Assembly: GCA_050013835.1 (NCBI GenBank)
Contig: JBEKEM010000003.1
Coordinates: 9,710 to 73,709 of the forward strand
Direction of reading: 5' to 3'
DNA: 64,000 nucleotides
From: Acidimicrobiales bacterium
GTDB lineage: Bacteria > Actinomycetota > Acidimicrobiia > Acidimicrobiales > Bog-793
How positions within the stretch are numbered: the first letter of the stretch is position 1; each line of letters opens with the position of its first letter. A program made the position numbers and the translations under genes. This document shows, piece after piece, positions 1 to 64,000 of this stretch. Under the pieces are notes generated by a model. That model was not told where the DNA came from. It worked only from the letters and a program-made list of their open reading frames with translations, and did not search any database.

Positions 1-1
1 C

Positions 2-916
2 GAGCTCGAGCACCACTGCGTGCCGTGGCACGACGTCGCGATCTCCGGCTGGATCCTCGACCCCGACCACAAGAAGATCTCGAAGTCGAAGGGCAACGTC
101 GTCGTGCCGAATGACTCCCTCGACGCCCACGGGACCGACGCCGTCCGGTACTGGGCGGCGTCCGCCCGCCTCGGTGTCGACACGATCTTCGACGACCAGC
201 AGATGCGCATCGGCCGGCGGCTCGCGATCAAGATCCTCAACGCCAGCAAGTTCATCCTGCAACGGCTCACGGCCAACCCCGGCGGCTCCCTGACGGCGGA
301 ACCTCCCAGCCATCCCCTCGACCTCGCGATGCTCAGTCGCCTCACCGACGTCGTCGCCGAGGCGACCGAGGCGCTCGTCAACTACGAACACGCCCGGGCC
401 CTCGAGCGCGTCGAACGCTTCTTCTGGACCTTCTGCGACGACTACCTCGAGCTGGTGAAGGGCCGCGCCTACGGCGTGGGGCCGGCCGCCGACTCGGCCC
501 GGCGCGCCCTCGCCCTCGCCCTCGACACGCAGCTGCGCCTGTTCGCCCCCTTCCTCCCCTTCGCGACCGAGGAGGCGTGGTCGTGGAGCCACGAGGGCTC
601 GGTCCACGCGGCGCGCTGGCCTGCCCAGGACGAGCTGGCGCGCGACCCCGCCGAGTCCGACGGCCGACTGCTCGACAGCGTCGGCGCCGTCCTCGGCGCG
701 GTCCGGCGCGCCAAGACGGCGGCGAAGCAGTCGATGCGCGCGCCGGCCACCCGCGTCGTCGTGTCGGCCCCCGCCGCCACCGTCGACCTCCTCCGCCTGG
801 CGGCCGACGACCTCGCCGCCGCCGGCGCGATCGAACGGCTCGAGTTCACGCCGCGCGCCGGCGATCTCGACGTCCTCGTCGAGCTCGCCGAACCCGGCGC
901 CGGGGACGCCGGTTGA
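2..916 (+). CDS. valS: valine--tRNA ligase, C-terminal fragment (open at 5' window edge)
   Basis: The reading frame of ORF 20..916 stays open back to the window edge. It has a KMSKS-type motif 'KISKSKGN' followed by 'GTDAVRYWAASARLGVDT' and a long C-terminal region. From memory this matches actinobacterial-type ValRS. Confidence 0.8.
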   Translation, partial: ELEHHCVPWHDVAISGWILDPDHKKISKSKGNVVVPNDSLDAHGTDAVRYWAASARLGVDTIFDDQQMRIGRRLAIKILNASKFILQRLTANPGGSLTAEPPSHPLDLAMLSRLTDVVAEATEALVNYEHARALERVERFFWTFCDDYLELVKGRAYGVGPAADSARRALALALDTQLRLFAPFLPFATEEAWSWSHEGSVHAARWPAQDELARDPAESDGRLLDSVGAVLGAVRRAKTAAKQSMRAPATRVVVSAPAATVDLLRLAADDLAAAGAIERLEFTPRAGDLDVLVELAEPGAGDAG

Positions 917-1019
917 ACCTCGGGCCCGCAGGCAGGGACATGTCCGGGCCGTTCGCCGTTAGGTTCGCGCTCGCCATGAGCACCCGACCGCCCGGCGATC
1001 CGTCTCCGCCCGCGCTTCA

Positions 1020-2018
1020 GTGTCCGTGACCGCCGACCCGACTGTCGGCGCACGCCCCGTCGGCGGCGCCGACGACGTCATCCGGACGATCGACCTGACC
1101 AAGGTCTACGCCGGCACCGACTTCCGCGCCGTCGACGATCCGAACCTCACCGTCGCGCAAGGCGAGATCTTCGGCCTGCTCGGCCCGAACGGCGCCGGGA
1201 AGACGACGACGGCGGGGATGCTCACGACCCGGGTCATACCGACGTCGGGCCGGGCCTTCGTCGCCGGAATCGACGTCGTCCGGCACCCCTCGCCCGCCAA
1301 GCAGCTGATCGGCGTCGTCTCGCAGACGAACTCGCTCGACCGGCAGCTCTCCGTCTGGGAGAACCTCTACTTCCACGGCCGGCTCTTCGGCATGGGTGCG
1401 GCGGAGTCGCGCCGAACAGCTGACGAGCTCCTCGAACAGTTCCAGCTCTCGAAGTGGGCCAAGGCGTCCGTCTACGCCCTCTCGGGCGGGATGGCCCAGC
1501 GGCTCATGGTCGCCCGCTCGATCTTCCACCGGCCGGCGGTCCTTTTCTTGGACGAGCCGACGGCCGGGCTCGACCCGCAAAGCCGCCTCGCCCTGTGGGG
1601 CCTTCTCCAGCAGCTGAACGGTGACGGCCAGACGATCCTGCTCACGACGCATTACATGGAGGAGGCGGACCGGCTCTGCGACCGGGTGGCGATCATGGAC
1701 CACGGCAGGGTCCTCGCCCTCGACACCCCGGCGGAGCTCAAGCGGACCGTCGGCGCCGACACGATCGTCACGGTCAAAGCGACCGGAGACCAGCAGGCGC
1801 TCGAGCAGGCGCTCGAACGCGCTATCGAGGGCGTCACCCGCATGCGCCATACCGAGGCCGGCCTCGAACTGCACGTCCGGGGCGGGACCAGGCTCATCGC
1901 CCGGGTCGCCGCCGCCGCCGAGGCGGGCGGTTTCGGCGTCGTCGATCTGGCGGTCACCGAGCCGAGCCTCGAGACGGTCTTCATCAACCTCACGGGCCGG
2001 GAGCTGCGGGAGCAGTGA
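1020..2018 (+). CDS. ABC transporter ATP-binding protein (ABC-2/DrrA-like)
   Basis: Walker A 'GPNGAGKTT', signature 'LSGGMAQRL' and Walker B 'VLFLDEPTAGLD' are present. GTG start. Its end overlaps the next gene by 4 nt (GTGA). Confidence 0.9.
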   Translation: MSVTADPTVGARPVGGADDVIRTIDLTKVYAGTDFRAVDDPNLTVAQGEIFGLLGPNGAGKTTTAGMLTTRVIPTSGRAFVAGIDVVRHPSPAKQLIGVVSQTNSLDRQLSVWENLYFHGRLFGMGAAESRRTADELLEQFQLSKWAKASVYALSGGMAQRLMVARSIFHRPAVLFLDEPTAGLDPQSRLALWGLLQQLNGDGQTILLTTHYMEEADRLCDRVAIMDHGRVLALDTPAELKRTVGADTIVTVKATGDQQALEQALERAIEGVTRMRHTEAGLELHVRGGTRLIARVAAAAEAGGFGVVDLAVTEPSLETVFINLTGRELREQ

Positions 2019-2896
2019 GCGACCACCCCGTGGCCTTCGTCCACGTCCCCGTCGCCACCCGGCCCCGGCGCACGACGCTCGCCGCCAGCCGGACGGCGCT
2101 GCGGGCGCTGCTGTTGCGCGACCTCACCGTGCTGCGCAAGAACATGTTCGAGTTCACGATCCGCACGCTCGTGCAGCCGTTCCTGCTCTGTTTCGTCTTC
2201 CTCTACGTCTTCCCCAAGATCGGCCAGTCGGTCGGGGGTTCGCGGGCAACTGACGGCGAATCCTCGTTCGCGACGGTCCTCGTGCCCGGGGTCGTCGGAA
2301 TCTCGATCATGTTCCAGGGCGTGCAGTCCGTCGCCCTGCAGCTCTCCCAGGAGTTCGGGTTCACCCGCGAGATCGAGGACCGCGTCCAGGCACCGTGCCC
2401 CATCTGGCTGGTCGCCCTCGCCAAGGTGCTCTCCGGGGCGATCCAGGGCGTGATCTCGGCGGCCATCGTCCTGCCGATCGCCTCGCTCGTCCATGCCGCC
2501 GGGGTGGAGGCCCAGATCAACCTGCACTGGTGGATCATCCTCACCCTCGTGCCCATCTCGTGCGCCGCCATGGCCTCGCTCGGGCTGGTGCTCGGCACGA
2601 GCTTCGAACCGCGCAACATCGGCCTCATGTTCGGCTTCGTCATCCTCCCGGTGACGTTCCTCGGCGGCACCTACTACCCCTGGACGCGGCTCGCGCCCGT
2701 GAAACTCGGCGCCTGGCACTGGCTCCAGACGGTCGTGCTCGTCAACCCGCTCATCTACGTGAACGAGGGGATGCGCGCCGCCTTCACGGCCTCGCCGCAC
2801 CTCCACCTCTACGTCGTCTACCCGGCGCTCCTCGGGTTCTGCGCGGCGTTTCTCGCGATCGGCCTGCACAACTTCCGCCGACGGGTGCTCTCCTGA
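2015..2896 (+). CDS. ABC-2 type transporter permease
   Basis: A 293-aa hydrophobic protein with several membrane-spanning stretches. It is translationally coupled to the upstream ATPase. Confidence 0.8.
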   Translation: MSDHPVAFVHVPVATRPRRTTLAASRTALRALLLRDLTVLRKNMFEFTIRTLVQPFLLCFVFLYVFPKIGQSVGGSRATDGESSFATVLVPGVVGISIMFQGVQSVALQLSQEFGFTREIEDRVQAPCPIWLVALAKVLSGAIQGVISAAIVLPIASLVHAAGVEAQINLHWWIILTLVPISCAAMASLGLVLGTSFEPRNIGLMFGFVILPVTFLGGTYYPWTRLAPVKLGAWHWLQTVVLVNPLIYVNEGMRAAFTASPHLHLYVVYPALLGFCAAFLAIGLHNFRRRVLS

Positions 2897-2914
2897 AATT
2901 CCCCGGGATGCCGC

Positions 2915-3586
2915 CTAACGGGTGAACGCCGAGTCGGCGGCGCCCGCGTAGAGCTCGCAGGCGCGCCAGCAGTACCAGGCGGCGACCGACCGGTACGGCC
3001 GGAATGGGTCGCCGAGCGGCCCGAGTTCGCGCGCCGTCGGCGGGGGCACGCGCCAGGCGAGCCCGTAGCCGCGGCGCACGCCGAGGTCCCCGGTCGGCCA
3101 GACGTCGAGACGGCGCAGCTGGAACATGAGGAACATCTGTGCCGTCCACTCGCCGATCCCGCGCACCGTCGAAAGGTGCGCCACGATCTCCTCGTCGCTC
3201 GCCCTCGCCAGGTGCCGGCGGTCGAGGTCGACCGTCCCGTCGAGCACCTTCGTCGCCAGGTCCCGCAGCGACTCCGCCTTGTTGCGCGACAGCCCGGCGG
3301 CGCGCAGCGCCTCGTCGGGAAGCCCCAGGAGCGCGGCAGGATCGTCCGGGTCGCCCATCGCGGCGAGGAGCCGACCGTGGATCGCCGCCGCCGCCGGCCC
3401 CGCCAGCTGCTGGTAGGTGACCGAACGCGTGAGCGCCGCGAACGGCGTCCCGCCCGGAGCCCGCAGCGTCGGCGGGCCGGCGGCCTCGATCAGCGTCGCC
3501 AGCACCGGGTCGCGCGCCGCGAGCAGGACCGCGGCCGAGCGGTGGGACGGGCGCCGGGGGGCCGGCTGGGGGGGGGACACGCTCAC
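2915..3586 (-). CDS. DNA-3-methyladenine glycosylase II family (HhH-GPD) protein
   Basis: Helix-hairpin-helix/GPD region 'LSTVRGIGEWTAQMFLMF...WPTGDLGVRRGY'. Confidence 0.75.
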   Translation of the reverse strand: MSVSPPQPAPRRPSHRSAAVLLAARDPVLATLIEAAGPPTLRAPGGTPFAALTRSVTYQQLAGPAAAAIHGRLLAAMGDPDDPAALLGLPDEALRAAGLSRNKAESLRDLATKVLDGTVDLDRRHLARASDEEIVAHLSTVRGIGEWTAQMFLMFQLRRLDVWPTGDLGVRRGYGLAWRVPPPTARELGPLGDPFRPYRSVAAWYCWRACELYAGAADSAFTR

Positions 3587-3681
3587 GGTCAGAGTCTGCC
3601 CGGAACGGGGTGCGGGGCGGCAATCCGCCCGCCGGAGCCGTTGCGTCTTCGGACCCGCCCGCGGGGCGCGATGATCGAGCC

Positions 3682-4026
3682 ATGGTCGCCATGACGACCG
3701 GGCGCTTCGAGGAGCTCGTCGCCTCGGCGCTCGACAGCCTCCCGGAGAGCCTCGGCCGCGCGATGGAGAACGTCTCGGTCTCGGTCGACCCCTACGCCCC
3801 GGCGGGCAGGCTCTTCGGCCTCTACGAGGGCGTCCCGCTCACCCAGCGGGGCATCCAGTACTCGGCGGTGCTGCCGGACCGCATCACGGTCTTCATGCGG
3901 AGCATCTGCGCCAGCTGCCGCAGCGAGGCGGAGGTCACGGCGGTCGTGCGCAAGACCGTGATCCACGAGATCGCCCACCACTTCGGGATCAACGACGCCC
4001 GCCTCGCCGAGCTCGGCTGGGCCTGA
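3682..4026 (+). CDS. zincin-like metallopeptidase family protein
   Basis: HExxH motif 'VIHEIAHHFG' near the C-terminus of a roughly 115-aa protein. I set the start at the in-frame ATG at 3682 inside ORF 3610..4026. Confidence 0.65.
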   Translation: MVAMTTGRFEELVASALDSLPESLGRAMENVSVSVDPYAPAGRLFGLYEGVPLTQRGIQYSAVLPDRITVFMRSICASCRSEAEVTAVVRKTVIHEIAHHFGINDARLAELGWA

Positions 4027-4113
4027 GGGGACACCTCCGACGCGACGTCCCAGCTGACCGCTCCGCTCCTCGCGGGGAACCGTCCGCCACTGGGCCGTGG
4101 GCCCGTCGGCCGA

Positions 4114-4542
4114 CTAGCCGGGAGGATCCTTCGCGAACCGGGCGCGGATCCGTTCCTCGACCTCGGCTCGGGTGCTCGGAACCGCGAACGTGATGAGCTC
4201 CCAGTCGTCCGACGGCTCGAAACCCACGCGGTCGTCGTGGAGCACGTAGGTGCCGTCGTCGAGTGTCCGGAACCCGACGAGCAGGTGCGCCTGGTCGATG
4301 CCCAGGAACGCCGCGGCCTTGTCGAGCAGGGAGAAGACATCGCGTTTCGTCGCGAAACTCCAGCGGTAGCGGTCACCCCGGCGTTCGATGAGGATCTGCG
4401 GATCGACCGTCGACGCCTCGACGACCGCCTCGCAGACGGCCTCGAGCGGCGAGAACGTGAACGCGCTCTCGAGCAGCCCGACCCTGGTCGGTTCGGACGG
4501 TGTCTCCGACGAAGTCGTCACCGGGAGATTCTCATCGCTCAA
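4114..4542 (-). CDS. hypothetical protein (acidic, 142 aa)
   Basis: Third-position GC is high throughout, with a TTG start at 4542. I recognise no motif. It lies directly downstream of the ArdC-like gene on the same strand. Confidence 0.5.
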   Translation of the reverse strand: MSDENLPVTTSSETPSEPTRVGLLESAFTFSPLEAVCEAVVEASTVDPQILIERRGDRYRWSFATKRDVFSLLDKAAAFLGIDQAHLLVGFRTLDDGTYVLHDDRVGFEPSDDWELITFAVPSTRAEVEERIRARFAKDPPG

Positions 4543-4652
4543 CCCGTTCTATCGCGTGAAACCCGGGCTCGCGGCATCGCCGCGGGAGTGCCCCGGGCGA
4601 GGCGAGCCGGACGCCTCGATTATCGCAGAGCGCCGCCCGGCGCAGTTTCTCG

Positions 4653-5468
4653 CTACGCCGCCCGCTCCCCCGCCTCGTCGCGGCAAGGACCGAGGATCGC
4701 CGCCGCGGCCTTCTGGATGCGCCCACACGAGGCCCGGACGGCGACGACTGCCGGTTCCCCCCCGCCAGCCCACGTCGCGACGTAACCGAACGAGTACTCG
4801 CCACTGTCGATCCCGAGCTGGCGGCAGACCACGTAGGCGGTGGACTCGGCCTCGAGCTCGGCGAGCGACCGGTCCTCGAAGCCCGCGTGGAGGAGGGCGT
4901 GGGCGAGCTCGTGGGCGAGGGTCTTCACGCGTTGGACCGGCGTGTTGCGGGCCTCGATCCGGATGCGGTGCTCGTCGTGAGAGCAGTCGCCGTTGACGTT
5001 CCCGGCAAAGGCGTGTTCCTCGACAGAGAAGCCCAGCCTCTGGGCGACCGCGGTGAGCCGCGCGAAGTGGCCCGCCGGGTCGTCGCCGACGAGCCGGCTG
5101 CACACGGACGGCAGCTCCTCGCCCTCGGTCTGGGAGACGTCGAAGACGGGCACGAACTTGAAACCGCGCACGACCCGTTCAGCGTCGTCCTCGGCGTCAC
5201 CGGGCCGCCGGTAGACGAGCGGCGCGAGAATCCAGATCGCCCGCTCCCCCGAACGGACGAAGCGGCCGAGCCTCCGCCAGGCGCGGTAGCCCGCCACCTG
5301 GGTCGCCTCGGGGCACTGCGCAGCGATGAGGAGCACGTTGTTGAAGCTGTAGGAGTGGAACCGGCCCTGGAATTCCAGGTAGCGCCGCCATTCGTCCGAG
5401 GTCGTGAGTCGGGCGATCCCCTCGGCGAGCTGGGTGATGACCTCTGGGTGCCTGTCGTAGGCGGTCAC
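4653..5468 (-). CDS. ArdC-like ssDNA-binding / zinc-metalloprotease domain protein
   Basis: The N-terminal 'YLEFQGRFHSYSFNNVLLIAAQ...AGYRAWRRLGRFVRSGERAI' resembles the ArdC/DUF1738 N-domain. The C-terminus has an HExxH motif, 'LAHELAHALLH'. I set the start at the in-frame GTG at 5468, preceded by GGGACGAAGAA. The upstream part of ORF 4653..5669 looks non-coding. Confidence 0.7.
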   Translation of the reverse strand: MTAYDRHPEVITQLAEGIARLTTSDEWRRYLEFQGRFHSYSFNNVLLIAAQCPEATQVAGYRAWRRLGRFVRSGERAIWILAPLVYRRPGDAEDDAERVVRGFKFVPVFDVSQTEGEELPSVCSRLVGDDPAGHFARLTAVAQRLGFSVEEHAFAGNVNGDCSHDEHRIRIEARNTPVQRVKTLAHELAHALLHAGFEDRSLAELEAESTAYVVCRQLGIDSGEYSFGYVATWAGGGEPAVVAVRASCGRIQKAAAAILGPCRDEAGERAA

Positions 5469-5685
5469 TTCTTCGTCCCTCCGTGTCGAGCCGGTGCGGC
5501 ACACCCCGCGGACGGGGTGAAGCGGCCCGACCGCCCGGTCGCACCCCACCGCCGGAGCGGGGGTCGTGACCGGGCCATCGCGGGTGACGCCGATTCGAGG
5601 ACGCTGGGGAGTTCGACCGATCGACACGCCGGCAGCGACAACCCGGGATTCGTGACGATGCGTAGTCACCGAAGTGAACCGGTCG

Positions 5686-5717
5686 GGGCGTCACCCTAGG
5701 TGCGGCCTGTGACGCCC
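5686..5717 (-). terminator. candidate stem-loop downstream of the 5814..6869 gene
   Basis: A 9-bp inverted repeat, GGGCGTCAC / GTGACGCCC, flanks a 14-nt loop about 100 nt past the stop codon. There is no clear U-tract. Confidence 0.3.
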
Positions 5718-5813
5718 GTTCCCCGCTGGGCGAGGCGGGGCGACTGGGCGAGGCGGCCGGCGAAAGGGACGATTGGCCCGACCCGACGAGCCGGGCCCGG
5801 CCCGCCGGGGACC

Positions 5814-6869
5814 TCAGGCGCCCTTGACGATCGAAGCCCCCAGGTGCCTGGCGATGATGGCCATCCGCATGGGGATCATGTTCGCCATCTGCTCGACGTC
5901 TCTCATCCTCGGGTCCGAGTCGACGCTGGGGTCCAGCTCGTCCCGGCGCGGGCGCGGGTGCATGACGATGCTGTCCGGCGACATCTGCTGGATCCGGTCG
6001 TAGTCGACGATCCAGCTCCCGTAGTCGCGGGCCAGCTGCTCGGCGCGGACGATCTCCGCCGGGTCCTCGCCCGTGTATTCATCCGGGTTGCGACCCAGGT
6101 AGAGGACGTCCGTGTGCCGCATCGCCCCGTCGAGGTCGCCGGTTCTCGTCAGGCGGTCCCCGAGCAGCTCGACGAGTGCCGGGGGCACCGGGGCGGCGGG
6201 TGACTCGACGGCCACGATCTCCATGCCCAGCGTCGCGGCGCCGATCATGAGGGAGTGGTGCGCCCGGTACCGCTCCTGGTCGCCGACCACCGTGATCGTG
6301 AGCCCGGCGAACCGCTTGAACTTCTTGTGCACGGTGAACAGGTCGCCGAGGGCCTGGGTCGGGTGCTCGTTGTGACCGTCGCCGAGGTTGATGACGGGCA
6401 CGACCTGCGCGAGCTGCCCGTAGGCCACGGCCTGGGCGATGACGTGGGCGGCGAAGGCCGGGCCGCCGTTCTCGGCGGTCCGGATGCCGAGGATGTCCGC
6501 CTGGGTCGCGAAGGCCACCCAGGAGTCCGCCAGCGACTCCCCCTTGGCCTCGGACGAGCTGCTCATACCGCTGATCAGCTCGGCGGAGCCACCGAGCTTC
6601 CGCATCGCCGAGGTGCAGCTGCCACCGGTCCGGGTCGAGGGTTGCCGCATGATCGCCTTCATGACGGCGCGGGGTAGCAGTTGCAGGCCGCGGCGCGCCG
6701 GATCCCGGATCGCGCGCTCGCCGGCGTAGGCCTCGTCGAGGTACGCGCCGATGTCATCGGCGTCCAGCTGGTGCATGGAAAGCAGGTTCTTGCCCGTGGC
6801 GTCTCCGGCGATCGGTTGCGTCACCGCAGACAGGTCAATCGCTTCCACCGCTTCGGTTGCAGCCATCAT
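5814..6869 (-). CDS. aspartate/ornithine carbamoyltransferase-fold protein, divergent (STRTG variant)
   Basis: Motifs seen: 'PSTRTGGS' where STRTR is expected, 'EHPTQALGDL' (HPxQ), and 'MHPRPRRDEL' (HPLPR-like). ATG at 6869 is preceded by GGGAGAAG. Confidence 0.75.
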   Translation of the reverse strand: MMAATEAVEAIDLSAVTQPIAGDATGKNLLSMHQLDADDIGAYLDEAYAGERAIRDPARRGLQLLPRAVMKAIMRQPSTRTGGSCTSAMRKLGGSAELISGMSSSSEAKGESLADSWVAFATQADILGIRTAENGGPAFAAHVIAQAVAYGQLAQVVPVINLGDGHNEHPTQALGDLFTVHKKFKRFAGLTITVVGDQERYRAHHSLMIGAATLGMEIVAVESPAAPVPPALVELLGDRLTRTGDLDGAMRHTDVLYLGRNPDEYTGEDPAEIVRAEQLARDYGSWIVDYDRIQQMSPDSIVMHPRPRRDELDPSVDSDPRMRDVEQMANMIPMRMAIIARHLGASIVKGA

Positions 6870-7160
6870 CTTCTCCCTGGGCGCGAGGCTCTGGTCAAAC
6901 GGGTCGGCACGGACGCCCGCCCCGCCACCGGTCACGCCGTGAAGGCCGAGGAACGGTCCCGCAGGACGGCTTCGCCATCCCGTCATCCCGGGAACCTGGC
7001 CGAAAGTCCGGGCTCTTCCTTGGCGATGCGAATTGCACGTGACACTCCGACGGGGTCGGTCGCCGTCAGGCTAATTGCCTCCCGCCTGGCGATGGGGAAC
7101 CACTCTCGGTGACGCCCGCCGGGAAAACGCGCGGAGAGGGATCGCCGGGGTCCGCCCGGC

Positions 7161-7634
7161 TCAGGGCGCATCGAGGTCGGTCACGTCGGCGATCGGCGTC
7201 GAGTCCTGGCCCCAGTCCGACCCCCCCGCCCAGGTTTCCCGCTTCCAAATCGGAGCCGTCGCCTTCACCATGTCGAGACAGGTCCGGGCCGCCGCGAAGG
7301 CGTCGGACCGGTGCGGGGTGGCGACCACGACCGCGACCGACACCTCCCCGACCGCGAGCACCCCGACACGGTGCAGCAGGGCGACCCGGCGCACCTCGGG
7401 GAAGCGTGCCCGCACGGCGCGGGCGACCTCCGCCATCTTCGTCGCGACGTAGGCCTCGTAGGCCTCGTAGGCCAGGCTGACCACGCCGGGACGGCCCTCG
7501 GAAGCGTCGCGGACCGAGCCGCAGAAGGTTACGACCGCCCCGCAGTCCGGCTGCGACGCCCAGGCCATCGCCTCGGCCACCGGCAGACGGTCGGCCAAGA
7601 CGGCGATCCAGTCCTCGGGCTGCTCCTCGGCCAT
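7161..7634 (-). CDS. moaE: molybdopterin synthase catalytic subunit MoaE
   Basis: Only the C-terminal 157 aa of ORF 7161..8972 look real: 'AVVTFCGSVRD...YEAYEAY...RVALLHRVGVLAVGEVSVAVVVATPHR...APIWKRE'. Confidence 0.85.
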   Translation of the reverse strand: MAEEQPEDWIAVLADRLPVAEAMAWASQPDCGAVVTFCGSVRDASEGRPGVVSLAYEAYEAYVATKMAEVARAVRARFPEVRRVALLHRVGVLAVGEVSVAVVVATPHRSDAFAAARTCLDMVKATAPIWKRETWAGGSDWGQDSTPIADVTDLDAP

Positions 7635-7754
7635 CGCCGAACGATCGTAGGCCCGAACGCACTCGACCGATCCGCCCGACGGGGATCGGGCGACCGTCAC
7701 GTCGCGCCGACGCGCGGATGGCACCCCGTCGGCCCCACCCTTACGCTTTGCCAG

Positions 7755-8876
7755 ATGAAGGAGATCCTCGCCGACATCGAACGGTGGCGGGAAGCGGGTC
7801 GCCGCGTCGCGCTGGCCCGGGTCGTCGGCACGCAGGGCTCGGCTCCGCGCGAGCCCGGCGCCGCGATGGCGGTCAACGAGGACGGCGAGGCCGCCGGGTC
7901 CGTGTCCGGCGGATGCGTGGAGACCGCCGTCGTCACCGAGGCGCTCGACGCGCTCGCGACGGGAAAACCCCGGTTGGCGACCTTCGGTTACTCCGACGAC
8001 GAGGCGTTCGCCGTCGGTCTGACGTGTGGCGGGACGATCCGGCTGTTCGTCGAGCCGCTGGGGCCACCGGGGATGGGAGAAGCGATCTTCCTCGCCTTGC
8101 GCGACCGTCTGGCCGCCGCGCGACCGGTCGTGCTCGCCACGCTCATCGAGGCGGGCGCGGCCCTCGGGGCGGCGATGCTCGCGACCCCCGACGCCCCGCC
8201 GATCGGCTCGCTGGGAGATCCCGGCCTCGACGGGGCGGTCCTCCGGGACGCACTCGGCCACCTCGACGCAGGCACGACCGCGGTCCGCCGCTACGGCCCT
8301 CACGGCGAGGCCACCCTGCCGGACGCCGCCGTCTTCATCGAGAGCTTCGCCCCGCCGCCCCGCATGCTCATCTTCGGCGCGGTCGACTTCGCCGCGGCGC
8401 TCGCCAGGATCGCCAAGGTCCTCGGCTACTGGGTCACCGTGTGCGACGCACGTCCCGTCTTCGCCACGCAAGCCCGGTTCCCGATGGCCGACGAGATCGT
8501 CGTCGACTGGCCCGACCGCTACCTGGCGACGGTCGGGGCCGACCTGTGCGCCCGCGACGCCATCTGCGTCCTCACCCACGACCCCAAGTTCGACATCCCC
8601 GCCGTCGTCGCCGCCCTCGACACGGCGGCCGGCTACATCGGCGCGATGGGATCCCGCCGTACCGCCGCCGACCGGGAGCAGCGGCTGCGAGAGGCGGGCG
8701 TCGGAGCCGAGGCCCTGACACGGGTCATGGCCCCGATCGGCCTCGACATCGGCGCGCGAACTCCCGAGGAGACGGCGATCTCCATCTGCGCCGAGATCGT
8801 CGCCCTGCGCTCGAGGAACCACACCGGCGCGCCGCTCCGTGCCACGGTCGGCCCGATCCACAACCCCGTTTTCTGA
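7755..8876 (+). CDS. xdhC: XdhC/CoxI family molybdoenzyme maturation protein
   Basis: 'MKEILADIERWREAGRRVALARVVGTQGSAPREPGAAMAV...GSVSGGCVE' plus a C-terminal Rossmann-like half. ATG at 7755 inside ORF 7311..8876. Confidence 0.85.
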   Translation: MKEILADIERWREAGRRVALARVVGTQGSAPREPGAAMAVNEDGEAAGSVSGGCVETAVVTEALDALATGKPRLATFGYSDDEAFAVGLTCGGTIRLFVEPLGPPGMGEAIFLALRDRLAAARPVVLATLIEAGAALGAAMLATPDAPPIGSLGDPGLDGAVLRDALGHLDAGTTAVRRYGPHGEATLPDAAVFIESFAPPPRMLIFGAVDFAAALARIAKVLGYWVTVCDARPVFATQARFPMADEIVVDWPDRYLATVGADLCARDAICVLTHDPKFDIPAVVAALDTAAGYIGAMGSRRTAADREQRLREAGVGAEALTRVMAPIGLDIGARTPEETAISICAEIVALRSRNHTGAPLRATVGPIHNPVF

Positions 8877-9203
8877 TCCCGACAACGCACCGATCGTCAC
8901 GACCGCGCCGGTCACGGCCCGCCCCGGGTGTCCCGTCGGCCAGCCCGGGGCGGTGGGCGATGACCTCGGCACGCCTTCCCGGACTGGGGCTCGCCGCCAG
9001 CGGGTCGGAAATGGACGGGTTTGACCTGCGGTTACGGATCACGGCGCAAGACCGCGCGTGCGGCGTGGAGTCGCGAATCTGGCAACCGTTATCTCTTCAT
9101 GACCGCGCGCAGATCATCGAAGGCGCGGCCGAGTCACACTGACCCACTACCAACGCTGGAACGACGAGACCGGCCCGCTAGCGTTCGAGCCGAGAGAGAT
9201 CCG

Positions 9204-11594
9204 TTGGCCACGATCACCACCGTCGGGACCCGAGGCAGGGTCGGGGAGGCCGCCCCGCGCGTCGACGGGGTGCCGAAGGTCACAGGCGCGTTCACCTTCG
9301 CGAGCGACCTGCACCGCGAGGGGATGCTCTTCGGGGCGACCCTGCGTTCCCACCTCGCCTACGCCCGCGTCCGGCACGTCGACACCTCGCGCGCTCTGGC
9401 GACACCCGGGGTCGCGGCGGTCATGCTCGGCACCGACGTCCCGGGAACGAACCGCTTCGGTCTGAACTTCTTCGACCAGCCGGTCCTCGCCGAGGACGTC
9501 GTGCGCTACTCGGGAGAGCCGATCGCCGTCCTCGCCGCCTCGACGCCGGAGATCGCCAGGCGGGCGGTGGCGAAGATCGACGTCGACCTCGAGGCATTGC
9601 CCGGCGTCTACGACATGGAGGAGGCGCTCGCCCCCGACGCGCCGCGCCTGCACGAGTTCGGAAACGTCCTTCGCCACGTGCACATCCTCCACGGCGAACC
9701 CGACACGGCCGAGGCGGACGTCTGGATGGACGGCTACTACGAGACGGCGATGCAGGACCAGGCCGCACTCGGCCCGGAGGCGGGACTGGCGGTGCCGGCC
9801 GAGGACGGCGGCATCGACCTTTACGTCACGACGCAGTGGCTGCACGTCGACCGCGAGCAGATCTCGCCGTGCCTGGGACTGCCCGAGGACAAGGTCCGGC
9901 TGCACCTCGCCGGCGTCGGGGGCGCGTTCGGGTCCCGCGAGGACATCCACATGCAGATCCACGCCTGCATGCTGGCGCTGCGGACGGGCAGGCCGGTGAA
10001 GTTCAGCTACGGACGCGAGGAGTCCTTCCACGGGCACGTCCACCGCCACCCCTCGAGGATCTGGATGCGGCACGGTGCCAGCCGCGACGGCCGCCTCGTC
10101 GCCCTCGACGTCCGGCTGATGTTCGACGGCGGTGCCTACGCCTCGTCCTCCCCCGCCGTGCTCGGCAACGCGGCGAGCATGTCCGCCGGTCCCTACGAGG
10201 TGCCGAACGTGCGCGTCGAGGGCACGGTCGTCTACACGAACAACCCGCCCTGCGGGGCGATGCGCGGGTTCGGCGCCCCCCAGGTGTGCTTCGCCTACGA
10301 GGCCCAGATGGACAAGCTCGCGCGCCTGCTGGCGATCGATCCCGTCGAGCTGCGCCTGCGCAACGCCGTCTCCACCGGCTCGGTCCTGCCGACCGGACAG
10401 GTCGTCACGGGGAGCGCCCCCGTGCGGGAGCTGATCCGGCGCTGCGTCGCCATCCCCCTGCCGGCGCCGGAGCCCGACCGGGGCCGCGACCTCACCCGCT
10501 ATCCCGGCGGGGTGGGCAACGTGACGCACGGCGAGGGGATCCGCCGCGGCGTCGGCCTCGCCGTCGGCTACAAGAACGTGGCGTTCAGCGAGGGATTCGA
10601 CGACTCCGCCACAGCCCGCGTGACGCTCTCCCGCACGCCCGACGGGCCCGAGGCGGAGATCTACACCGCCGCGGTCGAGATGGGCCAGGGGCTGTACACG
10701 TTCCTCACCCAGGTCGTGCGGACCGAGCTCGAGGTCGACCGGGTCGTCCTGCACGCCATCGACACCCTGATCGGCGGGGCCGGGTCGACGTCTGCGTCGC
10801 GCCAGTCGATGATGGCCGGCGGCGCGGTGCAGATGGCGTGCGGCGCCGTGCGCGCAACCCTTTTCGAACGGGCACGGGCCCGCTCCGGCTCGGTCCCGGA
10901 AGGCGCCAGACTCGCCCTCGCCGATGGCTGGGTCGTGGCCGGCGGGTCACCGCTCGTCGAGCTCGAGGACCTCCTCGACGAACCCGTCTCGGGCGAGGCC
11001 GTCTACCACCACCGCCCGACCGGGAACTTCGACGAGAACGGTCAGGGGGACGTCCACGTCTGTTTCGCCTTCGCGGCCGAGCGGGCGGTCGTCGAGGTCG
11101 ACGAGGACCTCGGGCTCGTGCGCGTCCTGCAGGTGGCGGCGGCGATCGACGTCGGCCGCGTGCTCAACCCGCTCGGGTTGACCGGCCAGATCGAGGGCGG
11201 AACCGCCCAGGGGCTCGGCCTCGGGCTGATGGAGCAGGTCCAGCTCCACGAGGGCGTGATCCGCAACCCGTCCTTCACCGACTACCTCATCCCGACGATC
11301 CTCGACATGCCGCCGGTCGTCTCCGTGGCGGTCGAGGAGCCCGAGCCCGGCTCCCCCTACGGCCTGAAGGGCGTCGGCGAGTCACCGACGATCGTCGCCA
11401 CGGCGGCCGTGGTCGCCGCCTTGCGCGACGCGACGGGGCGGGAGCTGAACCGCGCCCCGGTCACGCCGGACGAGCTCGTCGGCCTGCGGGGTCCCGCGAC
11501 GACGTCGGGCCCGCCACCGATTCCCGAGGTGCCCGGCCAGAAGTCGGTGCCGTTCTACTTCGAGATGAGCTCCGGCCAGCAGAAGATCATGTAG
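9204..11594 (+). CDS. xanthine dehydrogenase family molybdopterin-binding (large) subunit
   Basis: 'PRVDGVPKVTGAFTFASDL' at the N-terminus, 'GGAFGSRED', 'GAMRGFGAPQ', 'GESPT'. Third-position GC only becomes coding-like from the in-frame TTG at 9204, which follows GAGAGAGA. The ATG at 9099 is an alternative start. Confidence 0.88.
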   Translation: MATITTVGTRGRVGEAAPRVDGVPKVTGAFTFASDLHREGMLFGATLRSHLAYARVRHVDTSRALATPGVAAVMLGTDVPGTNRFGLNFFDQPVLAEDVVRYSGEPIAVLAASTPEIARRAVAKIDVDLEALPGVYDMEEALAPDAPRLHEFGNVLRHVHILHGEPDTAEADVWMDGYYETAMQDQAALGPEAGLAVPAEDGGIDLYVTTQWLHVDREQISPCLGLPEDKVRLHLAGVGGAFGSREDIHMQIHACMLALRTGRPVKFSYGREESFHGHVHRHPSRIWMRHGASRDGRLVALDVRLMFDGGAYASSSPAVLGNAASMSAGPYEVPNVRVEGTVVYTNNPPCGAMRGFGAPQVCFAYEAQMDKLARLLAIDPVELRLRNAVSTGSVLPTGQVVTGSAPVRELIRRCVAIPLPAPEPDRGRDLTRYPGGVGNVTHGEGIRRGVGLAVGYKNVAFSEGFDDSATARVTLSRTPDGPEAEIYTAAVEMGQGLYTFLTQVVRTELEVDRVVLHAIDTLIGGAGSTSASRQSMMAGGAVQMACGAVRATLFERARARSGSVPEGARLALADGWVVAGGSPLVELEDLLDEPVSGEAVYHHRPTGNFDENGQGDVHVCFAFAAERAVVEVDEDLGLVRVLQVAAAIDVGRVLNPLGLTGQIEGGTAQGLGLGLMEQVQLHEGVIRNPSFTDYLIPTILDMPPVVSVAVEEPEPGSPYGLKGVGESPTIVATAAVVAALRDATGRELNRAPVTPDELVGLRGPATTSGPPPIPEVPGQKSVPFYFEMSSGQQKIM

Positions 11595-11672
11595 GCACGA
11601 AGGACCGATGCGGATGCGACTTGGGCGAGGCAGTGCGCCTGCGGCGGCGGGACGGCGCCCGACGGTGGCATC

Positions 11673-12545
11673 GTGACGTTCCTGCGGCCGACGACCTGGG
11701 CCGACGCGCTCGCCGACCGGGCGGAGCATCCCGAGGCCGTCGTCGTCGCGGGAGGGACCGACGTGATGGTCGAGGTCAACTTCGGCCGCCTCCACCCGCC
11801 CGCCTTCCTCGACCTCTCGCGGGTCGAGGAGCTGCGCGCCCTCGGCCGCAAGGACGGGCGGGTCCAGGTGGGCTCCGGGGTCACCTACCGGTCGATCATG
11901 CGCGATCTCGCCGGCGCGCTCCCCGGACTCGCCGCCGCCGCCCGCACCGTCGGATCTCCGCCGATCCGGAACAGGGGCACGATCGGCGGCAACCTGGGCT
12001 CGGCGTCGCCCGCCGGCGACTGCCACCCGCCGCTCCTCGCCTGCGGCGCCGAGGTCGAGATCGCCTCGGTCACTTCGAGCAGGACCGTACCCATCGCCGA
12101 CTTCTTCCTAGGCCCCAAGCGCAGCGTCCTCGGCTCCGACGAGCTGATCGCCGCGGTGTGGGTGCCGGCGGCCACGGGGCCCCAGACCTTCTCCAAGGTG
12201 GGGTCGCGCAACGCCATGGTCATCGCCATCTGTTCCTTCGCCCTGGCCCTCCACCCCGACGAGGGCCGGGTCGGCACGGGGATCGGCTCCGCCGGCCCCG
12301 TGCCGCTGCGGGCGTTAGCGGCCGAGGAGTTCCTCGCCGGACACCTCGCCGAGACGGGAGGGTGGGAGTCGCGGCGCGCGCTCGACGAGACCGCCGTCGA
12401 CGAGTTCGCCCGACTCGTCGCCGGGGCCGCCCGGCCGATCGACGACGTGCGGGGCTCGGCCGACTACCGCCGGCACGCCCTCGGTGTGCTGGCGCGCCGT
12501 TCGCTCTCGTGGTGCTGGGACGAGTTCCGGGGGACGAGACGATGA
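11673..12545 (+). CDS. xanthine dehydrogenase family FAD-binding (medium) subunit
   Basis: 'VVVAGGTDVMVEVNFG', 'GTIGGNLGSASPAGD'. CoxM/XdhB-like, 290 aa. Confidence 0.85.
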   Translation: MTFLRPTTWADALADRAEHPEAVVVAGGTDVMVEVNFGRLHPPAFLDLSRVEELRALGRKDGRVQVGSGVTYRSIMRDLAGALPGLAAAARTVGSPPIRNRGTIGGNLGSASPAGDCHPPLLACGAEVEIASVTSSRTVPIADFFLGPKRSVLGSDELIAAVWVPAATGPQTFSKVGSRNAMVIAICSFALALHPDEGRVGTGIGSAGPVPLRALAAEEFLAGHLAETGGWESRRALDETAVDEFARLVAGAARPIDDVRGSADYRRHALGVLARRSLSWCWDEFRGTRR

Positions 12546-13000
12546 GGGTCTCGTTGACCGTCAACGGGGTCGCGCGCGTGGTCGACGGCGTCGGCGAGCA
12601 GGAGAGTCTGCTCCACCTGCTGCGGGAGCACCTCGATCTGTTCGGCACGAAGAACGCCTGCGAGCAGGGAGAATGCGGCTCGTGTTCGGTGTATCTCGAC
12701 GATGTGCTGGTCTGTTCCTGCCTGGTCGCCGCCGGTCAGGCGGAAGGGGGCACCGTCACGACGGTCGAGGGATTGTTCGCCGATGGCATCCTCGATCCCA
12801 TCCAGCAGGCCTTCGTCGAGGCCGGTGCCGTCCAGTGCGGATTCTGCACCCCGGGCTTCGTCCTGGCTACCCATGACCTCCTGCGACACATGCCGGATCC
12901 CGACGACGCCCAGATCCGCGAGGCGCTATCGGGAAACCTCTGCCGGTGCACCGGCTATCAGAAGATCATCGACGCTGTCCACCGCGCGGCAGGCCGCTAG
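12542..13000 (+). CDS. (2Fe-2S)-binding (small) subunit
   Basis: 'CEQGECGSCSV...CSC', 'QCGFCTPG', 'CRCTGY'. Its start overlaps the FAD subunit stop (ATGA). It is the last 152 aa of shadow ORF 9836..13000. Confidence 0.9.
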   Translation: MRVSLTVNGVARVVDGVGEQESLLHLLREHLDLFGTKNACEQGECGSCSVYLDDVLVCSCLVAAGQAEGGTVTTVEGLFADGILDPIQQAFVEAGAVQCGFCTPGFVLATHDLLRHMPDPDDAQIREALSGNLCRCTGYQKIIDAVHRAAGR

Positions 13001-13073
13001 TTGGCTGGTCGGACATTCTTGTCAGCCCGCTCGCAGCAGGAAATCGTCGCCCATCGATGACCACGATCAAGAG

Positions 13074-13547
13074 CTATCCGAACGGGCAGGGCAACGACCC
13101 GTTGACGATGATTGTCTTGCCCTCGGCGAAGTTCCCGGCGATACCGGTGAGGGTCACGTGCGAGACGATCAGCATGTAATCCTCAAGGCTCACGCCAGCG
13201 CTGCCGCTGGTGCTAAAGACCCAAACGACTCCCTTAACCGGGATCGACAGACTGAGTATGCCCGACGTGTCGACGCCGATGGTCACCGTCGCGCCGTTGA
13301 GCGTCGCTGTCCCCGTGGCCCCGGCCTGTGGGGGGCAACCCAGCGCGCTGTGGAGGATGGTGCCGGTCACCGCGCCGGTGACGGTCATGCGCGAGGGGAG
13401 AGTCGTCGTTGTGACGGGGAGAGTTGTCGTTGCGACAGGAAGAGTCGTCGTCGTGGCGAGCGGCGTAGCTGCTCCCCCTCCGCAGGATGCCAGACCGGCC
13501 ACCAACGCGAGCACTGCCACCGCCCCGAGCACCTTCCATCCGCCCAT
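13074..13547 (-). CDS. small secreted lipoprotein, unknown function
   Basis: Signal peptide plus lipobox 'LVAGLASC', then a Thr-rich repeat linker. ATG at 13547 is preceded by GGGGAGG. Confidence 0.6.
   Translation of the reverse strand: MGGWKVLGAVAVLALVAGLASCGGGAATPLATTTTLPVATTTLPVTTTTLPSRMTVTGAVTGTILHSALGCPPQAGATGTATLNGATVTIGVDTSGILSLSIPVKGVVWVFSTSGSAGVSLEDYMLIVSHVTLTGIAGNFAEGKTIIVNGSLPCPFG
13395..13457 (-). repeat. three imperfect 21-bp tandem repeats encoding TTT(T)LP(V/S)
   Basis: On the + strand: ggggagagtcgtcgttgtgac / ggggagagttgtcgttgcgac / aggaagagtcgtcgtcgtggc. They lie inside the lipoprotein gene. Confidence 0.8.
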
Positions 13548-13913
13548 AGCGACCTCCCCGACCTCCCGAAACCGTCCGGGAACACGATAATCCTGCCGAG
13601 CCGCGGCGAACGGTTCGACCTCTCCTGGAAGGACGCGCTCGGTCCCCGGCTCGAGCACCGGGGGATCCCTCATCTGCCTCGCCGAATTCGGCACCCGGGT
13701 GGTCCGCGCGGGAATGGCTTCTTTATTCAACGTCCAGCTACTTCGCCGCATTCGTCACGCGGGTGTTCCCACCGGTCGTACGCCTTAGAGGGGACCCCTG
13801 CCAGAGTCCGCTGCCAGACGCCGCCCACGGCCCACCTGGCTGGGTTCGCTCAGCACCGGGATTCGGCCGAATACCCGAATCGCGCGACCTCGTTCGACGC
13901 CGATCCAGTCGAT

Positions 13914-14864
13914 CTAGTCGACGGTGAAATGTGTCCCCGTCAGGCCGGCGACCGCCCTCGCGAGGTTCGGCGGATCCGTGACGATGGCGTGCTTCCCGCC
14001 GTTCTCGAGGTACTCGATGACCGCCTCGATCTTCGGCGCCATGCTTCCCGCTGCGAAGTGCACGCCCTCGGCGACATACCGCCGCGCCTCGGCGAGGCTG
14101 AGATGGTCCACCGAGCGCTGGGCAGGCGTGCCGAAGTTGAGCGCCACCTTCTCGACCGACGTGGAGATGAGGAACAGCTCGGCCCCGAGGTTGCGCGCCA
14201 GCAGCGAACAACCCAGGTCCTTGTCGATCACGGCCTCGACCCCCTGGAGGTCGCCATCGGCGTCGGCGACGACGGGGATCCCCCCGCCGCCGACCCCTAT
14301 CACGATGACCCCGGCCGCGATAAGCGACCTGATCGCGTCGAGCTCCACGATGCGCCGCGGGCGCGGTGAGGCGACGACGCGCCGCCAACCCCGATTGGCG
14401 TCCTCGACGACGTCCCAGCCGTCCTGCGCGCGGCGCCGACGCGCCTCGCTTTCGTCCATAAACGATCCGATCGGCTTGGTCGGGTTCGTGAAGGCGGGAT
14501 CGTCCACCGCCACCTCCACCTGGGTCACGATCGCCGCCACGGGCCTGTCCATGCCCCGGCGCCGCAGCACGTTCTGCAGGTTCTGCGCGAGGGCGTAGCC
14601 GATCGCGCCCTGGGAGTCGGCGCCGCAGGCGTCAAGCGGCACCTCGTGGAGCTCGTGGGCGGCGAGCTCCGAACGGCGCAGAATGAAGCCCACCTGTGGG
14701 CCGTTGCCGTGGCCGATTGCGACGTCCCAGCCGTCGGCGATCATGGCCGCCACGTGCTGGGAGGTTTCGTGGGCCGCGATGTACTGGTCGCGCACCGCCT
14801 GGTGCATCCGGTCCTTGATCAGCGAGTTGCCGCCGATCGCGACGACGGCGAGTCGATCGCCCAC
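13914..14864 (-). CDS. arcC: carbamate kinase
   Basis: 'VVAIGGNSL', 'VAIGHGNGPQVG', 'GGGGIPVV', 'AAGSMAPKIEA'. Confidence 0.9.
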   Translation of the reverse strand: MGDRLAVVAIGGNSLIKDRMHQAVRDQYIAAHETSQHVAAMIADGWDVAIGHGNGPQVGFILRRSELAAHELHEVPLDACGADSQGAIGYALAQNLQNVLRRRGMDRPVAAIVTQVEVAVDDPAFTNPTKPIGSFMDESEARRRRAQDGWDVVEDANRGWRRVVASPRPRRIVELDAIRSLIAAGVIVIGVGGGGIPVVADADGDLQGVEAVIDKDLGCSLLARNLGAELFLISTSVEKVALNFGTPAQRSVDHLSLAEARRYVAEGVHFAAGSMAPKIEAVIEYLENGGKHAIVTDPPNLARAVAGLTGTHFTVD

Positions 14865-14875
14865 GGCCTGGACCT

Positions 14876-15853
14876 CTAGCCCATCGTCAGCGCCATGACG
14901 GCCTTCTGGCCATGCAGGCGGTTCTCGGCCTGGTCGTAGACGACGGAGTGCGGCCCGTCGATCACCTCATCAGTGACCTCGACGTTGCGGTCCGCCGGCA
15001 GCGGGTGCATGTAGATCGCCTCCTCGCTCGCCAGGGCGACCCGGCGCGCGTCGGTGATCCAGTCGGCGTACTTGGCGATGAGCTTGGCCCCCTCGGCCTC
15101 GTCCGTCGTCGTGCGCAGCGCCCCCCAGCTCTTGGCGTAGATGACGTCGGTGCCCCGGATCCCCTCGTCGAAGTCGTGAGAGACCTCGAACGAGGCGTGC
15201 GCCCGGCGGGCCTCCTCCTCGGCCTGCCCGACGATCTCGGGCAGGAGGGAGAACTCGGGCGGATGGACGAGGCGGACGTTCATGCCGAAGCGCGGGAGCA
15301 GCAGCGCCAGGCTCTGGGGCACGCTGATCGGCTTCTGGTAGCTCGCGGCGCAGGCCCAGCTGATCGTCGCCGTGCGGCCACGCGGGTCCCCGAAGCGTTC
15401 GATGATCGTCATCAGGTCCGCCAGGGCCTGGTGCGGATGGAAGACGTCGCACTGCATGTTGAGCACGGGGACGCGGCTCGCTTCGGCGACGTCGCGCAGA
15501 TACCCGTTGCCCACCAGCCAGTCGACGTGGCGGATGGCGATGCCATCGTTGTAGCGCCCGAGGATCTCGCCGATCTCCTTGGCGGTGTCACCGTGGGCGA
15601 TCTGGGTGGTCCTGCTCTCGATGAACTGGGCGTGGCCCCCCAGCTGCGCCATGCCGGCCTCGAACGAGGCCCGCGTCCGCGTGCTCGAGAAAAAGAACAA
15701 CATCGCGAGCACCTTGTCGCGGAGCAGCGGGTGCGCCCGACCGAGGGCGCGGTCTCGTTTGAGGTCGAAGGCCACCTCGAGCACGGTGTCGATCTCGTCC
15801 TTGGTCCACTCGGAGAAGTCAATGACGTCCCGGCCCCGGAGGTTCGTCTGCAT
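14876..15853 (-). CDS. YgeW-like (unknown-substrate) carbamoyltransferase
   Basis: 'SSTRTRASFE', 'TQIAHGDT', 'NMQCDVFHPHQALADL', 'SYQKPISVPQS', 'YMHPLPAD'. As I recall the E. coli YgeW sequence, these segments resemble it more than OTC or ATC. Confidence 0.8.
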   Translation of the reverse strand: MQTNLRGRDVIDFSEWTKDEIDTVLEVAFDLKRDRALGRAHPLLRDKVLAMLFFFSSTRTRASFEAGMAQLGGHAQFIESRTTQIAHGDTAKEIGEILGRYNDGIAIRHVDWLVGNGYLRDVAEASRVPVLNMQCDVFHPHQALADLMTIIERFGDPRGRTATISWACAASYQKPISVPQSLALLLPRFGMNVRLVHPPEFSLLPEIVGQAEEEARRAHASFEVSHDFDEGIRGTDVIYAKSWGALRTTTDEAEGAKLIAKYADWITDARRVALASEEAIYMHPLPADRNVEVTDEVIDGPHSVVYDQAENRLHGQKAVMALTMG

Positions 15854-15881
15854 GGTCCTCCTTCCTTTCCGGTTCCCCGGC

Positions 15882-16832
15882 CTAGCTCACGGCCCCGAGG
15901 ACGAGCGAGAGCAGCGCCATCCGCATCACGACGCCGTTGAAGGCCTCGAACCAGTAGCGGGCGTGGCGCGTGCCGTCGACGTCGGTCGGCAGCTCGTCCA
16001 TCCTCGGCAGCGAGTGCAGGATGATGGCGTCGGTCTTGGCCTTCTTGGCCATGAGCTCCTTCGTCACGCGGTAGGCCGGCGGGGTGAGCCCGTGCTCCTC
16101 GACCTCTTCCCGGGACTTGGTGTAGTCGGCCTGCACGACCGGCTCCATGTAGACGACATCGGCGTCGGCCAGGCACTCCTCGACGCTGGCGACCTCGCGG
16201 TAACGCGCGCCGCGCGCGGCGAGCTCGGCCGAGAACTCCGGCAAGAGCGACATCTCCGGCGGGTGGACGAGCGACGCCGTCATGTCGAACTGCGTCATGG
16301 CGTAGAGGATCGAGTGCATCGTGCGCATCCGCATGTCCCCCACGCAGAGCACGTTCAGCCCGTCGAGCGTGCCCTTGTCCTTCCAGATCGTGTAGAGGTC
16401 GGTGAGCACTTGGGTGGGGTGCTCCCCCCAGCCGTCGCCGCAGTTGATCACCGGCACCGAGGACCACCGCGCGGCCTCGGCCGGCGCGCCCTGCTCGAAG
16501 TGGCGCATCGCGATGACGTCGCCGTAGTACTCGAGCATGTGGACGGTGTCCTTGATGCTCTCCTGGTAGAAGTCCCCGGCCCGGGTCATCTTGGCGTCGG
16601 AGAACCCGAGCACGTGCCCGCCGAGCCGGTGCATCGCCGCCTCGGTGGCGAGCCGGGTCCTGGTGCTCGGCTGGTAGAAGGCGGTGAGCAGCGTCTTGTG
16701 GGCGAGCAGGTCCCCGTTCTCGCGCCGCTCCGCGTACGGCCTTAGCTCGTCGGCGACCCGGAAGACCTCGAAGTACTCGTCGCGCTCGAAGTCCTTGAGC
16801 GAGAGGATGTCCCGTCCGGCAAAGCTCCTCAT
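15882..16832 (-). CDS. PyrB-like carbamoyltransferase, non-canonical second-substrate site
   Basis: 'QPSTRTRLATE', 'GEHPTQVLTDL', 'ILHSLPRMDELPTDVD...YWFEAFNG'. The 'MTRVQKER' aspartate-binding segment of E. coli PyrB is replaced by 'MEPVVQAD'. Confidence 0.8.
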   Translation of the reverse strand: MRSFAGRDILSLKDFERDEYFEVFRVADELRPYAERRENGDLLAHKTLLTAFYQPSTRTRLATEAAMHRLGGHVLGFSDAKMTRAGDFYQESIKDTVHMLEYYGDVIAMRHFEQGAPAEAARWSSVPVINCGDGWGEHPTQVLTDLYTIWKDKGTLDGLNVLCVGDMRMRTMHSILYAMTQFDMTASLVHPPEMSLLPEFSAELAARGARYREVASVEECLADADVVYMEPVVQADYTKSREEVEEHGLTPPAYRVTKELMAKKAKTDAIILHSLPRMDELPTDVDGTRHARYWFEAFNGVVMRMALLSLVLGAVS

Positions 16833-16863
16833 CTTGTACCGCCCTTCCGTAGTTGAAGGCCCG

Positions 16864-17853
16864 TCACGAGCCGAAAGTGTCGATCATCAACCGCACGTCG
16901 CTGCCGAGCGGGTACAGGATCGGGCAGGTTGCACCCGCGGCGATGTACTCATCGACCTTCGCGCGGCACTCCTCGGGGGCCCCGGAGGCGGTGATCATCT
17001 GGACCGCCTCGTCGGGCACGAGCTTCATCGCCCGGTGGATCTCCTCGGGCCCGGCCGGCCAGGTGAGGACCTTGCCGATCTCCTCGATGAGGGCCGGGTC
17101 GACCCCGCTCGCCTTCATGATGTGGGGCTGCTGGCCGAGGTACTGGGTGAGGAGCTCGCGTGACCGGTCGAGGGCGAGCTCGCGGTTCTGGTCGAGCGAG
17201 CACACGACGAGCTGGGGCCGGTCGATCTCGTCGAGCGATCGGTGGGCGCGGGCCGCACCGACGGCGAGGTGCTCCATCGCCGACCGGTTGTAGGCGGGGC
17301 TCACCATGTAGTTGAGCACGACCCCGTCGGCGATCTCGCCGGCGAGCTCCATCATCTGCATCCCCGTCGCGCCGACGTAGATCGGCACCTGCCTCGGCGA
17401 GCGGTCGCCGTGGACGACGTCGATCTCCACGTCGTCGAGGTGCACGAAGCTGCCGTGGTAGGTGACGCGCTCCATGGCGAGGAGCCGGCGGGTCGCCTCG
17501 ACGACCTCGCGCATCGCGGTGAGCGGCCGGGTGCGGTTGACGCCCACCTTGGTGGCGAGCGGCTCCCACCAGGCGCCGAGCCCGAGGATCACCCGGCCCG
17601 GGGCGAGCTCGTCGAGCGTCGAGAACGTCGCCGCCAGCAGGCCGACGTTGCGCGTCCAGATCGGGATAACCCCCGAGGCGACCTTGATCCTGCTCGTCAC
17701 GGCGGCGTAGGCGGCCATCGGCACGGTCGCCTCGCGCACGAGGCGGCTCTCGGCCTGCCAGACCGCCTCGAAACCGCGTTCCTCGGCGTAGCGGGAGTAC
17801 TCCATGCCCTCCCGGATCGGGTGCATGTCCTGCAGGTACAAGGCGGCCCTCAT
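16864..17853 (-). CDS. LLM-class (luciferase-like, probably F420/flavin-dependent) oxidoreductase
   Basis: '[12 protein letters not shown]...[31 protein letters not shown]'. ATG at 17853 is preceded by GGAGGGAGGAG and overlaps the ssnA stop (ATGA). Confidence 0.8.
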
Positions 17854-19211
17854 CGCTCCTCCCTCCGTGGATCGTAGGGGTGCGCCGGCGTCGCCTCGAG
17901 GCGGCCCCACAACCGCGCCGTGACCCCGACCTCGTCGGAGGCGACCGCGGCCTCGTCGACACGGGTCGAACGACCGTTTTCGACCACGAGCTCCCCGGCC
18001 ACGTAGACGTCACGCACCCTGCCGGGGGCGAGCCCGAAGACCCAGTGCCCGGCGAGGTTGTCCGAGCTGATCGGCGTCGGCGGGTCGTAGGCGAGGACGC
18101 AGAGGTCCGCCGGCGCGCCCGGCAGCAGCGTGCCGAGCAGCGGCTCGTCGAAGCATCGACCGGCGAGGCGCGCGCCCTCGGCCAGGCGCGCGAGCGGCCA
18201 CTCCGGCGGCGTCGTACGGTCGGCTTCCTTGGCGCGGAAGAACCCGGCCTGGGACTCGGCGAGCATGTCGCCCCCGATGCCGTCGGTGCCAAGCGCGACC
18301 CTCCCGCCCCGCAGGTTGAACGGCGAGTGCCCGACGCTGTTGTTCATGTTCGACCGCGGGTTGCACACGACCGTCGCGCCGATCGATCCGATGAGCCGGG
18401 CCTCGTCGTCGTCGACTTTGACGCAGTGGGCGAGCAGGGCGTCCTGGTTCAGCACCCCGCGGTCGCGCAGGCGCATCGCCACCCGGTTGCCGCCCCGGCG
18501 GAGGCTGTCCCGCTCGTCGACGTCGTCCTCGGCCACGTGGATGTGCACGCCGACGCCGGCCTCGGCCGCCACCCCGGCACAGCGCTCGAGGGTCCCGTCG
18601 GACAGCGTGAACGAGGCGTGCGCGCCCACCATCCCCCGCGCGAGCTCCCGGGGGCGACGGGCAAACCTCCGGTTCTCCTCGAGGCCGGCCGTCGCGCGCT
18701 CCGGGCCGTCCCGGTCGGTGACCTCGTAGCAGAGCACCGAGCGCACCCCCAGGACGGCGAGCGCCTCGGCGATCACGTCGAGCGACCCGTCGATGAAGTT
18801 CGGCGAGGCGTGATGGTCGACGATCGTCGTGGTGCCGGCGAGGAGGGCGTCGAGACCGCCCCGCACCGCCGAGGCGCGTACCGACTCCTCGTCGAGGGCG
18901 CGGTCGAGCCGCCACCAGATCCGCTGGAGGATCTCGGTGAAATCGGCCGGTGGCGCCAGCGAGTACGGCATGCCTCTCGACAGCGCCGAGTAGAGGTGGT
19001 GGTGGGCGCAGACGTTCCCCGGCACGATCAAACTTCCGCCGCAGTCCCGGGTCGGGATGCCTTGGGGAACCGCCCCGAGGCCGCGCACGCGCCCGTCGGC
19101 GATGACGAGATCGGCGCGCACGACTTCGGGTGGTGCGAGGGACACGGCGACCCATGCGCCGCACAGGGCCACGCCCGAGGCGGTGCTGGCGCGGGTCTGC
19201 CCGGCGGTCAC
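17850..19211 (-). CDS. ssnA: SsnA-type putative aminohydrolase (amidohydrolase superfamily)
   Basis: '[18 protein letters not shown]', '[17 protein letters not shown]', '[11 protein letters not shown]', '[11 protein letters not shown]', 'LGTDGIG'. GTG at 19211 overlaps the upstream stop (GTGA). The rest of ORF 17850..20183 is shadow frame. Confidence 0.85.
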
Positions 19212-20560
19212 GAGCGCTCGACCCCGGTGAAGAGCACCCCCACCCGCTCGGCGCGCCGGACGGTGCCCGACTCGACGAGCTGTGCCAGTCCGGCGAGCCC
19301 GGCCGAGCCCGTGGCGCTGACCGGGAATCCCGCCTCCCGACCGAGTTCGTGGGCCCACACGAGCCGCTCCTCCCCGACGACGACCGGCTCCCCGTGCGTC
19401 GCGAGCATCCCGCGCACGACGGCGAGCCAGTCGTAGGTCTCGTCGTCGAGGATCCCCTCGGCGACGCTTCTGGGCTCGGCTTCCCAGGGCCACATGTAGG
19501 CCGACCGCCGCCCGGCGGCGGCACGGACCGCCCGGTCGGTGGCTCCCGCGTCCGTCTCGCCCGCCAGGTCCTTGTGCACCTGGCGGAACGCCCGCTCCAA
19601 CGGGTGGGCCCCGGCCGTCTGCACCGTGTGGACCCGCGGGATCCTCCCGAGTTTCCCCAGGGCACGTGCCTCGGTGAACGCCTGCACGCAGCTGCTGGCG
19701 AGCGCGCCGCCGCCCACCTGGACAACGACGTGGTCGAGCCCCCGCCCGTCCGATGCGAGCTGCGAGACGAGCTCGTAGCCGAGCGTCTCGCCCCCCTCGA
19801 TCGCCAGGCCGTTGAGGTTCCCCTGGCAGGTGAAGCCGACGGCGCCCTCGTCGAGCTCGGCGAGCAAGCGGAGATACGTCGGATCCCCCGGCTCGCCGGG
19901 GTTCCGCGCGCAGGCGACGATGTCGGCGTCGAGCTCGCCGAGGCGGTTGACGACGTGGGCGTCGGCGTCGACCGGCACGAAGACCCGCAGCCGCCGGCCG
20001 GCCGCGGCCGCGACGACCGCGGCGGCGAGCGCGGCGTTCCCGCAGCTGGCGACGGCGAGCGTCGGGTGCCGGTCGGACGGGACGAGGCCGAGCATCTCCG
20101 CCACCTCGAGGTGCAGCGCCACGCCCATCAGGTGGCGCGCCTTGTGCGACCCGGCCACGTTCCCGGTCTCGTCCTTCACCCACACGCCCCCCGGCTCGAC
20201 GAAGCCGAGGGCACGCGACACGACGTCGCTCCGCCCGAAGGGAGTCACCGTGAAACCGTGGCCGTCGACCCGGGTGACCGCTGCGTCGAGGCGTCGCACG
20301 AGAGCGACGAAGTCCCCGTCGCTCACCCCTCCCGCGCGGGCACGGTGGTAGCTATGGAGGAGCCCCCGGTAGCCGACGAACGGGCACGGGTCGTCCGCCT
20401 CCGCCTCCGGGAATCGCACCCGGTCGGTCGCCAGCACCCGGGTGAGGACGTGGTCGACGTCGCCCTCGGCGTGGTTCGGGCAACGGAAGGGGTATGGGTC
20501 CCGCTCCCCCGGCGAGGCGCCGCAGCCGGCGCAGGAAAGCGTGCTCGCGGGCGCGCTCAA
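19208..20560 (-). CDS. PLP-dependent enzyme, fold type II (threonine-synthase-like) with Cys-rich N-terminus
   Basis: Lys motif '[11 protein letters not shown]', '[15 protein letters not shown]', '[10 protein letters not shown]'. The N-terminus reads 'LSCAGCG...FRCPNH'. TTG at 20560 overlaps the upstream stop (TTGA). Confidence 0.7.
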
Positions 20561-22053
20561 GAGACGGCGACCCCGGTGCGACCGTTGAAGGCGCGGATGA
20601 GCTCGTCCCAGCGCGTCAGCTCGGTCCGCAGTTCCCGCCACCAGGACTGGGCCCGCCGGGCGTTGAACTCGTCGATTCCGACCCCCTGCTGCTCCACCCA
20701 CGTGAAGTAACCGAGGTTGAAGATGCGCTGCCGGTCGACGGCCGTCGTCTCCAGGAGGTGGTCGGTCCCGGCGCCGAGCATGAAGCGGCCGAACGCCTCG
20801 GCGGCGGAGCGCTCATCGAAGCCCGAGGCGAAATCCCGCGCGACGATCCGCTGCCGCTCGCTTCCGTACATCTCGGCGCCGTCGGTGGCGACCGTCATCA
20901 CGACGTCGTCGGGACCGAGTCCCAGGTACTTGGCGGTCTTCACGGCGGCGAGGACGTTGCAGATGCTCGAGAGGCCGAACTCGTCGAGAGTCGCGAGCAC
21001 CTCGGGCGGCACCTGGCGCCGCCGGGCGAGGTACGCCCTGCCTTCCGCCGAGCCGAAGACCACCGCGAGGTGGTCGGTCGCGCGGTCGGAGACCGCCGTC
21101 ACGATGTCGGTGTTGTACACGTTGTGGATGAACGGGATGTGCTTGTCGCCGATCCCCTGGATGTTGTGCTCGCCGAACCCGTTGTAGAGCATCGTCGGAC
21201 ACTCGAGCGCCTCGACGGCGACGATGCGCGCCCCCCGCGTCTCTTTCAGGTAGTCCCCCGCTCCCAGCGTCCCCGCCGAGCCCGAGGCGGAGACGAAGGC
21301 GGCGAGCCGCAGCGAGGGTTCGGTGGCCAGCATCTCGTCGAAGACGGCGCCGAGCGCGGACCCGGTGCACCGGTAGTGGACCAGGTGGTTCCCGAACTCG
21401 GCGAACTGGTTGAAGATGACGTTCGCCCGGTCACGCGACAGCTCGGCGCATCGGTCGTAGATCTCCTTCACGTTGCTCTCGGTGCCGGGTGTCGCGATCA
21501 CGTCCGCCGGATCGGCGACCCAGTCCTCGAGCCAGGCGAAACGCTCCCGGCTCATCCCCTCCGGCAGCACGGCGACGCCGCGACAGCTCATGAGCCGTGA
21601 GATCGCCACCCCGCCGCGGCAGTAGTTTCCCGTGGAGGGCCACACCGCCCGGTTCGCCGTCGGGTCGAACTGCCCGGTGACGACCCGTGGCACAAGGCAG
21701 CCATACGCGGCGAGCACCTTGTGGGCGCGGATCATCGGGAAGCGGTCGCCGAACGCCACGACGATGCGGGCGTCGACGCCGGTGAGCTCGCTCGGCAGCA
21801 CCACGTGACCCGGCACGGTCACCTGCGACGTGCGACCGGCGTCGTTGTACCAGTGGACGCGGAACAGGTTGAGGGGACTGGCCTCGTCCGGCGCCACCGC
21901 CCCGAGCGCCCGGCGGATGGGAGCGGGGATGAGGATCGGCTCGGCCAGCTCGGCGAAGGTCGGCAACAGAATCTGGCGTTCCCGGAAGCGCTCGACGGTG
22001 CGGCCGTACACCGCCTCGTCGACGATGTCATCTTCGCGTCCCAAGGTCCGCAC
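20557..22053 (-). CDS. PLP-dependent enzyme, fold type II (cysteine-synthase/TrpB-like), about 498 aa
   Basis: '[14 protein letters not shown]' (candidate PLP lysine), '[13 protein letters not shown]', '[12 protein letters not shown]'. GTG at 22053 lies 6 nt after GGAGGA. Confidence 0.7.
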
Positions 22054-22288
22054 CTGCACTCCTCCGTCTCTATTGGATCGCGACGGCCCCATCGTCGCTG
22101 CCAGCCGGACTTGAGGTCCCCGAGCCTCCTTCGACTGCTCCGCTCATCTGTCTTGTCCGACGACTTCGGCCGGGCGTCGCGCCCGACCGAGGACCCGCCC
22201 GGCGACGGCGACCCGTCCCGGGCACCACCCGCTCGCGCACCCTAGTGACCACGTGGCCCCGGCGGCGCGAATCTCGTTCCAGACAGAC

Positions 22289-22319
22289 GGTGGCCCCCGC
22301 GCCACGCGCGGGGGCCACC
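22289..22319 (-). terminator. strong GC hairpin immediately after the permease stop
   Basis: A perfect 13-bp stem, GGTGGCCCCCGCG / CGCGGGGGCCACC, with a 5-nt loop lies 9 nt downstream of the TAG at 22328-22330. There is no clean U-tract. Confidence 0.55.
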
Positions 22320-22327
22320 GCTTCTGC

Positions 22328-23821
22328 CTAGAAGGACTGCTTGGCGACCTCCCTCGGGACCGAACGGAACGACAGCACGAAGTAGACGACCGCGCTGACG
22401 ATCAGCCCGAAGGCCCAGCTGAAGTCGGCACCGTGGGTCCAGTTCGACAACGGCGAGGAGTACGAGGGCGTGTAGAAGGCCGCGTCGATCCACATCATCG
22501 CCGCGAACATTCCAGCTGCCAGCGATACCAACGCCTTCCAGTTGAAGCCGCCGTCACGCCAGTACAAACCACCGTGTTTGGCGGCCAACGACTTGAACTC
22601 GTAGCGGCCGCGCCGGAGCCAGTAGTCGACGATGTAGACGCCGAACCACGCACCGAGCCAGACGACGATGTAGTCGAGGAACCCGGCAAGGTCCGTGTAG
22701 AAGTTCCCCTTGAAGATCACGAGGGCCGTCACGCCACCGGAGATGATGGTGTCGATGACGACGCAGACCCACCGCTTGGCCGGAAGGCCGAGCGCCTGGA
22801 GGGTGACCCCCGAGGAGTACATGTCGAGCGTGTTGATCGCGAACAGCTGCGGCAGCGCCAGGATCAAGAACGGCCAGAAGAACCAGCTGGCGAACGACGT
22901 CGGAAGAGCGGCCGCGGCACCGGGGCCGTAGATGTTGCTCTGGAGTGACGTGCTGACGAGGTAGGCGCAGGCACCGAGGAGCTCGAGCAGGATCGACGGG
23001 ATGGCCCCGCCAAGCGTCGCGGCCCAGAACGTCTTCGCCGTGGGGGTGTCAGCCGGCAGGTAGCGGGAGTAGTCCGCCGCGTTCTCGGTCCAGCCGAGAC
23101 CCCCTGCCGAGACGACGAGCACGAGCCCGGTGGTCCACAGCCACCACGAGTCCGTGCCGTGCGCGTGCAGGTCGGACAGGTGGACGTGGGGAAGGACGAG
23201 GCACGCCATGATGGCGAAGACCACGACGAACACGTAGGACAGGTAGTGCAGGACCTTCGTGATCGTCGCGTGCCCGAGGAACGGCACGACGAACTGGATG
23301 AGGACGGCGATGATGATCGCGATCGTCTTGCCGGTGTCGTTGAGGTGGATCCCCTCGTGGCTGAACATCGCCACGACGACCAAGACCGCGATCACAAGGC
23401 CTTCGACCTCGAAGCCGACCTGGGTGATCCAGTTGAACAACGACGGCGCGCGGTTGCCGTTCCGGCCGAAGGCCGCGCGGCTCACCATGAACGTCGTCGT
23501 CCCCGACCTCGGCCCGGCAAGGCTCGCCGCGCCGAGGAAGACGTAGACGATGTTCCCGAGGAGGATCGCCAAGACGGCCTGCCAGAACGTCAGCCCGAAG
23601 GCGACGATCAGGGCGCCGTAGACGAGGAACTCGACGTTCCAGATCCCGCCGGCCCACATCCAGAACAGGCCCCCAGGGCGCAGCCGCCGGTCGGCATCCG
23701 CGACGTGCTCGATACCCCGCTGCTCGAGTTTGAAGGCGCTATACCCCTCAGCGGCCTCGTCGCCGGACATCGACGACCCGCCTCCCGGCGGGCCGGAGCC
23801 CATGTCCACACCGTTGGCCAT
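22328..23821 (-). CDS. NCS1 family (cytosine/purine/uracil/allantoin/hydantoin) permease
   Basis: A 497-aa polytopic membrane protein with 'FKLEQRGIEHV...RLRPGGLFWMWAGG' at the N-terminus. ATG at 23821 is preceded by GGAGGGAGG. Confidence 0.85.
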   Translation of the reverse strand: MANGVDMGSGPPGGGSSMSGDEAAEGYSAFKLEQRGIEHVADADRRLRPGGLFWMWAGGIWNVEFLVYGALIVAFGLTFWQAVLAILLGNIVYVFLGAASLAGPRSGTTTFMVSRAAFGRNGNRAPSLFNWITQVGFEVEGLVIAVLVVVAMFSHEGIHLNDTGKTIAIIIAVLIQFVVPFLGHATITKVLHYLSYVFVVVFAIMACLVLPHVHLSDLHAHGTDSWWLWTTGLVLVVSAGGLGWTENAADYSRYLPADTPTAKTFWAATLGGAIPSILLELLGACAYLVSTSLQSNIYGPGAAAALPTSFASWFFWPFLILALPQLFAINTLDMYSSGVTLQALGLPAKRWVCVVIDTIISGGVTALVIFKGNFYTDLAGFLDYIVVWLGAWFGVYIVDYWLRRGRYEFKSLAAKHGGLYWRDGGFNWKALVSLAAGMFAAMMWIDAAFYTPSYSSPLSNWTHGADFSWAFGLIVSAVVYFVLSFRSVPREVAKQSF

Positions 23822-24157
23822 CGTCGGACCTCCCTCCGTGCGCCTCGGAAAGGTCGGTCGGCCCTCGTCGTGCGCACTATCTAGTCGTACGACAGAACGT
23901 GTTGCAGGCAACCCCGTGAAACCTCCGGCACTGTATCCCTTGGACGCCGTTCCGTCGCTGTTGAATTTGTCGTCTTCTTGTTCCCCTGCGCGGCGTCCCG
24001 CCGTCACGGGCCGCCCTGCGACCCTCCCCAGGCGGCAGGGCGACCGGCCGGGGCGTGGGCCGGCGATGCCCGCCGCACCGGCGGGCGGGGCTGGGTGGGC
24101 GGTCTCGTCTTGACCGGAGACGAGCTGGCCGACCGGTCCCAACGGCCTGGTCGGGTG

Positions 24158-25480
24158 ATGTCGGGGACGGCGATACTACGGGGCGTGGAACAGCGGACGG
24201 TCCTGCGCGGCGTCGCCTCGCCCGGCGACATCGCCGTCGAGCAAGGACACGTCGCCACGATCGGCACGGTCGACGCCCGGCCCGGCGACCGCGTGCTGCG
24301 CTGTGACGGTGCCCTCGTCACGGCCGGGCTCGTCAACTGCCACCACCACCTCTACCAGTGGCTGACCCGGGGCCGGGCGACTGCCTGCGACCTGTTCACA
24401 TGGCTCACGACCCTCTACCCCGTCTGGGGGCGGATCTCGGCCGAGGACACGGCGGTGGCGGCTCTCGTCGGGCTGGGCGAGCTCGCCCTGGGCGGGGCGA
24501 CGACGGTGTCGGACCACCACTACGTCGTGCCCCGTGGCGACGACACCGTCTTCGACGCCATCGCCGCCGCGGCGGGCACCGTCGGAGTCCGGCTGCAGCT
24601 CTGCCGGGGCTCGATGGACCTCGGAGAGAGCGCCGGGGGGCTCCCGCCCGACTCCGTCGTGGAGTCGATCGACGCCATCCTCGCCTCGACCGAGTCCGTC
24701 GCCGCCCGCCTGCACGACGGCGACCGCGTGATGGTCTCCGTCGCGCCGTGCAGCCCGTTCTCGGTGACGACCGACCTTTTGCGCGAGTCCGCCGCCCTCG
24801 CCCGCCGACTGGGACTGCGCCTGCACACCCACCTCGCCGAGACCGAGGACGAGGCGCGCCACTGCCAGGCGCGCTTCGGACTGCGGCCGCTCGAGTTGAT
24901 GGAGGAGCTCGGGTGGCTCGGCGACGACGTCTGGTTCGCCCACGCCGTCCACCTCGAGCCGGCTGAGGTCGCCGCCCTCGGGGACGCCCGCGCCGGCGTG
25001 GCCCACTGCCCGAGCTCGAACGCGCGGCTCGCCGCCGGCCTCTGCCCGGTACGGGGCCTCCTCGACGCCGGCGCGGCCGTCGGCCTCGGCGTCGACGGCC
25101 CGGCCTCCAACGAGCTGGGCGTGCTGCTGCCGGAACTGCGCCAGGCGCTCAACCTGGCGCGGCTGCGAGAGGGACGGGCCGACGCCCTGTCGCCGGCCGA
25201 GGCGCTGGCGCTCGCCACCTCGGGGGGCGCGGCCTGCCTCGGGCGTGCCGATCTCGGCCGGCTCGAGGTGGGGGCGGTGGCCGACCTCGCCGTCTGGCCG
25301 CTCGCCGACCTGGCCGACATCCCCGACCCGGTCGACGGGCTCGTGCTCGGCCCCGACCGGCGCGTGCGCCACCTTCTCGTCGGGGGCCGCGAGGTGGTGG
25401 TCGACGGGAACCTCGTGGGCGTCGACCTCACGGCCGCGCACGGCGAACTGGCGCGGCGCTCCCGCGAGCTGTGGCGGTGA
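24158..25480 (+). CDS. 8-oxoguanine/guanine-deaminase-like amidohydrolase (COG0402 type)
   Basis: 'GLVNCHHHLYQ', 'HTHLAETEDE', 'FAHAVHL', 'AHCPSSNARL', 'GVDGPASNE'. Confidence 0.8.
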   Translation: MSGTAILRGVEQRTVLRGVASPGDIAVEQGHVATIGTVDARPGDRVLRCDGALVTAGLVNCHHHLYQWLTRGRATACDLFTWLTTLYPVWGRISAEDTAVAALVGLGELALGGATTVSDHHYVVPRGDDTVFDAIAAAAGTVGVRLQLCRGSMDLGESAGGLPPDSVVESIDAILASTESVAARLHDGDRVMVSVAPCSPFSVTTDLLRESAALARRLGLRLHTHLAETEDEARHCQARFGLRPLELMEELGWLGDDVWFAHAVHLEPAEVAALGDARAGVAHCPSSNARLAAGLCPVRGLLDAGAAVGLGVDGPASNELGVLLPELRQALNLARLREGRADALSPAEALALATSGGAACLGRADLGRLEVGAVADLAVWPLADLADIPDPVDGLVLGPDRRVRHLLVGGREVVVDGNLVGVDLTAAHGELARRSRELWR

Positions 25481-25490
25481 GGGCCACACC

Positions 25491-26897
25491 GTGCTGATCC
25501 GCGGCGGCACCGTCATCGACGAGACGGGCGAGCGTCCGGCCGACCTCCGGGTCGGTGACGACGGCCGGGTGACCGAGGTGGCGCCGGGGCTCGCCCCCCG
25601 CCCGGGCGAGGACGTGCACGACGCGGCCGGCAGGCTCGTCGTGCCCGGCGGCGTCGACCCCCACACGCACATGGCGCTCCCGGTCGGGGCGGTGCGCGTC
25701 TCGGACGATTTCGCCACCGGGACGAGGGCGGCGGCGATCGGCGGCACGACGACGATCATCGACTACATCACGCCCGAACGCGGCGAGGACCCGATGCACG
25801 CCGCGGCGAGATGGCGCAGACTCGCGGAGCCCGCGTCGATCGACTGGGGCCTGCACCTCAGCTTCACCGCTGTCGTCCCCGAGGCGGTCGTCGCCGGGGC
25901 GGTCGCGGAAGGCATCACCTCGTTCAAGCTCTACCTCGCCTACCCCGACCGCCTGCAGGTCGACGACGGCACGGTCGTCGCGCTGATGCGCTCGGCCCGG
26001 CGCCAGGGGGCGCTCGTCACCCTCCACTGCGAGAACGGCGCGGCGATCGAAGAACTCCGGCGCGAGGCGCTGGCGGAAGGTCGCACGGCGGTCATCGAGC
26101 ACGCCCGCACGCGACCGCCCCTCCTCGAAGCGGAGGCGACGGCGCGCGCCGCGGTCCTCGCCGAGCTGACCGGCGCCGCCATCTACGTCGTACACGTCTC
26201 CTGCGGCGACGCCCTCGCCGAGATCCGCGCCGCCCGGGAGCGGGGGGTCCGGGTCCAGGCGGAGACCTGCCCGCAGTACCTCTACCTCGACGAGACCAGG
26301 CTCGGGGGCCCCGACGCGGCGGACTTCGTCTGCACGCCCCCGTTGCGCCCGGCGGGAGAAGCCGACCGCCTGTGGGAGGGCCTCGCCCGGGGGTGGATCC
26401 AGACCGTCGGCACCGACCACTGCCCGTTCCGGCGCGCCGACCGCCGCGCCGGGGTCACCGGGCTGCCGGGAGGCGCGCGCGATTTCACGGAGATCCCCGG
26501 CGGCCTCCCGGGCGTCGAGACGCGGCTCGCCCTCATCTGGCAGGGGGTGCGCGACGGCCGGATCAGCGCCGCCGACTGGGTGCGGATCTGCGCCACGGCG
26601 CCGGCGCAGGCCTTCGGGCTCTGGCCGGTGAAGGGCTCGCTCGGAGTCGGCGCCGACGCCGACGTGGTGGTCTGGGACCCCGAGCGACGCCAACCGCTCG
26701 GCGCCGCCGACCTCGACATGGCGGTCGACCACTCCCCCTACGAGGGCATGGTCGCCACCGGCTGGCCCGAGCTGGTGCTGAGCCGCGGCCGGCCGGTCGC
26801 CCGCGACGGGCGCTTCGTCGGCGAGGCCGGCTGGGGCCGCTACCTGGCCCGTTCGACGCTCGCGCCCGGGGGGGACCCTCCGACGGGGAGACGTTAG
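25491..26897 (+). CDS. D-hydantoinase / dihydropyrimidinase
   Basis: 'PGGVDPHTHM', 'GTRAAAIGGTTTIIDY', 'SFKLYLAY' (carboxylated-Lys context), 'VVHVS', 'TDHCPF'. GTG at 25491. Confidence 0.85.
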   Translation: MLIRGGTVIDETGERPADLRVGDDGRVTEVAPGLAPRPGEDVHDAAGRLVVPGGVDPHTHMALPVGAVRVSDDFATGTRAAAIGGTTTIIDYITPERGEDPMHAAARWRRLAEPASIDWGLHLSFTAVVPEAVVAGAVAEGITSFKLYLAYPDRLQVDDGTVVALMRSARRQGALVTLHCENGAAIEELRREALAEGRTAVIEHARTRPPLLEAEATARAAVLAELTGAAIYVVHVSCGDALAEIRAARERGVRVQAETCPQYLYLDETRLGGPDAADFVCTPPLRPAGEADRLWEGLARGWIQTVGTDHCPFRRADRRAGVTGLPGGARDFTEIPGGLPGVETRLALIWQGVRDGRISAADWVRICATAPAQAFGLWPVKGSLGVGADADVVVWDPERRQPLGAADLDMAVDHSPYEGMVATGWPELVLSRGRPVARDGRFVGEAGWGRYLARSTLAPGGDPPTGRR

Positions 26898-26934
26898 GCT
26901 CGTCCGCGAACCTCCCGGGAGGTACTGGCTCGAG

Positions 26935-27672
26935 ATGGAGAGCACTGCTCGGTACTCGCGCCCGCAGTCGTTAAGGGAGGCGCTCTCGCTGCTCGAGAGC
27001 CCTTCGGCGGCGGTGATCGGTGGGGGGACGAGGTTCCGCGCGCGCGACGGCTCGGCGTCCGTCGAGGTGGTCGACCTGCAGGCGCTCGGCCTCGACACGA
27101 TCTCTCGACGTGGTGACGGCACCCTCACGATCGGCGCCGTGACGAGACTGCAGCAGCTCGCCGACTGCGACGAGGCCCCCCCGGTGGTGCGCGAGGCGGC
27201 GCGCCGAGAGGCACCGAGCACGCTGCGGGCGCAGGCGAGCATCGGCGGGTGCGTCGCCACGGCGGCCTGGGACAGCGAGCTTCTGGCGGCGCTCCTCGCC
27301 TACGGGGCACGCGTGGAGCTCGCCAGCGAAAAGGGCACGACGGAGGTCACGCTCGAAGCGCTCCTTGCCCGGCTTCCGCTGGCGAGTGGCGAGGTCATCA
27401 CCGCCGTCTCGCTCGACACCCGCGGTTCGGCTGCGGTCGCGCGCACGGCGCGCACGCCCTCCGACCGCCCGATCGTCGCCGCCGTCGCCCGCCGCCTCGA
27501 CGGGGTGTGGCGGCTCGCGCTCACCGGGGTCGCGGCGACACCGGTGCTCGTCGAGCCGGGGGCGACGGACCGGCTCGCTCCCCCCGGCGACTTCCGGGGT
27601 TCGAGCGAGTACCGGCGCGCCCTCGCCGCCGTGCTGAGCGCGCGGGCCCTCGCGGCGGTGGAGGAGTCGTGA
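26935..27672 (+). CDS. short FAD-binding molybdopterin-dehydrogenase subunit (YgfM-like)
   Basis: 'AAVIGGGTRF', 'ASIGGCVATAAWDSEL'. 245 aa. It sits directly upstream of the XdhD-like gene. Confidence 0.7.
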   Translation: MESTARYSRPQSLREALSLLESPSAAVIGGGTRFRARDGSASVEVVDLQALGLDTISRRGDGTLTIGAVTRLQQLADCDEAPPVVREAARREAPSTLRAQASIGGCVATAAWDSELLAALLAYGARVELASEKGTTEVTLEALLARLPLASGEVITAVSLDTRGSAAVARTARTPSDRPIVAAVARRLDGVWRLALTGVAATPVLVEPGATDRLAPPGDFRGSSEYRRALAAVLSARALAAVEES

Positions 27673-27755
27673 GACGGCTCCCCCGCCACGAGGCATTCAC
27701 CGCCGGAACGGCGAAGCGGGAATCGGGCGCGGGGCGGTCTGGAGAGCTCACGACG

Positions 27756-30692
27756 GTGGTCCGTCTCTCGGTCAACGGCACGCCCCACGCCGTCGCCTGC
27801 GGGACCCACACGACGCTTCTTGCCGTGCTGCGCGGGCTCGGGTTCTTCAGCGTGCGGTTCGGCTCCGCCACGGGCGAGACCGGCGCGGCGGCCGTCCTTT
27901 TCGACGGCCGCCTAGTCTCGGCCGACGTGCTGCTCGCGGCCCAGGCCGCCGGCCACGAGATCACGACGGTCGAGGCGCTCAACGTCGCCACCGGCGAGTT
28001 CCACCCGATCCAGGAGGCCTTTGTCGAGGCCGGCGCGATGCAGTCGGGGTACTCGGCGGGGGCGATGGTGCTCGCCACGAAAGCGCTCCTCGAGGCGAAC
28101 CCCGACCCCACCGAGGCCGAGATCCGCGACGCCCTGAGCGGGATCCTCGACCGGGAGACCGGCTACGCGAAAGTCGTCGCGGCGGTGCAACGCGCCGCGG
28201 CGATGCTACGCGGCGAGAAGTACCCGCCGATGGACCCGGTCCTCGTCGACCCGCTCGCCGGGCAGGTGGGATCCCCGCCCGCGCCGGTGCCGGCAACCGA
28301 CGGCGACGTCTCGATGGCGGTGCCGCGCCTCGTCGCCTCGCCCGACGTCCCGCAGACATGCGTCGTCGGCAAGCCGGAGACGAAAGTCGACGCGCTGAAG
28401 CTCGTGAAGGGCAACCCGGCCTTCACCGACGACATCGAACCGCGGGGGGTGCTGTTCGCCAAGGTGCTGCGCAGCCCGCACGCCCACGCCCGCATCGTCG
28501 AGATCGACGACTCGGCGGCTCGCGCGCTGGCCGGTGTCCACGCCGTCCTCCACTGCCGGAACACGGCGCGCGTGAAGTACGCCTCGGGCGGCCAGAGCTG
28601 GCCGAACCCGCCACCGTGGGACCAGGTGAGCTTCGACGACAAGGTCCGCCACGTCGGCGACCGGGTCGCCGCCGTGGCGGCGGAATCGGTCGAGATCGCC
28701 GAGGAGGCCTGCCGGTTGATCAAGGTGACGTACGAGGTCCTCCCCGCCGTGTTCGACGAGATCGAGGCGATCGGGCCGGGGGCGCCGGTCATCCACGACG
28801 AGCCGGACACGGAGGGGATCTTCGACGCCAGCCGCAACATCAGCCACCACATCGAGGGTCAGACGGTCTCCGACGACCAGCTCGCCGCCGCCTTCGCCGC
28901 CGCCGACCGGGTCTTCGAGGAGACCTTCCACGTCCAGCAGGTCCAGCACACGCCCATCGAGCCGCACATCACGATCGGGTGGCTCGACGAGGACGAACGG
29001 CTGGTGCTGCGCTCCTCCACCCAGGTCCCGTTCCACGTCCGCCGGATGGTGGCGCCCCTCCTGGGACTGCCCGTCAAGCGCATCCGCGTCGTCAAGCCCC
29101 GCCTCGGCGGCGGCTTCGGGGCGAAACAGGAGATGGTGATCGAGGACATCGTCGGCCATCTCGTGCTCGCGACGCGCCGCCCGGTCCGTCTCGAGCTCAC
29201 CCGGGCCGAGGAGTTCGCCTCGACCCGCGTCCGCCACGCCCAGACGATCACGCTGCGCTCCGGCGTCGACGCCGAGGGCCGGCTCGTGGCGCAGGACATG
29301 CGGGTGGTCGCCAACACCGGCGCCTACGGCACGCACGGCTTCACGGTGAACTCGGTCTGCGGCCAGCACGGCCTTTCGCTCTACAACTGCCCGGCCAAGC
29401 GCTTCCGCTGCGACGTCGCCTACACGAACCGCCCGGTGGCGGGTGCTTTCCGCGGCTACGGCGCCCCCCAGGCGTTCTTCGCCCTCGAGTCCCACATGGA
29501 CGGCATCGCCCGGGCACTCGGTCTGGACCCCTACGAGATCCGCCGGCGCAACTGGGTGCGGACCGGCGACCCGCTCGACATCGTGCTGCAGCTCGGCGAG
29601 CGGGGCGGCGTCGAGGACATCGCCCCCGAGGACATGCCCGTCGTCACGAGCTGCGGCCTCGAGGAGTGCGCCCTGCAGGCCCGGCGCGCCATCGGCTGGG
29701 AGAGGCGGGGCGACCCCGCCTGGCATCGCCCGGCCGATCGGCCGAACATCCGCCGGGGCCTGGGGCTCGCGCTCGCCATCCAGGGCTCGGGGATCCCGCT
29801 CGTCGACATGGCGGCGTGCTCGATCAAGATCAACGACGACGGCTCGTTCAACATGCTCCTAGGCGCGACCGACCTCGGCACCGGCTCGGACACGGTCCTC
29901 GCCCAGATCGCCGCCGAGGTGCTCGGCGTGCCGGTCGAGGACATCCTCGTCTACTCGTCCGACACCGACTTCACGCCGTTCGACGTCGGCGCCTACGCCT
30001 CGAGCACGACCTACGTCTCGGGGGGCGCGGTGAAAAAGGCCGCCGAGGCGGCCCGGTCGCGCATCGTCGCCCGGGCGGCCCGCATGCTTTTAGTCGACGA
30101 CCCCGGGACGATCGAGCTCCACGACCGGCGGGCCTGGGCGGCCGACGGGCGCTCGGTCGCGATGGGCGACATCGCCCTCAACGCCCTGCACACTGAGGAC
30201 CAGGAACAGATCATGGGCACCGCCTCGCACGTCTCGCCCGAATCCCCGCCGCCCTTCGCGGCGCAGGCGGCCGAGGTCGAGGTGGACACTGAGACGGGCC
30301 AGGTGACCGTCACCAAGCTCGTCACCGCCGTCGACTGCGGCGTGCCCATCAACCCGGTCACGGCGAGCGGCCAGGTCGAGGGGGCGATGCTGCAGGCCCT
30401 CGGCTACGCCCTCTGCGAGGAGGTCGTCCTCGACGGCGAAGGGCGCCCGCTCAACGACCGGTTCGGGCCCTACTGGATCTTCCGCGCCGACGACACCCCG
30501 CCGATGGAGGTCTACCTCGTGCAGACGATGGAGCCCTCCGGCCCCTTCGGGGCCAAGGCGGTGGCGGAGATCCCGATGGACGACGTCGCGCCGGCGGTGC
30601 GCAACGCCATCCTCGACGCGACCGGCGTCGCCATCAACACGATCCCGTTCACCCCCGAGCGCGTCTGGCGGGCCCTGCAGCAGGCGAGGTGA
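27756..30692 (+). CDS. xdhD: XdhD-like molybdopterin hydroxylase: Cys-less ferredoxin-like N-domain fused to a Moco-binding large subunit
   Basis: The N-domain aligns to the small subunit but lacks the Cys ligands (see finding). The Moco part has 'VRHVGDRVAAVAAES', 'GGGFGAKQE', 'GAFRGYGAPQ', 'FGAKAVAEI'. I chose the in-frame GTG at 27756 after GGAGAG; the GTG at 27669 (GTGA overlap) is an alternative. Confidence 0.85.
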   Translation: MVRLSVNGTPHAVACGTHTTLLAVLRGLGFFSVRFGSATGETGAAAVLFDGRLVSADVLLAAQAAGHEITTVEALNVATGEFHPIQEAFVEAGAMQSGYSAGAMVLATKALLEANPDPTEAEIRDALSGILDRETGYAKVVAAVQRAAAMLRGEKYPPMDPVLVDPLAGQVGSPPAPVPATDGDVSMAVPRLVASPDVPQTCVVGKPETKVDALKLVKGNPAFTDDIEPRGVLFAKVLRSPHAHARIVEIDDSAARALAGVHAVLHCRNTARVKYASGGQSWPNPPPWDQVSFDDKVRHVGDRVAAVAAESVEIAEEACRLIKVTYEVLPAVFDEIEAIGPGAPVIHDEPDTEGIFDASRNISHHIEGQTVSDDQLAAAFAAADRVFEETFHVQQVQHTPIEPHITIGWLDEDERLVLRSSTQVPFHVRRMVAPLLGLPVKRIRVVKPRLGGGFGAKQEMVIEDIVGHLVLATRRPVRLELTRAEEFASTRVRHAQTITLRSGVDAEGRLVAQDMRVVANTGAYGTHGFTVNSVCGQHGLSLYNCPAKRFRCDVAYTNRPVAGAFRGYGAPQAFFALESHMDGIARALGLDPYEIRRRNWVRTGDPLDIVLQLGERGGVEDIAPEDMPVVTSCGLEECALQARRAIGWERRGDPAWHRPADRPNIRRGLGLALAIQGSGIPLVDMAACSIKINDDGSFNMLLGATDLGTGSDTVLAQIAAEVLGVPVEDILVYSSDTDFTPFDVGAYASSTTYVSGGAVKKAAEAARSRIVARAARMLLVDDPGTIELHDRRAWAADGRSVAMGDIALNALHTEDQEQIMGTASHVSPESPPPFAAQAAEVEVDTETGQVTVTKLVTAVDCGVPINPVTASGQVEGAMLQALGYALCEEVVLDGEGRPLNDRFGPYWIFRADDTPPMEVYLVQTMEPSGPFGAKAVAEIPMDDVAPAVRNAILDATGVAINTIPFTPERVWRALQQAR

Positions 30693-30792
30693 CCAACCCG
30701 CCCCGGCCGCCCCGCCGGAGGGGGACGGGCGGTCTGCGTCCGGCCGGAAAGGCCCCCGATAGGCTGCGACGGTCGAGGGGGCAGGGACTGAC

Positions 30793-33402
30793 TTGGTGAC
30801 GCCGGACGGCTCCGACGGGCCCGGGGGGATTTCGTTCGTCCTGAACGGCAGCCCCGTCGAGGTGCGCAACGACCATCCCCACCTCCTCGCGGCGCTGCGC
30901 GAGGAGCTCGGCGTCACCTCGCCCAAGGACGGCTGCTCGCCGAGCGGGCAGTGCGGCTGCTGCACGGTGCTCGTCGACGACAAGGCCGTCGTCGCCTGCC
31001 AGGTCGCCCTTTCGCGGGCCCGGGGCCGTTCGGTCGTCACCCTCGAGGGGTTCGACCCGGCCGAGCGCCAGCGCTTCGCGGCGGCCTTCGTCGCCGCAGG
31101 CGCCCTGCAGTGCGGCTTCTGCACCCCGGGGATCGTCGTCCGCCTGAAGGCGCTCCTCGACAAGAAAGGCTCCGGCCTCACCCGCGCCGAGGCCGCCCGG
31201 CACCTCGGGGCCCACCTGTGCCGGTGCACCGGGTACGCCAAGATCCTCGACGCCGCGGAGCTCCTCGCCGCCGGCTCGCCGCCGGCGATCCTGCCCTCCG
31301 GCGGCATCGGCGCCCGCGCCGCGCGCTATGACGGCGAGCGCCAGGCGCTCGGCGACGGCGGCTTCGTCGACGACCTCCGCCTGCCCGGGATGCTGCACGG
31401 CGCCCTCCGGCTGGCCGACCACGCCCGCGCCGAGGTCGTGCGGATCGACACCGCAGCCGCCCGCACGCTCCCGGGGGTCACGGCCGTGCTGACCGCCGGC
31501 GACGTGCCCGGCGAGTTGCGCGTCGGCATCTCCAGCGCCGACTGGCCGGTCTTCATCCCCGTGGGGGGCCGGACCTCGTACCTCGGCGACGTCCTCGCGA
31601 TGGTCGTCGCCGACACGCGCCAGACCGCCCGGCGGGCGGCCGCCCTCGTCGAGGTGGGCTACCGCCCGCTGCGCCCCCTCACCGACCCCGTGGCGGCGCT
31701 GGCGGACCCGGAGGACGCCGCCTGGCAGCTGCCGGGCAACGAGCTCGCGCGCTGCGGCTACCGCCGGGGCGACGTCGACGCCGCCCTCGCCGCCTCGGCG
31801 CACACCGTCCACGAGGTCTTTGCGACCCAGCGGGTCGAGCACGCCTTCCTCGAACCGGAGTCCACCCTCGCCGTGCCGGGCGACGACGGCCGCCTCCACG
31901 TCTACTCCGGGGGCCAGGGCGTCTGGGACGACCGGCGCCAGATCGCCTCGGTGCTCGCCCTGCCCGAGGAGGCCGTGCTCGTCGAGCAGGTCTCGAACGG
32001 CGGCGCCTTCGGGGGCAAGGAGGACATGTCGAACCAGGCCCAGACGGCGCTCGCCGCCTGGCTGCTGGGACGCCCCGTGAAGTGCACGCTCTCCCGGACG
32101 GAGTCCCTGCTCCTGCACCCCAAGCGCCACCCGTTCCGGCTCGAGTACTCGGCCGGATGCGACGCCGCCGGCCGGCTCACGGCGCTACGGGCCCGTCTGA
32201 TGAGCGACACCGGGCCCTACGCCTCGGTCGGGAGCCACGTGCTGGAGCGCGCCGCCGGGCACGCCTCGGGGCCCTACGTCGTGCCCGCGATCGACGTCGA
32301 GGCCGTCGCCGTGCGCACGAACAATCCCGTCGCCGGCGCCTTCCGCGGCTTCGGCGCCAACCAGGCCCAGTTCGCGATGGAGGGGGTGATCGACCGCCTC
32401 GCCGAAAAGGTCGGGCTGAGCGGCTGGGAGATGCGCAGGCGCAACGTCGTCGCGCCGGGTGCGGTCTGGGGCCCCGGACAGGTGATGGACGCCGGGAGCC
32501 GGGGTGCGCTCGCCTGCCTCGAACAGGTGAAACCCGCCCTCGACGAGGCCGTCGCCGTCGGCAAGGCGGTCGGACTCGGGCTGGGGTTGAAAAACGCCGG
32601 CCTCGGCAACGGCGCCGTCGAGGTGGCCCGGGCCGTCGTCCGGTTCGACGAGGCCGGCGGCGTCGAGGTGCGCCACTGCTGGACCGAGATGGGCCAGGGG
32701 ATCCACACGGTCGCCCGCCAGGTCGCCGTCGAGGAGCTCGCCATCCCGGCCGAACGGATCCGGGTCGTCGTCGACACCTCCCGCGAGCTCGGCGCCGGCC
32801 AGACGACCGGCTCGCGCGGCACGTTGATGGGCGCCGGCGCCGTCGCCGACGCCTGCCGGCGGGCCAACGAGGACGGACGCCGCCCGAACGTCGACTACGT
32901 GGGCGAGCACCGCGTCGACTGGACCAACTCGCTCGCCGAGGGGCTCCCCCACCCGACGGTGCATGCCGCCTTCTCCTTCGCCGCCCAGCTCGTCGTGATC
33001 GACCGCGCGACCGGCCGGATCGAGAGCGTGCTCGCCGTCCACGACGTCGGGCGGGCGGTCAACCCGATGCTGTGCGAGGGTCAGATCCAGGGCTCCGTGC
33101 ACATGGGGCTCGGCTACGCCCTCTCGGAGGACTTCCCCGCCGACGAAGAGGGCCGGCCCCGCAACATGACCCTGCGGAGTCTCGGGATCCTGCGGGCCAA
33201 GGACGTGCCCCCGGTCCGGGTCGTCCTCGTCGAGGAGCCCCAGCCGCGCTCCCCCTACGGCATCAAGGGGATCGGCGAGATCGGCCTCGTGCCGACGGCC
33301 GGCGCCGTGGCGGCGGCGCTGCACGACCTCGACGGGACCTGGCGGGCGTCGCTGCCGATGTCCGGGCCGGCGGCGGGGACCGTCGACACCTCCGACGACT
33401 GA
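30793..33402 (+). CDS. aldehyde-oxidoreductase (Mop)-type molybdoenzyme: 2x[2Fe-2S] domain fused to a Moco domain, no FAD subunit
   Basis: 'GCSPSGQCGCCTV...AC', 'QCGFCTPG' and 'CRCTGY' come first. The Moco part follows with 'GGAFGGKED', 'GAFRGFGANQ', 'GIKGIGEIG'. Confidence 0.85.
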   Translation: MVTPDGSDGPGGISFVLNGSPVEVRNDHPHLLAALREELGVTSPKDGCSPSGQCGCCTVLVDDKAVVACQVALSRARGRSVVTLEGFDPAERQRFAAAFVAAGALQCGFCTPGIVVRLKALLDKKGSGLTRAEAARHLGAHLCRCTGYAKILDAAELLAAGSPPAILPSGGIGARAARYDGERQALGDGGFVDDLRLPGMLHGALRLADHARAEVVRIDTAAARTLPGVTAVLTAGDVPGELRVGISSADWPVFIPVGGRTSYLGDVLAMVVADTRQTARRAAALVEVGYRPLRPLTDPVAALADPEDAAWQLPGNELARCGYRRGDVDAALAASAHTVHEVFATQRVEHAFLEPESTLAVPGDDGRLHVYSGGQGVWDDRRQIASVLALPEEAVLVEQVSNGGAFGGKEDMSNQAQTALAAWLLGRPVKCTLSRTESLLLHPKRHPFRLEYSAGCDAAGRLTALRARLMSDTGPYASVGSHVLERAAGHASGPYVVPAIDVEAVAVRTNNPVAGAFRGFGANQAQFAMEGVIDRLAEKVGLSGWEMRRRNVVAPGAVWGPGQVMDAGSRGALACLEQVKPALDEAVAVGKAVGLGLGLKNAGLGNGAVEVARAVVRFDEAGGVEVRHCWTEMGQGIHTVARQVAVEELAIPAERIRVVVDTSRELGAGQTTGSRGTLMGAGAVADACRRANEDGRRPNVDYVGEHRVDWTNSLAEGLPHPTVHAAFSFAAQLVVIDRATGRIESVLAVHDVGRAVNPMLCEGQIQGSVHMGLGYALSEDFPADEEGRPRNMTLRSLGILRAKDVPPVRVVLVEEPQPRSPYGIKGIGEIGLVPTAGAVAAALHDLDGTWRASLPMSGPAAGTVDTSDD

Positions 33403-33417
33403 GGCCCGGCGGTCGGC

Positions 33418-35139
33418 TCAGCCGACGGCGACGTCGACGAGCGAGAAGGCGGTGACGTCGAACAGTCCCCGGTCGGTCATCCGCAGCTCCGGGATCACCG
33501 TGAGGCCGAGGAACGACAGCTGCATGAACGGCGCCTCGATCGTCAGCCCGAGCCGGGTCGAGACGACGTCGGCGAGCTCGTGCACCTCGCCGGCGACCTC
33601 GCGGGCGTCCTTGTCGCTCATCAGGCCGCCGATCGGCAACCGCACCTCGCCGATCACGTGCCCGTCGAGCATGGCGACCTGCCCGCCGCCGATCTCGACG
33701 AGGCGCGCCACGGCGGCCGCCATCTCGGCAGGACCGCTCGCGTCCCGGGCGCCCACCACCATGCAGTTGTGGGCGTCGTGCGCCACGGTCGAGGCGATCG
33801 CCCCCCGCTCGAGCCCGAAGCCGGCGACGTAGCCGAGGCCGATCCTCCCGGTGTGGTTGTGGCGCTCGACGGCGCCGATCCGCGCCACGTCCTGGGTCGC
33901 GTCCGCCACGTCGACGATCAAGGCCCGCGTCGAGAGCGAGCGCGACTCGATGCCGATCACCCGGGCCTTGCCGGAGGGAGCGGGGAACTCGAAGACGGCC
34001 GGCCCCGGGAGCTCGTCGAGGTGCACGGAGTGGAACATCCACTCGGGGGCCGGGGCGTTCGGCACCACGCCGGGCACGATCTGGCCGTCGACCGCCACGA
34101 GCCGGCCGGCCTGCCAGACGCGAGTCGGCTCGAAGGTCGAAAGCTCGTCGAAGCAGCAAACATCCGCCTGGTAGCCGGGGGCGAGCCAGCCGAGGCGGTC
34201 GAACCGGTGGTAGTCGGCAGGATTCGCCGTTGCCAGCACGAGCGCCTCCTCGACCGGCAGGCCGGCGGCGACCGCCAGGCGCACGCAGTCGTTGATGTGC
34301 CCGTCGTGCACCAGGGTGTCGGGTTCGCGGTCGTCGGTGCAGAGGGCGACGCGGTCGGTGCCATGGGCGAGGACCGAGGGGATGAGGTCGGCGAGGTTGC
34401 GCGAGGCGGAGCCTTCCCGGATGAAGATCCACATCCCCTTGCGGCGCTTCTCGTCGGCCTCGTCGACGTCGGTGCACTCGTGGTCGGATTCCACGCCGGC
34501 GGCGAGGTAGGCGTCGAGCGAGGGCCCGCGGACCCCCGGGGCGTGCCCGTCGACCCGCCGCCGGCCCGCCGCCGCGATCTTGGCGAGCACCTCGGCATCG
34601 CCCCGGATCACGCCCGGGAAGTCCATCATCTCGGCGATCCCGATCGCCCCGTGGCGGTCGAGGAGCTCGACGAGCTTGGCGTGGTCGAGAACGCTCGCCG
34701 GGCTCTCGAAAGGCGACGCCGGCACACAGCTCGAAGCGCAGATCCCGAAGGTGAAAGGCAGGTCCCTCGCCGCCTCCGCCAGGGCGACGACGCCCGCGAC
34801 CCCGAAGACGTTGGCGATCTCGTGCGGGTCCGCGGCGACGGCGGTCGTCCCGTGCGGCAGCACCGTGCGCACGAACTCGTCCACCCACAGCTTCGTGGAC
34901 TCGAGGTGCATGTGCGGGTCGATGAAGCCCGCCGTGAGCGACGCCCCGGCGACGTCGACCACCTGGACGGCGTCTCGGGAACCCCAGCCGGCGATCACAC
35001 CGTCGGCGATGGCGAGGTCGGTCACGACCCACTCCCGGGTGCCCGGGACGAACACCCGGCCCCCCTTGATGAGGAGATCGGCGGGCTCGTCCCCGCGCGC
35101 CACGGCGAGCACCCGCGTCGTGCCCCTGCGCTGCAGCAT
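33418..35139 (-). CDS. ade: adenine deaminase
   Basis: 'GFIDPHMHLES', 'GTTAVAADPHEIANV', 'IAEMMDFPGV', 'VDGHAPG', 'ESDHECT'. I chose the ATG at 35139; the ATG at 35181 is an alternative. Confidence 0.85.
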   Translation of the reverse strand: MLQRRGTTRVLAVARGDEPADLLIKGGRVFVPGTREWVVTDLAIADGVIAGWGSRDAVQVVDVAGASLTAGFIDPHMHLESTKLWVDEFVRTVLPHGTTAVAADPHEIANVFGVAGVVALAEAARDLPFTFGICASSCVPASPFESPASVLDHAKLVELLDRHGAIGIAEMMDFPGVIRGDAEVLAKIAAAGRRRVDGHAPGVRGPSLDAYLAAGVESDHECTDVDEADEKRRKGMWIFIREGSASRNLADLIPSVLAHGTDRVALCTDDREPDTLVHDGHINDCVRLAVAAGLPVEEALVLATANPADYHRFDRLGWLAPGYQADVCCFDELSTFEPTRVWQAGRLVAVDGQIVPGVVPNAPAPEWMFHSVHLDELPGPAVFEFPAPSGKARVIGIESRSLSTRALIVDVADATQDVARIGAVERHNHTGRIGLGYVAGFGLERGAIASTVAHDAHNCMVVGARDASGPAEMAAAVARLVEIGGGQVAMLDGHVIGEVRLPIGGLMSDKDAREVAGEVHELADVVSTRLGLTIEAPFMQLSFLGLTVIPELRMTDRGLFDVTAFSLVDVAVG

Positions 35140-35279
35140 TGCAACGACTCTAGGCCCGGCCCGCCAGGAATCGGCCGACATCTGCGACGTCCGCCCGGTG
35201 CTCCCCGGCTGACCAGGGCAAGGCCCCGGCGCCCGCTCTGTACGCTCGCCGCAAGGGGCGCGGCGAGGGGAGGCTTGGC

Positions 35280-35927
35280 GTGGCACGCAGCCGGACGGGA
35301 CACGACGCCGAGCGCGCCGTCGCCGGCGTCGTGCTCGCGGCCGGCGAGGGATGGCACTTCGGCGGTCCGAAGGCCCTCGTCCGTTTCGCCGGCGAGATGC
35401 TCGTCGAGCGCTCGATCCGGACCCTCGCCCAAGGCGGCTGCCGACCGGTGTGCGTGGTGCTCGGCGCCGCCGCGGCCGAGGTGCAGGCGGCGTGCGATCT
35501 CGCCGACGCCGTCGTGGTCGTCAACGGGGCCTGGCCCGACGGCATGGGCGGGTCCTTACGGGTCGGGCTCGAGTCGGCGCGGCAAGCGGGGGCGGGAGCC
35601 GCCCTCGTCGCCCTCGTCGACCAGCCCCTCGTCACGCCCGCCCTCGTCGCCCGCCTGATCGCCGCCTGGCGGGGCGGCGCCCGCGCCCCCGTCGCCGCCT
35701 GGCGGGGCGAGGGCCTGACCCCGGCGCTCCTCGACCGCTCGCTGTGGGAGGTGGTCGCCCTGCACGCCGTGGGCGACGTGGGGGCCCGGGCGGTGCTGCG
35801 CGCCCAGCCCGAGCTCGTCACGCTCGTCGACTGCGACGACGTGGGGGCGCCCGACGACATCGACACCCCGGCGGACCTGCGCCGGCTGGAAGGCGGCCGG
35901 CCGCAGTCTCCCGCGCCGCCGCCCTAA
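35280..35927 (+). CDS. mocA: MobA/MocA-like nucleotidyltransferase (molybdenum cofactor cytidylyltransferase candidate)
   Basis: 'GVVLAAGEG..FGGPKAL', 'GMGGSLRVGL', 'ALVDQPLV'. Confidence 0.75.
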   Translation: MARSRTGHDAERAVAGVVLAAGEGWHFGGPKALVRFAGEMLVERSIRTLAQGGCRPVCVVLGAAAAEVQAACDLADAVVVVNGAWPDGMGGSLRVGLESARQAGAGAALVALVDQPLVTPALVARLIAAWRGGARAPVAAWRGEGLTPALLDRSLWEVVALHAVGDVGARAVLRAQPELVTLVDCDDVGAPDDIDTPADLRRLEGGRPQSPAPPP

Positions 35928-36403
35928 CGGTTCCAGGTCCCCGATCGCCCGCCGGATTTGTGCGCGACCACGAGATCGTCGACGCGCACATCGGGGTCGA
36001 CCGGAAGCACCGCGCCCACGATGGCGAGCGCCGCCCCGGCGCAGGCGGCGAGCGCCTCCATCTCGACGCCCGTGCGCTCCACGGTCTCGACGGTCGCCGT
36101 GATCGACACCGCGGATCCGCCCAGCGCGACCTCGACGGCGATCGAGTCGATCCGGATCGGATGGCACAGCGGGATGACCGCCGCGGCCCGCTTGCCGGCG
36201 ACGAGGCCGGCCGACCGGGCGGTCGAGACGATCTCGGCGCCCGCCGACGCGTCGCGCAGCAGCTCCCAGCCGGGCGCGGACATCCGGACCGAGCAGGTTG
36301 CCCGGGCGACGCGGTGGGTGGGGGGCTTGGCGGTGACGTTGACCATCGAGGCCCGGCCGCGCGCGTCCACGTGACTGAGACCGCCCTCGGGTGGCACGCC
36401 CAC
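35924..36403 (-). CDS. moaC: cyclic pyranopterin monophosphate synthase MoaC
   Basis: 'SHVDARGRASMVNVTAKP', 'AGKRAAAVIPLCHP', 'TGVEMEAL'. In-frame GTG at 36403. It is the C-terminal part of ORF 35924..36970. Confidence 0.85.
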   Translation of the reverse strand: MGVPPEGGLSHVDARGRASMVNVTAKPPTHRVARATCSVRMSAPGWELLRDASAGAEIVSTARSAGLVAGKRAAAVIPLCHPIRIDSIAVEVALGGSAVSITATVETVERTGVEMEALAACAGAALAIVGAVLPVDPDVRVDDLVVAHKSGGRSGTWNR

Positions 36404-36484
36404 GCGACGAGCATCGCACCCCGGCCGGCCCGCCCGGGCCGCGACCGACCCGAGAGCCTGGCCGCCCCCCGCTACGCTGCGCCA

Positions 36485-36952
36485 ATGCCCCTTGCCGCCA
36501 AGGTCCTCACCGTCTCGGACGGCGTCGCCGCCCGAACGCGCGAGGACGCCGCGGGCCCCGCGCTGGCGGCGCGGCTCGAGGCGGCGGGATTCGCGGTCGC
36601 CGCCCGCGACGTCGTCGCCGATGACACCGCCGCCATCGCGGCGGCGCTCACCGAGATGGCCCGGGACTTCTTCGGCCTCATCGTCACGACCGGGGGCACG
36701 GGCTTCGGGCCCCGCGACACGACGCCGGAGGCGACCCACCTCGTCATCGAGCGCGCCGCGCCGGGCCTCGCCGAGGCGATGCGCCGGGCGGATCCGCTCG
36801 GAAGGCTGTCGCGTGGCGTCGCCGGGACGGTCGGCGAGACGCTCGTGCTCAACGTGCCGGGATCGCCCGCCGGCGCCGTCGAGCACCTCGAAGCCGTGCT
36901 CGATGTGCTGCCCCACGCCCTCGAACTGCTCGCCGGGGGGCGGCCGCACTAG
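36485..36952 (+). CDS. mog: MogA/MoaB family molybdopterin adenylyltransferase
   Basis: 'KVLTVSDG', 'IVTTGGTGFGPRDTTPEA', 'LNVPGSPAG'. ATG at 36485 inside ORF 35351..36952. Confidence 0.85.
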   Translation: MPLAAKVLTVSDGVAARTREDAAGPALAARLEAAGFAVAARDVVADDTAAIAAALTEMARDFFGLIVTTGGTGFGPRDTTPEATHLVIERAAPGLAEAMRRADPLGRLSRGVAGTVGETLVLNVPGSPAGAVEHLEAVLDVLPHALELLAGGRPH

Positions 36953-37012
36953 GCCATCGCCACCGGCCACCCGACGCCGTGGCGCGGCTACCCGCCCGGG
37001 GGTGCCTCCGGC

Positions 37013-37249
37013 TCAGCCGCCCGACACCGGCGGCAGCACCGCCACCTCGTCGCCCGGTTGAAGCGGCGTGTCGGGGGGGGCGTTGCGGCCGTTCACCCAG
37101 ACGCGGGCCGTGGCGAGGACCGTGACGAAGGGCGCGCCGTAGCGGGAGCACGCCACCTCCAGGAGGTCACCGACCGTGTCCCCCGGCAGATCGTCGCCGC
37201 GGACGCCGGCCGCGTCGCCGGCGCTGCCGAAGAGGCGGAGGCGGGTCAT
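37013..37249 (-). CDS. moaD: molybdopterin synthase sulfur-carrier subunit MoaD
   Basis: A 78-aa ubiquitin-like protein ending '...VAVLPPVSGG'. It abuts the moaA stop. Confidence 0.8.
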   Translation of the reverse strand: MTRLRLFGSAGDAAGVRGDDLPGDTVGDLLEVACSRYGAPFVTVLATARVWVNGRNAPPDTPLQPGDEVAVLPPVSGG

Positions 37250-38317
37250 CTAGCCCCCGATCATCGACATCGAGCGCGCCGGGCGGATGAACCCGGGCTC
37301 ACCGATCCCGTGTCCGGCCCGCTTGCCCCACACCGCCCGGCGCAGGACGAGCGCGATCTCCTCGTCGGCGGCCCCGCCGCGCAACAGCTCCCGCACCGAA
37401 AGCTCGTCGTCGTTGAAAAGGCAGTTCCGCACGGCTCCGTCCGCCGTCAGCCGCAGGCGGTTGCAGGTCCCGCAGAAAGGCTGGGTGACGGTCGGCACCA
37501 CGCCGATGCGGCCCCGGCCGTCCGTGAAGCGGTAGACGGTGGCCGGCGCCGCGTCCGCGCCCCCGCGCCCGACCGGCTCCAGTGGCGAGTGGGCGCCGAG
37601 GCGCGCGATCACCTCCGCCGAAGGCACGACGGCGTCAGCGTCCCAATGGCCCTCGGCGTCGAGGGGCATGAACTCGATGAACCTCACCTCGCGCCCCGTC
37701 GCCCGGGCGAACTCGGCGAAGTCGACGATCTCGTCGTCGTTCACCCCGCGCTGGAGGACGACGTTCACCTTCACCGGCCGAAGTCCCGCCTCCTCGGCCG
37801 CATCCATCGCCCCGAGCACCCGGGCGAGCTCGCCCCGGCGGCGGATCCTCGCGAAGCGGTCGGCGCGCAACGAATCGCAGCTCACGTTGACGCGGTCGAG
37901 GCCGGCCGCCCGGAGCGCCGGGGCGAGGCGGGCGAGCACGGTGCCGTTCGTCGTGAGCGCGAGGTCCTCGAAGCCGAGGGCGCCCAACCGCTCGACGAGT
38001 CCCACCACGCCGGCCCGGATGAGCGGCTCCCCTCCCGTCACGCGGACCGCTCTGACCCCGAGCGAACGGGTGAGGCGCGCGACACGTTCGATCTCGTCGA
38101 ACGTGAGGATCTCGGCGCGGGGCAGGAAATCCTGGTCCTCGTCTGGCAGGCAGTAAGTGCAGCGGAGGTTGCAGCGGTCGGTCACCGAGATCCGCAGGTC
38201 GTTGTGCACCCTGCCAAACGTGTCGACCAGAGGTCCCTCGACGGGCATCGCGGAAAAGTCCCGGCGCACCTCCGGTCGGCGGCCGAGACGAACGGGGGTC
38301 GCCACGCCCGCCGTCAC
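37250..38317 (-). CDS. moaA: GTP 3',8-cyclase MoaA (radical SAM)
   Basis: 'DRCNLRCTYC', 'VRVTGGEPL', C-terminal 'CGTCNRLRLTADG', ends in GG. GTG at 38317 follows GGGGGAGGAGGG and overlaps the moeA stop. The ATG at 38248 is an alternative. Confidence 0.9.
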   Translation of the reverse strand: MTAGVATPVRLGRRPEVRRDFSAMPVEGPLVDTFGRVHNDLRISVTDRCNLRCTYCLPDEDQDFLPRAEILTFDEIERVARLTRSLGVRAVRVTGGEPLIRAGVVGLVERLGALGFEDLALTTNGTVLARLAPALRAAGLDRVNVSCDSLRADRFARIRRRGELARVLGAMDAAEEAGLRPVKVNVVLQRGVNDDEIVDFAEFARATGREVRFIEFMPLDAEGHWDADAVVPSAEVIARLGAHSPLEPVGRGGADAAPATVYRFTDGRGRIGVVPTVTQPFCGTCNRLRLTADGAVRNCLFNDDELSVRELLRGGAADEEIALVLRRAVWGKRAGHGIGEPGFIRPARSMSMIGG

Positions 38318-39681
38318 GGCGCGCCCTCCTCCCCCGCCGGCGCCAGGCCGTCGGCGTCGAGCAACATCACCCGGACGCGGGCCCCGCGCCTCACGCCCTC
38401 GCCGTCGGGGAGGAGTGCCAGGGCGTTGGCCTCCGCCATCGCCCGGAGCAGGTGGGAAGCCTGCCGTCCGGAAGACCGCACGTGCACCCTGCCGTCCGTG
38501 TCGAACCGGGCACAGACCCGCGCGAGGTGCAGCTTGCCGTCCAGGGCCCGACCGAGGTCTTCGTCGGCGACGGCGTCCACGGCCGGCCGGTCGAGCTGGC
38601 GGTGTCCCGCGATGCGTCGCAGCGCCGGGCGCACGAAGAGCTCGAACGAGACCAGCGAGGACACCGGATTCCCCGGCAGTCCGAACACCGGCGTGCCCGA
38701 GGCGGCGAGCACGCCGAAGGCGAACGGTTTCGCCGGCTTGATCGCCACCTGCATCCATCGCATCTGCCCGTCGGTCAGCTTGTCGAGCACGACCTTCACG
38801 TAGTCGCGGTCCCCGACGCTCACCCCACCGGAGGTGACCACGACGTCACAGGCGGTCGCGGCGCCCGTGAGCGCCTCGGCGAGACGCGCCTCGTCGTCGG
38901 CGACGATTCCCAGATCGACCGCCGGGAAGCCAGACGCCTGTACCAGGGCGAGCAGCGCCGGGCGGTTGGCGTCACGGACTTGGCCGGGCCGCAGGCGTTC
39001 GCCGAGGGGGACAAGCTCGTCACCGGTCGAGAGGACCCCCACCCGCGGGCGTCGGTGCACAAGAACGGCCCCTTTCCCGAGGCTCGCCAGCACGCCCAAC
39101 TGCGACGGGCCTAGAACGGTCCCCGGCCGGATCACGACCTCGCCGGCCGCGATGTCCTCCCCGGCGCGACGGACGTACTCACCTGGTTCGACGGATCCGT
39201 GCACGACGACGGAACCGTCATCCTCGGTCGTCGTCCGCTCGACCATGCACACCGCGTCGGCACCGGCGGGAATCGGCGCGCCGGTCATGATCCGCACCGC
39301 CTCACCCGACCCGACGGTCATCCCCCCCACCTGACCGGCCATGACCGATCCGACGACTCTCAGGTGGGTCTCGCCGGCGGCGGTGTCGGCGGCGACGAGG
39401 GCGTACCCGTCCATCTGCGAGTTCTCGAACGGCGGCACGGGCCCGTCGGCGACAACGCGCTCGGCGGCGACGGATCCCAGGGCCTCGCCGAGGGGCAGTC
39501 GGACCGGCGGCGCCGGCGCGACGGCCGACAGGACGAGGCGGCGGGCGTCGGCGAGCGGGATCAACGGCCGGCCGTGCCCGCGTCGCCGACGGGTGACGCT
39601 TCCTCGACGCGCATTCGGCCGCTCACACCCCCGCTGAGACGATGCCCACGACCGAACTTCGAGCGGTCGCCACCTGGTCAT
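38314..39681 (-). CDS. moeA: molybdopterin molybdotransferase MoeA
   Basis: 'PPFENSQMDGYA', 'TGAPIPAGADAV', 'VTSGGVSVGDRDY', 'VAIKPAKP', 'GLPGNPVSS'. The first 39 codons have lower third-position GC, so the TTG at 39564 may be the true start. Confidence 0.85.
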   Translation of the reverse strand: MTRWRPLEVRSWASSQRGCERPNARRGSVTRRRRGHGRPLIPLADARRLVLSAVAPAPPVRLPLGEALGSVAAERVVADGPVPPFENSQMDGYALVAADTAAGETHLRVVGSVMAGQVGGMTVGSGEAVRIMTGAPIPAGADAVCMVERTTTEDDGSVVVHGSVEPGEYVRRAGEDIAAGEVVIRPGTVLGPSQLGVLASLGKGAVLVHRRPRVGVLSTGDELVPLGERLRPGQVRDANRPALLALVQASGFPAVDLGIVADDEARLAEALTGAATACDVVVTSGGVSVGDRDYVKVVLDKLTDGQMRWMQVAIKPAKPFAFGVLAASGTPVFGLPGNPVSSLVSFELFVRPALRRIAGHRQLDRPAVDAVADEDLGRALDGKLHLARVCARFDTDGRVHVRSSGRQASHLLRAMAEANALALLPDGEGVRRGARVRVMLLDADGLAPAGEEGAP

Positions 39682-39783
39682 CCTATCGACACACCTCCGC
39701 GAGACCGCCCGTCGGCAGGGCCCGACAAGCCGGCTGGCCGGCGCGGCGACGAGCCTGGGACGCCCGTCGGGAGTCCGTCACTT

Positions 39784-41598
39784 TCAGGCTTCCCGCGGCC
39801 AGACGGCGACCGCCTCGACCGGCAGCCCGACGCGACAGCGCGCGCCGACGATCACGCCCTCGGCGCCCGATCCCCGTGCCCGCAGCACGAGCCCGTCGCC
39901 GAGATCCAGCGCGACCTCGCGGTTGGAGCCGAGATCGAGAACGTCGACGACGAGCGCCTCGACGTCCCCCTCCGATCCGACCACCACCTGCTCGGGCCGG
40001 ATGCACCACCACAATGGTGCGCCGGGAGCCAGCCCGTCGGTCCGCGCCTCGAACACCGCGTCGCCGCACACGACCCCGCCGGAAACGCGGGCGGTCCCGG
40101 GGAGGAGGTTGGCGATGCCGAGCAGGCGCGCCACCTCCGGCGAGGACGGCCTCCCGAAGACCTCGCGCCGGGTCCCGGCCTGGAGCAGGCGCCCTTCGGC
40201 GATGACCATCACCTCCGTCGCGAGCAGCGCCGCCTCCTCTGGGTCGTGGGTGACGAGGACGGTCGCGATCCCCGTCTCGCGCTGCAGCTGGCGCAGCTCC
40301 CGGCGGAGATCGGCGCGCACCGGCGCGTCGAGCGCCGAGAACGGCTCGTCGAGCAGGAGCAGCTGCGGCGAGCGGCTCAGGGCTTGGGCGAGGCCAACCC
40401 GCTGGCGCTGCCCACCCGACAGCTCGTTCGGCAGTCGGTTCTCGAGACCGGCGAGACCGAGCCGTGCGAGCCAGTAGGCGGCGACGGCGGGATCCGCGCC
40501 CGACCCGAAGAGCAGCTGCCCCCAGACCGTGAGATGCGGCAGCAGGGCGACGCCCTGGGGCAGGTAGCCGATACGGCGCTCCTCGACGGGCAGGCGCGAC
40601 ACGTCCCGGTCCCCGTAGTGGACGGGACCCGGCGAGGCGCCGTAGAGGCCGGCGAGGCAGCGCATCGTCGCCGTCTTGCCCGATCCCGACGGTCCGAGGA
40701 TGGCGAGTTGCGTCCCGGCACCCTCGTGCGCGAGCCGGAGATGGAACGAGCCGAGGCGGAGCCGGAGGTCGAATGCGACCGGCCGGCCCTCGACTGCGGG
40801 GGGTGCGGCGGGTGGGGGAAGCTGCCGCACGACCCGCCGTCGAGGACGGGGCCGGACGCGGGTGAGGGTGACGACGACCACGGCGAGCCCGAGGGCGAGG
40901 GCCGTCGGCGCCTCGGTCCCCGCCAGCCCGCTGGCGCTGAACTGCACCGAGGTGAAGATCGGCAGCGTGTACGGGTGGTAGGCGAGGATGACGGTCGCCC
41001 CGTACTCGCCGAGCGCGCGCAACCAGGCGAGCAGCAACCCCGCCCGGATCCCCTCGGCCGCGCCCGGCAGGCCGACCTTCCAGAACCGTGCCAGCTCCCG
41101 GTGGCCGAGCCCGGCGGCGAGGTCGAACAGCGCCGGGTCGATGCCACCGAAGGCGGAGCGCGCCACGAGGACGAGGAAGGGCGAGGCGACGAAGGTCTGG
41201 GCCAGCACGATGCCGGCCATCGAGTCGGTCAGGTTGCCGTTGAACATGCTCCCGAGCGTCGTGTACGGCCCGACGATGTAGATGAGGAGGATCCCCGCCA
41301 TGAGCGGCGGCAGCGCCAGCGGGAGCGACACGACGAGGGTGACGAGAGAGGACCACCGGGACCTCGAGCGGGCGAGCAGGTAGGCGAGCGGGATCCCGAA
41401 GGCGGCGATCAGCAGTGTCGAGATCGTCGCCGTGATGGCCGACGTGTAGAGGGCCGGGTAGAGGCCCGGCACCGAGAACCCCCGCTGGTGCGAGGTCGCG
41501 AGCCGGTCGACGAAGGCACCGAGCGGGACGGCGAGGTAGAGCGCGAGCAGACCGCCGAGAACCAGCAACGGGCTGTTGCGCCATGCTCGCCGCCCCAC
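39784..41598 (-). CDS. modBC: fused molybdate ABC transporter permease (ModB) - ATPase (ModC) - TOBE protein
   Basis: An N-terminal membrane domain of about 230 aa comes first. The ATPase follows with 'GPSGSGKTA', 'LSGGQRQRV', 'LLLDEPFSALD'. The C-terminus has a TOBE-like beta domain. Confidence 0.85.
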   Translation of the reverse strand: MGRRAWRNSPLLVLGGLLALYLAVPLGAFVDRLATSHQRGFSVPGLYPALYTSAITATISTLLIAAFGIPLAYLLARSRSRWSSLVTLVVSLPLALPPLMAGILLIYIVGPYTTLGSMFNGNLTDSMAGIVLAQTFVASPFLVLVARSAFGGIDPALFDLAAGLGHRELARFWKVGLPGAAEGIRAGLLLAWLRALGEYGATVILAYHPYTLPIFTSVQFSASGLAGTEAPTALALGLAVVVVTLTRVRPRPRRRVVRQLPPPAAPPAVEGRPVAFDLRLRLGSFHLRLAHEGAGTQLAILGPSGSGKTATMRCLAGLYGASPGPVHYGDRDVSRLPVEERRIGYLPQGVALLPHLTVWGQLLFGSGADPAVAAYWLARLGLAGLENRLPNELSGGQRQRVGLAQALSRSPQLLLLDEPFSALDAPVRADLRRELRQLQRETGIATVLVTHDPEEAALLATEVMVIAEGRLLQAGTRREVFGRPSSPEVARLLGIANLLPGTARVSGGVVCGDAVFEARTDGLAPGAPLWWCIRPEQVVVGSEGDVEALVVDVLDLGSNREVALDLGDGLVLRARGSGAEGVIVGARCRVGLPVEAVAVWPREA

Positions 41599-41614
41599 GC
41601 CGACGGAGCCTTCC

Positions 41615-42571
41615 CTAGGAGACGAGCGACCGCAGCTGCATCGGCACCGCGGAGTTCGGCCCGGAAAGGATCGCCGGGGAGTCGACCGTGAGACCGAAGC
41701 CGCGCAGGATCGCCGATCCCTTGGCGCCCAGCAGGAACTTCACGAAGGCGACCGCCCCGTCCTCGTGTGGCGCCCGGTTCACGACGGTGACCACGTAGGG
41801 GTTCGTGAGCGTGATCGAGCCGAGCGTGACCGTCGGGATCTTGGCCGCCTCGGCCTCGACCCCGAAAAAGAACGCCCCGTCGAGCTGGCCGGCCTGGAGG
41901 CGACCGACGAGGTCCTCCTCGGGGAAGACGTCGGAGGTCTCGGTGGCGAGCACTCGGAGCGTCGGCATCCTCTCCGACCTCGCGACCTCATCGAGGGCCG
42001 TCGCGGCGAGGACGCCCTTCGGGTCGATGACCGGGTCGGTGCGCCCGAGCCTGAAACCCGGCATGGTGACGACCTTGAACCACGGCTCGATCTTGAAGTA
42101 CTTGGCGAAACGGCTTTGCGGGTTGTAGCCGAGGAGGAGGGGCGTCGTCCCGAACTGCGCGTACCAGGAGACCCAGTCGCCGTTTCGTGCGCCCTCGAGC
42201 GAGACCGCCGACTTCGAACCGGCACTGACGAAGACGTCCGCCTTCTGGGTCTCGCCCTGGATCTCGGTGGCGAGCGCCGACGAGCCGGCGGAGAAGCCGA
42301 CGAACGAGTAGCCGGTCGCCCTGTCGAAGGCGGTGCTGACCTTGGCCATCGTGTCGACGAGGGACCCGGCGTAAAGGACGTACACCGGCCCGCCACGCGA
42401 GCTCGAGGCGACGACGGGGCCGGAGCCGGGGATCACCGCCGCGAGCCCGAAGACGGCCCCGGCGGCCATGGCCGCCACCGCCCACCCCGTCGCCCGCTGC
42501 CGCGGCCAGCCAGGCGCCCCGAACGCGAGATGCTGCCCGTGAACCGGCGAGTGCTGTGCAGGTAAGGACAT
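41615..42571 (-). CDS. modA: molybdate/tungstate-binding periplasmic protein
   Basis: 'VYVLYAGSL...FVGFSAGSSALATEI...ADVFVSAG'. It has an N-terminal signal-like segment. ATG at 42571. Confidence 0.8.
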   Translation of the reverse strand: MSLPAQHSPVHGQHLAFGAPGWPRQRATGWAVAAMAAGAVFGLAAVIPGSGPVVASSSRGGPVYVLYAGSLVDTMAKVSTAFDRATGYSFVGFSAGSSALATEIQGETQKADVFVSAGSKSAVSLEGARNGDWVSWYAQFGTTPLLLGYNPQSRFAKYFKIEPWFKVVTMPGFRLGRTDPVIDPKGVLAATALDEVARSERMPTLRVLATETSDVFPEEDLVGRLQAGQLDGAFFFGVEAEAAKIPTVTLGSITLTNPYVVTVVNRAPHEDGAVAFVKFLLGAKGSAILRGFGLTVDSPAILSGPNSAVPMQLRSLVS

Positions 42572-42611
42572 GCCCGGCCCCGTTCCACTAATCAACTTGT
42601 GACTAGTGAAC

Positions 42612-43199
42612 CTAGCCCGGCACATCCCGGCGCGGTGCCGTGCCCACCGACCCGGCGCCACCCTCCCGCGCCTCGATCAGCCCGGCGAGGAAGCTCGCCA
42701 GCGCCTCCGCCGAGCTGAGCCGCCAGCGCGCGAGCGTCGCTTCGAAGCCCTCGGCCCCGGCGAGCTGGTGTCGCAGCCCGACGAGGATCGGGTCGAGCCG
42801 CGCCGCCTGGACTTCGAGGAGCCCCCGGGGATCCCGGCCGGCACGGTCGATGAGCAGCAGCTTCACCAGCAGCTCCGACCGGGCGTCGCGCACGTGCGCC
42901 ACCGGCTCGGCGAGCCAGGCTTCGAGCGCCGCTCGCCCCTCCGGCGTCGCCTCGACGAGGCGCCGCTCGGGACCGCGCTCGCCGGGGACCGAGCCGAGTT
43001 CGCGCACGAGCCCCGCGGCCACGAGCGAGGCGAGCGCCCGGTAGACGAGCGGCCGCGGGACAGTCCAGATCGTCCCGATCGTGCCGTTGGGCGCGCAGGC
43101 CCGGCTGAGCGCGAAGCCATGCGTCTCGCCCTCCGCGACGAGCCCCAACACGGCCCACTCGCCAAGCGACAGGTCCTTCGGCGGTGTCACCGGCGCCAC
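42612..43199 (-). CDS. PadR family transcriptional regulator
   Basis: Winged-HTH region 'LGEWAVLGLVAEGETHGFALS...VYRALASLVAAGLV' with a long helical C-terminal domain. Confidence 0.8.
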   Translation of the reverse strand: MAPVTPPKDLSLGEWAVLGLVAEGETHGFALSRACAPNGTIGTIWTVPRPLVYRALASLVAAGLVRELGSVPGERGPERRLVEATPEGRAALEAWLAEPVAHVRDARSELLVKLLLIDRAGRDPRGLLEVQAARLDPILVGLRHQLAGAEGFEATLARWRLSSAEALASFLAGLIEAREGGAGSVGTAPRRDVPG

Positions 43200-43200
43200 C

Positions 43201-43461
43201 CTAGGTGCCTCTACACCGGGGGTCGCGGCCGTGGCGAAACCCGGGGTCCGGCTCCCGCCTGACGACCACGATGGAAGTGGAGGCGATCACCGCTCGAACC
43301 CCGTCCCCGGCGACAGAAGGAAGCGTCGCGGCGGAGCCCCCGGTGATCACCGCGACCACCTCCCAGCCGACGGCGAGTCTGATCGTGACGACACACGTGA
43401 CCGCTCCCGGCCCGACGCAAACGACCGTGGCGGACAGCTGACTCCGGGCGCTGATCCTCAT
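43201..43461 (-). CDS. stand-alone Mop/TOBE domain molybdate-binding protein
   Basis: 'MRISARSQLSATVVCVGPGAVTCVVTIRLAVGWEVVAVITGGSAATL...GDGVRAVIASTSIVVV' matches the TOBE/Mop pattern. The stop lies 1 nt before the PadR start. Confidence 0.75.
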   Translation of the reverse strand: MRISARSQLSATVVCVGPGAVTCVVTIRLAVGWEVVAVITGGSAATLPSVAGDGVRAVIASTSIVVVRREPDPGFRHGRDPRCRGT

Positions 43462-43600
43462 TCCCGGAGAGAATCTTCCCTGGTCATCAGGTTGTCGCTG
43501 CTGCGGCGACACTCGGCAGGACCCTTGTAACGGGTAGGGTGGGAACCTACGCTCCCTGGGCCGATCGCGGCCGAAAGACCGTGGAAGGAGCAGGCCCGCA

Positions 43601-45292
43601 ATGTTGAGCGCCCTCGAAATCGCCCGCCAAGCCGAGCTGCAACCCATCGAGGAGATCGCCGACCAGATGGGGATCGGCCGCCATCTGCTCGAGCACTACG
43701 GCCAGAGCGTCGCGAAGATCAAGCTCGAGGCCATCGAGGAGCTGGCCGACCGGCCCCGCGCCCGCTACGTCGTCGTCTCGGCGGTGAGCCCGACGCCGTT
43801 CGGCGAAGGCAAGACGACGATGACCCTCGGCCTCGGCCAGGCGATGCGCCTCATCGGCAAGCGCGGAACCGTGGCGATCCGCCAGGGCTCGATGGGACCG
43901 ACGTTCGGCATCAAGGGGGCGGCCGCCGGCGGCGGCTACAGCCAGGCCGTGCCCTTCGAGACGCTGGCGCTCAGCCTCACGGGGGACATGCACGCCGTCA
44001 CGGCGGCCCACAACATGCTGGCCGCGATCATCGACAACCACATCTACCAGGGAAACGATCTCGGCATCGATGTCCATGACGTCACCTGGCGACGTGTCCT
44101 CGACGTTGACGACCGGTCGCTGCGCAACGTCATCATCGGTCTCGGGGGCAGGGTCGACGGGATCCCGCGCCAGACCGGGTTCGATATCACCGCCGCCTCG
44201 GAGGTGATGGCGGTCCTCGCCCTGTCGAGTTCGCTCGTCGACATGCGGGCCCGCCTCGGCCGGATGATCGTCGGCTACACCCGGGCCGGCGAGCCGGTCA
44301 CCGCCGACGAGCTGCGGGGGGCGGGGGCAATGACGGTCATCATGCGCGACGCCCTCAAGCCGAACCTGCTGCAGACCCTCGAGAACACGCCGGTGATGGT
44401 GCACGCCGGGCCGTTCGGCAACATCGCCCACGGATCCTCGTCGATCGTCGCCGACCTGATCGGCATCCACTGCGGCGACTACCTCATCACCGAGGCCGGT
44501 TTCGGCGCCGACATGGGGGCGGAACGCTTCTTCAACATCAAGTGCCGGACCTCCGGCCTCGAGCCCGACGCCGCGGTCGTCGTCGCGACCGTCCGCGCCC
44601 TCAAGGTGCAGTCCGGGCGGCACCGCGTCGTCACCGGGCGGCCGCTGCCGGAGGCGCTGCTCGCCGAGAACGTCGACGACGTCCAGGCGGGGGCGGCCAA
44701 CCTCGCCAAGCAGATCGAGAACATCCGCTGCCACGGTGTCACCCCGGTCGTCGCGATCAACGCCCTGCCGAGCGACTTCCCCTCCGAGCACCGGGCGATC
44801 CAGGAGATCGCGGAGTCCCTCGGCGTGCGGGTCGCGCTCTGCCAGCCGTTCACCGAGGGCGGCAAGGGTGTCGTCGAGCTCGCTGAAGCGGTCGTGGCGG
44901 CCGCCGAGGAGCCGAGCCAGTTCCAGCTCCTCTACCCGGCCGAGATGACGCTGCGGCAGAAGATCGAGACGATCGCCGCGCGGATCTACGGCGCCGAGGG
45001 CGTCGACTACTCCCCCACCGCCCAGCGCCAGCTCTCCCGCTACGAGGCGCACGGACTGGGGAGCCTGCCGATCTGCGTCGCCAAGACCCAGTACTCGCTC
45101 TCGGCGGACCCGACCCTGTACGGTGCGCCGACCGGTTGGCGCCTCCCCGTGCGGGAGGTGCGGGCGTCGGTCGGCGCGGGTTTCATCTACCCGATCTGCG
45201 GCGACATGTCGACCATGCCGGGGCTCAGCTCGACGCCCTCGGCCTACGAGATCGACATCAACGACCAGGGCGAGATCGTCGGGCTGTCCTGA
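43601..45292 (+). CDS. fhs: formate--tetrahydrofolate ligase
   Basis: 'PTPFGEGKTTMTLGL', 'GPTFGIKGAAAGGGY', 'HAGPFGNIAHG'. 563 aa. Confidence 0.92.
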   Translation: MLSALEIARQAELQPIEEIADQMGIGRHLLEHYGQSVAKIKLEAIEELADRPRARYVVVSAVSPTPFGEGKTTMTLGLGQAMRLIGKRGTVAIRQGSMGPTFGIKGAAAGGGYSQAVPFETLALSLTGDMHAVTAAHNMLAAIIDNHIYQGNDLGIDVHDVTWRRVLDVDDRSLRNVIIGLGGRVDGIPRQTGFDITAASEVMAVLALSSSLVDMRARLGRMIVGYTRAGEPVTADELRGAGAMTVIMRDALKPNLLQTLENTPVMVHAGPFGNIAHGSSSIVADLIGIHCGDYLITEAGFGADMGAERFFNIKCRTSGLEPDAAVVVATVRALKVQSGRHRVVTGRPLPEALLAENVDDVQAGAANLAKQIENIRCHGVTPVVAINALPSDFPSEHRAIQEIAESLGVRVALCQPFTEGGKGVVELAEAVVAAAEEPSQFQLLYPAEMTLRQKIETIAARIYGAEGVDYSPTAQRQLSRYEAHGLGSLPICVAKTQYSLSADPTLYGAPTGWRLPVREVRASVGAGFIYPICGDMSTMPGLSSTPSAYEIDINDQGEIVGLS

Positions 45293-45303
45293 GGGTTGGG
45301 GTA

Positions 45304-45324
45304 GGCGCGCCCCGATGGCGCGCC
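45304..45324 (+). terminator. stem-loop after fhs
   Basis: GGCGCGCC-ccgat-GGCGCGCC forms an 8-bp GC stem 12 nt after the fhs stop. There is no U-tract. Confidence 0.4.
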
Positions 45325-45818
45325 GCTCGAGCTCGGCGCACCCGGCACACGGACAGGGCCAGGGGTTCCTGGGCGCCTGATTCCGGTTGGCGCGGGTCCG
45401 TCGTGGGGCGACGGGAGAAAGCGGGCCGTGGTGGCCGCGACCAGCTCGCCTTCCGACCGGGGTCGCCCGCCAGGCCCGCCTCGGACGAAAAACCGCTGCA
45501 ACCACGCCTCACCGCCCAACGACCGCGCCGGGCCCTGCACCCTCGGGGCGGACGCGACCCGTCGCCTTCCTCATCCCGCCCTTCCTCCGGGAGCCAATCG
45601 CTCGAGGCCGGCGACGTTCGGGCGCCGGCGGCGGGAGCGTCGTCGGGGTGCCGTTCCCGCACGTCGAGGAAGTGGACGTGCCGTGAGATGCCGCGGGTGA
45701 TCCACGCCTTGTCTGCCCCGAAGAAGGCCGTTCGCCCCTCCGGGCCACGGGTCGGTCAACGCGGATCAAGGCGACGTCCTCGAGTCGAAGCTGGCGGGCG
45801 ACGGCCGAGCTATATAGG

Positions 45819-45845
45819 GTATGTCCATCGCTTCCATTGACATAC
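45819..45845 (+). promoter_or_regulatory. inverted repeat overlapping a -35-like TTGACA upstream of cysK
   Basis: GTATGTC-N13-GACATAC lies in the only AT-rich patch of the 586-nt fhs-cysK spacer. TTGACA is at 45837-45842, 37 nt before the cysK ATG. Confidence 0.35.
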
Positions 45846-45878
45846 TTCTGAAGGACACGCCCAGGCGGTCGGAAAGGC

Positions 45879-46817
45879 ATGCCCATGGCCATTGCTGACG
45901 ACATCACCCAGCTGATCGGGAACACGCCACTCGTGCGTTTGCGGCGGGTGAGCGAGGGGGCGGCGGCCGAGATCATCGCGAAGCTCGAGTTCTTCAACCC
46001 GGCCCACAGCGTCAAGGACCGGATCGCCGTGTCGATGATCGACGCCGCGGAGCAGGCGGGACTGATCTCGGCGGACACGACGATCGTCGAACCGACGAGC
46101 GGCAACACGGGGATCGCCCTTGCCATGGTGTGCGCGGCGCGCGGCTACCGCTGCATCTTCACGATGCCCGAGACGATGAGCAAGGAGCGCCGCCTGCTGC
46201 TGCTGGGCTACGGGGCCGAACTCGTGCTCACGCCGGGGCCCGAAGGAATGGCGGGTGCCATCGCCAAGGCGAAGGAAATCGCCAGCGGTGAAGGCAAGTT
46301 CTTCGTCCCCCAGCAGTTCGAGAACCCCGCCAACCCGGCCATCCACCGGACGACGACCGCCGAGGAGATCTGGGCCGACACCGAGGGACGCGTCGACATC
46401 TTCGTCGCCGGCGTCGGAACCGGGGGCACGATCACCGGTGTCGGCCAGGTGCTGAAGGAACGGAAGCCCTCCCTCCGTGTCGTTGCCGTCGAGCCGGCGG
46501 CATCCCCCGTGCTGTCCGGCGGAGCAAAGGGCCCCCACCCGATCCAGGGGATCGGGGCTGGATTCGTGCCGGCGGTCCTCGACGTGGACGTGATCGACGA
46601 GATCATCACCGTCGAGAATGACGACGCCTTCACGACCGCGCGCCGGATGGCGCACGAGGAAGGGCTGCTCGTGGGCATCTCCTCAGGAGCCGCGGTCTGG
46701 GCCGCCCTGGAGGTCGCGCACCGGGCGAAGAACGCCGGCAAGCTCATCGTCGTCGTCGTCCCCTCGTTCGGCGAGCGCTACCTGAGCACGAAGCTCTTCG
46801 AGGGACTCGGCGACTGA
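45879..46817 (+). CDS. cysK: cysteine synthase A (O-acetylserine sulfhydrylase)
   Basis: 'IGNTPLVRL', '[14 protein letters not shown]', '[12 protein letters not shown]', '[10 protein letters not shown]', 'GISSGAA'. Confidence 0.92.
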
Positions 46818-46819
46818 CC

Positions 46820-47521
46820 GTGTTGACGGGCGTGCGACAAGACATCGCCTCGGTGCGGCAAAGGGATCCCGCCGCTCACTCGAAGCTCGAGATCGTGCTG
46901 TGCTACCCGGGGCTCCACGCCGTCTGGGGCCACCGACTGAGCCACTGGATGTGGGCCCACAGACTGAAACTGGCCGCCCGGGCGATCTCCGCCTTCGTCT
47001 GCACCTTGACGGGCGTCGACATCCATCCGGCAGCGACGGTCGGCCCGGGGCTGTTCATCGACCACGCCACCGGCGTCGTGATCGGCGAGACGGCCGAGAT
47101 CGGCGCCGACGTGACGATCTATCAGGGGGTCACGCTCGGCGGGACGAGTCTCGAGGCCGTCAAGCGTCACCCGACCGTCGAGGACCGCGTCACGATCGGC
47201 GCCGGGGCGAAGCTGCTCGGGGCGATCACCGTCGGCCACGACAGTCGCATCGGAGCGAACGCCGTCGTCGTGCACGACGTGCCGTCCAACTCCATCGTGG
47301 TCGGAGTGCCAGGACAGGTCATCGCCCGCAGCCGGCCCCACACGGCGGCCTCGCCGCCAGACTTGGACGAGACCCTGCTGCCCGACCTCATCGGTGTGAG
47401 CCTCGCGATGTTGCAGAAACGCGTCAACGAGCTCGAGAAAGTCGTGACCGGCCACGTCTCCGTCGCCCAGCTGCACCGCTCGGCGTCGGGGGTATGGTCC
47501 GGAGACGACTTCTCGATCTGA
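46820..47521 (+). CDS. cysE: serine O-acetyltransferase
   Basis: '[19 protein letters not shown]', hexapeptide repeats '[29 protein letters not shown]'. Confidence 0.9.
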
Positions 47522-47553
47522 GCATCAACAACAGCACCCTCAGGGAGGTCAGC

Positions 47554-47802
47554 TTGTCAGAGTCCGCAGCATCCGCCGCCGACAGGGTGCTCGACTGCGC
47601 TGGAATGTCGTGCCCGCTGCCGGTCCTTAAGACCGCGCAGGCGATCAAGGACCTCGCGCCCGGACAGGTTCTCGAGCTCCTCGCGACGGACCCGGGAGTC
47701 GAACCGGACATGCGGGCATGGACCAGGCGAACGGGCAACGAGCTATTGAGCGTCAGCAAGACAGATGAGGTCTTCCATGTGCTCATCCGCCGGGTGAAAT
47801 GA
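47554..47802 (+). CDS. tusA: TusA/SirA-family sulfurtransferase
   Basis: 'LDCAGMSCPLPVLK' (CPxP motif). TTG at 47554 lies 5 nt after GGGAGG. It is the C-terminal part of ORF 46900..47802. Confidence 0.8.
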   Translation: MSESAASAADRVLDCAGMSCPLPVLKTAQAIKDLAPGQVLELLATDPGVEPDMRAWTRRTGNELLSVSKTDEVFHVLIRRVK

Positions 47803-47811
47803 CCGGGACCG

Positions 47812-48198
47812 ATGACCTGGACTAAAGAGTCGCCCACCAAGATCCTCTACGTGCACACGCACGGGATCGATGACCCCGGGCGCTGCGCGACGCCGTTCTT
47901 CCTCGCGTCGGCCGCGGCGGCGATGGAGTTCGAGGTCATGATCTACTTCACGATGTTCGGGCCGACCCTTTTGCGCCGGGACGTCATCGACAAGATCGGC
48001 CCCAAGGGCGATCGGGGCCAGCCCCTGCGGCACTTCATCGAACAGGCCACCGGTCTCGGTGTCCGCCTGCTCGTCTGCCAGCCGTCACTCGACCTCAACG
48101 ACCTGAGTCTGGATGACCTGATCGACGGGGTCGAGGTGATCGGCGCGGCGACCTTCAACGACCTCGCAGCCGCCGCCGACGCCGTGGTCAGCTTCTAG
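47812..48198 (+). CDS. dsrE: DsrE/DsrF-like sulfur-relay family protein
   Basis: A 128-aa protein, 'KILYVHTHGIDDPGRCATPFFLA...RLLVCQPS'. This matches the size and Cys placement of the DsrE family. Confidence 0.7.
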   Translation: MTWTKESPTKILYVHTHGIDDPGRCATPFFLASAAAAMEFEVMIYFTMFGPTLLRRDVIDKIGPKGDRGQPLRHFIEQATGLGVRLLVCQPSLDLNDLSLDDLIDGVEVIGAATFNDLAAAADAVVSF

Positions 48199-48210
48199 TC
48201 GGCGGCGAAC

Positions 48211-48939
48211 ATGACCACCGTGCCTCGCCAGGAAATCGACGCCCACTACAAGACCTGGAACGTCGCCGGCCACGCGGACGTGCCTCACGAGGTCAAGGTG
48301 CGCCTGTTCGAGCAGGTGAAAGGTGACTTCCGGTTCGGCGACTACCTGCACGGCTGCTATGAGTGCGGCATCTGCGTCGGCGCCTGCCCGTCCGCCAAGT
48401 TCTACGACTTCAGTCCGCGCAGAATCGCGCAGGCGGCTGCGCGCGAGGACGTGGACCTCGTTTACCAGCAGATGCAGGAGGACATCTGGGAGTGCTCGCA
48501 GTGCTTCTCCTGCGTGCGTTGCCCGCGCGGCAACAACCCGGGCGGGATCATCACGATCATGCGGGAGGTGGCGGTGAAAAATGGCCTCGCCTCCGCCAAG
48601 GAAGCCCTTGTCGGCTACTCCCGGATCATCTACAAGATCATGTCCACCGGGACTCAGGTCTCGCCGGACATGCTCGGAAGGGACTCCTTCCCCGACTGGG
48701 GACCGGAGACCGCCGACGTGGCGGACAACCTCGACCTGTGGCGTCGCGCGCTGCCCCCCGAGACCATGCACACCACCTCAACCGGCTGGTCCGTCGCCGA
48801 GAGCACCCTTGTCGAGCTCTACCTCATCTGGATGGAGACCGGAGTTCTCGACATGATCGCCGAGGTCGACCCGGGCCTGCACACGATCCTGCTGGAGCTG
48901 ATGGAGGAACGCCTCGAGGAAGAGGGGATCGAGCCGTGA
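48211..48939 (+). CDS. shdrC1: sulfur-oxidising heterodisulfide reductase-like subunit C1 (2x[4Fe-4S])
   Basis: 'CYECGICVGACP' and 'CSQCFSCVRCP'. Confidence 0.8.
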   Translation: MTTVPRQEIDAHYKTWNVAGHADVPHEVKVRLFEQVKGDFRFGDYLHGCYECGICVGACPSAKFYDFSPRRIAQAAAREDVDLVYQQMQEDIWECSQCFSCVRCPRGNNPGGIITIMREVAVKNGLASAKEALVGYSRIIYKIMSTGTQVSPDMLGRDSFPDWGPETADVADNLDLWRRALPPETMHTTSTGWSVAESTLVELYLIWMETGVLDMIAEVDPGLHTILLELMEERLEEEGIEP

Positions 48940-50180
48940 CGATCCCCTTTGAGGCCCTGCGTCGCACGAGAGCCGCCGATGAACCCGTCACCGACCGGCG
49001 CGCCCTCGACGATCCCCGTGCCGAGCTCCTCGAACTGGAGCGCCGGGGTGAGCTGATCGTGCAGAAGATCGACCGGGAGGCCGTCTCGGTGTCGACGAAG
49101 TACGGACGCGTCAAGCGGATCCAAAAGTCGCACCTGTGGCATCACAAGTCCTGCGGCCAGTGCGGCCACATCCCGGGCTACTCCACCTCGATCTTCTGGG
49201 TGATGCGCAAGCTCGGCTACGACTACCACGACCCGCACGACCAGACCTCGTGCACTGCCTGGAACTACTACGCCAGCGCGACCTCCAACTCGGCGGCTCA
49301 GGCCGCGGTCGCCGTCCGCAACTTCGCGGCCGCCTACGAGACCGGATACTTCCCGCTCATCCACTGCGGCACCTCGTACGGCCACTACAAGGACGTGCGC
49401 GAGGAGCTCATCCGCTACCCCGAGCTCAGAGCCCAGGTCCGCGCCGTCATGGCAAGACTGGGCAAGCCGCTCGTGCTACCAGAGGAGATCGTCCACTACT
49501 CCGAGTGGCTGCACGCCCTGCGCGGCGAGATCGCCGCGCAGCGGGTGCGCGACGTGTCGCAGATCGCGGTCTCCGTCCACCCGGCGTGCCACTACCACAA
49601 GATCGTCCCGGGCGACGCGATCTACGACCCGGACATCTACGGCGGTCAGCGCACCGCCGTGGTGACCGGCCTCGCCGAGGCGCTCGGAGCCACGGTGCGC
49701 GACTACTCGACCTGGTTCGACTGCTGCGGGTTCGGCTTCCGGCACATCCTGGTCCAGCGTGACTTCAGCCGGTCCTTCGCCACACTCCGCAAGATCGAGG
49801 TCATGAAAGAGGAGGCCGACCCCGACGTCGTGCTGACCCACGACACCGGGTGCGTCACCACCCTCGACAAGAGCCAGTTCGCCGCCAGGGCCCACGGACG
49901 CAACGTCGGGCTGCCGGTGCTCAGCGACGCGCAGTTCGCGGCGCTGGCGTTGGGTGCGCACCCCTACCGGGTCTGCCAGCTGCACTGGCACTCCGCTGAC
50001 TACCGACCGCTCCTCGAGAAGATGGGCATCGACTGGGAGAAGGCGTGGGCCGAGTTCCAGAGTGATCTGCGCCGCCTCGAGTCGGGCGAGAAGCGCTATC
50101 TCGACTGGGATGACGCCGACGGCGTCAACGACAGCAACCGGCTCGAGAACTCTCCCGACAGGGACACACAGAACAGTTGA
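48936..50180 (+). CDS. shdrB1: heterodisulfide reductase-like subunit B1 (CCG domains)
   Basis: 'HKSCGQCGH...SCTAWNY' and 'HPACHYH...FDCCGFGFRH...HDTGCV'. GTG at 48936 overlaps the C1 stop. Confidence 0.8.
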   Translation: MTIPFEALRRTRAADEPVTDRRALDDPRAELLELERRGELIVQKIDREAVSVSTKYGRVKRIQKSHLWHHKSCGQCGHIPGYSTSIFWVMRKLGYDYHDPHDQTSCTAWNYYASATSNSAAQAAVAVRNFAAAYETGYFPLIHCGTSYGHYKDVREELIRYPELRAQVRAVMARLGKPLVLPEEIVHYSEWLHALRGEIAAQRVRDVSQIAVSVHPACHYHKIVPGDAIYDPDIYGGQRTAVVTGLAEALGATVRDYSTWFDCCGFGFRHILVQRDFSRSFATLRKIEVMKEEADPDVVLTHDTGCVTTLDKSQFAARAHGRNVGLPVLSDAQFAALALGAHPYRVCQLHWHSADYRPLLEKMGIDWEKAWAEFQSDLRRLESGEKRYLDWDDADGVNDSNRLENSPDRDTQNS

Positions 50181-50188
50181 GGTGACAA

Positions 50189-51259
50189 ATGTCGTCGACC
50201 ACGATCGCCGTCATCGGAGGAGGACCCGGAGGGCTGCGCGCCGCGCAGGGAATCGCCGACCTCGGCCAAGGGGTCGTGCTGGTCGAGAAGCTCGATCACC
50301 TCGGGGGCTCCCCGATCACCCAGAGGTACTACAGGCTGACCCCGCGCGGTGAGCTCGCGCAACCGCAGATGCAGCGGCTGATCGACCTCGTCACCGCCAA
50401 TCCGCTCACCGATGTCCGCTGCCAGACCGAACTCGTCGGCATGACGGGAGAGCCGGGGGCGTTTGCCATCACGCTGCGCGACGCACCGACCGGAAGCACC
50501 GAGACGGTCGAGTGCGGCGCACTCATCGTCGCCACCGGGTTCAGCCACTTCGACCCGGGTCGAGCCACCCAGATGTACGGGTACTTCGAGTTCCCCGACG
50601 TCATCACCCAGCCCGACCTCGAGGCCATGCTGTCCGATCACCGGGTGCTGCGCCCCTCCAACGGCCAGCCGCCAGAGCGGATCTGCTTCGTCCAGTGTGT
50701 CGGCAGCCGCGACCGGCAGATCGGCAACGAGTACTGCTCGAAGGTCTGTTGCGGAGTGGCGTCCAAGGAGGCGACCGAGATCCGGCAGCTTCTTCCGGAC
50801 TCGAAGGTGCTCATCTTCTACATCGACATGCGGACGTACGGCTACTGGGAGAACGAGATCTACTGGCCCGCGCAAGAACAGCACCACGTCCAGTACGTCA
50901 AGGGGCTGATCACCGAGGTCCTGCCAAAGGGTGACCGCCTGCTGGTGCGCGGCGAGGACACGACGATGGGTCGGCCGATGGAGGTGCTCATGGACCTCGT
51001 CGTGCTGTCGGTCGGCATGGAACCGTCACCGGGAACCCGCGAGCTCGCCAGGCTGCTCGGGGTGCGACAGAACAAGTTCGGCTTCATCGACGCCGTGGGT
51101 GCGCCACTCGATCCCGTCACGACCGACCGGGAAGGGGTCTTCGCCTGCGGTGCGGCGCTCGGCCCCGCCGATCTCGAGGACACCGTCTCCTCGGCGGCGG
51201 CGGCGGCCATGAGGGCCGTCGGCTTCCTGCGGTCCCGCGCCGTCGCCAAGGCAAACTGA
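50189..51259 (+). CDS. shdrA: heterodisulfide reductase-like subunit A (FAD, [4Fe-4S])
   Basis: 'IAVIGGGPGGLRAA', 'CFVQCVGSRD...EYCSKVCCG'. Confidence 0.85.
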   Translation: MSSTTIAVIGGGPGGLRAAQGIADLGQGVVLVEKLDHLGGSPITQRYYRLTPRGELAQPQMQRLIDLVTANPLTDVRCQTELVGMTGEPGAFAITLRDAPTGSTETVECGALIVATGFSHFDPGRATQMYGYFEFPDVITQPDLEAMLSDHRVLRPSNGQPPERICFVQCVGSRDRQIGNEYCSKVCCGVASKEATEIRQLLPDSKVLIFYIDMRTYGYWENEIYWPAQEQHHVQYVKGLITEVLPKGDRLLVRGEDTTMGRPMEVLMDLVVLSVGMEPSPGTRELARLLGVRQNKFGFIDAVGAPLDPVTTDREGVFACGAALGPADLEDTVSSAAAAAMRAVGFLRSRAVAKAN

Positions 51260-51260
51260 G

Positions 51261-52025
51261 GTGACGGTTCCCGCGATGGTCGGTCCCGTCGTCGACACGC
51301 TGAGCGCCCAGGAGTTCCAGCGCGAGATCCTGGAGCGGATCAGCGACACAGAGCTGCAGGTCATCGCCCGGGACGTCGAGCGCAAGTCGGCGGCACTGCG
51401 GGAGCTGTGCTCGGGAACCTCGCGCCCGTCGGACCGCGCCACGCTGCGCCAGGAGCTGCGCTGGGTGTTCGCGACCCGGCGGCGCGCCGACAGGATCCTC
51501 GACCTGGCCGGACCGGAGGCCCTCGCCGCGGCCATCGGTGGGCTGCTCGGCGACAGCGATCCGGTGCAGGACAGGCTGGACCGCTTCGTGGCCACATGGG
51601 AGAACCTCGTACCGGAGCCCGCGCCGGGGAGCTGCGGCTTCGAGCTGGCGGCCGAACTGCTGCACTTCATGTCGCCCGACCGGTACTGGTTGTGGACGAG
51701 GTGGATCTGGGATCCGGACACCCGGACCGGTGCACTGGCTCTCGTCACGACCGATGACGTCGACCTCGGCGAGGGGGACACAACAGGGGCGATGTACCTC
51801 ACGGTCGGGCGGGCGACCGCCTTCCTCGAGGAGACCGGCAAGGCGGCGGGTCTCACGACGGCGGGTCCCGGTCTTTTCGGCGTTGACGTCCTACTCGCCT
51901 CCGTCTACGCGGTGTACATGTACACGGTCCTGCGGCTGCGGATGAGCCGAGAGTTCAACCGGGTGATCCCGCCACTGCCCGATCTCGTGCGCCGCCTGCT
52001 CGGCGTCGACGACCGGGAGTCGTAG
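51261..52025 (+). CDS. conserved hypothetical protein in the sHdrH position
   Basis: A 254-aa protein with no cofactor motif. It occupies the position of the 'hyp'/sHdrH gene between hdrA and the next hdrC/B-like gene. Confidence 0.6.
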   Translation: MTVPAMVGPVVDTLSAQEFQREILERISDTELQVIARDVERKSAALRELCSGTSRPSDRATLRQELRWVFATRRRADRILDLAGPEALAAAIGGLLGDSDPVQDRLDRFVATWENLVPEPAPGSCGFELAAELLHFMSPDRYWLWTRWIWDPDTRTGALALVTTDDVDLGEGDTTGAMYLTVGRATAFLEETGKAAGLTTAGPGLFGVDVLLASVYAVYMYTVLRLRMSREFNRVIPPLPDLVRRLLGVDDRES

Positions 52026-52029
52026 AACC

Positions 52030-53337
52030 GTGCCGGTCGGAGGACGCAAGGTCCCGCCCGTTGTCGTCGAGAAGGAGACGGCCACCGTCGCCTCCACCAT
52101 CTCGGGACGCGAGGTCGAGCTCGGGGCGACGTGGAACCGGATGTTCGAGCCACGGGTCCTCACGAACTACGGCCCCGACGGCTTCGTCCCGATCTCGGCG
52201 CTGCCCGGTGGAGAGTCCCTCGAGTGGTGCTTCGGCTGCGGCAAGTGCATCCCGGCCTGCCCCGTCGACATGGTGGGCGACTACGGCCCGCGCAAGCTCC
52301 ATCGCAAGGTCCAGACGGGCACCGATTTGTTCACCGATTCCGACCTGTGGCTCTGCACCGCCTGCGGGAACTGCCTGCGAGTCTGCCCGAAGCGGGTCGA
52401 CATGCTCACGGTCATGCCGGCTGTACGCGAGGTCGCGCTGGCCGCCGGCGCGGTGCCGGCCGAGTTGCAGGACGTCTTCGAGAAGACCTTCCGGCAAGGC
52501 AACGCCCTCGGCCAGAGCCAACGGCGGCGGGCGCAGTGGGCGGACGCCGCCGGGGTCCCGGTCCGGATCCTCGCCAAGGACCCGGCGCCCGTCGACGTCC
52601 TTTTCTACGTGGAGGACTACTGGAGCTTCCACCCCCGCGGCCAGGAGGCGGCGCGCGCCTTCGCGAGAGTCGCGACCGCACTCGGCGTCGATTGGGCGAT
52701 CCTCGGCCCGGAAGAGAAGACGCTCGGCGACTCGCAGCGCCTCGCCGGCGAAAAGGGCCTTTTCGAGGCGCTGGTCGAGGACGCCGCGGCGACGCTGGCG
52801 AACTACGAGTTCAACCGGATCGTGACACCCGACCCACACGCCTTCAACGCGCTCGTCAAGGAGTACCCCGGGCGCGGGCACCGCTACGAGGCGCTCCATT
52901 ACACGCAGCTGCTCGCGCCGCTCGTCGGCCAGATCCGGTGGGAGCGGGAGCTCGATCTCAAGGTGACGTTCCACGACCCGTGCTACCTGGGGAGGCAGAA
53001 CGGCGAGTACGACGCCCCCCGGACGCTTATCGAGGCCATCCCCGGCGTGCAGCTGGTCGAGATGGACCGCTGCCGCCAGAACGGCTACTGCTGCGGTGGC
53101 GGGGGCGGCGGCATGTGGCTCGACGGCTTCACGGGCGACCACACGAGCGAACGGCTGTCCGAGCGCCGGGTCCGCGAGGCGGCCCAGACCGGGGCCGACG
53201 TGCTGGCGGTTTGCTGCCCCTACGAGGTGTCCCGGTTCTCCGACGCCGCCAAGGCGACCGGTCACGACGAGCTCCGGGTCTGCGACGTCATCGAGCTGGT
53301 CGACGAGGCGATGCGGGGCGCAACGGACCATGGCTGA
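52030..53337 (+). CDS. shdrB3: fused HdrC/HdrB-like Fe-S protein (sHdrB3 type)
   Basis: 'CFGCGKCIPACP' and 'CTACGNCLRVCP' come first. One Cys-free CCG-like half follows. The last part is one intact CCG domain, 'HDPCYLGR...YCCGGGGG...AVCCPYE'. Confidence 0.8.
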   Translation: MPVGGRKVPPVVVEKETATVASTISGREVELGATWNRMFEPRVLTNYGPDGFVPISALPGGESLEWCFGCGKCIPACPVDMVGDYGPRKLHRKVQTGTDLFTDSDLWLCTACGNCLRVCPKRVDMLTVMPAVREVALAAGAVPAELQDVFEKTFRQGNALGQSQRRRAQWADAAGVPVRILAKDPAPVDVLFYVEDYWSFHPRGQEAARAFARVATALGVDWAILGPEEKTLGDSQRLAGEKGLFEALVEDAAATLANYEFNRIVTPDPHAFNALVKEYPGRGHRYEALHYTQLLAPLVGQIRWERELDLKVTFHDPCYLGRQNGEYDAPRTLIEAIPGVQLVEMDRCRQNGYCCGGGGGGMWLDGFTGDHTSERLSERRVREAAQTGADVLAVCCPYEVSRFSDAAKATGHDELRVCDVIELVDEAMRGATDHG

Positions 53338-54358
53338 GCCGCTGCGCGTCATCGACTTCGGATCCCGCCCGCCGTTGCGCTCGCAGACGCTGTGGCACGC
53401 CGTCGGTTACGGGGTGTCGGCCGGCGCGCCGGCGACGCTCTCCTTCGTCCGCCCGGCCGTCCCGTACGTCTGTATCGGTTTTCACCGCCCCCTCGACGAG
53501 GTGGACCCCGACTTCTGCCGGGCGGAGGGCCTGCCGGTCCTGCGGCGGATGGTCGGCGGCGGTCCGGTGTACCTGGACTCAGGCCAGCTGCTCTTCCAGA
53601 TTTGCCTGCCCGCCGCCTCGGTGCCGGCGGTCCGGCCCAAGGCCCTGCGCCAGCTGCTCGAACCCGCTGTAGCGGCCTTCCGCGCCGTCGGGGTGCGGGC
53701 CGTGCTCGACGAGGACTCGGAGATCTGCCTCGGCGACGCCAAGATCTGCGGACACGGGGCCGGGCAGATCGGTGACGCCGTCGTCGTCTGCGGCAACCTG
53801 ATCGAGCGCTTCGACCACGCGCGGGCGACGCGGGTGCTCGCGATGACCGATCCGGCCCAGCGGGATCAGACGCTCGCCCTCATGCGCCGCTTCGTGGCCG
53901 CGACCCCGGTCGATCCCGTCAGCTTCCGGGCCGCCATGGTCGCCGCCTACGCCGCCAGGCTCGGGCTCACCGCCCGGCTGGGGGAACTGGACGACGTCGA
54001 GCACGCCGCGCTCACCTCGCTCGACGAGCAATTCGTCAGCAACAACTGGCTGGCCGGACCGGGCCGGCCGGGCCCGCAAGCCGGTCCCGGACCGGTCGCG
54101 CGCCAGGTCAAGGTGCGCGCCAGGATCTGGACGCTTAGCGCGACCCACGAAGGTGCGCAGGTCGCGGCCACCGTGGTTCGAGGAACGGTCCTCGCGGCAC
54201 GACTGCACGACCCCGGACTCAACGGTCTGGCCGTAAGAGCGGAACAGGCCCTCGTCGGGATCCCGCTGCGGTCGGTCGGCGACGTGCTGGCGGGCTTCGG
54301 CGACCCCGGACGAAGGCTGGCGGCCGCCTTCGCCACAGCCGAGCCTGAAAGGTCGTGA
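53330..54358 (+). CDS. lipoate--protein ligase family protein (copy 1)
   Basis: BPL/LplA/LipB-type fold: 'VCIGFHRPLDEV...GLPVLRRMVGGGPVYLD', candidate Lys in 'GDAKICGHGAGQ'. ATG at 53330 inside ORF 53096..54358. Confidence 0.7.
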   Translation: MAEPLRVIDFGSRPPLRSQTLWHAVGYGVSAGAPATLSFVRPAVPYVCIGFHRPLDEVDPDFCRAEGLPVLRRMVGGGPVYLDSGQLLFQICLPAASVPAVRPKALRQLLEPAVAAFRAVGVRAVLDEDSEICLGDAKICGHGAGQIGDAVVVCGNLIERFDHARATRVLAMTDPAQRDQTLALMRRFVAATPVDPVSFRAAMVAAYAARLGLTARLGELDDVEHAALTSLDEQFVSNNWLAGPGRPGPQAGPGPVARQVKVRARIWTLSATHEGAQVAATVVRGTVLAARLHDPGLNGLAVRAEQALVGIPLRSVGDVLAGFGDPGRRLAAAFATAEPERS

Positions 54359-54822
54359 TGGAACCGACGGCGCGCCTTGTCGTGGCCGGCTTCCCGCTCG
54401 CGCTCGACCGCCTCTACCAAGCCGAGACGCACATGTGGGTGCTCCCGACGGGACCCGGCCGGGTGAGAATCGGGATGGACCCGGTCGGCCTCGAGACGAG
54501 CGGCAGCCTCGCCGAGCTGTCCCTTGACCCGGTCGGGACCGAGCTCCACGCGGGCCGGCCGTTCGGCCAGCTCGAAGCGGCCAAGTTCGTTGGCCCGCTC
54601 CTCAGCCCGGTTTCCGGCGCCGTCGTGGAGACGAACGAAGAGGTCGTCGCCGACGCGAGCCTCGCCGTGCGGGACCCGTACGGGGCCGGCTGGCTGATCG
54701 GGGCCAGCCTGGGCGACGCCGATGCCGAACTGTCGGGGCTGCTCGCCGACCCGACCGAGATCACCACCTGGTTCGCCGCCAGGATCGCCCGTTACCGGCA
54801 CGAGGGCGTGATCGCGCAGTGA
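54355..54822 (+). CDS. lbpA: GcvH-like lipoate-binding protein (LbpA)
   Basis: 'FGQLEAAKFVGPLLSPVSGAVVETN...DPYGAGW' follows the H-protein lipoyl-lysine pattern. Confidence 0.75.
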   Translation: MMEPTARLVVAGFPLALDRLYQAETHMWVLPTGPGRVRIGMDPVGLETSGSLAELSLDPVGTELHAGRPFGQLEAAKFVGPLLSPVSGAVVETNEEVVADASLAVRDPYGAGWLIGASLGDADAELSGLLADPTEITTWFAARIARYRHEGVIAQ

Positions 54823-55808
54823 CCGGCGCGCCGACGGTCCCGACCCCCGCCGGGGTGCGACGGGCGAACTTCCCCAACGTGATGGACTTCTACGCGCCCG
54901 GACTCAGACGCTGGCAGACCTCCGAATGGGTCCCGGCCAGTCCCCGCCGGTTCCTTGCCGTGTCGGTGACCGGCTCGGCCTGCGCGCTGCGCTGCGACCA
55001 CTGCCACACGAAGTTGCTCGACGGCATGACGTCGCCCGGCGCGGGCGAGGACCTGTACACGCTGGCGGCACGACTTCACGAGGAGGGCTGCGAGGGCCTG
55101 CTCGTGTCCGGCGGCTCCACCCGCCGCGGCGCCGTCCCGTTGCTGGCGCATCTCGGGCACATCCGACGGATCCGCGAGCAGCTCGGGATGAGGGTCGTCG
55201 TGCACTCGGGCCTCGCCTCCCCCGAGCTCGCGGCCGGGCTCGCGGCCTCCGGCGTCGACGGGGTGATGATCGACGTCATCGGGTCCGACGAGACGCTGCG
55301 CGACGTCTACCACCTCGACTTGACGGTCGAGGACGTGGACCGCACTCTGGGGCTGCTTACCGACAATGGGTTGCGGGTCATCCCGCACATCGTGCTCGGC
55401 TTGCACTTCGGACGTTTTCTCGGCGAGTACCGGGCGCTCGAGATGGTCACCGGTTACCCGGTGTCGACCCTCGTTCTCGTGGTGCTCGTGCCGCTCGCCG
55501 GCACGCCGATGGCGCACGTGGCCCCGCCCCCGCTCGACCGGGTGGCCGGGTTCTTCGCCGCCGCCCGGCTGGCCGCGCCGGATACGACGATCAATCTCGG
55601 CTGCGCCCGTCCGCTCGGCCCCGCCAAGCGCGCGCTTGACGACGCCGCGATCGATCTCGGCCTGAACGGCATCGCCTACCCGGCCGAGGGCGCCATCGAG
55701 TACGCGAGATCGCGCGGCCTCACTGTGCGGCTCGTCGAGTCCTGCTGCTCGCTCACCTGGAGCGGGGTGGACGATCGCGTCCCCGCCACCGTGTCGGTGG
55801 CAAGGTGA
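54819..55808 (+). CDS. radical SAM protein (LipS-type lipoyl synthase candidate)
   Basis: 'GSACALRCDHCHT' contains a CX3CX2C motif. It sits between lbpA and the second ligase. Confidence 0.7.
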   Translation: MTGAPTVPTPAGVRRANFPNVMDFYAPGLRRWQTSEWVPASPRRFLAVSVTGSACALRCDHCHTKLLDGMTSPGAGEDLYTLAARLHEEGCEGLLVSGGSTRRGAVPLLAHLGHIRRIREQLGMRVVVHSGLASPELAAGLAASGVDGVMIDVIGSDETLRDVYHLDLTVEDVDRTLGLLTDNGLRVIPHIVLGLHFGRFLGEYRALEMVTGYPVSTLVLVVLVPLAGTPMAHVAPPPLDRVAGFFAAARLAAPDTTINLGCARPLGPAKRALDDAAIDLGLNGIAYPAEGAIEYARSRGLTVRLVESCCSLTWSGVDDRVPATVSVAR

Positions 55809-56911
55809 AGAAAACCTGGCGGCTCCTCGCCGACGACGGGGTCGGGGCGGCCGACGGCCTCGCGCTCGACGAAGCGCTGATGGGCGGGTATGCCCGGGGC
55901 GAACCGGACCGCCCGCCCACGCTTCGCCTCTACAGCTACCGCGACCACTGCGCCCTCGTCGGCCGGTATCAGAACCTGGAAGCGGAGATCGACCTCGCGG
56001 CCTGCCGCCGCACCGGCACCGAGGTTAACCGCCGACCGACCGGCGGTGGCGCGATCATCATGGGCTCGGGCCAACTGGGGATCGCCTACCTGGACCGGGC
56101 ACCGACGGTCAAGCGGCCCCGGGAGATCATCGAGGAGTTCTCGGCGGCGCTGGCGGCGGGACTCGCCCGGTTGGGCATCACCGCCAGCTTCCACGGCAAG
56201 AACGACCTCGAAGTCGGTGGTCGCAAGATCGCCGGTCTCGGCCTGTTCGTCGACCCGGCCGGCGCCATGCTCTTCCACGCGAGCGTGCTCGCCGACCTGG
56301 ACGTCGCGCTCATGGTGCAGCTGCTGCGGATCCCCGCGGCCAAGCTCGCCGACCGCGCCTTCACGGCGATAAGCGCGCGGACCACGACCGTCGCGGCCGA
56401 GACCGGCGCCCCCTGCGACGCGGCGACACTGCGCCCCGCGATCGCCGAGGGGTTCGCGACGACCTTCGGGGTCGACCTCGTGCCCGGAACGCCCGACGAG
56501 GAGGAGCGGGCACGTGCCGGGGCTCTCGCCACCGGCCGGTACCGGTCGCAGTCCTGGTTGAACGAGCGGAGCGTCGCGGTGGACGCCAGTGGCTCCGCCA
56601 TGGTGAAGACACCAGCCGGGCTGGCCAGGATCTTCCTCACGACCCACGGTGACGTGGTCAAGAGCGCGATGGTCGTCGGGGACTTCAACGAGCTGCCACC
56701 GGCCCTCGCGGCCATGGAGTCCGGGCTGCGCTGGCAGCGCCTCGATCACGGGGCCGTCGCCGCCGTCGTCGCGGCTTCCGGCGCCGCCGCCGCGCTCGGG
56801 GTTCCCGCTGAGCGGCTCATCGCCGCCGTGATCGAGGCGGGCCGGCAGGCGGGCGAACAGGCGACGGCGCCCGGGGGCGGGAGTGCCCGTCTCGGCGCCG
56901 AGGCGAGCTGA
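55805..56911 (+). CDS. lipoate--protein ligase A family protein (copy 2)
   Basis: 'LRLYSYRDHCALVGRYQ', 'RRPTGGGAI', 'GKNDLEVGGRKIAGLG'. Confidence 0.8.
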   Translation: MKKTWRLLADDGVGAADGLALDEALMGGYARGEPDRPPTLRLYSYRDHCALVGRYQNLEAEIDLAACRRTGTEVNRRPTGGGAIIMGSGQLGIAYLDRAPTVKRPREIIEEFSAALAAGLARLGITASFHGKNDLEVGGRKIAGLGLFVDPAGAMLFHASVLADLDVALMVQLLRIPAAKLADRAFTAISARTTTVAAETGAPCDAATLRPAIAEGFATTFGVDLVPGTPDEEERARAGALATGRYRSQSWLNERSVAVDASGSAMVKTPAGLARIFLTTHGDVVKSAMVVGDFNELPPALAAMESGLRWQRLDHGAVAAVVAASGAAAALGVPAERLIAAVIEAGRQAGEQATAPGGGSARLGAEAS

Positions 56912-56922
56912 GGAGGAACGGC

Positions 56923-58008
56923 ATGGTGGTCCGCGAGCGCCCGACGCCGCCTGCCGCCCCGCGGCCGGTCAAGACCAGCCCGGAATACGTGCGCATCTCG
57001 ATGGCGAGCGCGATCACGCTACAGATGTGCTCCGGCCGGTTCAGCCGCGACTTTCCGTTCGGGGGCATCAACCTCCTGCTGAACTACGGGGCCGGGTGCC
57101 GATCCGACTGCGGCTACTGCGGGCTCGCCCGCAGCCGTCCGGGCGACTACGCGGACAAGTCGTTCATCCGGGTGGCGTGGCCGCTGGTACGGACCGACGA
57201 GCTCGTGGCACGCCTCGCGCGGTTCGAACCGGCCCTGACCCGCCTGTGCATCTCCATGGTCACTAACGGTCGCGCCTACCGCGACACCTGCGAGATCGCG
57301 CGTCGGATCACCGAACGAGTCCGGACGCCGACATCGGTGCTCGTCGCACCGCCGAACATCACGCGTGCGCGGCTGGAGAACCTGCGTTCGATAGGCGTCG
57401 GGATGATCGGCGTCGGGCTCGACGCGGTCACGGAGGATCTGTTCCGGGCGGCCCGCACCGACGTCCCGGCCGGCGGTCTCAGGTGGGATAAGTACTGGGA
57501 GGTCATCGGCGACGCGCGCGAGATCTTCGGACCGTGGAACGTCAACGTCCACACCCTCGTCGGCTTGGGTGAGACCGACAAGGATCTGCTCACCTTGTTC
57601 GTCAAGCTCCGCGACCGGCAGATCTCGACGTACCTGTTCTGCTTCAACCCGGAGCCCGACTCCCGGATGGCCGCCCGACCGCAACCGTCACTCCGTCGCT
57701 GGCATCGGGTGCAGCTCGCCAGGCACCTGATCGAGACGGTCGGCTACGGACTGGATCGCTTCGATTTCGATGCCGCCGGCGGGATCGCCCGTGTCGACGC
57801 CGACCGGCCCTTCCTCGAGGCCGTCGTCGACGACGGCGCCGCCTTCATGACCAACGGCTGTCCGGGTGACGACGGAGGACCCGGGTGCACCCGGCCCTAC
57901 GGCTCCTACCGGCCGACCGAGCCGTTCCGCGACTACCCGTTCGCGCCCTCAGCCGGCGATCTCGCGGAGATCCGCCGGCAGCTGCGGCTGGGCGATCTCA
58001 GCGAATGA
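56923..58008 (+). CDS. radical SAM protein (biotin/lipoyl-synthase-like, LipS-type candidate)
   Basis: 'GAGCRSDCGYCGL' contains a CX3CX2C motif. The C-terminus has a Cys-containing segment, 'NGCPGDDGGPGCTRPYG'. Confidence 0.7.
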   Translation: MVVRERPTPPAAPRPVKTSPEYVRISMASAITLQMCSGRFSRDFPFGGINLLLNYGAGCRSDCGYCGLARSRPGDYADKSFIRVAWPLVRTDELVARLARFEPALTRLCISMVTNGRAYRDTCEIARRITERVRTPTSVLVAPPNITRARLENLRSIGVGMIGVGLDAVTEDLFRAARTDVPAGGLRWDKYWEVIGDAREIFGPWNVNVHTLVGLGETDKDLLTLFVKLRDRQISTYLFCFNPEPDSRMAARPQPSLRRWHRVQLARHLIETVGYGLDRFDFDAAGGIARVDADRPFLEAVVDDGAAFMTNGCPGDDGGPGCTRPYGSYRPTEPFRDYPFAPSAGDLAEIRRQLRLGDLSE

Positions 58009-58029
58009 ACACGATGGAGGTGGCCTGAG

Positions 58030-58818
58030 GTGCGAATCGTCGTGGCCCTGAAGACGGTTCCCGATCTCGTCGAGGAGATCGAGCTCACCGCCGACGAGAC
58101 CGCCATCGAGCGCGAGTACCTGAAGTTCGCGCTCAGCGAGTGGGACGCCCAGGCTCTCGAGGAGGCACTGCTCCTCAAGGACACCAGCGGGGCCGAGGTC
58201 GTGGCCGTCGGCCTAGCCGACGACCCCGAGATCGACCAGACCCTCTACACGGCGCTCGCCAAGGGGGCGGACGCGGCGGTCAAGCTCACCGACGCGGGCG
58301 CCGCTTCCCGCGAGCCGGCGGCGATCCCGGTCGCCGCCCGGGCCGCGCTGCTGGCGGGATACCTCGCCTCCGAACCGGCCGACCTCGTGATCTCCGGCGT
58401 GCAGGCGGCGGACGACCCGGACGGGCAGCTTCCGCCGACGCTCGCCGCACTGCTTGACCTGCCCCACGTCTCGGTGGTCGTAGCCGTCGAAGCATCCGCC
58501 GGCTCGGTCACCGTGCGCCAGGAGTTCGCCGGGGGCGTGTCCCACGAACTCGAGGTGCACCTGCCCGCCGTGATCGGTGTCCAGTCCGCCCGGCAGACCC
58601 CCCGCTACGCGCCGATCGCGCGGATCCGCCAGGCGATGCAGGCCGGTGGACTCACCGAGCTGGCGGTGACGTCCCCGGGTCCGGAAGAAGGCGTCGTCCT
58701 GCGCCGGATGCACCGACCCGAGACGACCGGTCGGGCCGAGATGCTGACGGGCAGCCCCGGAGAAGTCGCCGACCAGATCGTGGAACTGCTTCGTGACCGT
58801 GGCCTCGTGAAAGGGTGA
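58030..58818 (+). CDS. etfB: electron transfer flavoprotein beta subunit
   Basis: 'MRIVVALKTVPD...LSEWDAQALEEAL'. 262 aa. Its end overlaps etfA. Confidence 0.85.
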   Translation: MRIVVALKTVPDLVEEIELTADETAIEREYLKFALSEWDAQALEEALLLKDTSGAEVVAVGLADDPEIDQTLYTALAKGADAAVKLTDAGAASREPAAIPVAARAALLAGYLASEPADLVISGVQAADDPDGQLPPTLAALLDLPHVSVVVAVEASAGSVTVRQEFAGGVSHELEVHLPAVIGVQSARQTPRYAPIARIRQAMQAGGLTELAVTSPGPEEGVVLRRMHRPETTGRAEMLTGSPGEVADQIVELLRDRGLVKG

Positions 58819-59792
58819 GTGTCGCCGTGAGCCGCAATGTGATGGTGCTCGCCGAGCACACGACAACGGAGATTTCCGAGGGAACCTACGAGCTGATCGG
58901 CAAGGCGCGCGAGCTCGCCGAGGCGCTCGGGGGCCTGACCGAGGTGGTCCTTTTCGGCCCGTCCGAGCTCGCCGGCCGGCTCGGAGGCGCCGATGTCGTC
59001 GTCTGTATGGAACACCCGGCCCTGGCGGAGTACCAGCCGGAGGCCTACGAGCGGGCGCTCATGGAGGTGCTGTCACAACGATCCCCGCGGCTGTTGCTGA
59101 TGTCCAATGCCACCGTCGGCTTGGACCTCGGGGCTGCGCTCGTCGTGCGCTGGCACGCGCCGTTGGCCGCCTACGTCAACGCCCTGGGGATCCGTGACGG
59201 CACCGTGACGGCGACGGCGAAGATCCTCGGCGGGAAGGTGCTCGCCGACCTCGAGCTGCCCGGGGACCGCGCGATCGCCACCGTCCTCGGAGGCGCCTTC
59301 ACCGCGGAAACAGGCCTGTCCCCCGCCACCGAGGTCGTCGTTCTCGCCCCGCCGGCCGGACTCGACACGCTGCGGATGTCGCTTCGCCGGGTCATCGCGG
59401 CAGAAGCCGGTGACGTCGACATCACGACGGCCGACATGCTCGTCTCCGTCGGCCGCGGGATCGAGTCAGCGGACAACCTGGAGATCGTGACGGAGCTCGC
59501 CGACGCGCTCGGCGTGCCTCTCTCGGCGTCCCGACCGGTGGTCGACGCCGGATGGCTGCCGAAGACGCGCCAGGTGGGTCAGTCGGGCCTGAAGGTGAAG
59601 CCCCGCGTGTACCTGGCCCTCGGCATCTCGGGAGCCCCCGAGCACCTGGAGGGGATGCGGAATGCCGAGCTGATCCTCGCCTGCAACACGGACCCCGGCG
59701 CGCCGATCTTCGATGTCGCCCACTACGGGACGACGGTCGATCTGTTCGATCTCGTCCCCGAGCTCGTCAGCCGGGTGCGCGCCTTGCCATGA
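58815..59792 (+). CDS. etfA: electron transfer flavoprotein alpha subunit
   Basis: 'VSVGRGI', 'QVGQSGLKVKPRVYLALGISGAPEHLEGM', 'NTDPGAPIF'. Confidence 0.85.
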   Translation: MSVAVSRNVMVLAEHTTTEISEGTYELIGKARELAEALGGLTEVVLFGPSELAGRLGGADVVVCMEHPALAEYQPEAYERALMEVLSQRSPRLLLMSNATVGLDLGAALVVRWHAPLAAYVNALGIRDGTVTATAKILGGKVLADLELPGDRAIATVLGGAFTAETGLSPATEVVVLAPPAGLDTLRMSLRRVIAAEAGDVDITTADMLVSVGRGIESADNLEIVTELADALGVPLSASRPVVDAGWLPKTRQVGQSGLKVKPRVYLALGISGAPEHLEGMRNAELILACNTDPGAPIFDVAHYGTTVDLFDLVPELVSRVRALP

Positions 59793-61954
59793 CCGCCTCG
59801 CGTGGCGTGCTCGCCACGGCGGTGACCCGCCAAGTCTTCGAGGGCATCAGTCCGCTCGGCAGGGCGGTCTTCTACGCGCTTTCGGCGGTGGCGGTGGCGA
59901 CCTTCTGCTGGGGGACCTGGCGTCGGGTCCGCAAGTACCGGATGGGAAGGGCGGCGGGGCGCGGACCGAGGATCCGCGAGGCACTGGCCGGCCGGCTGCG
60001 CTCGATCGGATCCGGTACGTCGGTAACCAAGAGTGACCTCGCGGCCGGAATCGCCCACTTCCTCATCTTCTGGGGCTTTCTAGTCGCCCTCCTGGCGACG
60101 ATCATCCTCACGATCGACACCGACATCGTCCGGAACGTCTCGCGGCTCGTCTCCGGGCACGAGGACAGCTTCTTCCACGGAACGTTCTTCATCGTCTTCA
60201 CCTTCACCGTCGACACAATGGGATTCGCGTTCCTCGTCGCCCTCGTCTACATGGCCCTGCGCCGCGGTGCCCGCTGGCGGAAGCGGCTGAGCTACGAGAG
60301 AGCTGACAAGCCCGTCGGCGGCTACTCGCGCGCGGCGATGCGGCAAGGCGACTGGCTCTTCCTTGCGCTGCTCCTCGCCATCCTCGTCACCGCCTACCTG
60401 CTGACCGGCCTGCGGATTCTCGGCCAGCACATGCCGTGGTTCACCGCGCTGAGCCCGTTCGGCCGGGCCGTGGCCGAGGTCTTCTCGGCCTTCGGTGTGA
60501 CCTCGACCCAAGCACTTGCTGCGCACACCGTCATGTGGTGGGTGCACTCCACACTCGCGCTCGCATTCATCGCCTACATCCCATATTCCAAGGCCATGCA
60601 CCTGGTCGTCGACGGGGCGAACCTGCTCGCGACGGACCGCTCGGCGACACTCCGGCTGCCCGCGCCGGCGACCGCCCATCCGGGATACGCGGCGATCTCA
60701 GACTTCACCTGGAAAGAGCTCCTCGACTTAGACGCCTGCACAAAATGCGGCCGTTGCCACGAGGTCTGCCCGGCGACCGCGGGCGGAGCGCCGCTCTCGC
60801 CACGCGACCTGATCCTCGACCTGCGCCAGTGGGTCGACGTCTCGACCGGCGGATTCACCCTGCTCGACCGGGAGCGCAGGCCGGAGCGCACCGGTCCGCG
60901 CTCGGCAGGGGACGGCGCGAGAATCGCCGGCGACGTCATCACCGCCGACGCGCTGTGGTCCTGCACGACGTGCATGCACTGCGTCGACACCTGCCCGGTC
61001 GGCATCGAGCACGTGCCGACCATCGTCCAGCTGCGACGCAGCCTGGTGGACGAGGGGACCATGAGCTCGACCCTGCAGCAGTCGTTGCAGAACCTCGCCA
61101 CCCAGGGCAACTCGTTCGGGAGGTCGGCCAGGATGCGGAGTCGCTGGCTTAGGGAGCTCGACTTCCCGGTCCCCGACGCCCGCAGCCAGCCCGTGAAGTA
61201 CCTCTGGTTCGTCGGCGACTACGCCAGCTTCGACGAACGGCTGCAGGAGACCTCCCGCATCCTCGCCCGGATCCTGCACAAAGCGGGCGTCGACTTCGGC
61301 CTCCTCTACGACGGGGAGCGGAACGCGGGCAACGACGTGCGTCGTGTCGGCGAGGAGGGCCTGTTCGAGATGCTCGCCGAGCACAACATCGCGGCGCTCT
61401 CCGGGGCCCGGTTCGAGGAGATCCTCACCACCGACCCGCACACACTCAACGCCCTGCGCAACGAGTACCCCGGACTGGGGGCGACTTACCGGGTCCGGCA
61501 CTACACCGAACTCCTCGCCGAGCTGCTCGAGAGCGGGATGATCGGCGCCCGGCCCCTCGGGCACCGCGTCACCTACCACGATCCGTGCTACCTCGCCCGC
61601 TACAACGGCGTGACCGAGGCGCCGCGGCGAATCCTGCGCGCGCTCGGTTGCGATCTCGTCGAGATGCCGCGCCACGGCGCCGACACCTTCTGCTGCGGCG
61701 CGGGCGGTGGCCGGATCTGGATGGACGACGATCTCCTCACGGAGCGCCCGAGCGAGATCCGGATCGCCGAAGCGCTCGGCCTGGACGTCTCCCAGTTCGT
61801 CGTCGCCTGCCCGAAGGACGCGACGATGTTCGCGGACGCCGTGAAGACCGCCGGGGCCGAGGACCGCCTCGCCGTCCGGGACATCACCTTCCTCGTCGCC
61901 GAGGCGCTCGCCGAGCCGGCCGCATCGGGCCCGGTCGGGGTGACCGTGCGATGA
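59789..61954 (+). CDS. membrane-anchored Fe-S oxidoreductase (Etf:quinone oxidoreductase-like, Emo type)
   Basis: The first roughly 290 aa are polytopic membrane segments. Ferredoxin motifs 'CTKCGRCHEVCP' and 'CTTCMHCVDTCP' follow. Next comes one Cys-free CCG-like half. The last part is one intact CCG domain, 'HDPCYLAR...FCCGAGGG...VACPKD'. ATG at 59789 overlaps the etfA stop. Confidence 0.8.
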   Translation: MTASRGVLATAVTRQVFEGISPLGRAVFYALSAVAVATFCWGTWRRVRKYRMGRAAGRGPRIREALAGRLRSIGSGTSVTKSDLAAGIAHFLIFWGFLVALLATIILTIDTDIVRNVSRLVSGHEDSFFHGTFFIVFTFTVDTMGFAFLVALVYMALRRGARWRKRLSYERADKPVGGYSRAAMRQGDWLFLALLLAILVTAYLLTGLRILGQHMPWFTALSPFGRAVAEVFSAFGVTSTQALAAHTVMWWVHSTLALAFIAYIPYSKAMHLVVDGANLLATDRSATLRLPAPATAHPGYAAISDFTWKELLDLDACTKCGRCHEVCPATAGGAPLSPRDLILDLRQWVDVSTGGFTLLDRERRPERTGPRSAGDGARIAGDVITADALWSCTTCMHCVDTCPVGIEHVPTIVQLRRSLVDEGTMSSTLQQSLQNLATQGNSFGRSARMRSRWLRELDFPVPDARSQPVKYLWFVGDYASFDERLQETSRILARILHKAGVDFGLLYDGERNAGNDVRRVGEEGLFEMLAEHNIAALSGARFEEILTTDPHTLNALRNEYPGLGATYRVRHYTELLAELLESGMIGARPLGHRVTYHDPCYLARYNGVTEAPRRILRALGCDLVEMPRHGADTFCCGAGGGRIWMDDDLLTERPSEIRIAEALGLDVSQFVVACPKDATMFADAVKTAGAEDRLAVRDITFLVAEALAEPAASGPVGVTVR

Positions 61955-62066
61955 GCGGCCGCCTGCCCGCCGGTGCCGTCACGGCATCCCGGTCGGCGCC
62001 GCTTTTCGCGGGCGGCCCGCCGGATCACGGGAGAAGACCACCAGGAACCGAACGGGAGTTGGGGCG

Positions 62067-62501
62067 ATGACCTCAGTCAACAACTGCGATATTCCCGACG
62101 ATCTGTACTACGTCGTGGAGAAACACGTGTGGGCGCGTCCCGAAGGCGAGCTCGTGACGGTCGGGATGACCGACGTCGCCCAGCACATGGCCAAGACCAT
62201 CGTGGCGGTGACACCGAAGGCGGTGGGCGCGGCGGTGAAAAAGGGGCGCAATATCGCGACGGTCGAGAGCGGCAAGTGGGTCGGCGCCGTCTCCGCCCCG
62301 GTGAGCGGCGAGATCGTCGCCGTCAACGAGGCGCTCGCCACCTCGCCGGGCCTCATCAACTCGGACCCGTACGGCGCGGGCTGGGTCATCCGGCTGCGAC
62401 CGACCGACTGGGGGGCCGACGCCACCGATCTCGCCACCGGCCCGACGGGCGTCGAGGCCTACCGCCGCTTCCTCGAAGCCGAGGGCATCTCCTGCGAATG
62501 A
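62067..62501 (+). CDS. lbpA: GcvH-like lipoate-binding protein (second LbpA)
   Basis: 'HVWARPEG...VTVGMTD', 'IATVESGKWVGAVSAPVSGEIVAVN', 'DPYGAGWV'. Confidence 0.8.
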   Translation: MTSVNNCDIPDDLYYVVEKHVWARPEGELVTVGMTDVAQHMAKTIVAVTPKAVGAAVKKGRNIATVESGKWVGAVSAPVSGEIVAVNEALATSPGLINSDPYGAGWVIRLRPTDWGADATDLATGPTGVEAYRRFLEAEGISCE

Positions 62502-62684
62502 GGGCGGGCCCAGGGCCGGCCCACGGCCCCCGTGACCGCCGCGGATCCGGCAATCCCGGGCCGACGCGAACAAACTACAGTTCGTCTATCGCATCTAGGA
62601 CATTGCTGCACTAAACAACGAGAGGGCGCCTTGGCCGCGGCTTTCCGGCCCCGGGCCGATGACACCCAGTCAGGGGAGAACGAC

Positions 62685-63215
62685 ATGGACGACACGGACA
62701 GGAAGGTCACCACCACCGCCGACGCCTCCGACGGCGACGAGCCGAAGCGAATGTCCGTCATCTGCTGGAGCAACGACCTCGACCGGGTCTGGCCGGTCAT
62801 GATCCTCGCCACGACTGCGGCCGCTTCGGGTCTCGAAGTCGACGTCTTCTTCACGTTCTGGGGGTTGCGGGTGCTGCAGAAGAACGGTAAGCGGGTCACC
62901 GGCGACAACTGGATGCAAAAGGCCGAATCGTTGTTCGACCGAGGAGGGAACGAGCACCTCAAGCTGAGCAAGTTGCACTTCGGGGGGATGGGTACCTCCA
63001 TGATCAAGATGCTGGCGAAAGAGCACAACGTCGCCAGCGTGCCCGAGCTGATGGAGATGGCGATCGAGGCAGGCGTGCGACTTCATCCCTGCCAGATGAC
63101 CATGGACCTCTACGGGTTGAAGCCCTCCGATTTCGTCGACGGGGTGCAGCCCACGCTCGGCGCGGCGAGCTTCATCGACATGGCCGCCCGTTCCGACATT
63201 CAGCTCTTCATCTGA
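62685..63215 (+). CDS. DsrE/DsrF/DrsH-like family protein (long form)
   Basis: 'MSVICWSNDLDRVWPVMILATTAAASGLEVDVFFTFWG...RLHPCQMTMD'. ATG at 62685 follows GGGGAG. Confidence 0.65.
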   Translation: MDDTDRKVTTTADASDGDEPKRMSVICWSNDLDRVWPVMILATTAAASGLEVDVFFTFWGLRVLQKNGKRVTGDNWMQKAESLFDRGGNEHLKLSKLHFGGMGTSMIKMLAKEHNVASVPELMEMAIEAGVRLHPCQMTMDLYGLKPSDFVDGVQPTLGAASFIDMAARSDIQLFI

Positions 63216-63289
63216 ACCGGCACTCCGACGAAGGAAACCCGGCGATCCGAGCAGGCGAATGTCCACTGTCGCTACTACACTGAATCAGT

Positions 63290-63295
63290 TACAAT
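63290..63295 (+). promoter_or_regulatory. candidate -10 hexamer (TACAAT) for the encapsulin transcript
   Basis: TACAAT lies in an AT-rich patch 290 nt upstream of the encapsulin ATG. The -35 element is weak. Confidence 0.3.
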
Positions 63296-63585
63296 AGTGG
63301 AGAATGGCTGTACAACAGGGGCGCCCTGGTCGGTGGGTCACGGGGGTTGGAATCAGCCAATCCGGGCGACGACCGGGTCACCTTGGCGCCGGATGTCACG
63401 CCCGCCCCGGCGGACGGGTGCCGACGCCGGCAGAGATGGCGTTCGACCCGGAGGATCGTTGGCAATGCGGCGCACACCATTGCGGACCTCGCGCCAGATG
63501 ACTCCTCCGGCGCGTGACGGCTTCCACACGACTCACGACCTCCCGGTCAGCACACCGGGGCAGTCCCCGAGGGAAAGGTCCGGCA

Positions 63586-64000
63586 ATGCCCAGATCAGCG
63601 ACAAGTAGCACGCCGACGAATCTCGCCCTGAGCGATACCGCGGCACGTCAACTCGCGAATGTCTCGAAGAGCACCGCGCAGCTCGACACCATCACACCGC
63701 GATGGCTGATCAAGATGCTGCAGTGGGTGCCGGTCGAGGCCGGAAGCTACCGGCTGAACCGCGTCAAGGACTCGGGGGTCACCACCGTCGCCACGTCGGC
63801 GCGGGATGGAGCCGAGCTGCCGACGACACACCTCGGCTACTACGAGACACCTCGTGAGTACTTCCTCGACACGGTGGCCACCGTCCTCGACGTCCCCACC
63901 CGGATCTCTGACCTGTACGGCAGCCCGTTCGACCAGATCGCCGAGCAGGTCCGGCTCACGGTCGAGACGGTGAAGGAGCGCCAGGAGACCGAACTACTCA
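63586..64000 (+). CDS. family 2 encapsulin nanocompartment shell protein, N-terminal fragment (runs off 3' edge)
   Basis: This ORF is absent from the supplied track because it has no stop inside the window. My translation reads 'MPRSATSSTPTNLALSDTAARQLANVSKSTAQLDTITPRWLIKMLQWVPVEAGSYRLNRV...YYETPREYFLDTVATVLDVPTRISDLYGSPFDQIAEQVRLTVETVKERQETELL'. That matches the conserved N-arm pattern of family 2 (SrpI-type) encapsulins as I remember it. GAGGGAAAGG precedes the ATG. Confidence 0.8.
   Translation, partial: MPRSATSSTPTNLALSDTAARQLANVSKSTAQLDTITPRWLIKMLQWVPVEAGSYRLNRVKDSGVTTVATSARDGAELPTTHLGYYETPREYFLDTVATVLDVPTRISDLYGSPFDQIAEQVRLTVETVKERQETELL

Follow-up and report, generated by a model that had tools for sequence, protein, structure and literature searches.

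Uric acid can be degraded in the absence of oxygen by a reductive pathway that passes through 2,8-dioxopurine ("yanthine"), and the full pathway was reconstituted biochemically in 2025 (PMC12507026; bioRxiv 10.1101/2025.04.24.650524). The window examined here is a 64-kb stretch of DNA, and its purine gene island is in our judgement moderately likely to encode a variant of this pathway with swapped enzymes, as part of a complete route leading from purines to pyruvate. The original prediction had tied a gene set of this kind to urate and purine degradation; the link to urate stands, whilst the mere tie understates a pathway that has since been reconstituted (PMC12507026). It had also envisaged a different, uncharacterised lower route, but the same chemistry fits the window if some enzymes are exchanged, so there is no need for a separate route. 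What is new relative to the known pathway is the variant form. The replacement of YgfK by a luciferase-like enzyme (LLM) was already pointed out by Li et al. in Chloroflexota homologues, where the same role was proposed for it.

An ORF check of the window placed seven co-directional genes on the minus strand at 13914-22053. The first gene of the operon encodes PLP1 (20557-22053, 498 aa), followed by PLP2 (19208-20560, 450 aa), SsnA (17850-19211, 453 aa), LLM (16864-17853, 329 aa), the carbamoyltransferases CT1 (15882-16832, 316 aa) and CT2 (14876-15853, 325 aa), and carbamate kinase, CK (13914-14864, 316 aa). On the coding strand, 4-nt overlaps join PLP1 to PLP2 (TTGA, 20557-20560), PLP2 to SsnA (GTGA, 19208-19211) and SsnA to LLM (ATGA, 17850-17853), and spacers of 31, 28 and 11 nt follow LLM, CT1 and CT2, respectively. 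The seven-gene operon with these overlaps and spacers had been described in the original prediction and was found as described, and the family calls made for its products were borne out by profile and Pfam matches. A third-position GC of 0.86-0.98 speaks for coding function in each of the seven genes, and their lengths agree with those of homologues. The same order recurs in the independent contigs L083, L085, L003, L005, L006 and L163 at protein identities of 63-98%, which argues against a chance arrangement. Upstream on the same strand, behind a 274-nt gap holding a GC-rich hairpin, lies an NCS1 nucleobase permease gene (22328-24142, start codon uncertain; PF02133, 158 bits), which has the same position in L083.

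Reciprocal comparison with E. coli proteins, which the original prediction had proposed, confirmed the kinship it saw with the ygeW/ssnA/xdhD purine cluster. For each of YqeA, YgeW, SsnA, HyuA, YgfM and XdhD the window contains one best match over the full length, and these matches are reciprocal. Identities are 47% for CK and YqeA, 32% for CT2 and YgeW, 37-38% for the SsnA proteins, 42-43% for the hydantoinase and HyuA, 28-29% for the YgfM proteins and 37% for the XdhD proteins. E. coli YgfK, YgeX and YgeY, whose homologues had been reported missing, gave no match within the 64-kb window (tblastn, E<=1e-3). It counts against our assignments that SsnA, CT2, LLM, XdhD, YgfM and the second hydroxylase SeXDH all score under the curated equivalog cutoffs. 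When the island is compared with about 165 related loci, three enzymes appear to have non-orthologous replacements: LLM for YgfK, CT1 for YgeY and the PLP1-PLP2 pair for YgeX.

Genes for the entry of purines flank the operon on both sides, and all neighbours named in the original prediction were found. A pucD/pucC/pucE-type xanthine dehydrogenase is encoded on the plus strand at 9021-13000 by three genes (9021-11594, 11673-12545 and about 12509-13000); pucD reaches 843 bits with TIGR03196 (cutoff 784), and subunits with FAD_binding_5 and Fer2_2 domains were also found. This enzyme would oxidise hypoxanthine and xanthine to urate. Purines would also be channelled to urate by an adenine deaminase (33418-35286, minus strand; PF13382, 180 bits, and Amidohydro_1) and by an 8-oxoguanine/guanine-type deaminase, predicted to feed purines towards urate or xanthine (23978-25480, plus strand, with the true start probably downstream of 23978; NF006055, 529 bits, cutoff 532). 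An XdhC-family Moco insertion factor (7311-8876, plus strand; XdhC_CoxI and XdhC_C domains) shows weak similarity to E. coli YqeB, and a MobA/MocA-like protein is also among the neighbours of the island. The three-gene xanthine dehydrogenase, SeXDH and the adenine deaminase were not mentioned in the original prediction.

The 6-oxo group of urate would be removed by a fused Fe-S/Moco hydroxylase, giving 2,8-dioxopurine, and two proteins encoded on the plus strand may serve here, alone or together. The XdhD-like fused 2Fe-2S/Moco hydroxylase (27750-30692) matches TIGR03313 at 691 bits (cutoff 1102) and is a candidate urate 6-dehydroxylase, together with a YgfM-like FAD subunit (26935-27672; PF00941; TIGR03312, 73 bits, cutoff 241). 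SeXDH, a second fused hydroxylase (30793-33402; TIGR03311, 801 bits, cutoff 830), is a candidate for an alternative or additional enzyme of the same step, and its orthologues adjoin SsnA in most of the related loci, across phyla.

The next step is assigned to LLM, which we propose as the 2,8-dioxopurine reductase in the place of YgfK, dearomatising the ring. The protein matches PF00296 (Bac_luciferase) at 227 bits, and its top 17 NCBIfam matches all belong to F420 LLM families (Mer, 163 bits), every one of them under its cutoff. F420 enzymes also rank first in a search of the PDB (Mer, 135 bits, then FGD and Adf), so that LLM is probably an F420H2-dependent reductase. Its gene is translationally coupled to ssnA and lies immediately downstream of it in 48 of the 51 loci that contain LLM; among PLP1 loci the alternatives are LLM in 21, a short YgfK in 15 and a full YgfK in five. 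LLM would thus substitute for YgfK next to SsnA, and the original prediction, which had put it in the lower pathway, is to be corrected in favour of the upper one. SsnA itself scores 401 bits with NF005540 (cutoff 444) and 387 with TIGR03314 (cutoff 455), the next-best family reaching 125 bits; this amidohydrolase is proposed to open the pyrimidine ring of dihydro-2,8-dioxopurine to ureidomethyl-hydantoin. The D-hydantoinase (25491-26897, plus strand; TIGR02033, 473 bits, over the cutoff of 393), counterpart of HyuA, would convert the latter to 2,3-diureidopropionate.

CT1 and CT2 are both carbamoyltransferases of the OTCace fold, and each would phosphorolyse one ureido group. CT2 is the reciprocal best match of YgeW (172 bits, versus 140 for ArgI) and shares with it the motifs QCDxxHP, SYxKPxSVPQ, KSW and HxLPAD, but it stays under all NCBIfam cutoffs (OTC 252/306, AOTC 239/288, YgeW 169/453). 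We propose it as a short YgeW-like enzyme acting on whichever ureido group of 2,3-diureidopropionate is cleaved first. CT1 shares 38% identity with E. coli PyrB, passes TIGR00670 (248 bits, cutoff 237) and misses NF002032 (220, cutoff 263). All carbamoyl-phosphate residues are retained (S52-R56, R105, H134 and Q137), as is R167, whilst K83 is replaced by D and K84 by Y invariantly in 26 sequences. The 229-231 segment is broken by an 8-residue insert, and around R229/Q231 the alignment is ambiguous, two alignments giving different results; of the apparent alterations in the substrate loop only the 80s-loop change is robust. CT1 is proposed to be an ATCase-derived phosphorolytic replacement of the YgeY hydrolase that cleaves the second, probably the 2-ureido, group. 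Among 51 loci with SsnA, CT1 occurs alone in 24, YgeY alone in 10, neither in 17 and both in none (Fisher p = 8e-4 for mutual exclusion). The exchange is seen directly in L051 and L078, whose synteny breaks only at one slot, where CT1 and YgeY alternate. In L022 YgeY takes the place of CT1 beside CT2, and L062 combines YgeW with CT1 and CK. A third carbamoyltransferase, unmentioned in the original prediction, is also encoded in the window.

CK (NF009007, 382 bits, over the cutoff of 266) is the predicted counterpart of YqeA, transferring phosphate from carbamoyl phosphate to ADP. The E. coli pathway yields one ATP because YgeY hydrolyses the second ureido group; CT1 in its place would deliver a second carbamoyl phosphate, and CK would make two ATP from the two. 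Carbamoyl phosphate and ATP would thus arise at the ureido-cleavage steps and not at the end of the route as first supposed; its end products are most likely those of E. coli, pyruvate and ammonia.

This last step, from 2,3-diaminopropionate to pyruvate and two ammonia, is proposed for PLP1 and PLP2 jointly, as the counterpart of the diaminopropionate ammonia-lyase YgeX. The two had been thought unrelated to YgeX, but all three belong to fold type II and to PF00291, which is the sole Pfam match of both PLP1 and PLP2. PLP1 retains the Schiff-base lysine (RAHK), the STGN loop and the NQF and IQGIG motifs; its AF2 model (pLDDT 84) is nearest in fold to CysK, CBS and beta-cyanoalanine synthase (TM about 0.75, identity 20-25%). 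PLP2 likewise keeps the catalytic lysine and has an N-terminal CxxC...C...H knuckle, invariant in 37 homologues; its model (pLDDT 90) is nearest to threonine synthase, threonine deaminase, serine/aspartate racemase and DpaL. The models place PLP1 in the replacement branch and PLP2 in the elimination/racemase branch of fold type II. As a guess, PLP2 is the beta-eliminating lyase analogous to DpaL; the task of PLP1 may be the opposite stereoisomer, or a beta-replacement or racemisation that comes before the elimination. Housekeeping functions for the operon, a possibility raised earlier, are ruled out: PLP1 scores 72 bits with the cysK model (cutoff 351), PLP2 scores 40 with thrC (cutoff 167) and 21 with DpaL (cutoff 276), argF scores are likewise far under the cutoff, and CT1 has no ATCase Lys84. 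A canonical CysK/CysE pair is present elsewhere in the window (45879-47521). Further points count against our assignments. Two PLP enzymes stand here for a reaction that YgeX performs as one, and CysK-type and ATCase-type enzymes normally use L-substrates, in contrast to the D-configuration proposed for the intermediates of the published pathway.

The PLP1 family keeps 61-89% identity across phyla, and in 71 of 80 genome loci the gene immediately downstream of PLP1 is PLP2. At least 599 species genomes, spread over many phyla, carry the pair. Together with SsnA it is found in Chloroflexota, Acidobacteriota, Proteobacteria and Myxococcota, among other phyla, and the variant is not specifically actinobacterial as had been supposed. 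If the assignment is true, a very widespread enzyme pair would carry out the last step of a urate pathway variant of soil bacteria. The substrate of the pair need not derive from urate alone, since in part of the loci (e.g., L020, L032, L048, L063 and L069) PLP1-PLP2 stands without any pathway gene within 10 kb. A role in YgeX's place is suggested by acidobacterial and proteobacterial loci (L073, L019, L038, L041 and L047), where the pair accompanies various of the genes for Hyd, Mo hydroxylase, SsnA, YgfK, YgeW, YgeY and CK, with L073 the fullest, and where YgeX was not found. In L015 the lower module occurs by itself, with YgeY, YgeW and CK adjoining PLP1-PLP2. A YgeX/DpaL gene is also present in just one of the 80 PLP1-anchored loci. 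In L168 and the P0250 contig (SsnA-LLM-CT1-CT2-SeXDH-CBS-DpaL-CK) a DpaL-family gene stands by itself at the site expected for the PLP genes. In L164 such a gene follows PLP1 in the slot of PLP2, and in L103 one adjoins PLP1, without PLP2, the clusters with these exchanges being otherwise syntenic; the DpaL-family protein of L103 scores 386 with NF006058 (cutoff 276) and is 64% identical to that of L164. As L043 has PLP1, PLP2 and DpaL all together, and PLP1 lies beside DpaL in L164 and L103, PLP1 may have a function that DpaL lacks.

The seven genes of the minus-strand operon were called as ORFs and assigned to families by Pfam and NCBIfam. Third-position GC was the criterion for separating real genes from spurious ORFs, since the G+C content of the window is about 72%. 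In reading order the genes encode a CysK-like PLP enzyme (PLP1, 20557-22053), a ThrC-like PLP enzyme (PLP2, 19208-20560), an SsnA-type protein (SsnA, 17850-19211), a luciferase-like reductase (LLM, 16864-17853), two carbamoyltransferases (CT1, 15882-16832, and CT2, 14876-15853), and a carbamate kinase (CK, 13914-14864). These positions agree exactly with those of the original prediction, as do the overlaps TTGA, GTGA, and ATGA that chain the first four genes and the spacers of 31, 28, and 11 nt that follow; its family calls were borne out by both databases. Shine-Dalgarno-like purine runs lie 5' of PLP1, LLM, CT1, and CT2, and the operon gene products have the same lengths as their homologues.

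The operon is surrounded by a purine-catabolic island of approximately 40 kb. An XdhC-family factor (7311-8876) and a pucD/C/E-type xanthine dehydrogenase (9021-13000, pucD model above cutoff) are found on one side. The other side holds an NCS1 permease (22328-24142), an 8-oxoguanine-type deaminase gene ending at 25480, a D-hydantoinase (25491-26897, above cutoff), a YgfM-like FAD subunit with an XdhD-like hydroxylase (26935-30692), a second fused Fe-S/Moco hydroxylase, SeXDH (30793-33402, plus strand; TIGR03311 801 against a cutoff of 830), an adenine deaminase (33418-35286), and a block for Moco biosynthesis and molybdate transport (35280-42661). A strong GC-rich inverted repeat at approximately 22288-22320 (GGTGGCCCCCGCGC...GCGCGGGGGCCACC) lies just 3' of the stop codon of the NCS1 permease, within the 274 nt that lead up to PLP1; it is a possible terminator splitting the permease from the operon. 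Neither this 274-nt leader nor the whole window gave an Rfam match at gathering score, and the sub-threshold matches simply reflect the GC hairpin; a sigma-70 scan returned no promoters, and a terminator scan stayed at chance level. The 900-nt gap between CK and the small subunit of the xanthine dehydrogenase contains a minus-strand ORF (13074-13751) with the look of a small lipoprotein, having a signal peptide and a LASCGG lipobox. It was rejected as an eighth operon gene, with no Pfam match and no conservation in the related loci. A minus-strand gene at the left edge of the island (4653-5669) combines an N-terminal ArdC domain with an M78 peptidase domain, both of kinds usual for mobile elements.

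The reductive urate pathway was worked out as recently as 2025, when two studies reconstituted the pathway of the E. coli and Clostridium clusters (PMC12507026; bioRxiv 10.1101/2025.04.24.650524). In this pathway, XdhD-YgfM (or XdhAC) reduces urate to 2,8-dioxopurine ("yanthine"), which YgfK dearomatises; SsnA opens the ring to ureidomethyl-hydantoin, and HyuA forms 2,3-diureidopropionate. One ureido group is then phosphorolysed by YgeW, with YqeA turning carbamoyl phosphate into ATP, while the other is hydrolysed by YgeY, and the diaminopropionate ammonia-lyase YgeX (DpaL) converts diaminopropionate to pyruvate and ammonia (PMC12507026; bioRxiv 10.1101/2025.04.24.650524). Twenty-one E. coli proteins of the xdhA-uacT region were used as tblastn queries against the window. 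Partners were found for YgeW, YqeA, SsnA, HyuA, YgfM, XdhD, XdhABC, and GuaD, but nothing for YgfK, YgeX, YgeY, YqeC, and MocA, and the reverse search returned the same pairs. There were six reciprocal best matches, and YgfK, YgeX, and YgeY are absent from the window, as had been noticed from the sequence beforehand. SsnA matches E. coli SsnA reciprocally and over the full length (37-38% identity), with 401 bits for NF005540 (cutoff 444) and 387 for TIGR03314 (cutoff 455), the next family scoring 125; IPR017700/TIGR03314 is the SsnA-family marker used by Li et al. (PMC12507026). The D-hydantoinase is 42-43% identical to HyuA and exceeds the cutoff of TIGR02033 (473 bits against 393), and CK is 47% identical to YqeA and exceeds that of NF009007 (382 against 266). 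The XdhD-like protein (27750-30692), accompanied by the YgfM-like subunit, aligns full-length with E. coli XdhD at 37% identity, so that together with SeXDH the window encodes two putative hydroxylases of the XdhD/XdhAC Fe-S/Moco type. Either of the two, the SeXDH-type hydroxylase or XdhD-YgfM, may be the urate 6-dehydroxylase. Of all genes the SeXDH-type hydroxylase is the most consistently SsnA-adjacent across phyla, and the XdhD-YgfM pair is confined to the closest relatives of the window.

Approximately 165 related loci in other contigs were compared, with flanks of 8-10 kb as against the 64 kb of the window. PLP1 belongs to an unnamed and remarkably well conserved family (61-89% identity). 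In a scan that represented each species by a single genome, at least 599 carriers were recorded; the matches listed included Actinomycetota, Chloroflexota, Acidobacteriota, Alpha-, Beta-, and Deltaproteobacteria, Myxococcota, Gemmatimonadota, and Eisenbacteria. Culturable organisms with reported relatives include Nocardioides sp., Phycicoccus sp., and Rhodoplanes azumiensis KCTC 15603. Detailed counts were made for the best 80 PLP1 loci. PLP2 directly follows PLP1 in 71 of them. SsnA was counted in 51 (for loci with full flanks, 32 of 42) and a Mo hydroxylase in 47; as reductase, 21 loci have LLM, 15 a short YgfK of 686 aa, and five full YgfK. An SsnA-anchored metagenome sample (L083-L162) gave the same picture, and in it L083 has the exact gene order of the window at 82-98% identity. 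Unlabelled clustering of all ORFs from 80 loci brought out no further conserved partner, only the known families, the short form of YgfK, and a long form of YgeY, the remaining clusters being antisense artefacts. Outside Actinomycetota, SeXDH-SsnA-PLP1-PLP2 is a common four-gene block. Related loci freely combine window-type genes with authentic forms of YgfK, YgeY, DpaL, and YgeW, the last at up to 68% identity to E. coli.

The finding is thus real and beyond chance. The original prediction had proposed a purine fermentation cluster with a different, uncharacterised lower route; the part that stands is a variant with exchanged enzymes, while the pathway itself appears to be the known one rather than a new route. 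[quoted passage not shown] The logic also seems to be shared: urate reduction, dearomatisation, two ring openings, two ureido removals, diaminopropionate deamination, and ATP via carbamoyl phosphate. Unlike these systems, the window has a luciferase-like (F420-type) reductase for YgfK, an ATCase-derived carbamoyltransferase for YgeY, and two other fold-type II PLP enzymes for YgeX, and its host is a high-GC Acidimicrobiales-like bacterium instead of a gut anaerobe. A position in or near Acidimicrobiales follows from the names carried by near-identical proteins. Functional statements here are drawn from sequence and gene context, several proteins being below equivalog cutoffs. SsnA, XdhD, SeXDH, and CT2 are among the latter, identities to the E. 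coli proteins are just 30-47%, and LLM is of another superfamily than YgfK, all of which would suit SsnA, LLM, and the downstream enzymes degrading some other N-heterocycle (another oxopurine, a pterin, or a pyrimidine), with a likeness to E. coli at the level of families only. We consider this improbable in view of the six reciprocal best matches to E. coli pathway proteins in one island, which also holds the above-cutoff pucD-type xanthine dehydrogenase, the adenine and oxoguanine-type deaminases, and the nucleobase permease, and in view of the related loci that mix these genes with the authentic enzymes of the urate pathway.

No match to the reductase YgfK (or UacX) was found in the window, and the SsnA-adjacent position is taken by LLM, a PF00296 protein of F420 type. 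LLM overlaps SsnA by 4 nt and lies immediately 3' of it in 48 of the 51 LLM-containing loci. Its best 17 NCBIfam and best 10 PDB matches are all F420 enzymes, headed by Mer. FMN enzymes come far below, though no family cutoff is reached. We propose that LLM replaces YgfK as an F420-type dearomatising reductase. Li et al. describe the YgfK-SsnA coupling as an unfavourable reduction pulled by hydrolysis (PMC12507026), and the overlap and adjacency of LLM and SsnA mirror it. The same authors pointed to a PF00296 putative F420 reductase instead of YgfK in Chloroflexota SsnA neighbourhoods, an association drawn from a sequence-similarity network only; they assigned the substitution to Chloroflexota only and listed Actinomycetota among the SsnA-bearing phyla (PMC12507026, Fig. 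3c and discussion). The window has the same SsnA-LLM pairing with the same proposed role of an alternative yanthine reductase, so our evidence agrees with their suggestion and extends it to Actinomycetota. Three Chloroflexia loci (L009, L033, and L036) carry PLP1-PLP2-CT1-CT2-CK; YgfK-type matches are present in the first two, and no reductase was matched within 10 kb in L036. The short YgfK (approximately 686 aa; L064, cluster c9) comprises a dihydropyrimidine-dehydrogenase-like FMN domain and Fe-S motifs without the NAD(P)H/FAD half, and was also seen in L009, L037, L041, L062, L073, L074, and L077. It occurs in 15 of the 80 PLP1 loci, which implies that electrons are supplied to the dearomatising step in a third way.

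Relatives of the PLP enzymes are named "cysteine synthase" and "threonine synthase" in the sources, and CT1 scores slightly over the cutoff of the aspartate carbamoyltransferase model TIGR00670 (248 against 237). The seven genes might on these grounds be ordinary housekeeping pyrB, argF, arcC, thrC, and cysK lying together by chance, which we regard as extremely improbable. PLP1 reaches 72 bits with the cysteine synthase model TIGR01139 (cutoff 351) and, at 498 aa with helical extensions at the N- and C-terminus, is longer than the approximately 300 aa expected of CysK/CysM. PLP2 reaches 40 bits with the threonine synthase model TIGR00260 (cutoff 167) and 85 with NF006050 (cutoff 303). A canonical CysK (45879-46817) is paired with a CysE-like hexapeptide transferase (46820-47521) on the plus strand of the window, and PLP1 is therefore not the housekeeping cysteine synthase. 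Dozens of contigs moreover share the operon together with SsnA, LLM, and Mo hydroxylases. As to the transferases, CT2 is below every cutoff, including that of the YgeW model NF005538 (169 bits against 453), and is 70 residues shorter; it is however the reciprocal best match of YgeW, with the motifs QCDxxHP, SYxKPxSVPQ, KSW, and HxLPAD common to both, and by these features is the predicted YgeW counterpart. CT1 is 38% identical to PyrB, and its second model score falls short (NF002032, 220 against 263). The carbamoyl-phosphate site and R167 are kept, but K83 and K84 are replaced by D and Y, invariantly in 26 orthologues, and an 8-residue insert appears to break up the 229-231 segment (R229/Q231). 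With its aspartate-binding set Lys84, Arg167, Arg229, and Gln231 not intact, CT1 was rejected as a true aspartate carbamoyltransferase (PyrB).

The window gave no match to the M20 ureido-hydrolase YgeY, the slot of which is held by CT1 in syntenic loci. Of the 51 SsnA loci, CT1 without YgeY is found in 24 and YgeY without CT1 in 10, and the two are never found together (Fisher p = 8e-4). In L051 and L078, which are otherwise syntenic, a single slot is taken by CT1 in one locus and by YgeY in the other. Exchanges between the two sets occur as well, CT2 being found with YgeY in L022, and YgeW with CT1 and CK in L062. We propose that CT1 is an ATCase-derived replacement of YgeY. It would then phosphorolyse the second ureido group, from which we infer a yield of two ATP per urate. 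The scheme resembles the arginine deiminase pathway with its catabolic ornithine carbamoyltransferase and CK, where OTC-fold phosphorolysis of a ureido group is followed by substrate-level ATP formation by CK. Unlike there, the proposed substrates are ureido derivatives of diaminopropionate, and two transferases, one YgeW-like and one ATCase-like, would act in series. For enzymes of the YgeW/AOTC type, the ureido group attacked is in the side chain of an N-alpha-acylated substrate, and ATCase works on N-alpha-carbamoyl amino acids. With CT2 YgeW/AOTC-like and CT1 ATCase-like, the analogy favours cleavage of the 3-ureido group first and of the 2-ureido group second. The cleavage order and the stereochemistry were named as open questions in the commentary by Percudani, and on the former, disputed point the ancestry of CT1 and CT2 gives an independent line of argument. 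The D-configuration proposed for the intermediates fits poorly with enzymes of CysK-type and ATCase-type ancestry. Another carbamoyltransferase gene of the window (5814-6986, minus strand), divergent from the XdhC gene, encodes a divergent ATCase-like protein of 390 aa with an N-terminal extension of approximately 65 residues and STRTG for STRTR, below all NCBIfam cutoffs. It was rejected as a pathway member, as no tie was found and it is absent from all of the approximately 165 related loci.

The third proposed replacement concerns YgeX, which has no match in the window; the model NF006058 gives PLP2 21 bits against a cutoff of 276 and PLP1 none. PLP2 shares with DpaL (NF006058/TIGR01747) the superfamily PF00291 and, as modelled, a fold of the elimination/racemase branch, resembling ThrC, threonine deaminase, serine racemase, and DpaL; unlike in DpaL, two proteins stand where one does. 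The predicted fold of PLP1 resembles CysK/CBS, the replacement branch of fold type II, and its core PLP motifs and full CysK beta-replacement set are kept. Both proteins keep the Schiff-base lysine. PDB searches with either returned only remote matches of the CysK and ThrC class and no characterised close relative. DpaL is also present in only one of the best 80 PLP1 loci. A nearly complete canonical set (Hyd, the D-hydantoinase; Mo hydroxylase, SsnA, short YgfK, YgeW, YgeY, and CK) is accompanied in L073 by PLP1-PLP2 and lacks YgeX; partial canonical sets with PLP1-PLP2, none with YgeX, are found in L019, L038, L041, and L047. Conversely, neither PLP gene is present in L168 (YgeY-CT2-DpaL-SeXDH-SsnA-LLM) or in the contig of P0250 (SsnA-LLM-CT1-CT2-SeXDH-CBS-DpaL-CK). 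From these swaps, the kept lysines, and the folds, the PLP pair probably occupies the niche of the diaminopropionate ammonia-lyase. That the pair is an unrecognised two-enzyme alternative to DpaL and, with the CT1 and LLM replacements, marks an "environmental" version of the reductive urate pathway is our most far-reaching reading, held tentatively and at somewhat less than even confidence.

The position of PLP1 leaves room for another possibility, unlikely but to be reckoned with, in which the pathway is the same, PLP2 alone is the diaminopropionate lyase, and PLP1 acts on a different intermediate. PLP1 could carry out beta-elimination or beta-replacement on albizziin (2-amino-3-ureidopropionate) with release of urea, or convert diaminopropionate to serine or cysteine. 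Its CysK/CBS fold and full beta-replacement motifs would fit such reactions. The two 2025 papers disagree over the mono-ureido isomer formed (PMC12507026; bioRxiv 10.1101/2025.04.24.650524), so an intermediate with a free alpha-amine, like albizziin, may exist. PLP1 is also retained beside genuine DpaL, in L103 (YgeY-DpaL-PLP1-CT2-CK-SeXDH-SsnA) and in L164, where a DpaL-family gene 64% identical to that of L103 occupies the PLP2 slot and overlaps PLP1, and all three genes occur together in L043; because of this persistence PLP1 may have an extra role. Against a separate intermediate, PLP1 seems dispensable when DpaL is present, since DpaL stands without it in the syntenic LLM-type clusters of L168 and P0250. 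The loci showed neither a urease gene nor any other gene for urea handling, and the near-constant adjacency of PLP1 and PLP2 with very short gaps suggests one joint task.

A further reading concerns the molybdenum enzymes. The window, unlike E. coli and C. sporogenes, has no YqeC homologue and no clear YqeB homologue (selenium trait), the SeXDH-SsnA-PLP1-PLP2 block often recurs outside Actinomycetota, and H2S-producing CysK-like enzymes are among the structural neighbours of PLP1. PLP1, with PLP2, could accordingly be a sulfur donor of the cysteine-desulfhydrase type for Moco sulfuration, replacing the gut YqeB, YqeC, and SelD selenium system. Such a role is very unlikely, as an XdhC-type factor is already in the window, the catabolic ammonia-lyase displaces the PLP pair in syntenic clusters, and the pair is found beside the lower-pathway module alone in L015. 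In some other genomes it stands alone, with no Mo enzyme within 10 kb, and the neighbours of three such loci (L069, L048, and L020) were unrelated and gave no hint of a substrate.

In the survey by Li et al., all neighbours with PF00291 were coloured "YgeX" and all those with PF00185 "YgeW" (PMC12507026), so the PLP pair and the ATCase-derived second transferase were not distinguished there. Our literature search for either in this pathway gave nothing beyond the two 2025 papers and the commentary; of the three substitutions, LLM for YgfK is in print already, while CT1 and the PLP pair are to our knowledge undescribed. The window and its approximately 165 relatives would represent the same pathway logic with three enzymes exchanged in lineages of soil, peat, and groundwater. 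Percudani's commentary restricts the pathway to obligate or facultative anaerobes; if our reading is true, it is not confined to the gut or to obligate anaerobes. Should the assignments hold, they would add an F420-dependent purine-dearomatising reductase, a new substrate specificity in the ATCase family that NCBI-type models would tend to mislabel PyrB, a pathway version with its ATP yield doubled to two by an ATCase-derived ureido-phosphorylase, and a function for an orphan pair of PLP enzymes that is strongly conserved and found very widely. Alternative parts that are oxygen-tolerant or independent of NAD(P)H could serve engineered uricolytic probiotics.

Two further features were observed on the plus strand beyond the molybdate transport block. 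A formate-tetrahydrofolate ligase is encoded at 43601-45292. The large cluster at 47812-63215 resembles an sHdr-like sulfur-oxidising heterodisulfide-reductase-like system with lipoate-binding proteins, and contains DsrE-family genes, HdrA/B/C-like Fe-S/CCG proteins, an Fe-S/CCG protein of 800 aa, two LplA-like ligases, two GcvH-like proteins, two radical SAM genes, and ETF alpha and beta.

Follow-up and report, generated by a model that had tools for sequence, protein, structure and literature searches.

A probable variant of the reductive urate pathway with two carbamoyltransferases and one carbamate kinase in Acidimicrobiia

The reductive urate (2,8-dioxopurine) pathway, an oxygen-free route of uric-acid degradation, was elucidated as recently as 2025, in gut bacteria. 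One of its intermediates, 2,3-diureidopropionate, carries two ureido groups (PMC12507026; bioRxiv 10.1101/2025.04.24.650524). ATP is made by the carbamoyltransferase YgeW together with the carbamate kinase YqeA, while the other ureido group is hydrolysed by YgeY (PMC12507026; 10.1101/2025.04.24.650524; PMC12990295). Which of the two groups is cleaved first is still a matter of dispute (PMC12990295). The arginine and agmatine deiminase pathways also gain substrate-level ATP by ureido phosphorolysis and a carbamate kinase; there, each kinase is served by a single transferase, and each substrate has a single ureido group.

Here we describe a locus of a soil Acidimicrobiales bacterium (assembly GCA_050013835.1) in which two transferases of different lineages are encoded beside a single carbamate kinase. 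The window, by which we mean the whole stretch of DNA analysed, comprises 64,000 nucleotides of contig JBEKEM010000003.1. In common with the pathway of E. coli and Clostridium, the locus encodes homologues of XdhD, SsnA and HyuA, a YgeW-clade transferase and a YqeA-type kinase, and its genes likewise predict ATP formation from a ureido group, as in the deiminase pathways. In contrast, a second, ATCase-derived transferase takes the place of YgeY, two other PLP enzymes that of YgeX, and an F420 luciferase-like reductase that of YgfK. The hosts also differ: free-living Acidimicrobiia, Chloroflexota and others instead of gut anaerobes. Our searches of the literature turned up no account of a reductive urate pathway with two transferases.

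The gene island around the transferase pair

The two transferase genes, P0001 and P0002, lie in tandem on the minus strand, immediately upstream of the carbamate kinase gene, as an earlier note on this DNA had described. The features of the region are as follows.

5814..6986, minus strand: P0006, a third ATCase-like gene outside the operon, Saccharibacteria-type
9021..13000, plus strand: PucD-type xanthine dehydrogenase (Mo subunit 9021-11594, FAD subunit 11673-12545, 2Fe-2S subunit 12542-13000)
13914..14864, minus strand: carbamate kinase, YqeA/ArcC type, final gene of the operon (NF009007, 381 bits, cut-off 266)
14876..15853, minus strand: P0001 (TCA), compact YgeW-clade carbamoyltransferase, 325 aa (from motifs, tree and synteny)
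15882..16832, minus strand: P0002 (TCB), ATCase-fold carbamoyltransferase, 316 aa, carbamoyl-phosphate site intact and second-substrate site rebuilt
16864..17910, minus strand: F420-dependent luciferase-like oxidoreductase (Pfam Bac_luciferase, 227 bits; best NCBIfam matches are F420 LLM families)
17850..19190 (start approximate), minus strand: SsnA-type aminohydrolase (NF005540, 398 bits; 38% identity to E. coli SsnA over its full length)
19208..20560 (start approximate), minus strand: PALP1, threonine-synthase-like PLP enzyme with an N-terminal Cys-rich ribbon (Pfam PALP; weak threonine-synthase matches)
20557..22092 (start uncertain), minus strand: PALP2, CysK-like PLP enzyme, ~480 aa (Pfam and NCBIfam)
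22328..24142, minus strand: NCS1 nucleobase:cation symporter (Pfam Transp_cyt_pur, 158 bits)
23978..25480 (start uncertain), plus strand: 8-oxoguanine-deaminase-like amidohydrolase (NF006055, 529 bits, cut-off 532)
25491..26897, plus strand: HyuA-like D-hydantoinase/dihydropyrimidinase (TIGR02033, 473 bits, cut-off 393; 43% identity to E. coli HyuA)
27117..30692, plus strand: XdhD-like molybdenum enzyme, putative urate to 2,8-dioxopurine reductase (best match TIGR03313, 691 bits)
30763..33402, plus strand: selenium-dependent-XDH-like molybdenum hydroxylase with fused 2Fe-2S domains (TIGR03311, 801 bits, cut-off 830)

P0002 and P0001 are separated by 28 nt, and P0001 and the kinase gene by 11 nt. 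Ribosome-binding sites (GGAAGGG, GGAGGA) precede the two transferase genes, and a weak one (AGG) the kinase gene. No terminator-like sites were found in the spacers separating the three genes, and a promoter and terminator scan gave nothing above chance. Both Pfam domains of the family, OTCace_N and OTCace, are found in each transferase. The kinase, 47% identical to E. coli YqeA, is the sole copy in the assembly (one tblastn match in the whole genome).

Judged by its XdhD-like, SsnA, HyuA-like and YqeA-like genes, the context is a reductive urate island. The best matches of E. coli XdhD, SsnA, HyuA, YqeA and YgeW all fall in the window (37, 38, 43, 47 and 32% identity, respectively), and the NCBIfam families agree with these assignments. 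For the XdhD-like product the identity extends over 1013 aligned positions; a YgfM-like FAD region (26950-27669) is fused to its gene or lies just upstream. The PucD-type xanthine dehydrogenase was assigned from TIGR03196 (843 bits), Pfam and matches to E. coli XdhB and XdhC.

While XdhD, SsnA and HyuA are represented by homologues, the other parts of the pathway have non-orthologous candidates: the F420 LLM protein for the reductase, P0002 for the second ureido cleavage, and PALP1 or PALP2 for the lyase. The F420 LLM protein is a putative dihydro-2,8-dioxopurine-forming reductase replacing YgfK/UacX, a role proposed for F420 luciferase-like reductases in Chloroflexota clusters (PMC12507026). 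PALP1 is kept in several P0002 clusters. PALP2, which PDB cysteine synthases match weakly, is found in 24 of 37 P0002 loci and YgeX in none (0/37); PALP2 is a candidate replacement for this missing diaminopropionate ammonia-lyase, for which a family search of the genome gave weak, unlinked matches only. YgeY is absent from the contig (C3), on which no M20 peptidase is encoded, and the genome's best match to YgeY, on contig C7, reaches 25% identity and 57 bits.

Two transferases with different second-substrate sites

P0001 had been called YgeW-like in the earlier note, and the motifs quoted there (SSTRTR, HPHQ, TQIAHGDT, SYQKPISVPQS, YMHPLPAD) are all present. Shared motifs and 32-34% identity to E. 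coli YgeW bear this reading out, and SsnA, HyuA, an XdhD-type enzyme and a YqeA-type kinase are all encoded within the window. P0001 falls under every NCBIfam cut-off, including those of the YgeW models TIGR03316 (161 bits, cut-off 500) and NF005538 (169 bits, cut-off 453), largely because the four YgeW insertions are absent from this compact, 325 aa homologue. P0001 resembles the N-acetylornithine carbamoyltransferase (AOTCase) of Xanthomonas in its VDW loop, YAKSWGAL and RNV-x-TD motifs, but it scores 239 bits against NF003384 (cut-off 288) and lacks an arginine-biosynthesis context. In a tree with few taxa sampled and YgeW on a long branch, P0001 orthologues and E. coli YgeW form a clade (support 98/93), with AOTCase and the OTCases outside.

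An assignment of P0001 as ornithine carbamoyltransferase was rejected: YAKSWGAL replaces DVWASMG (the DxxxSMG loop), HPLP replaces HCLP, and the TIGR00658 score of 238 bits is under the cut-off of 281. The AF2 model of P0001 (pLDDT 76.6) gave TM-scores of 0.79-0.87 alike to knotted AOTCases and unknotted OTCases. The fold search did not separate YgeW, AOTCase and OTCase folds, so that it does not bear on a trefoil knot.

P0002 has the fold of ATCase. Its AF2 model (pLDDT 85.5) superimposes on ATCases with TM-scores of 0.83-0.86, which confirms the fold and nothing further, and it is 38% identical to E. coli PyrB. The motifs PSTRTR, HPTQ, MEPVVQAD and HSLPRMDELPTDVD...YWFEAFNG, on which the earlier note had based its PyrB-like reading, were all found. 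Alignment to E. coli PyrB upheld the loss of R229 reported there and revealed that K84, Q231 and R234 are lost as well. We take R167 to be the ligand of the aspartate alpha-carboxylate and K84, R229 and Q231 those of the beta-carboxylate; of these four residues, P0002 retains only R167. The carbamoyl-phosphate ligands (S52, T53, R54, T55, R105, H134, Q137, L267/P268) are all present.

This pattern is uniform among the 43 P0002 orthologues: S52, T53, R54, T55, R56, R105, H134, Q137, R167, L267, P268 and R269 are invariant, and K84Y, T228E, R229P, Q231V/I, R234D and P266S are fixed (43/43 each). The 80s loop (TRAGDFYQES) is two residues longer than in PyrB. Most of the ~50 canonical PyrB loci from the same scan show KGE[ST] and TR[VI]QxERF where the motif scan was readable. 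Unlike PyrB, P0002 has no pyr context and no regulatory chain, and is partnered by a carbamate kinase. From its residues, P0002 looks like an active enzyme of new specificity. A distant loop-variant ATCase-like paralogue (L059) was observed in another catabolic context, with PydA-like and histidine ammonia-lyase neighbours that gave no clue to the substrate.

Public annotation treats P0002 as the biosynthetic aspartate carbamoyltransferase: among the best 120 protein clusters, whose identities to P0002 all exceed 80%, the sources give no other name than 'aspartate carbamoyltransferase'. The protein also passes TIGR00670, marginally (248 bits, cut-off 237). The earlier note had reasoned that P0002 would have to be the biosynthetic enzyme if the genome lacked any other pyrB. 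The transferase with an arg context is encoded beside argD on contig C5, and C10 carries the pyr operon; neither P0001 nor P0002 has a pyr or arg context, as had been claimed. Canonical pyrB was not found in this genome or in any of the nine genomes of the genus, though pyrR, pyrC, carB, pyrD and pyrF are present.

The absence of canonical pyrB thus stood, and it leaves P0002 a small chance of a biosynthetic role in this genus, but the consequence drawn from it is weakened by the third ATCase-like gene. This gene, P0006, is confined to the nine genomes of the genus and keeps K84, R105, H134, Q137, R167 and R229. Its Saccharibacteria homologues, ~70% identical, lie in the gene order pyrD-TCase-DHOase, and P0006 is the likely housekeeping ATCase of the genus, judged from these sequences. 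In sister genera canonical pyrB coexists with the P0002/P0001/kinase module; G010 and G011 have it in addition to P0002, in G011 between pyrR and pyrC. P0002 itself scores below the NF002032 cut-off (220 bits, cut-off 263), whereas canonical PyrB genes of related genomes reach 280-330 bits. Its orthologues, with K84, R229 and Q231 substituted throughout, never have a pyr context, their neighbours being the kinase (32 of 37 loci) and purine-catabolic genes. Active-site residues, gene context and the coexistence with canonical pyrB in sister genera led us to reject P0002 as the housekeeping PyrB, a reading to which we assign a very small probability.

Distribution and complementarity with YgeY

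Orthologues of P0001 and P0002 occur in an identical set of 29 of 300 other Acidimicrobiia genomes, and the module of P0001, P0002 and kinase recurs in at least six phyla. Across Actinomycetota, Chloroflexota and other phyla, P0001 orthologues adjoin P0002 orthologues in 34 of 37 loci, and the kinase is present in 32. Both transferases are unusually conserved, with cross-phylum identities of 66-82%.

Perfect co-occurrence, frequent adjacency and high conservation would fit the alternative raised in the earlier note, a heteromeric enzyme. P0001 and P0002 would then assemble into a single carbamoyltransferase, built as mixed trimers or as a complex of trimers, that catalyses one step. Transcarbamylase active sites lie at subunit interfaces, which is also compatible with a heteromer. 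We nevertheless consider this arrangement improbable. The two proteins come from the two deepest branches of the family, and we know of no mixed ATCase/OTCase-type trimers. In several families P0001 follows a GntR gene in a divergent transcription unit; it is ten genes away from P0002 in G604 and 12 kb away in G300, and locus L046 has P0002 with no P0001 within -6/+10 kb. Moreover, E. coli YgeW needs no partner protein for its activity (PMC12507026; 10.1101/2025.04.24.650524).

The distribution of P0002 complements that of the hydrolase YgeY. Among 301 Actinomycetota genomes, 7 have P0002, 17 have YgeY and none has both, and all 17 genomes with YgeY also encode a YgeW-type transferase. A YgeW-type enzyme never has both P0002 and YgeY as partners in these 301 genomes. 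Both solutions occur within one family (f86), in separate genomes, and a cluster of the same F420-type gene content (L112) has YgeY in the place of P0002. In an independent second instance, two small Actinomycetota genomes (L111) carry two tandem YgeW-like transferases and a kinase, with neither YgeY nor P0002.

There are exceptions. A YgeY-like gene lies beside P0002 in 3 of 37 well-flanked loci (L040, L049 and L046, the last being the one without P0001) and on two short contigs. P0001 and the kinase are also present in two of the P0002/YgeY loci, and the number of enzymes is therefore not always exactly two. HyuA and SsnA homologues are absent from many P0002 neighbourhoods (+/-10 kb), which suggests that the upstream chemistry may vary between lineages.

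These exceptions bear on the possibility that P0002, though a catabolic enzyme that supplies the kinase, acts on an N-carbamoyl compound that is not derived from diureidopropionate, such as a ring-retaining ureidomethyl-hydantoin, N-carbamoyl-beta-alanine from pyrimidines, or oxalurate. The substrate of P0002 is deduced from its context, YgeY, P0001 and P0002 occur together in some clusters, HyuA is missing from most neighbourhoods, and distant members of the loop-variant ATCase-like clade are found in other catabolic contexts (L059). However, P0002 is accompanied by a YgeW-type enzyme 29 out of 29 times, and P0002 and YgeY exclude each other among the 24 Actinomycetota genomes with either. 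N-carbamoyl-beta-alanine would keep only the distal carboxylate, yet R167 is retained and R229 lost. Searches of the genome found no uricase and no OHCU decarboxylase; this fits the reductive urate context and makes an oxalurate or oxamate transcarbamylase route unlikely. Overall, a different catabolic substrate is a minority possibility, although a more serious one than the heteromer.

P0002 might instead work anabolically, carbamoylating another metabolite with carbamoyl phosphate released by P0001 and leaving the kinase unfed. The equilibrium of transcarbamylases favours carbamoylation, and the carbamoyl-phosphate site of P0002 is intact. Against this, P0002 directly abuts the kinase gene in many loci (18-24 nt between them), no biosynthetic genes are conserved nearby, and its distribution complements that of a hydrolase. 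We give an anabolic role little credence.

A proposed pathway with two phosphorolytic steps

The earlier reading of two catabolic transcarbamylases that act on two N-carbamoyl intermediates and feed one kinase is supported by the reductive urate context, the absence of YgeY from the contig and the mutual exclusion of P0002 and YgeY. In the pathway that we propose, the XdhD-like enzyme would reduce urate, the F420 luciferase-like reductase would dearomatise the ring, and SsnA and the HyuA-like hydantoinase would open it to 2,3-diureidopropionate. The two transferases would act in succession in the lower part of the pathway: P0001 would phosphorolyse one ureido group as a YgeW-type enzyme, and the ATCase-derived P0002 the other, in place of the hydrolase YgeY. 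The single kinase would turn both carbamoyl phosphates into ATP, two per urate instead of one, and 2,3-diaminopropionate would be converted to pyruvate by one of the two PLP enzymes. The sequences show gene content, synteny, co-occurrence and residue conservation; we infer the substrates, the order of steps and the yield, and hold it to be rather probable that phosphorolysis removes both ureido groups, with a gain of two carbamoyl phosphates and two ATP per urate.

Which enzyme acts on which group is a guess from sequence. P0001 may take the 3-ureido (side-chain) group, because ornithine and acetylornithine transcarbamylases use side-chain amines. P0002 may take the 2-ureido (N-alpha) group, because R167, assigned to the alpha-carboxylate, is kept while the beta-carboxylate ligands K84, R229 and Q231 are lost.

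Two considerations weigh on this scheme. ATCases use L-aspartate. The intermediates of the urate pathway have been proposed to have the D configuration (PMC12990295), which counts against a role for P0002 in it. In addition, carbamoyl phosphorolysis is thermodynamically uphill, as noted for YgeW (PMC12507026), so that two such steps would require a strong pull by kinase and lyase.

We see an even chance that P0002 founds a new ATCase-derived specificity, a phosphorylase for N-alpha-carbamoylated 2,3-diaminopropionate or diureidopropionate, which together with the YgeW-type enzyme would yield two ATP per urate. On the same reading, equally balanced, gene transfer has carried the module of P0001, P0002 and kinase into Acidimicrobiia of soil and sediment, other members of the Actinomycetota, Chloroflexota and additional phyla.

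The locus probably represents a new variant of a known pathway, with two carbamoyltransferases and one kinase instead of a carbamoyltransferase and a hydrolase, and two ATP per urate. If so, a hydrolase has been swapped for a second phosphorolytic enzyme, doubling the energy yield of the pathway, and chemistry of the purine fermentation type would be widespread in free-living Acidimicrobiia and Chloroflexota. The systematic misannotation of P0002-type genes as 'aspartate carbamoyltransferase' would be corrected, and two separate regiospecific enzymes would offer an experimental handle on the disputed order of ureido cleavage. The transcarbamylase family would gain a new substrate specificity.

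A transferase pair in a probable urate gene cluster

The tandem YgeW-like and PyrB-like carbamoyltransferases and the single carbamate kinase described in the earlier note were recovered with both reading frames, the kinase and all quoted motifs as claimed. They lie on contig C3 of a 2.06 Mb assembly (94.6% complete), in a window of about 70% G+C, and belong to a seven-gene minus-strand operon in the order PALP2, PALP1, SsnA, F420 luciferase-like oxidoreductase, P0002, P0001 and kinase. The names given to near-identical public proteins assign the organism to Acidimicrobiales.

Operon genes discussed here and neighbouring features
15882-16832, minus strand: P0002, ATCase-fold carbamoyltransferase, 316 aa, OTCace_N and OTCace domains
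14876-15853, minus strand: P0001, compact YgeW-type carbamoyltransferase, 325 aa, OTCace_N and OTCace domains, starting 28 nt after P0002
13914-14864, minus strand: carbamate kinase, 11 nt after P0001 (NF009007, 381 bits; cut-off 266), sole copy in the genome
Near the operon: NCS1 nucleobase permease
Near the operon: 8-oxoguanine-deaminase-like amidohydrolase
Near the operon: D-hydantoinase (TIGR02033, 473 bits)
Near the operon: XdhD-like molybdenum enzyme (TIGR03313, 691 bits)
Near the operon: selenium-dependent-XDH-like enzyme
Near the operon: PucD-type xanthine dehydrogenase with FAD and FeS subunits, plus XdhC
Near the operon: adenine deaminase
Near the operon: molybdenum-cofactor and molybdate-transport genes

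The cluster around P0001, P0002 and the kinase probably encodes the reductive urate pathway described in 2025. In that pathway, XdhD reduces urate to 2,8-dioxopurine, YgfK or UacX dearomatises the product (an F420 luciferase-family enzyme being proposed for Chloroflexota), and SsnA and HyuA open the rings to give 2,3-diureidopropionate; YgeW then removes one ureido group with phosphate, from which YqeA yields ATP, YgeY hydrolyses the second, and the diaminopropionate is turned into pyruvate by YgeX (PMC12507026; bioRxiv 10.1101/2025.04.24.650524). Which ureido group YgeW targets is disputed (PMC12990295). When the proteins of the E. coli K-12 ygeW-xdhD region were searched against the genome, the top match fell inside the window for XdhD (37% identity), SsnA (38%), HyuA (43%), YqeA (47%) and YgeW (32%). 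YgeW matched P0001 best (172 bits) and P0002 with just 67 bits. No match was found for YgeX in the genome or for YgfK on contig C3, the best YgeY match (25% identity, 57 bits) lay on another contig, and neither uricase nor OHCU decarboxylase was detected in the genome.

The F420 luciferase-like reductase, a role for which was proposed in urate clusters of Chloroflexota, also occurs in Actinomycetota clusters (16864-17910, minus strand; L024, L025, L032, L033, L057, L112, L113); in other Acidimicrobiia clusters (L011, L018) its place is taken by a PydA/UacX-like flavoprotein that has 4Fe-4S motifs. The PLP enzyme pair (19208-22092, minus strand), one threonine-synthase-like with an N-terminal Cys ribbon and the other CysK-like and about 480 aa long, travels with P0002 clusters across phyla, where YgeX is never present.

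Two divergent carbamoyltransferases

P0001 fell below all NCBIfam cut-offs, scoring 252 for OTCase (cut-off 306), 239 for AOTCase (cut-off 288) and 169 for YgeW (cut-off 453). It aligns to E. coli YgeW at 34% identity, shares its extra GN-Y-R loop, and pairs with it at TQIAHGDT/SQIAHGET, NMQCD/NLQCD, SYQKPISVPQS/SYGKPLSVPQG, YAKSW/YPKSW and HPLPAD/HCLPAD, but lacks four YgeW insertions. The DxxxSMG loop of OTCases is missing, whereas YAKSWGAL is shared with Xanthomonas AOTCase. Maximum-likelihood analysis, with small sampling and YgeW on a long branch, grouped the P0001 orthologues with YgeW in a clade (support 98/93) from which AOTCase and the OTCases were excluded. The AF2 model (pLDDT 76.6) gave similar fold-search results for the YgeW, AOTCase and OTCase subfamilies. 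We take P0001 to be a compact member of the YgeW clade that corresponds to YgeW in function.

P0002 passed TIGR00670 marginally and failed NF002032. Its predicted model (pLDDT 85.5) adopts the fold of ATCases with a TM-score of 0.83-0.86, and confidence is low solely in the 80s and 240s loops. Alignment of 43 orthologues to E. coli PyrB showed no variation in R167 or in any carbamoyl-phosphate ligand (43/43), and K84Y, T228E, R229P, Q231V/I, R234D and P266S are equally fixed (43/43). The 80s loop, TRAGDFYQES, is two residues longer than in E. coli PyrB; of about 50 canonical PyrB loci retrieved alongside the orthologues, most have KGE[ST] and TR[VI]QxERF where a motif scan could read these positions. 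We read P0002 as a putatively competent transcarbamylase with a second substrate other than aspartate. Retention of the alpha-carboxylate ligand together with loss of the beta-carboxylate ligands would suit an alpha-amino acid whose side chain is not acidic; 2,3-diaminopropionate and albizziin are candidates. That P0002 acts on another N-carbamoyl substrate altogether we regard as unlikely.

P0002 is nested within a broader ATCase-like clade of its loop type, sister to canonical ATCases (97/92). This broad metagenomic clade (P0257, P0258, P0262, P0265, P0266, P0268, P0276; L059:9950-10936) has an R-[AS]-G-D 80s loop without KGE[ST] and TRxQxER, and P0002 is one conserved branch; the Chloroflexia member at L059 neighbours PydA-like, histidine ammonia-lyase and amidinotransferase-like genes.

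The likely housekeeping aspartate carbamoyltransferase

According to the earlier note, absence of any other pyrB would make P0002 biosynthetic. Canonical pyrB (280-330 bits in relatives) was indeed found in none of the nine genomes of the source genus, which fulfils the note's refuting case only by half. The genome encodes five transcarbamylases: P0001, P0002, P0006 (5814-6986, minus strand), an OTCase-like protein on contig C9 and a transferase adjoining argD on C5. P0006, divergent in sequence (STRTG, HPRPR, two insertions), retains K84, R105, H134, Q137, R167 and R229; its orthologue occurs in all nine genomes of the genus and in no other relative. Its closest relatives outside the genus are from Candidatus Saccharibacteria (about 70% identity), one in the order pyrD-TCase-DHOase. 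The pyr operon on C10 (L010) reads pyrR, pyrC, (carA), carB, pyrD, pyrF, with a pyrR-pyrC gap of only about 67 nt; a sister genus (G011) has pyrR, pyrB, pyrC, carB.

The pyrB-less genus with P0006 throughout, the P0006 ligands and the Saccharibacteria gene order together make P0006, and not P0002, the likely housekeeping ATCase, probably acquired by gene transfer. This looks like pyrB displacement through horizontal transfer between Acidimicrobiales and Saccharibacteria (L010, L028, L110). A housekeeping role for P0002 was rejected, since canonical pyrB coexists with the P0002/P0001/kinase module in G010 and G011 and P0006 keeps the aspartate ligands; we consider a biosynthetic P0002 highly improbable, and a moonlighting role in the source genus possible.

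The OTCase-like gene on C9 (~93700-94720, minus strand; L002:952-1971) passed OTCase models (333 bits) as a second such gene, and has DCWWWTG at the position of the ornithine-binding DxxxSMG loop. The C5 transferase is also atypical (SARTR, SMA).

Distribution and the second ureido group

Orthologues of P0002 (60-75% identity) and P0001 (65-77%) occur in an identical set of 29 of 300 other Acidimicrobiia genomes, adjacent in 28. A species-representative scan found P0002 orthologues (68-81%) in Acidimicrobiales, Nocardioides, Streptosporangiaceae, many Anaerolineales and Chloroflexia, Limnocylindria, Eisenbacteria, Verrucomicrobiia and Phycisphaerae. Among 37 P0002 loci with at least 3 kb of flank on both sides, P0001 was present at 34, the kinase at 32, PALP2 at 24, a YgeY-like gene at three and YgeX at none. 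Two gene orders recur: P0002-P0001-kinase, or P0002-kinase with a divergent P0001 behind a GntR gene. A heteromeric P0001-P0002 enzyme appears very unlikely, as does anabolic use of the carbamoyl phosphate.

YgeY-like M20 genes (38-47% identity to E. coli YgeY) directly abut P0002 orthologues on some Chloroflexota, Verrucomicrobiia and Phycisphaerae contigs (L040, L042, L046, L049, L055); at L046, neither P0001 nor the kinase lies within -6/+10 kb.

Across 301 Actinomycetota genomes, YgeW-clade transferases were found in 26, YgeY in 17 (beside true YgeW in nine of them and beside compact YgeW-like genes in the other eight), P0002 in seven, and YgeY together with P0002 in none. Both solutions occur within family f86, in separate genomes. 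G343 carries the same cluster type (F420 luciferase-like oxidoreductase, YgeY, Se-XDH, SsnA, YgeW-like gene) with YgeY in P0002's stead, and G604 has one long gene string running from PALP2, PALP1, P0002 and kinase to a final YgeW-like gene. Two small genomes (G353 and G520, 1.4-1.6 Mb) lack both YgeY and P0002 and carry two tandem YgeW-like transferases, followed by genes for a carbamate kinase, a HyuA-like protein and PLP enzymes (L111, G353:C10:42000-62000, and G520); one YgeW-like copy in each has a single in-frame TAG. This pair is an independent two-transferase solution. The recurring pattern is of two ureido-cleaving enzymes per cluster, the second drawn from three interchangeable solutions, a descriptive pattern without statistical test, as related genomes are not independent.

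We consider it rather probable that P0001 and P0002 phosphorolyse both ureido groups. They would act successively, one group after the other, carbamoyl phosphate from both steps would pass to the single kinase, and the yield would be two ATP per urate. Counting against this double phosphorolysis are the unfavourable equilibrium of phosphorolysis, the few clusters with YgeY in addition, and the D configuration proposed for the intermediates.

Known pathway variants concern the reductase (NADH, ferredoxin, F420) and 2-ureido cleavage (YgeW or the hydrolase UacY) (PMC12507026; bioRxiv 10.1101/2025.04.24.650524; PMC12990295). A second transcarbamylase is not mentioned in the primary pathway papers or commentary, and a full-text literature search found no description elsewhere. 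P0002 probably represents a transcarbamylase subfamily new in function, now annotated as aspartate carbamoyltransferase.

Follow-up and report, generated by a model that had tools for sequence, protein, structure and literature searches.

An XdhD-like molybdoenzyme subunit that retains a 2x[2Fe-2S]-type domain without any of its eight cysteine ligands

In the xanthine oxidase family, the textbook order of electron carriers is Mo, Fe-S I, Fe-S II and FAD, and the module holding the two [2Fe-2S] clusters is also a structural bridge from the Moco domains to the FAD subunit. In published xanthine dehydrogenase (XDH) structures, flavin and pterin lie more than 25 Å apart if the clusters are left out, and the physiological limit of tunnelling is about 14 Å. 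The chemistry of the family can also run in the reductive, dehydroxylating direction, as it does in 4-hydroxybenzoyl-CoA reductase (HCR). The most similar described system to the one reported here is the XdhD-YgfM pair of E. coli, for which it was reported in 2025 that XdhD co-purifies with YgfM, that the pair converts urate to 2,8-dioxopurine with NADH, and that E606 of XdhD is proposed to orient urate (PMC12507026). This complex and its NADH-dependent urate reduction have been demonstrated for E. coli only; the assay was an end-point assay at 10 µM enzyme with no kinetics, and so does not show efficient transfer from FAD to Mo (PMC12507026). An E. coli ΔxdhA mutant fails to consume xanthine even though it still has XdhD (PMC12507026), and C. 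sporogenes uses an Fe-S and Moco enzyme, 'XdhAC', for the same urate reaction (PMC12990295).

We examined a 64,000-nucleotide stretch of an Acidimicrobiales contig (the window), in which a gene for an XdhD-like subunit lies directly downstream of a gene for a YgfM-like flavoprotein (Table 1). The product of the XdhD-like gene has, in this order, a Cys-less Fe-S-like N-domain, an a/b hammerhead and two Moco-binding domains (PF01315, 90 bits; PF02738, 261 bits; PF20256, 248 bits), the latter three being the core of the xanthine oxidase/molybdenum hydroxylase family. Its AF2 model (pTM 0.81) finds its best PDB fold match in the Desulfovibrio gigas aldehyde oxidoreductase (AOR) 1sij (TMq 0.70), by sequence no solved Moco subunit is closer than that of HCR from Thauera aromatica (PDB 1rm6, E 2.5e-102), and no structure of XdhD was found in the PDB search. 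E938, the active-site glutamate, is kept across the clade and occupies the column of the GEPP/SEIG glutamate in the E. coli enzymes XdhA and XdhD. Apart from the P0166/P0188/P0194 branch, the XdhD-like superclade has the LGEG/E606 motif throughout, whether its members carry 0, 4 or 8 Cys, and XdhA/PucD-type enzymes lack it.

Table 1. Features of the window discussed in the text, with positions numbered from its first nucleotide.
Feature	Position	Strand	Basis or note
Canonical three-subunit xanthine dehydrogenase	9021..13000	+	three genes
PucD-type large subunit	9021..11594	+	TIGR03196 843 bits, above cut-off
XDH FAD subunit	11673..12545	+	
XDH 2x[2Fe-2S] subunit, all eight Cys	12542..13000	+	
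Pathway genes as a group	13914..19250	-	five genes
Carbamate kinase	13914..14864	-	381 bits
Two carbamoyltransferases	14876..15853 and 15882..16832	-	
F420-dependent LLM-class oxidoreductase	16864..17910	-	
SsnA-like aminohydrolase	17850..19250	-	400 bits, cut-off 444
Upstream genes, same direction as the Cys-less gene	23978..26897	+	
8-oxoguanine-deaminase-like amidohydrolase	23978..25480	+	NCBIfam NF006055 529 bits (cut-off 532)
D-hydantoinase/dihydropyrimidinase	about 25488..26897	+	TIGR02033 473 bits (cut-off 393); E. coli HyuA 43% identical
YgfM-like FAD-binding subunit, 245 aa	26935..27672	+	Pfam FAD_binding_5 93.8 bits
XdhD-like fused molybdoenzyme subunit, 978 aa	27756..30692	+	Pfam, NCBIfam
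N-terminal domain, aa 1-150, homologous to 2x[2Fe-2S] module, no ligand Cys	27756..28205	+	alignments, AF2
Former plant-type [2Fe-2S] site: S37 (27864), T42 (27879), A45 (27888), D57 (27924)	27864..27926	+	canonical CxxxxCxxC...C columns
Former helical-domain [2Fe-2S] site beside pterin: S97 (28044), S100 (28053), D132 (28149), E134 (28155)	28044..28157	+	canonical QCGxC and CRC columns
LGERG motif containing E615	29592..29606	+	counterpart of E606 in E. coli XdhD
Active-site glutamate E938, motif GAKAVAEIP	30567..30569	+	alignment with E. coli XdhA and XdhD
Adjacent paralogue, fused Fe-S and Moco enzyme, no FAD domain, all eight Cys kept	30793..33402	+	TIGR03311 801 bits, just under cut-off 830

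The N-domain aligns over its whole length with solved 2x[2Fe-2S] subunits, and the eight ligand columns read S,T,A,D,S,S,D,E. Two independent alignments, one made with MAFFT against the window's own XDH small subunit, the N-domain of the adjacent paralogue and E. coli XdhC, and one made with HMMER against the solved Fe-S subunits 4zoh_C, 8uem_C, 3hrd_D and 5y6q_A, place identical residues of the window protein at all eight columns. The preliminary description had reported a retained fold signature with every ligand substituted, a single Cys at a non-ligand position, and two paralogues in the window that keep all eight; each of these statements is confirmed here (the sole Cys within aa 1-160 is C15), and the motif strings quoted in that description are all present in the translations. 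In the Pfam profile comparison, Fer2_2 matches the N-domain (71.4 bits, cut-off 30.3) and Fer2 does not, while both paralogues match Fer2 too. In the AF2 model, the domain is a beta-grasp followed by four helices (E2-6, E9-13, H21-27, E46-55, H56-64, H84-92, H101-114, H120-126, H137-151), with the former cluster loop at aa 32-44 below a pLDDT of 50. Cys occupies all eight columns in 101 of the 150 best representatives that carry the domain, so the loss of the ligands is not due to chance.

The domain is translated whichever start codon is chosen. The candidate GTG at 27756 has GGAGAG 9 nt upstream; an alternative in-frame GTG at 27669, which would add 29 aa, overlaps the stop codon of the ygfM-like gene as GTGA and has GGAGGAG just upstream. 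The look-up in public assemblies returned no record of the exact window protein. In 119 full-length homologues at 72-91% identity, the residues S,T,A,D and S,S,D,E are nearly invariant, and the N-domain is 73% identical, against 76-84% for the other domains. Dividing N-domain by Moco-domain divergence gives 1.32 for the 0-Cys clade and 1.34 for its 8-Cys sisters; relative to the Moco domain, the N-domain thus diverges no faster once its ligands are gone, and selection on it is not relaxed. Of the 120 best database homologues, only P0006 lacks it.

How the window protein relates to E. coli XdhD requires some care. The guess that the E. coli protein might lack its cysteines as well proved right, as the N-domain of K-12 XdhD has no Cys at all, its ligand columns reading D,A,D,S,S,N,S,D. 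The two systems also share the fused Fe-S-like N-domain and Moco layout (TIGR03313/TIGR03312 in E. coli), an FAD-subunit gene immediately upstream, the LGEG/E606 motif with the catalytic Glu, and a cluster with SsnA, hydantoinase, YgeW-type carbamoyltransferase and carbamate kinase genes. Nevertheless, the window protein is only 37% identical to E. coli XdhD, differs from it in the replacement residues at 7 of the 8 positions, and scores 692.7 bits against the XdhD equivalog TIGR03313, whose cut-off is 1101.9 and to which E. coli XdhD scores 2122.8. By this NCBIfam threshold, the window protein and E. coli XdhD are not orthologues.

In the Moco-domain trees, all of which are neighbour-joining trees and may contain a long-branch artefact, the window clade groups with the 8-Cys protein P0143 at 99% bootstrap and with E. 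coli XdhD at 0.3%; a larger tree agrees, placing the clade beside 8-Cys proteins and not beside E. coli XdhD, to which the window protein is no closer than P0143 is. Since the window clade is sister to 8-Cys proteins, the loss is convergent and does not descend from a common XdhD ancestor. The replacement sets differ by lineage (STADSSDE, DTDQSNDE, DADSSNSD, DVDGSNNA and DADNSNID), and on the strength of these residues and of the tree we reject one loss in an ancestor common to the window clade and E. coli XdhD. Half-lost (4-Cys) forms also occur in the superclade. As reconstructed from these sequences, the tree implies at least three apparently independent complete ligand losses, placed in Actinomycetota/Chloroflexota, Anaerolineae and Enterobacterales/Spirochaetota.

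Other members of the family can be set against the window protein in the same manner. The 8-Cys sisters (P0143 and the Anaerolineae/Chloroflexota loci L018, L021, L024 and L026-L029) are 50-59% identical over the full length and have the same domain order, LGEG motif and catalytic Glu, but keep all eight Cys; no FAD-subunit gene is present in their fetched flanks (2.9-10 kb upstream in six), and they look like ferredoxin-fed AOR-type enzymes. The D. gigas enzyme (MOP, 1sij/1vlb), the best whole-chain structural match, is likewise a single-chain fusion of Fe-S module and Moco domains; in contrast to the window protein, to which it is 26% identical, it carries two [2Fe-2S] clusters and lacks an FAD subunit. 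HCR differs in having more wire rather than less, with two [2Fe-2S] clusters and an extra [4Fe-4S] cluster in its FAD subunit. Canonical XDH (PucCDE/XdhABC, also encoded in the window) belongs to the same family, acts on a purine and has broadly the same three cofactor modules, but is built from separate subunits, keeps all eight Cys and lacks the LGEG insertion.

The genes around the Cys-less gene match a reductive uricolysis cluster: SsnA-like, hydantoinase, carbamoyltransferase (YgeW-like, 32% identical) and carbamate kinase genes all lie in the window. Unlike in E. coli, no homologue of YgfK is present in the window, and the second reductase, which in such clusters can be YgfK, UacX or an F420/luciferase-type enzyme, is instead represented by the F420-dependent LLM-class oxidoreductase, a type described as a substitute for YgfK (PMC12507026). 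No tblastn match to the YgeX diaminopropionate ammonia-lyase or the YgeY peptidase was found in the window at E <= 1e-5. Other PALP enzymes are encoded at 19208..22092, and MocA-like, MoaC, MoeA and ModABC genes lie downstream, an indirect pointer to a bound Mo-pterin (MCD) with a sulfido ligand. In about 8 of 16 window-type loci the Cys-less gene occurs together with SsnA-like, luciferase-like or hydantoinase genes, and in one further locus with YgeW-like and carbamate kinase genes. The window protein may therefore have the same urate-reducing activity as E. coli XdhD, a transfer of function that draws on this context and on the LGEG motif, because the protein falls below the TIGR03313 cut-off and P0143 is equally close to E. 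coli XdhD.

As the preliminary description had stated, an FAD subunit is encoded immediately upstream. Its best NCBIfam match is TIGR03312 (73 bits, under the cut-off of 241.5), and it retains the flavin motifs GGGT and SIGG. A compensating Fe-S cluster in this subunit, as in HcrB, was rejected for lack of any conserved Cys: neither of its 2 Cys is conserved, and no column of the YgfM-like alignment has Cys in 30% or more of the sequences. In 13 of 16 window-type loci, a ygfM-like gene is the immediate neighbour of the Cys-less gene. Four loci (L010, L011, L013 and L016), however, lack both the Cys ligands and, in the sequence fetched, a gene for an FAD subunit; that sequence extends 10 kb to each side in L010 and L013 and only 1.6 kb and 0.2 kb upstream in L011 and L016, respectively; L011 and L013 have a DHO_dh/UacX-like gene in place of ygfM. 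All four combinations of Fe-S ligands present or absent and FAD gene present or absent occur. The earlier suggestion that a YgfK-like protein or the adjacent Mop-type paralogue might supply the missing clusters fares poorly. Apart from the absence of YgfK, no ferredoxin gene lies near the operon and the only 4Fe-4S motifs are at least 17 kb away, in Hdr-like genes, and a YgfK-like or ferredoxin partner is rejected; the paralogue, although 100 nt downstream here, is co-located with the Cys-less gene in only 4 other loci, all related, which rules it out as an obligate partner.

With the ligands for both clusters absent, the canonical route from Moco over [2Fe-2S] to FAD cannot exist, as had been proposed, and no transfer from FAD through Fe-S II and Fe-S I to the pterin can take place. 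We consider it probable that the N-domain is a cofactor-free scaffold in a urate reductase that is supplied with electrons without the canonical wire. On this reading, aa 1-150 would be a relic of the 2x[2Fe-2S] module, its fold under undiminished purifying selection, and we infer for it a scaffold role and no replacement cofactor. The protein would be the Moco subunit of an enzyme that converts urate to 2,8-dioxopurine as the first step of the pathway encoded around it, and the YgfM-like flavoprotein would be its partner, with a nicotinamide (or deazaflavin) still giving up its hydride to YgfM and a non-canonical final step leading to Mo. An FAD-dependent but non-canonical transfer has, in our estimate, a little under an even chance of being the actual path, direct two-electron reduction at the Mo site is conceivable but on the unlikely side, and other routes make up the remainder. 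The notion that FAD still feeds Mo lacks a physical path, since the distance left between flavin and pterin exceeds the tunnelling limit, and, given the four loci with no FAD gene in the fetched locus, FAD may not be the entry point in general.

Direct reduction can also be taken as a full alternative, which we regard as possible but rather unlikely: Mo would receive its electrons inside the active-site funnel, straight from a donor of two electrons (be it a hydride carrier, a flavin or deazaflavin in the reduced state, or a second purine in ping-pong 'transhydroxylation'), YgfM would not be electronically wired to Mo, and the Fe-S chain would be dispensable and hence repeatedly lost. At least three independent complete losses and further half-losses within one clade sharing the LGEG motif and catalytic Glu are consistent with this, as are the four ligand/FAD-gene combinations, the replacement of ygfM by a DHO_dh/UacX-like gene and the unrelaxed selection, from which it follows that function persisted after the loss. 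We know of no precedent in the xanthine oxidase family, however, for reduction of Mo without a wire, and ygfM-like genes are tightly kept in most Cys-less lineages with their flavin motifs intact. Moreover, NADH and the XdhD-YgfM complex sufficed in vitro, and the ΔxdhA phenotype speaks against xanthine as the direct reductant and likewise disfavours a redox-neutral isomerase acting from xanthine to 2,8-dioxopurine (PMC12507026).

It is improbable, in our view, that the Cys-less protein has a different job altogether, with the adjacent paralogue as the urate reductase and the XdhD-like/YgfM-like pair acting on another purine or in a non-redox or regulatory role. The use of an Fe-S and Moco enzyme for this reaction in C. 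sporogenes (PMC12990295) points in that direction, together with the proximity of the paralogue, its near-membership in TIGR03311 and the score of the window protein under the XdhD equivalog cut-off; but it is the Cys-less protein, not the paralogue, that has the E606/LGEG motif, and the paralogue recurs less often than the pathway genes do. Less plausible still, and in our opinion very improbable, is a cryptic redox centre held in the former pockets by Asp, Glu, Ser, Thr or His, or by residues of the Moco domains or YgfM. In its favour, the window clade has polar or acidic replacements that hardly vary, and C15 is conserved away from the ligand positions, as is C30 in most homologues. Yet the window protein has F and not C at position 30, the E. 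coli domain has no Cys, the former cluster loop is modelled with low confidence, and YgfM-like proteins offer no conserved Cys. We know of no precedent for all-oxygen ligation of a [2Fe-2S] cluster. The replacements vary from one independent lineage to the next, with Ala, Gly, Ile, Asn and Gln among them, so there is no conserved alternative ligand set, and no conserved Trp/Tyr series that could form a hopping chain is visible. Lastly, an artefact or pseudogene, with the N-domain left untranslated by a downstream start or its Cys codons lost to sequencing error or decay, is refuted: the one public gene call in its favour (P0006, 792 aa, identical to the window protein and beginning downstream at MAVPRLV) is rejected as a frameshift artefact of a noisy assembly of the same locus (contig L002, with frameshifting N-domain indels and an assembly-type 396-bp repeat in three tandem copies), while the reading frame in the window is open, 119 other homologues have the same residues in the domain, eight independent codon changes cannot be read errors, and the domain is as constrained as in the 8-Cys sisters.

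The XdhD-like clade, E. coli XdhD included, keeps a flavoprotein and a Mo site, yet the ligands for neither cluster. Databases still label E. coli XdhD as 'Fe-S binding', and the 2025 paper, which modelled XdhD as XDH-like, makes no mention of missing ligands (PMC12507026); nor do the missing cysteines come up in any of the searched papers that name XdhD or 'ygfN'. Annotation pipelines should stop transferring 'Fe-S-binding' to Cys-less XdhD-like proteins. We tentatively raise the possibility, itself short of probable, that the clade is the first set of xanthine-oxidase-family enzymes to work without an internal electron-transfer chain, having dropped the wire at least three times independently and in some cases the flavoprotein too, in which case reduction of Mo would take place directly in the active site or follow a new route. 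The characterised urate reductase of E. coli would be an experimentally accessible example, for which an active XdhD-YgfM preparation exists. If the enzyme is iron-free, then either electrons cross more than 25 Å by a new route, or the complex has a different geometry, or Mo is reduced directly; each option bears on the engineering of a gut urate-degrading pathway, which is under development against gout, and any of the three, if true, would change the understanding of the xanthine oxidase family.

The product of the XdhD-like gene at 27756..30692 (978 residues on translation) begins with a domain of the 2x[2Fe-2S] type that carries no ligand cysteine. We aligned this N-domain using MAFFT with the window's two paralogues (the small subunit at 12542..13000 and the fused Fe-S and Moco protein at 30793..33402) and E. 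coli XdhC, and using HMMER with the solved Fe-S subunits 4zoh_C, 8uem_C, 3hrd_D, and 5y6q_A. Both alignments gave an identical register, in which the eight ligand columns are occupied by S37, T42, A45, and D57 (plant-type site) and by S97, S100, D132, and E134 (helical-domain site). This confirms the loss of all eight ligands claimed in the preliminary description; every motif quoted there is found in the sequence, and the single cysteine said to be left is C15, the only one within residues 1-160. The canonical ligands are gone, and the N-domain cannot bind clusters through them. In the Pfam comparison proposed at the time, the product matched Fer2_2 (residues 71-145, 71 bits), the a/b hammerhead, and both Moco-binding domains, with no match to Fer2; the small subunit and the N-terminus of the fused paralogue each matched both Fer2 and Fer2_2. 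An AlphaFold2 model (pTM 0.81, mean pLDDT 74.6) preserves the beta-grasp and four helices of the N-domain, with pLDDT below 50 at residues 32-44, the former cluster loop. The top whole-chain PDB match is D. gigas aldehyde oxidoreductase, itself a fusion of Fe-S and Moco domains (TMq 0.70).

The best NCBIfam match of the protein is the XdhD family, TIGR03313 (692.7 bits, cut-off 1101.9), and the adjoining upstream gene, described earlier as that of a YgfM-like FAD subunit, encodes a FAD_binding_5 protein whose own best match, the YgfM family, is likewise below its cut-off. The guess that E. coli XdhD also lacks the cysteines proved right: the N-domain of the K-12 protein has none at all, with D, A, D, S, S, N, S, D in the ligand columns, and the RefSeq label is still "molybdopterin-binding subunit and Fe-S binding subunit". 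E. coli XdhD-YgfM thus resembles the window's pair in its Cys-less N-domain, but the window protein is only 37% identical to XdhD and falls below the TIGR03313 cut-off. The E. coli ygfM product (L001:22541-23320) has four cysteines (CPC...C...C) that are not conserved in window-type YgfM-like proteins. An E. coli XdhD-YgfM preparation supplied with NADH turns urate into 2,8-dioxopurine ("yanthine"), the first step of the reductive uricolysis pathway, in an end-point assay with 10 µM enzyme (Li et al. 2025, PMC12507026). No mention of the missing ligands was found in that paper, in the commentary PMC12990295, or in the other searched literature naming XdhD; subscription reviews may already note them.

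The surrounding genes form a reductive uricolysis cluster with a luciferase-family F420 enzyme in place of YgfK, a variant that Li et al. (PMC12507026) ascribe to Chloroflexota. Here, the F420-dependent enzyme stands at the YgfK/UacX role in an Acidimicrobiia-like actinobacterium, and the nearest genome relative of the Cys-less gene is from an Acidimicrobiaceae MAG (76%). No homologues of YgfK, YgeX, or YgeY were found in the window, which leaves the YgfK-like Fe-S partner envisaged earlier without a candidate there. One carbamoyltransferase is OTCase/YgeW-like and the other scores above the aspartate carbamoyltransferase cut-off; together with the pair's position beside carbamate kinase, this points to phosphorolytic cleavage of both ureido groups. 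The fused paralogue follows the Cys-less gene at a distance of 100 nt and reaches 801 bits on the selenium-dependent XDH model, a little short of the cut-off of 830; it may be another purine or urate enzyme, fed by ferredoxin. A separate block at 43538-62000 (+), at least 13 kb from the operon, offers no obvious partner; its products are heterodisulfide-reductase-like CCG/4Fe-4S proteins, formate-tetrahydrofolate ligase, a DsrE-like protein, and a PALP enzyme.

Genes around the Cys-less XdhD-like gene, in window coordinates
Feature	Position	Strand	Remark
PucD-type xanthine dehydrogenase	9021..13000	+	canonical, with FAD and 8-Cys Fe-S subunits
Carbamate kinase	13914..14864	-	
Two tandem carbamoyltransferases	14876..15853 and 15882..16832	-	adjoining carbamate kinase
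F420-dependent LLM-class (luciferase-like) oxidoreductase	16864..17910	-	
SsnA-like aminohydrolase	17850..19250	-	
Two PALP enzymes	19208..22092	-	
Purine/cytosine-type permease	22328..24142	-	
8-oxoguanine-deaminase-like enzyme	23978..25480	+	
D-hydantoinase	~25488..26897	+	
ygfM-like	26935..27672	+	FAD_binding_5; best NCBIfam match YgfM family, below cut-off
Cys-less XdhD-like gene	27756..30692	+	
8-Cys Fe-S and Moco fused paralogue	30793..33402	+	TIGR03311-like
Adenine deaminase	33418..35286	-	
MocA-like, MoaC, MoeA, ModABC genes	downstream of 35280	both	

The N-domain was searched against 1.84 billion representatives, and the best 150 matches were classified. All eight cysteines are present in 101 of these, fused 920-980-aa proteins among them; 22 have none at the aligned ligand columns, several being fragments that span only some columns, and a further five have one. 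The plant-type site alone is lost in nine (e.g., DSDG-CCCC) and the helical-domain site alone in two (CCCC-SSDE and CCCC-SESE). The metagenomic fragments P0136 and P0134 keep the four plant-type cysteines beside a window-type Cys-less helical site (SSDE and SESE); P0136 looks mosaic, with a CoxS-like first half and a second half nearly identical to the window type. In GTDB species genomes, a scan located 80 loci, and the eight columns were read in each. The window-type pattern ST[AS][DE]S[SA][DC]E occurs in 17 loci (L003-L015, L019, L023, L038) from Acidimicrobiia, Microthrix, several Chloroflexota, and one Planctomycetaceae MAG, with six of eight columns readable in L015, where a frame break interrupts the ORF. 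A second Cys-less pattern, DTDQSNDE, is found in Anaerolineae (L016, L017), the E. coli type in Serratia and four Spirochaetota (L057, L058, L059, L063, L066), and half-lost forms at six loci (L022, L025, L043, L045, L046, L061).

Neighbour joining on the Moco region (744 columns, 100 bootstraps) recovers an XdhD-like superclade at 100%, with E. coli XdhA outside. Within it, the E. coli-type group (100%) has the 8-Cys loci L050, L054, and L060 interleaved, and the window clade (100%) falls, with 98% support, among the 8-Cys proteins P0143, L018, L021, and L024-L029, the half-lost L022/L025, and the DTDQSNDE type. A smaller tree joins the window clade to P0143 in 99% of replicates and to E. coli XdhD in 0.3%; pairwise identities of the window protein agree, at 53% to P0143 and 37% to E. 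coli XdhD. Since a regain of eight cysteines is implausible, these positions mean that complete loss occurred at least three times, on trees that are distance-based and place E. coli XdhD on a long branch. The LGEG insertion, whose E606 is proposed to orient urate (Li et al., PMC12507026), is common to 0-, 4-, and 8-Cys superclade members except the P0166/P0188/P0194 branch, and the catalytic glutamate is conserved; isofunctional-looking proteins therefore exist with and without the Fe-S wire. LGEG is absent from that branch, from XdhA/PucD-type enzymes, and from the window's other two paralogues. One alternative reading makes the fused 8-Cys paralogue the urate reductase here and gives the Cys-less pair some other role; such a paralogue is co-located with the Cys-less gene in only four related loci, and we consider this reading improbable.

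In 13 of the 16 window-type loci with enough flank, a ygfM-like gene directly adjoins the Cys-less one; E. coli-type members have it as a neighbour too, both those with and those without the cysteines. The fetched flanks of the nearest 8-Cys sisters of the window clade contain no FAD-subunit gene. At four loci (L010, L011, L013, L016), the Cys ligands are missing and the fetched sequence contains no FAD gene; upstream coverage is only 1.6 kb for L011 and 0.2 kb for L016. At L011:608-1618 and L013:8818-9954, the place just upstream of the Cys-less gene that ygfM normally takes is filled by a DHO_dh (UacX-like) gene; both loci belong to the STADSSCE subclade, from Promineifilum and an Anaerolineae MAG, and L013 was searched for 10 kb on each side. 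The YgfM-like proteins keep the flavin motifs GGGT and T/SIGG, and their alignment has no conserved cysteine, which rules out an HcrB-style compensating cluster. The YgfM-like protein at L007:9270-9929 has no cysteine and reads VEGA instead of GGGT, and may have a degenerate FAD site.

In XDH structures, the cofactors run roughly linearly, with ~15 Å separating Mo from Fe-S I, ~12 Å the two clusters, and ~8 Å Fe-S II from the flavin, and the physiological tunnelling limit is roughly 14 Å. By these distances, removal of both clusters leaves a flavin-pterin gap of more than 25 Å, well over that limit. A flavoprotein is usually retained alongside the constrained Cys-less N-domain. We think it probable that the N-domain is a cofactor-free scaffold in a putative urate to 2,8-dioxopurine reductase, where it would hold YgfM and pack against the Moco domains, and that electrons would reach Mo by a necessarily non-canonical delivery. 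For such a scaffold, a route that depends on FAD and involves either a changed geometry or an unknown mediator has a little under an even chance; direct two-electron reduction at the Mo site is a more doubtful option, attractive because forms without both FAD and Fe-S ligands exist and the losses are repeated. A cryptic cofactor bound in the N-domain by residues other than cysteine is very unlikely, as no alternative ligand set is conserved across independent Cys-less lineages.

An artefactual origin of the Cys-less N-domain we rate as excluded, given the open reading frame and the presence of the domain in 119 of the 120 top database homologues (72-91% identity). Named sources among these 120 are Nocardioides, Intrasporangium, Ornithinibacter, Streptosporangiaceae, Acidimicrobiales, and Gaiellaceae. 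The domain is included from either candidate start, GTG 27756 (GGAGAG 9 nt upstream) or the in-frame GTG 27669, which overlaps the TGA stop of the ygfM-like gene (GTGA, 27669-27672) and is preceded by GGAGGAG; a downstream start that leaves the domain untranslated, raised as a caveat earlier, is thus not supported. Initiation at GTG 27669, possibly by translational coupling, would lengthen the XdhD-like protein by 29 residues. The exception, P0006 (100% identical, only 792 aa), comes from contig L002, a noisy copy of the window locus with frameshifting indels inside the N-domain. This near-identical metagenome contig has many indels in all, and its positions 12061-13260 hold three tandem 396-bp repeats of the gene's 3' end, an array absent from the window; the window's single copy is flanked by a 12-bp direct repeat, GGTCGAGGGGGC (30374 and 30771), which could have seeded a real duplication or an assembly artefact. 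Sequencing or assembly error, the other caveat, fares no better, the eight former ligand positions being near-invariant (S, T, A, D, S, S, D, E) in the 119 homologues. Mean identity over these is 73% for the N-domain and 76-84% for the other domains, and the N-domain to Moco-domain divergence ratio among GTDB species is 1.32 in the Cys-less clade versus 1.34 in the 8-Cys sister group; selection on the N-domain has not relaxed after ligand loss.

The protein family and the pathway are already known, and the sequence itself has been open to inspection in E. coli K-12 from the time that genome came out. The searchable literature appears not to have recognised that this member of the xanthine-oxidase family lacks Fe-S ligands, that the state arose convergently and repeatedly, or that there are graded intermediates and variants also lacking an FAD gene. 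The conflict of all this with the way electron transfer has been depicted for the recently characterised E. coli enzyme likewise appears to have gone unrecognised. Molybdoenzyme specialists are likely to be surprised, and the question is directly testable on the existing enzyme preparation.
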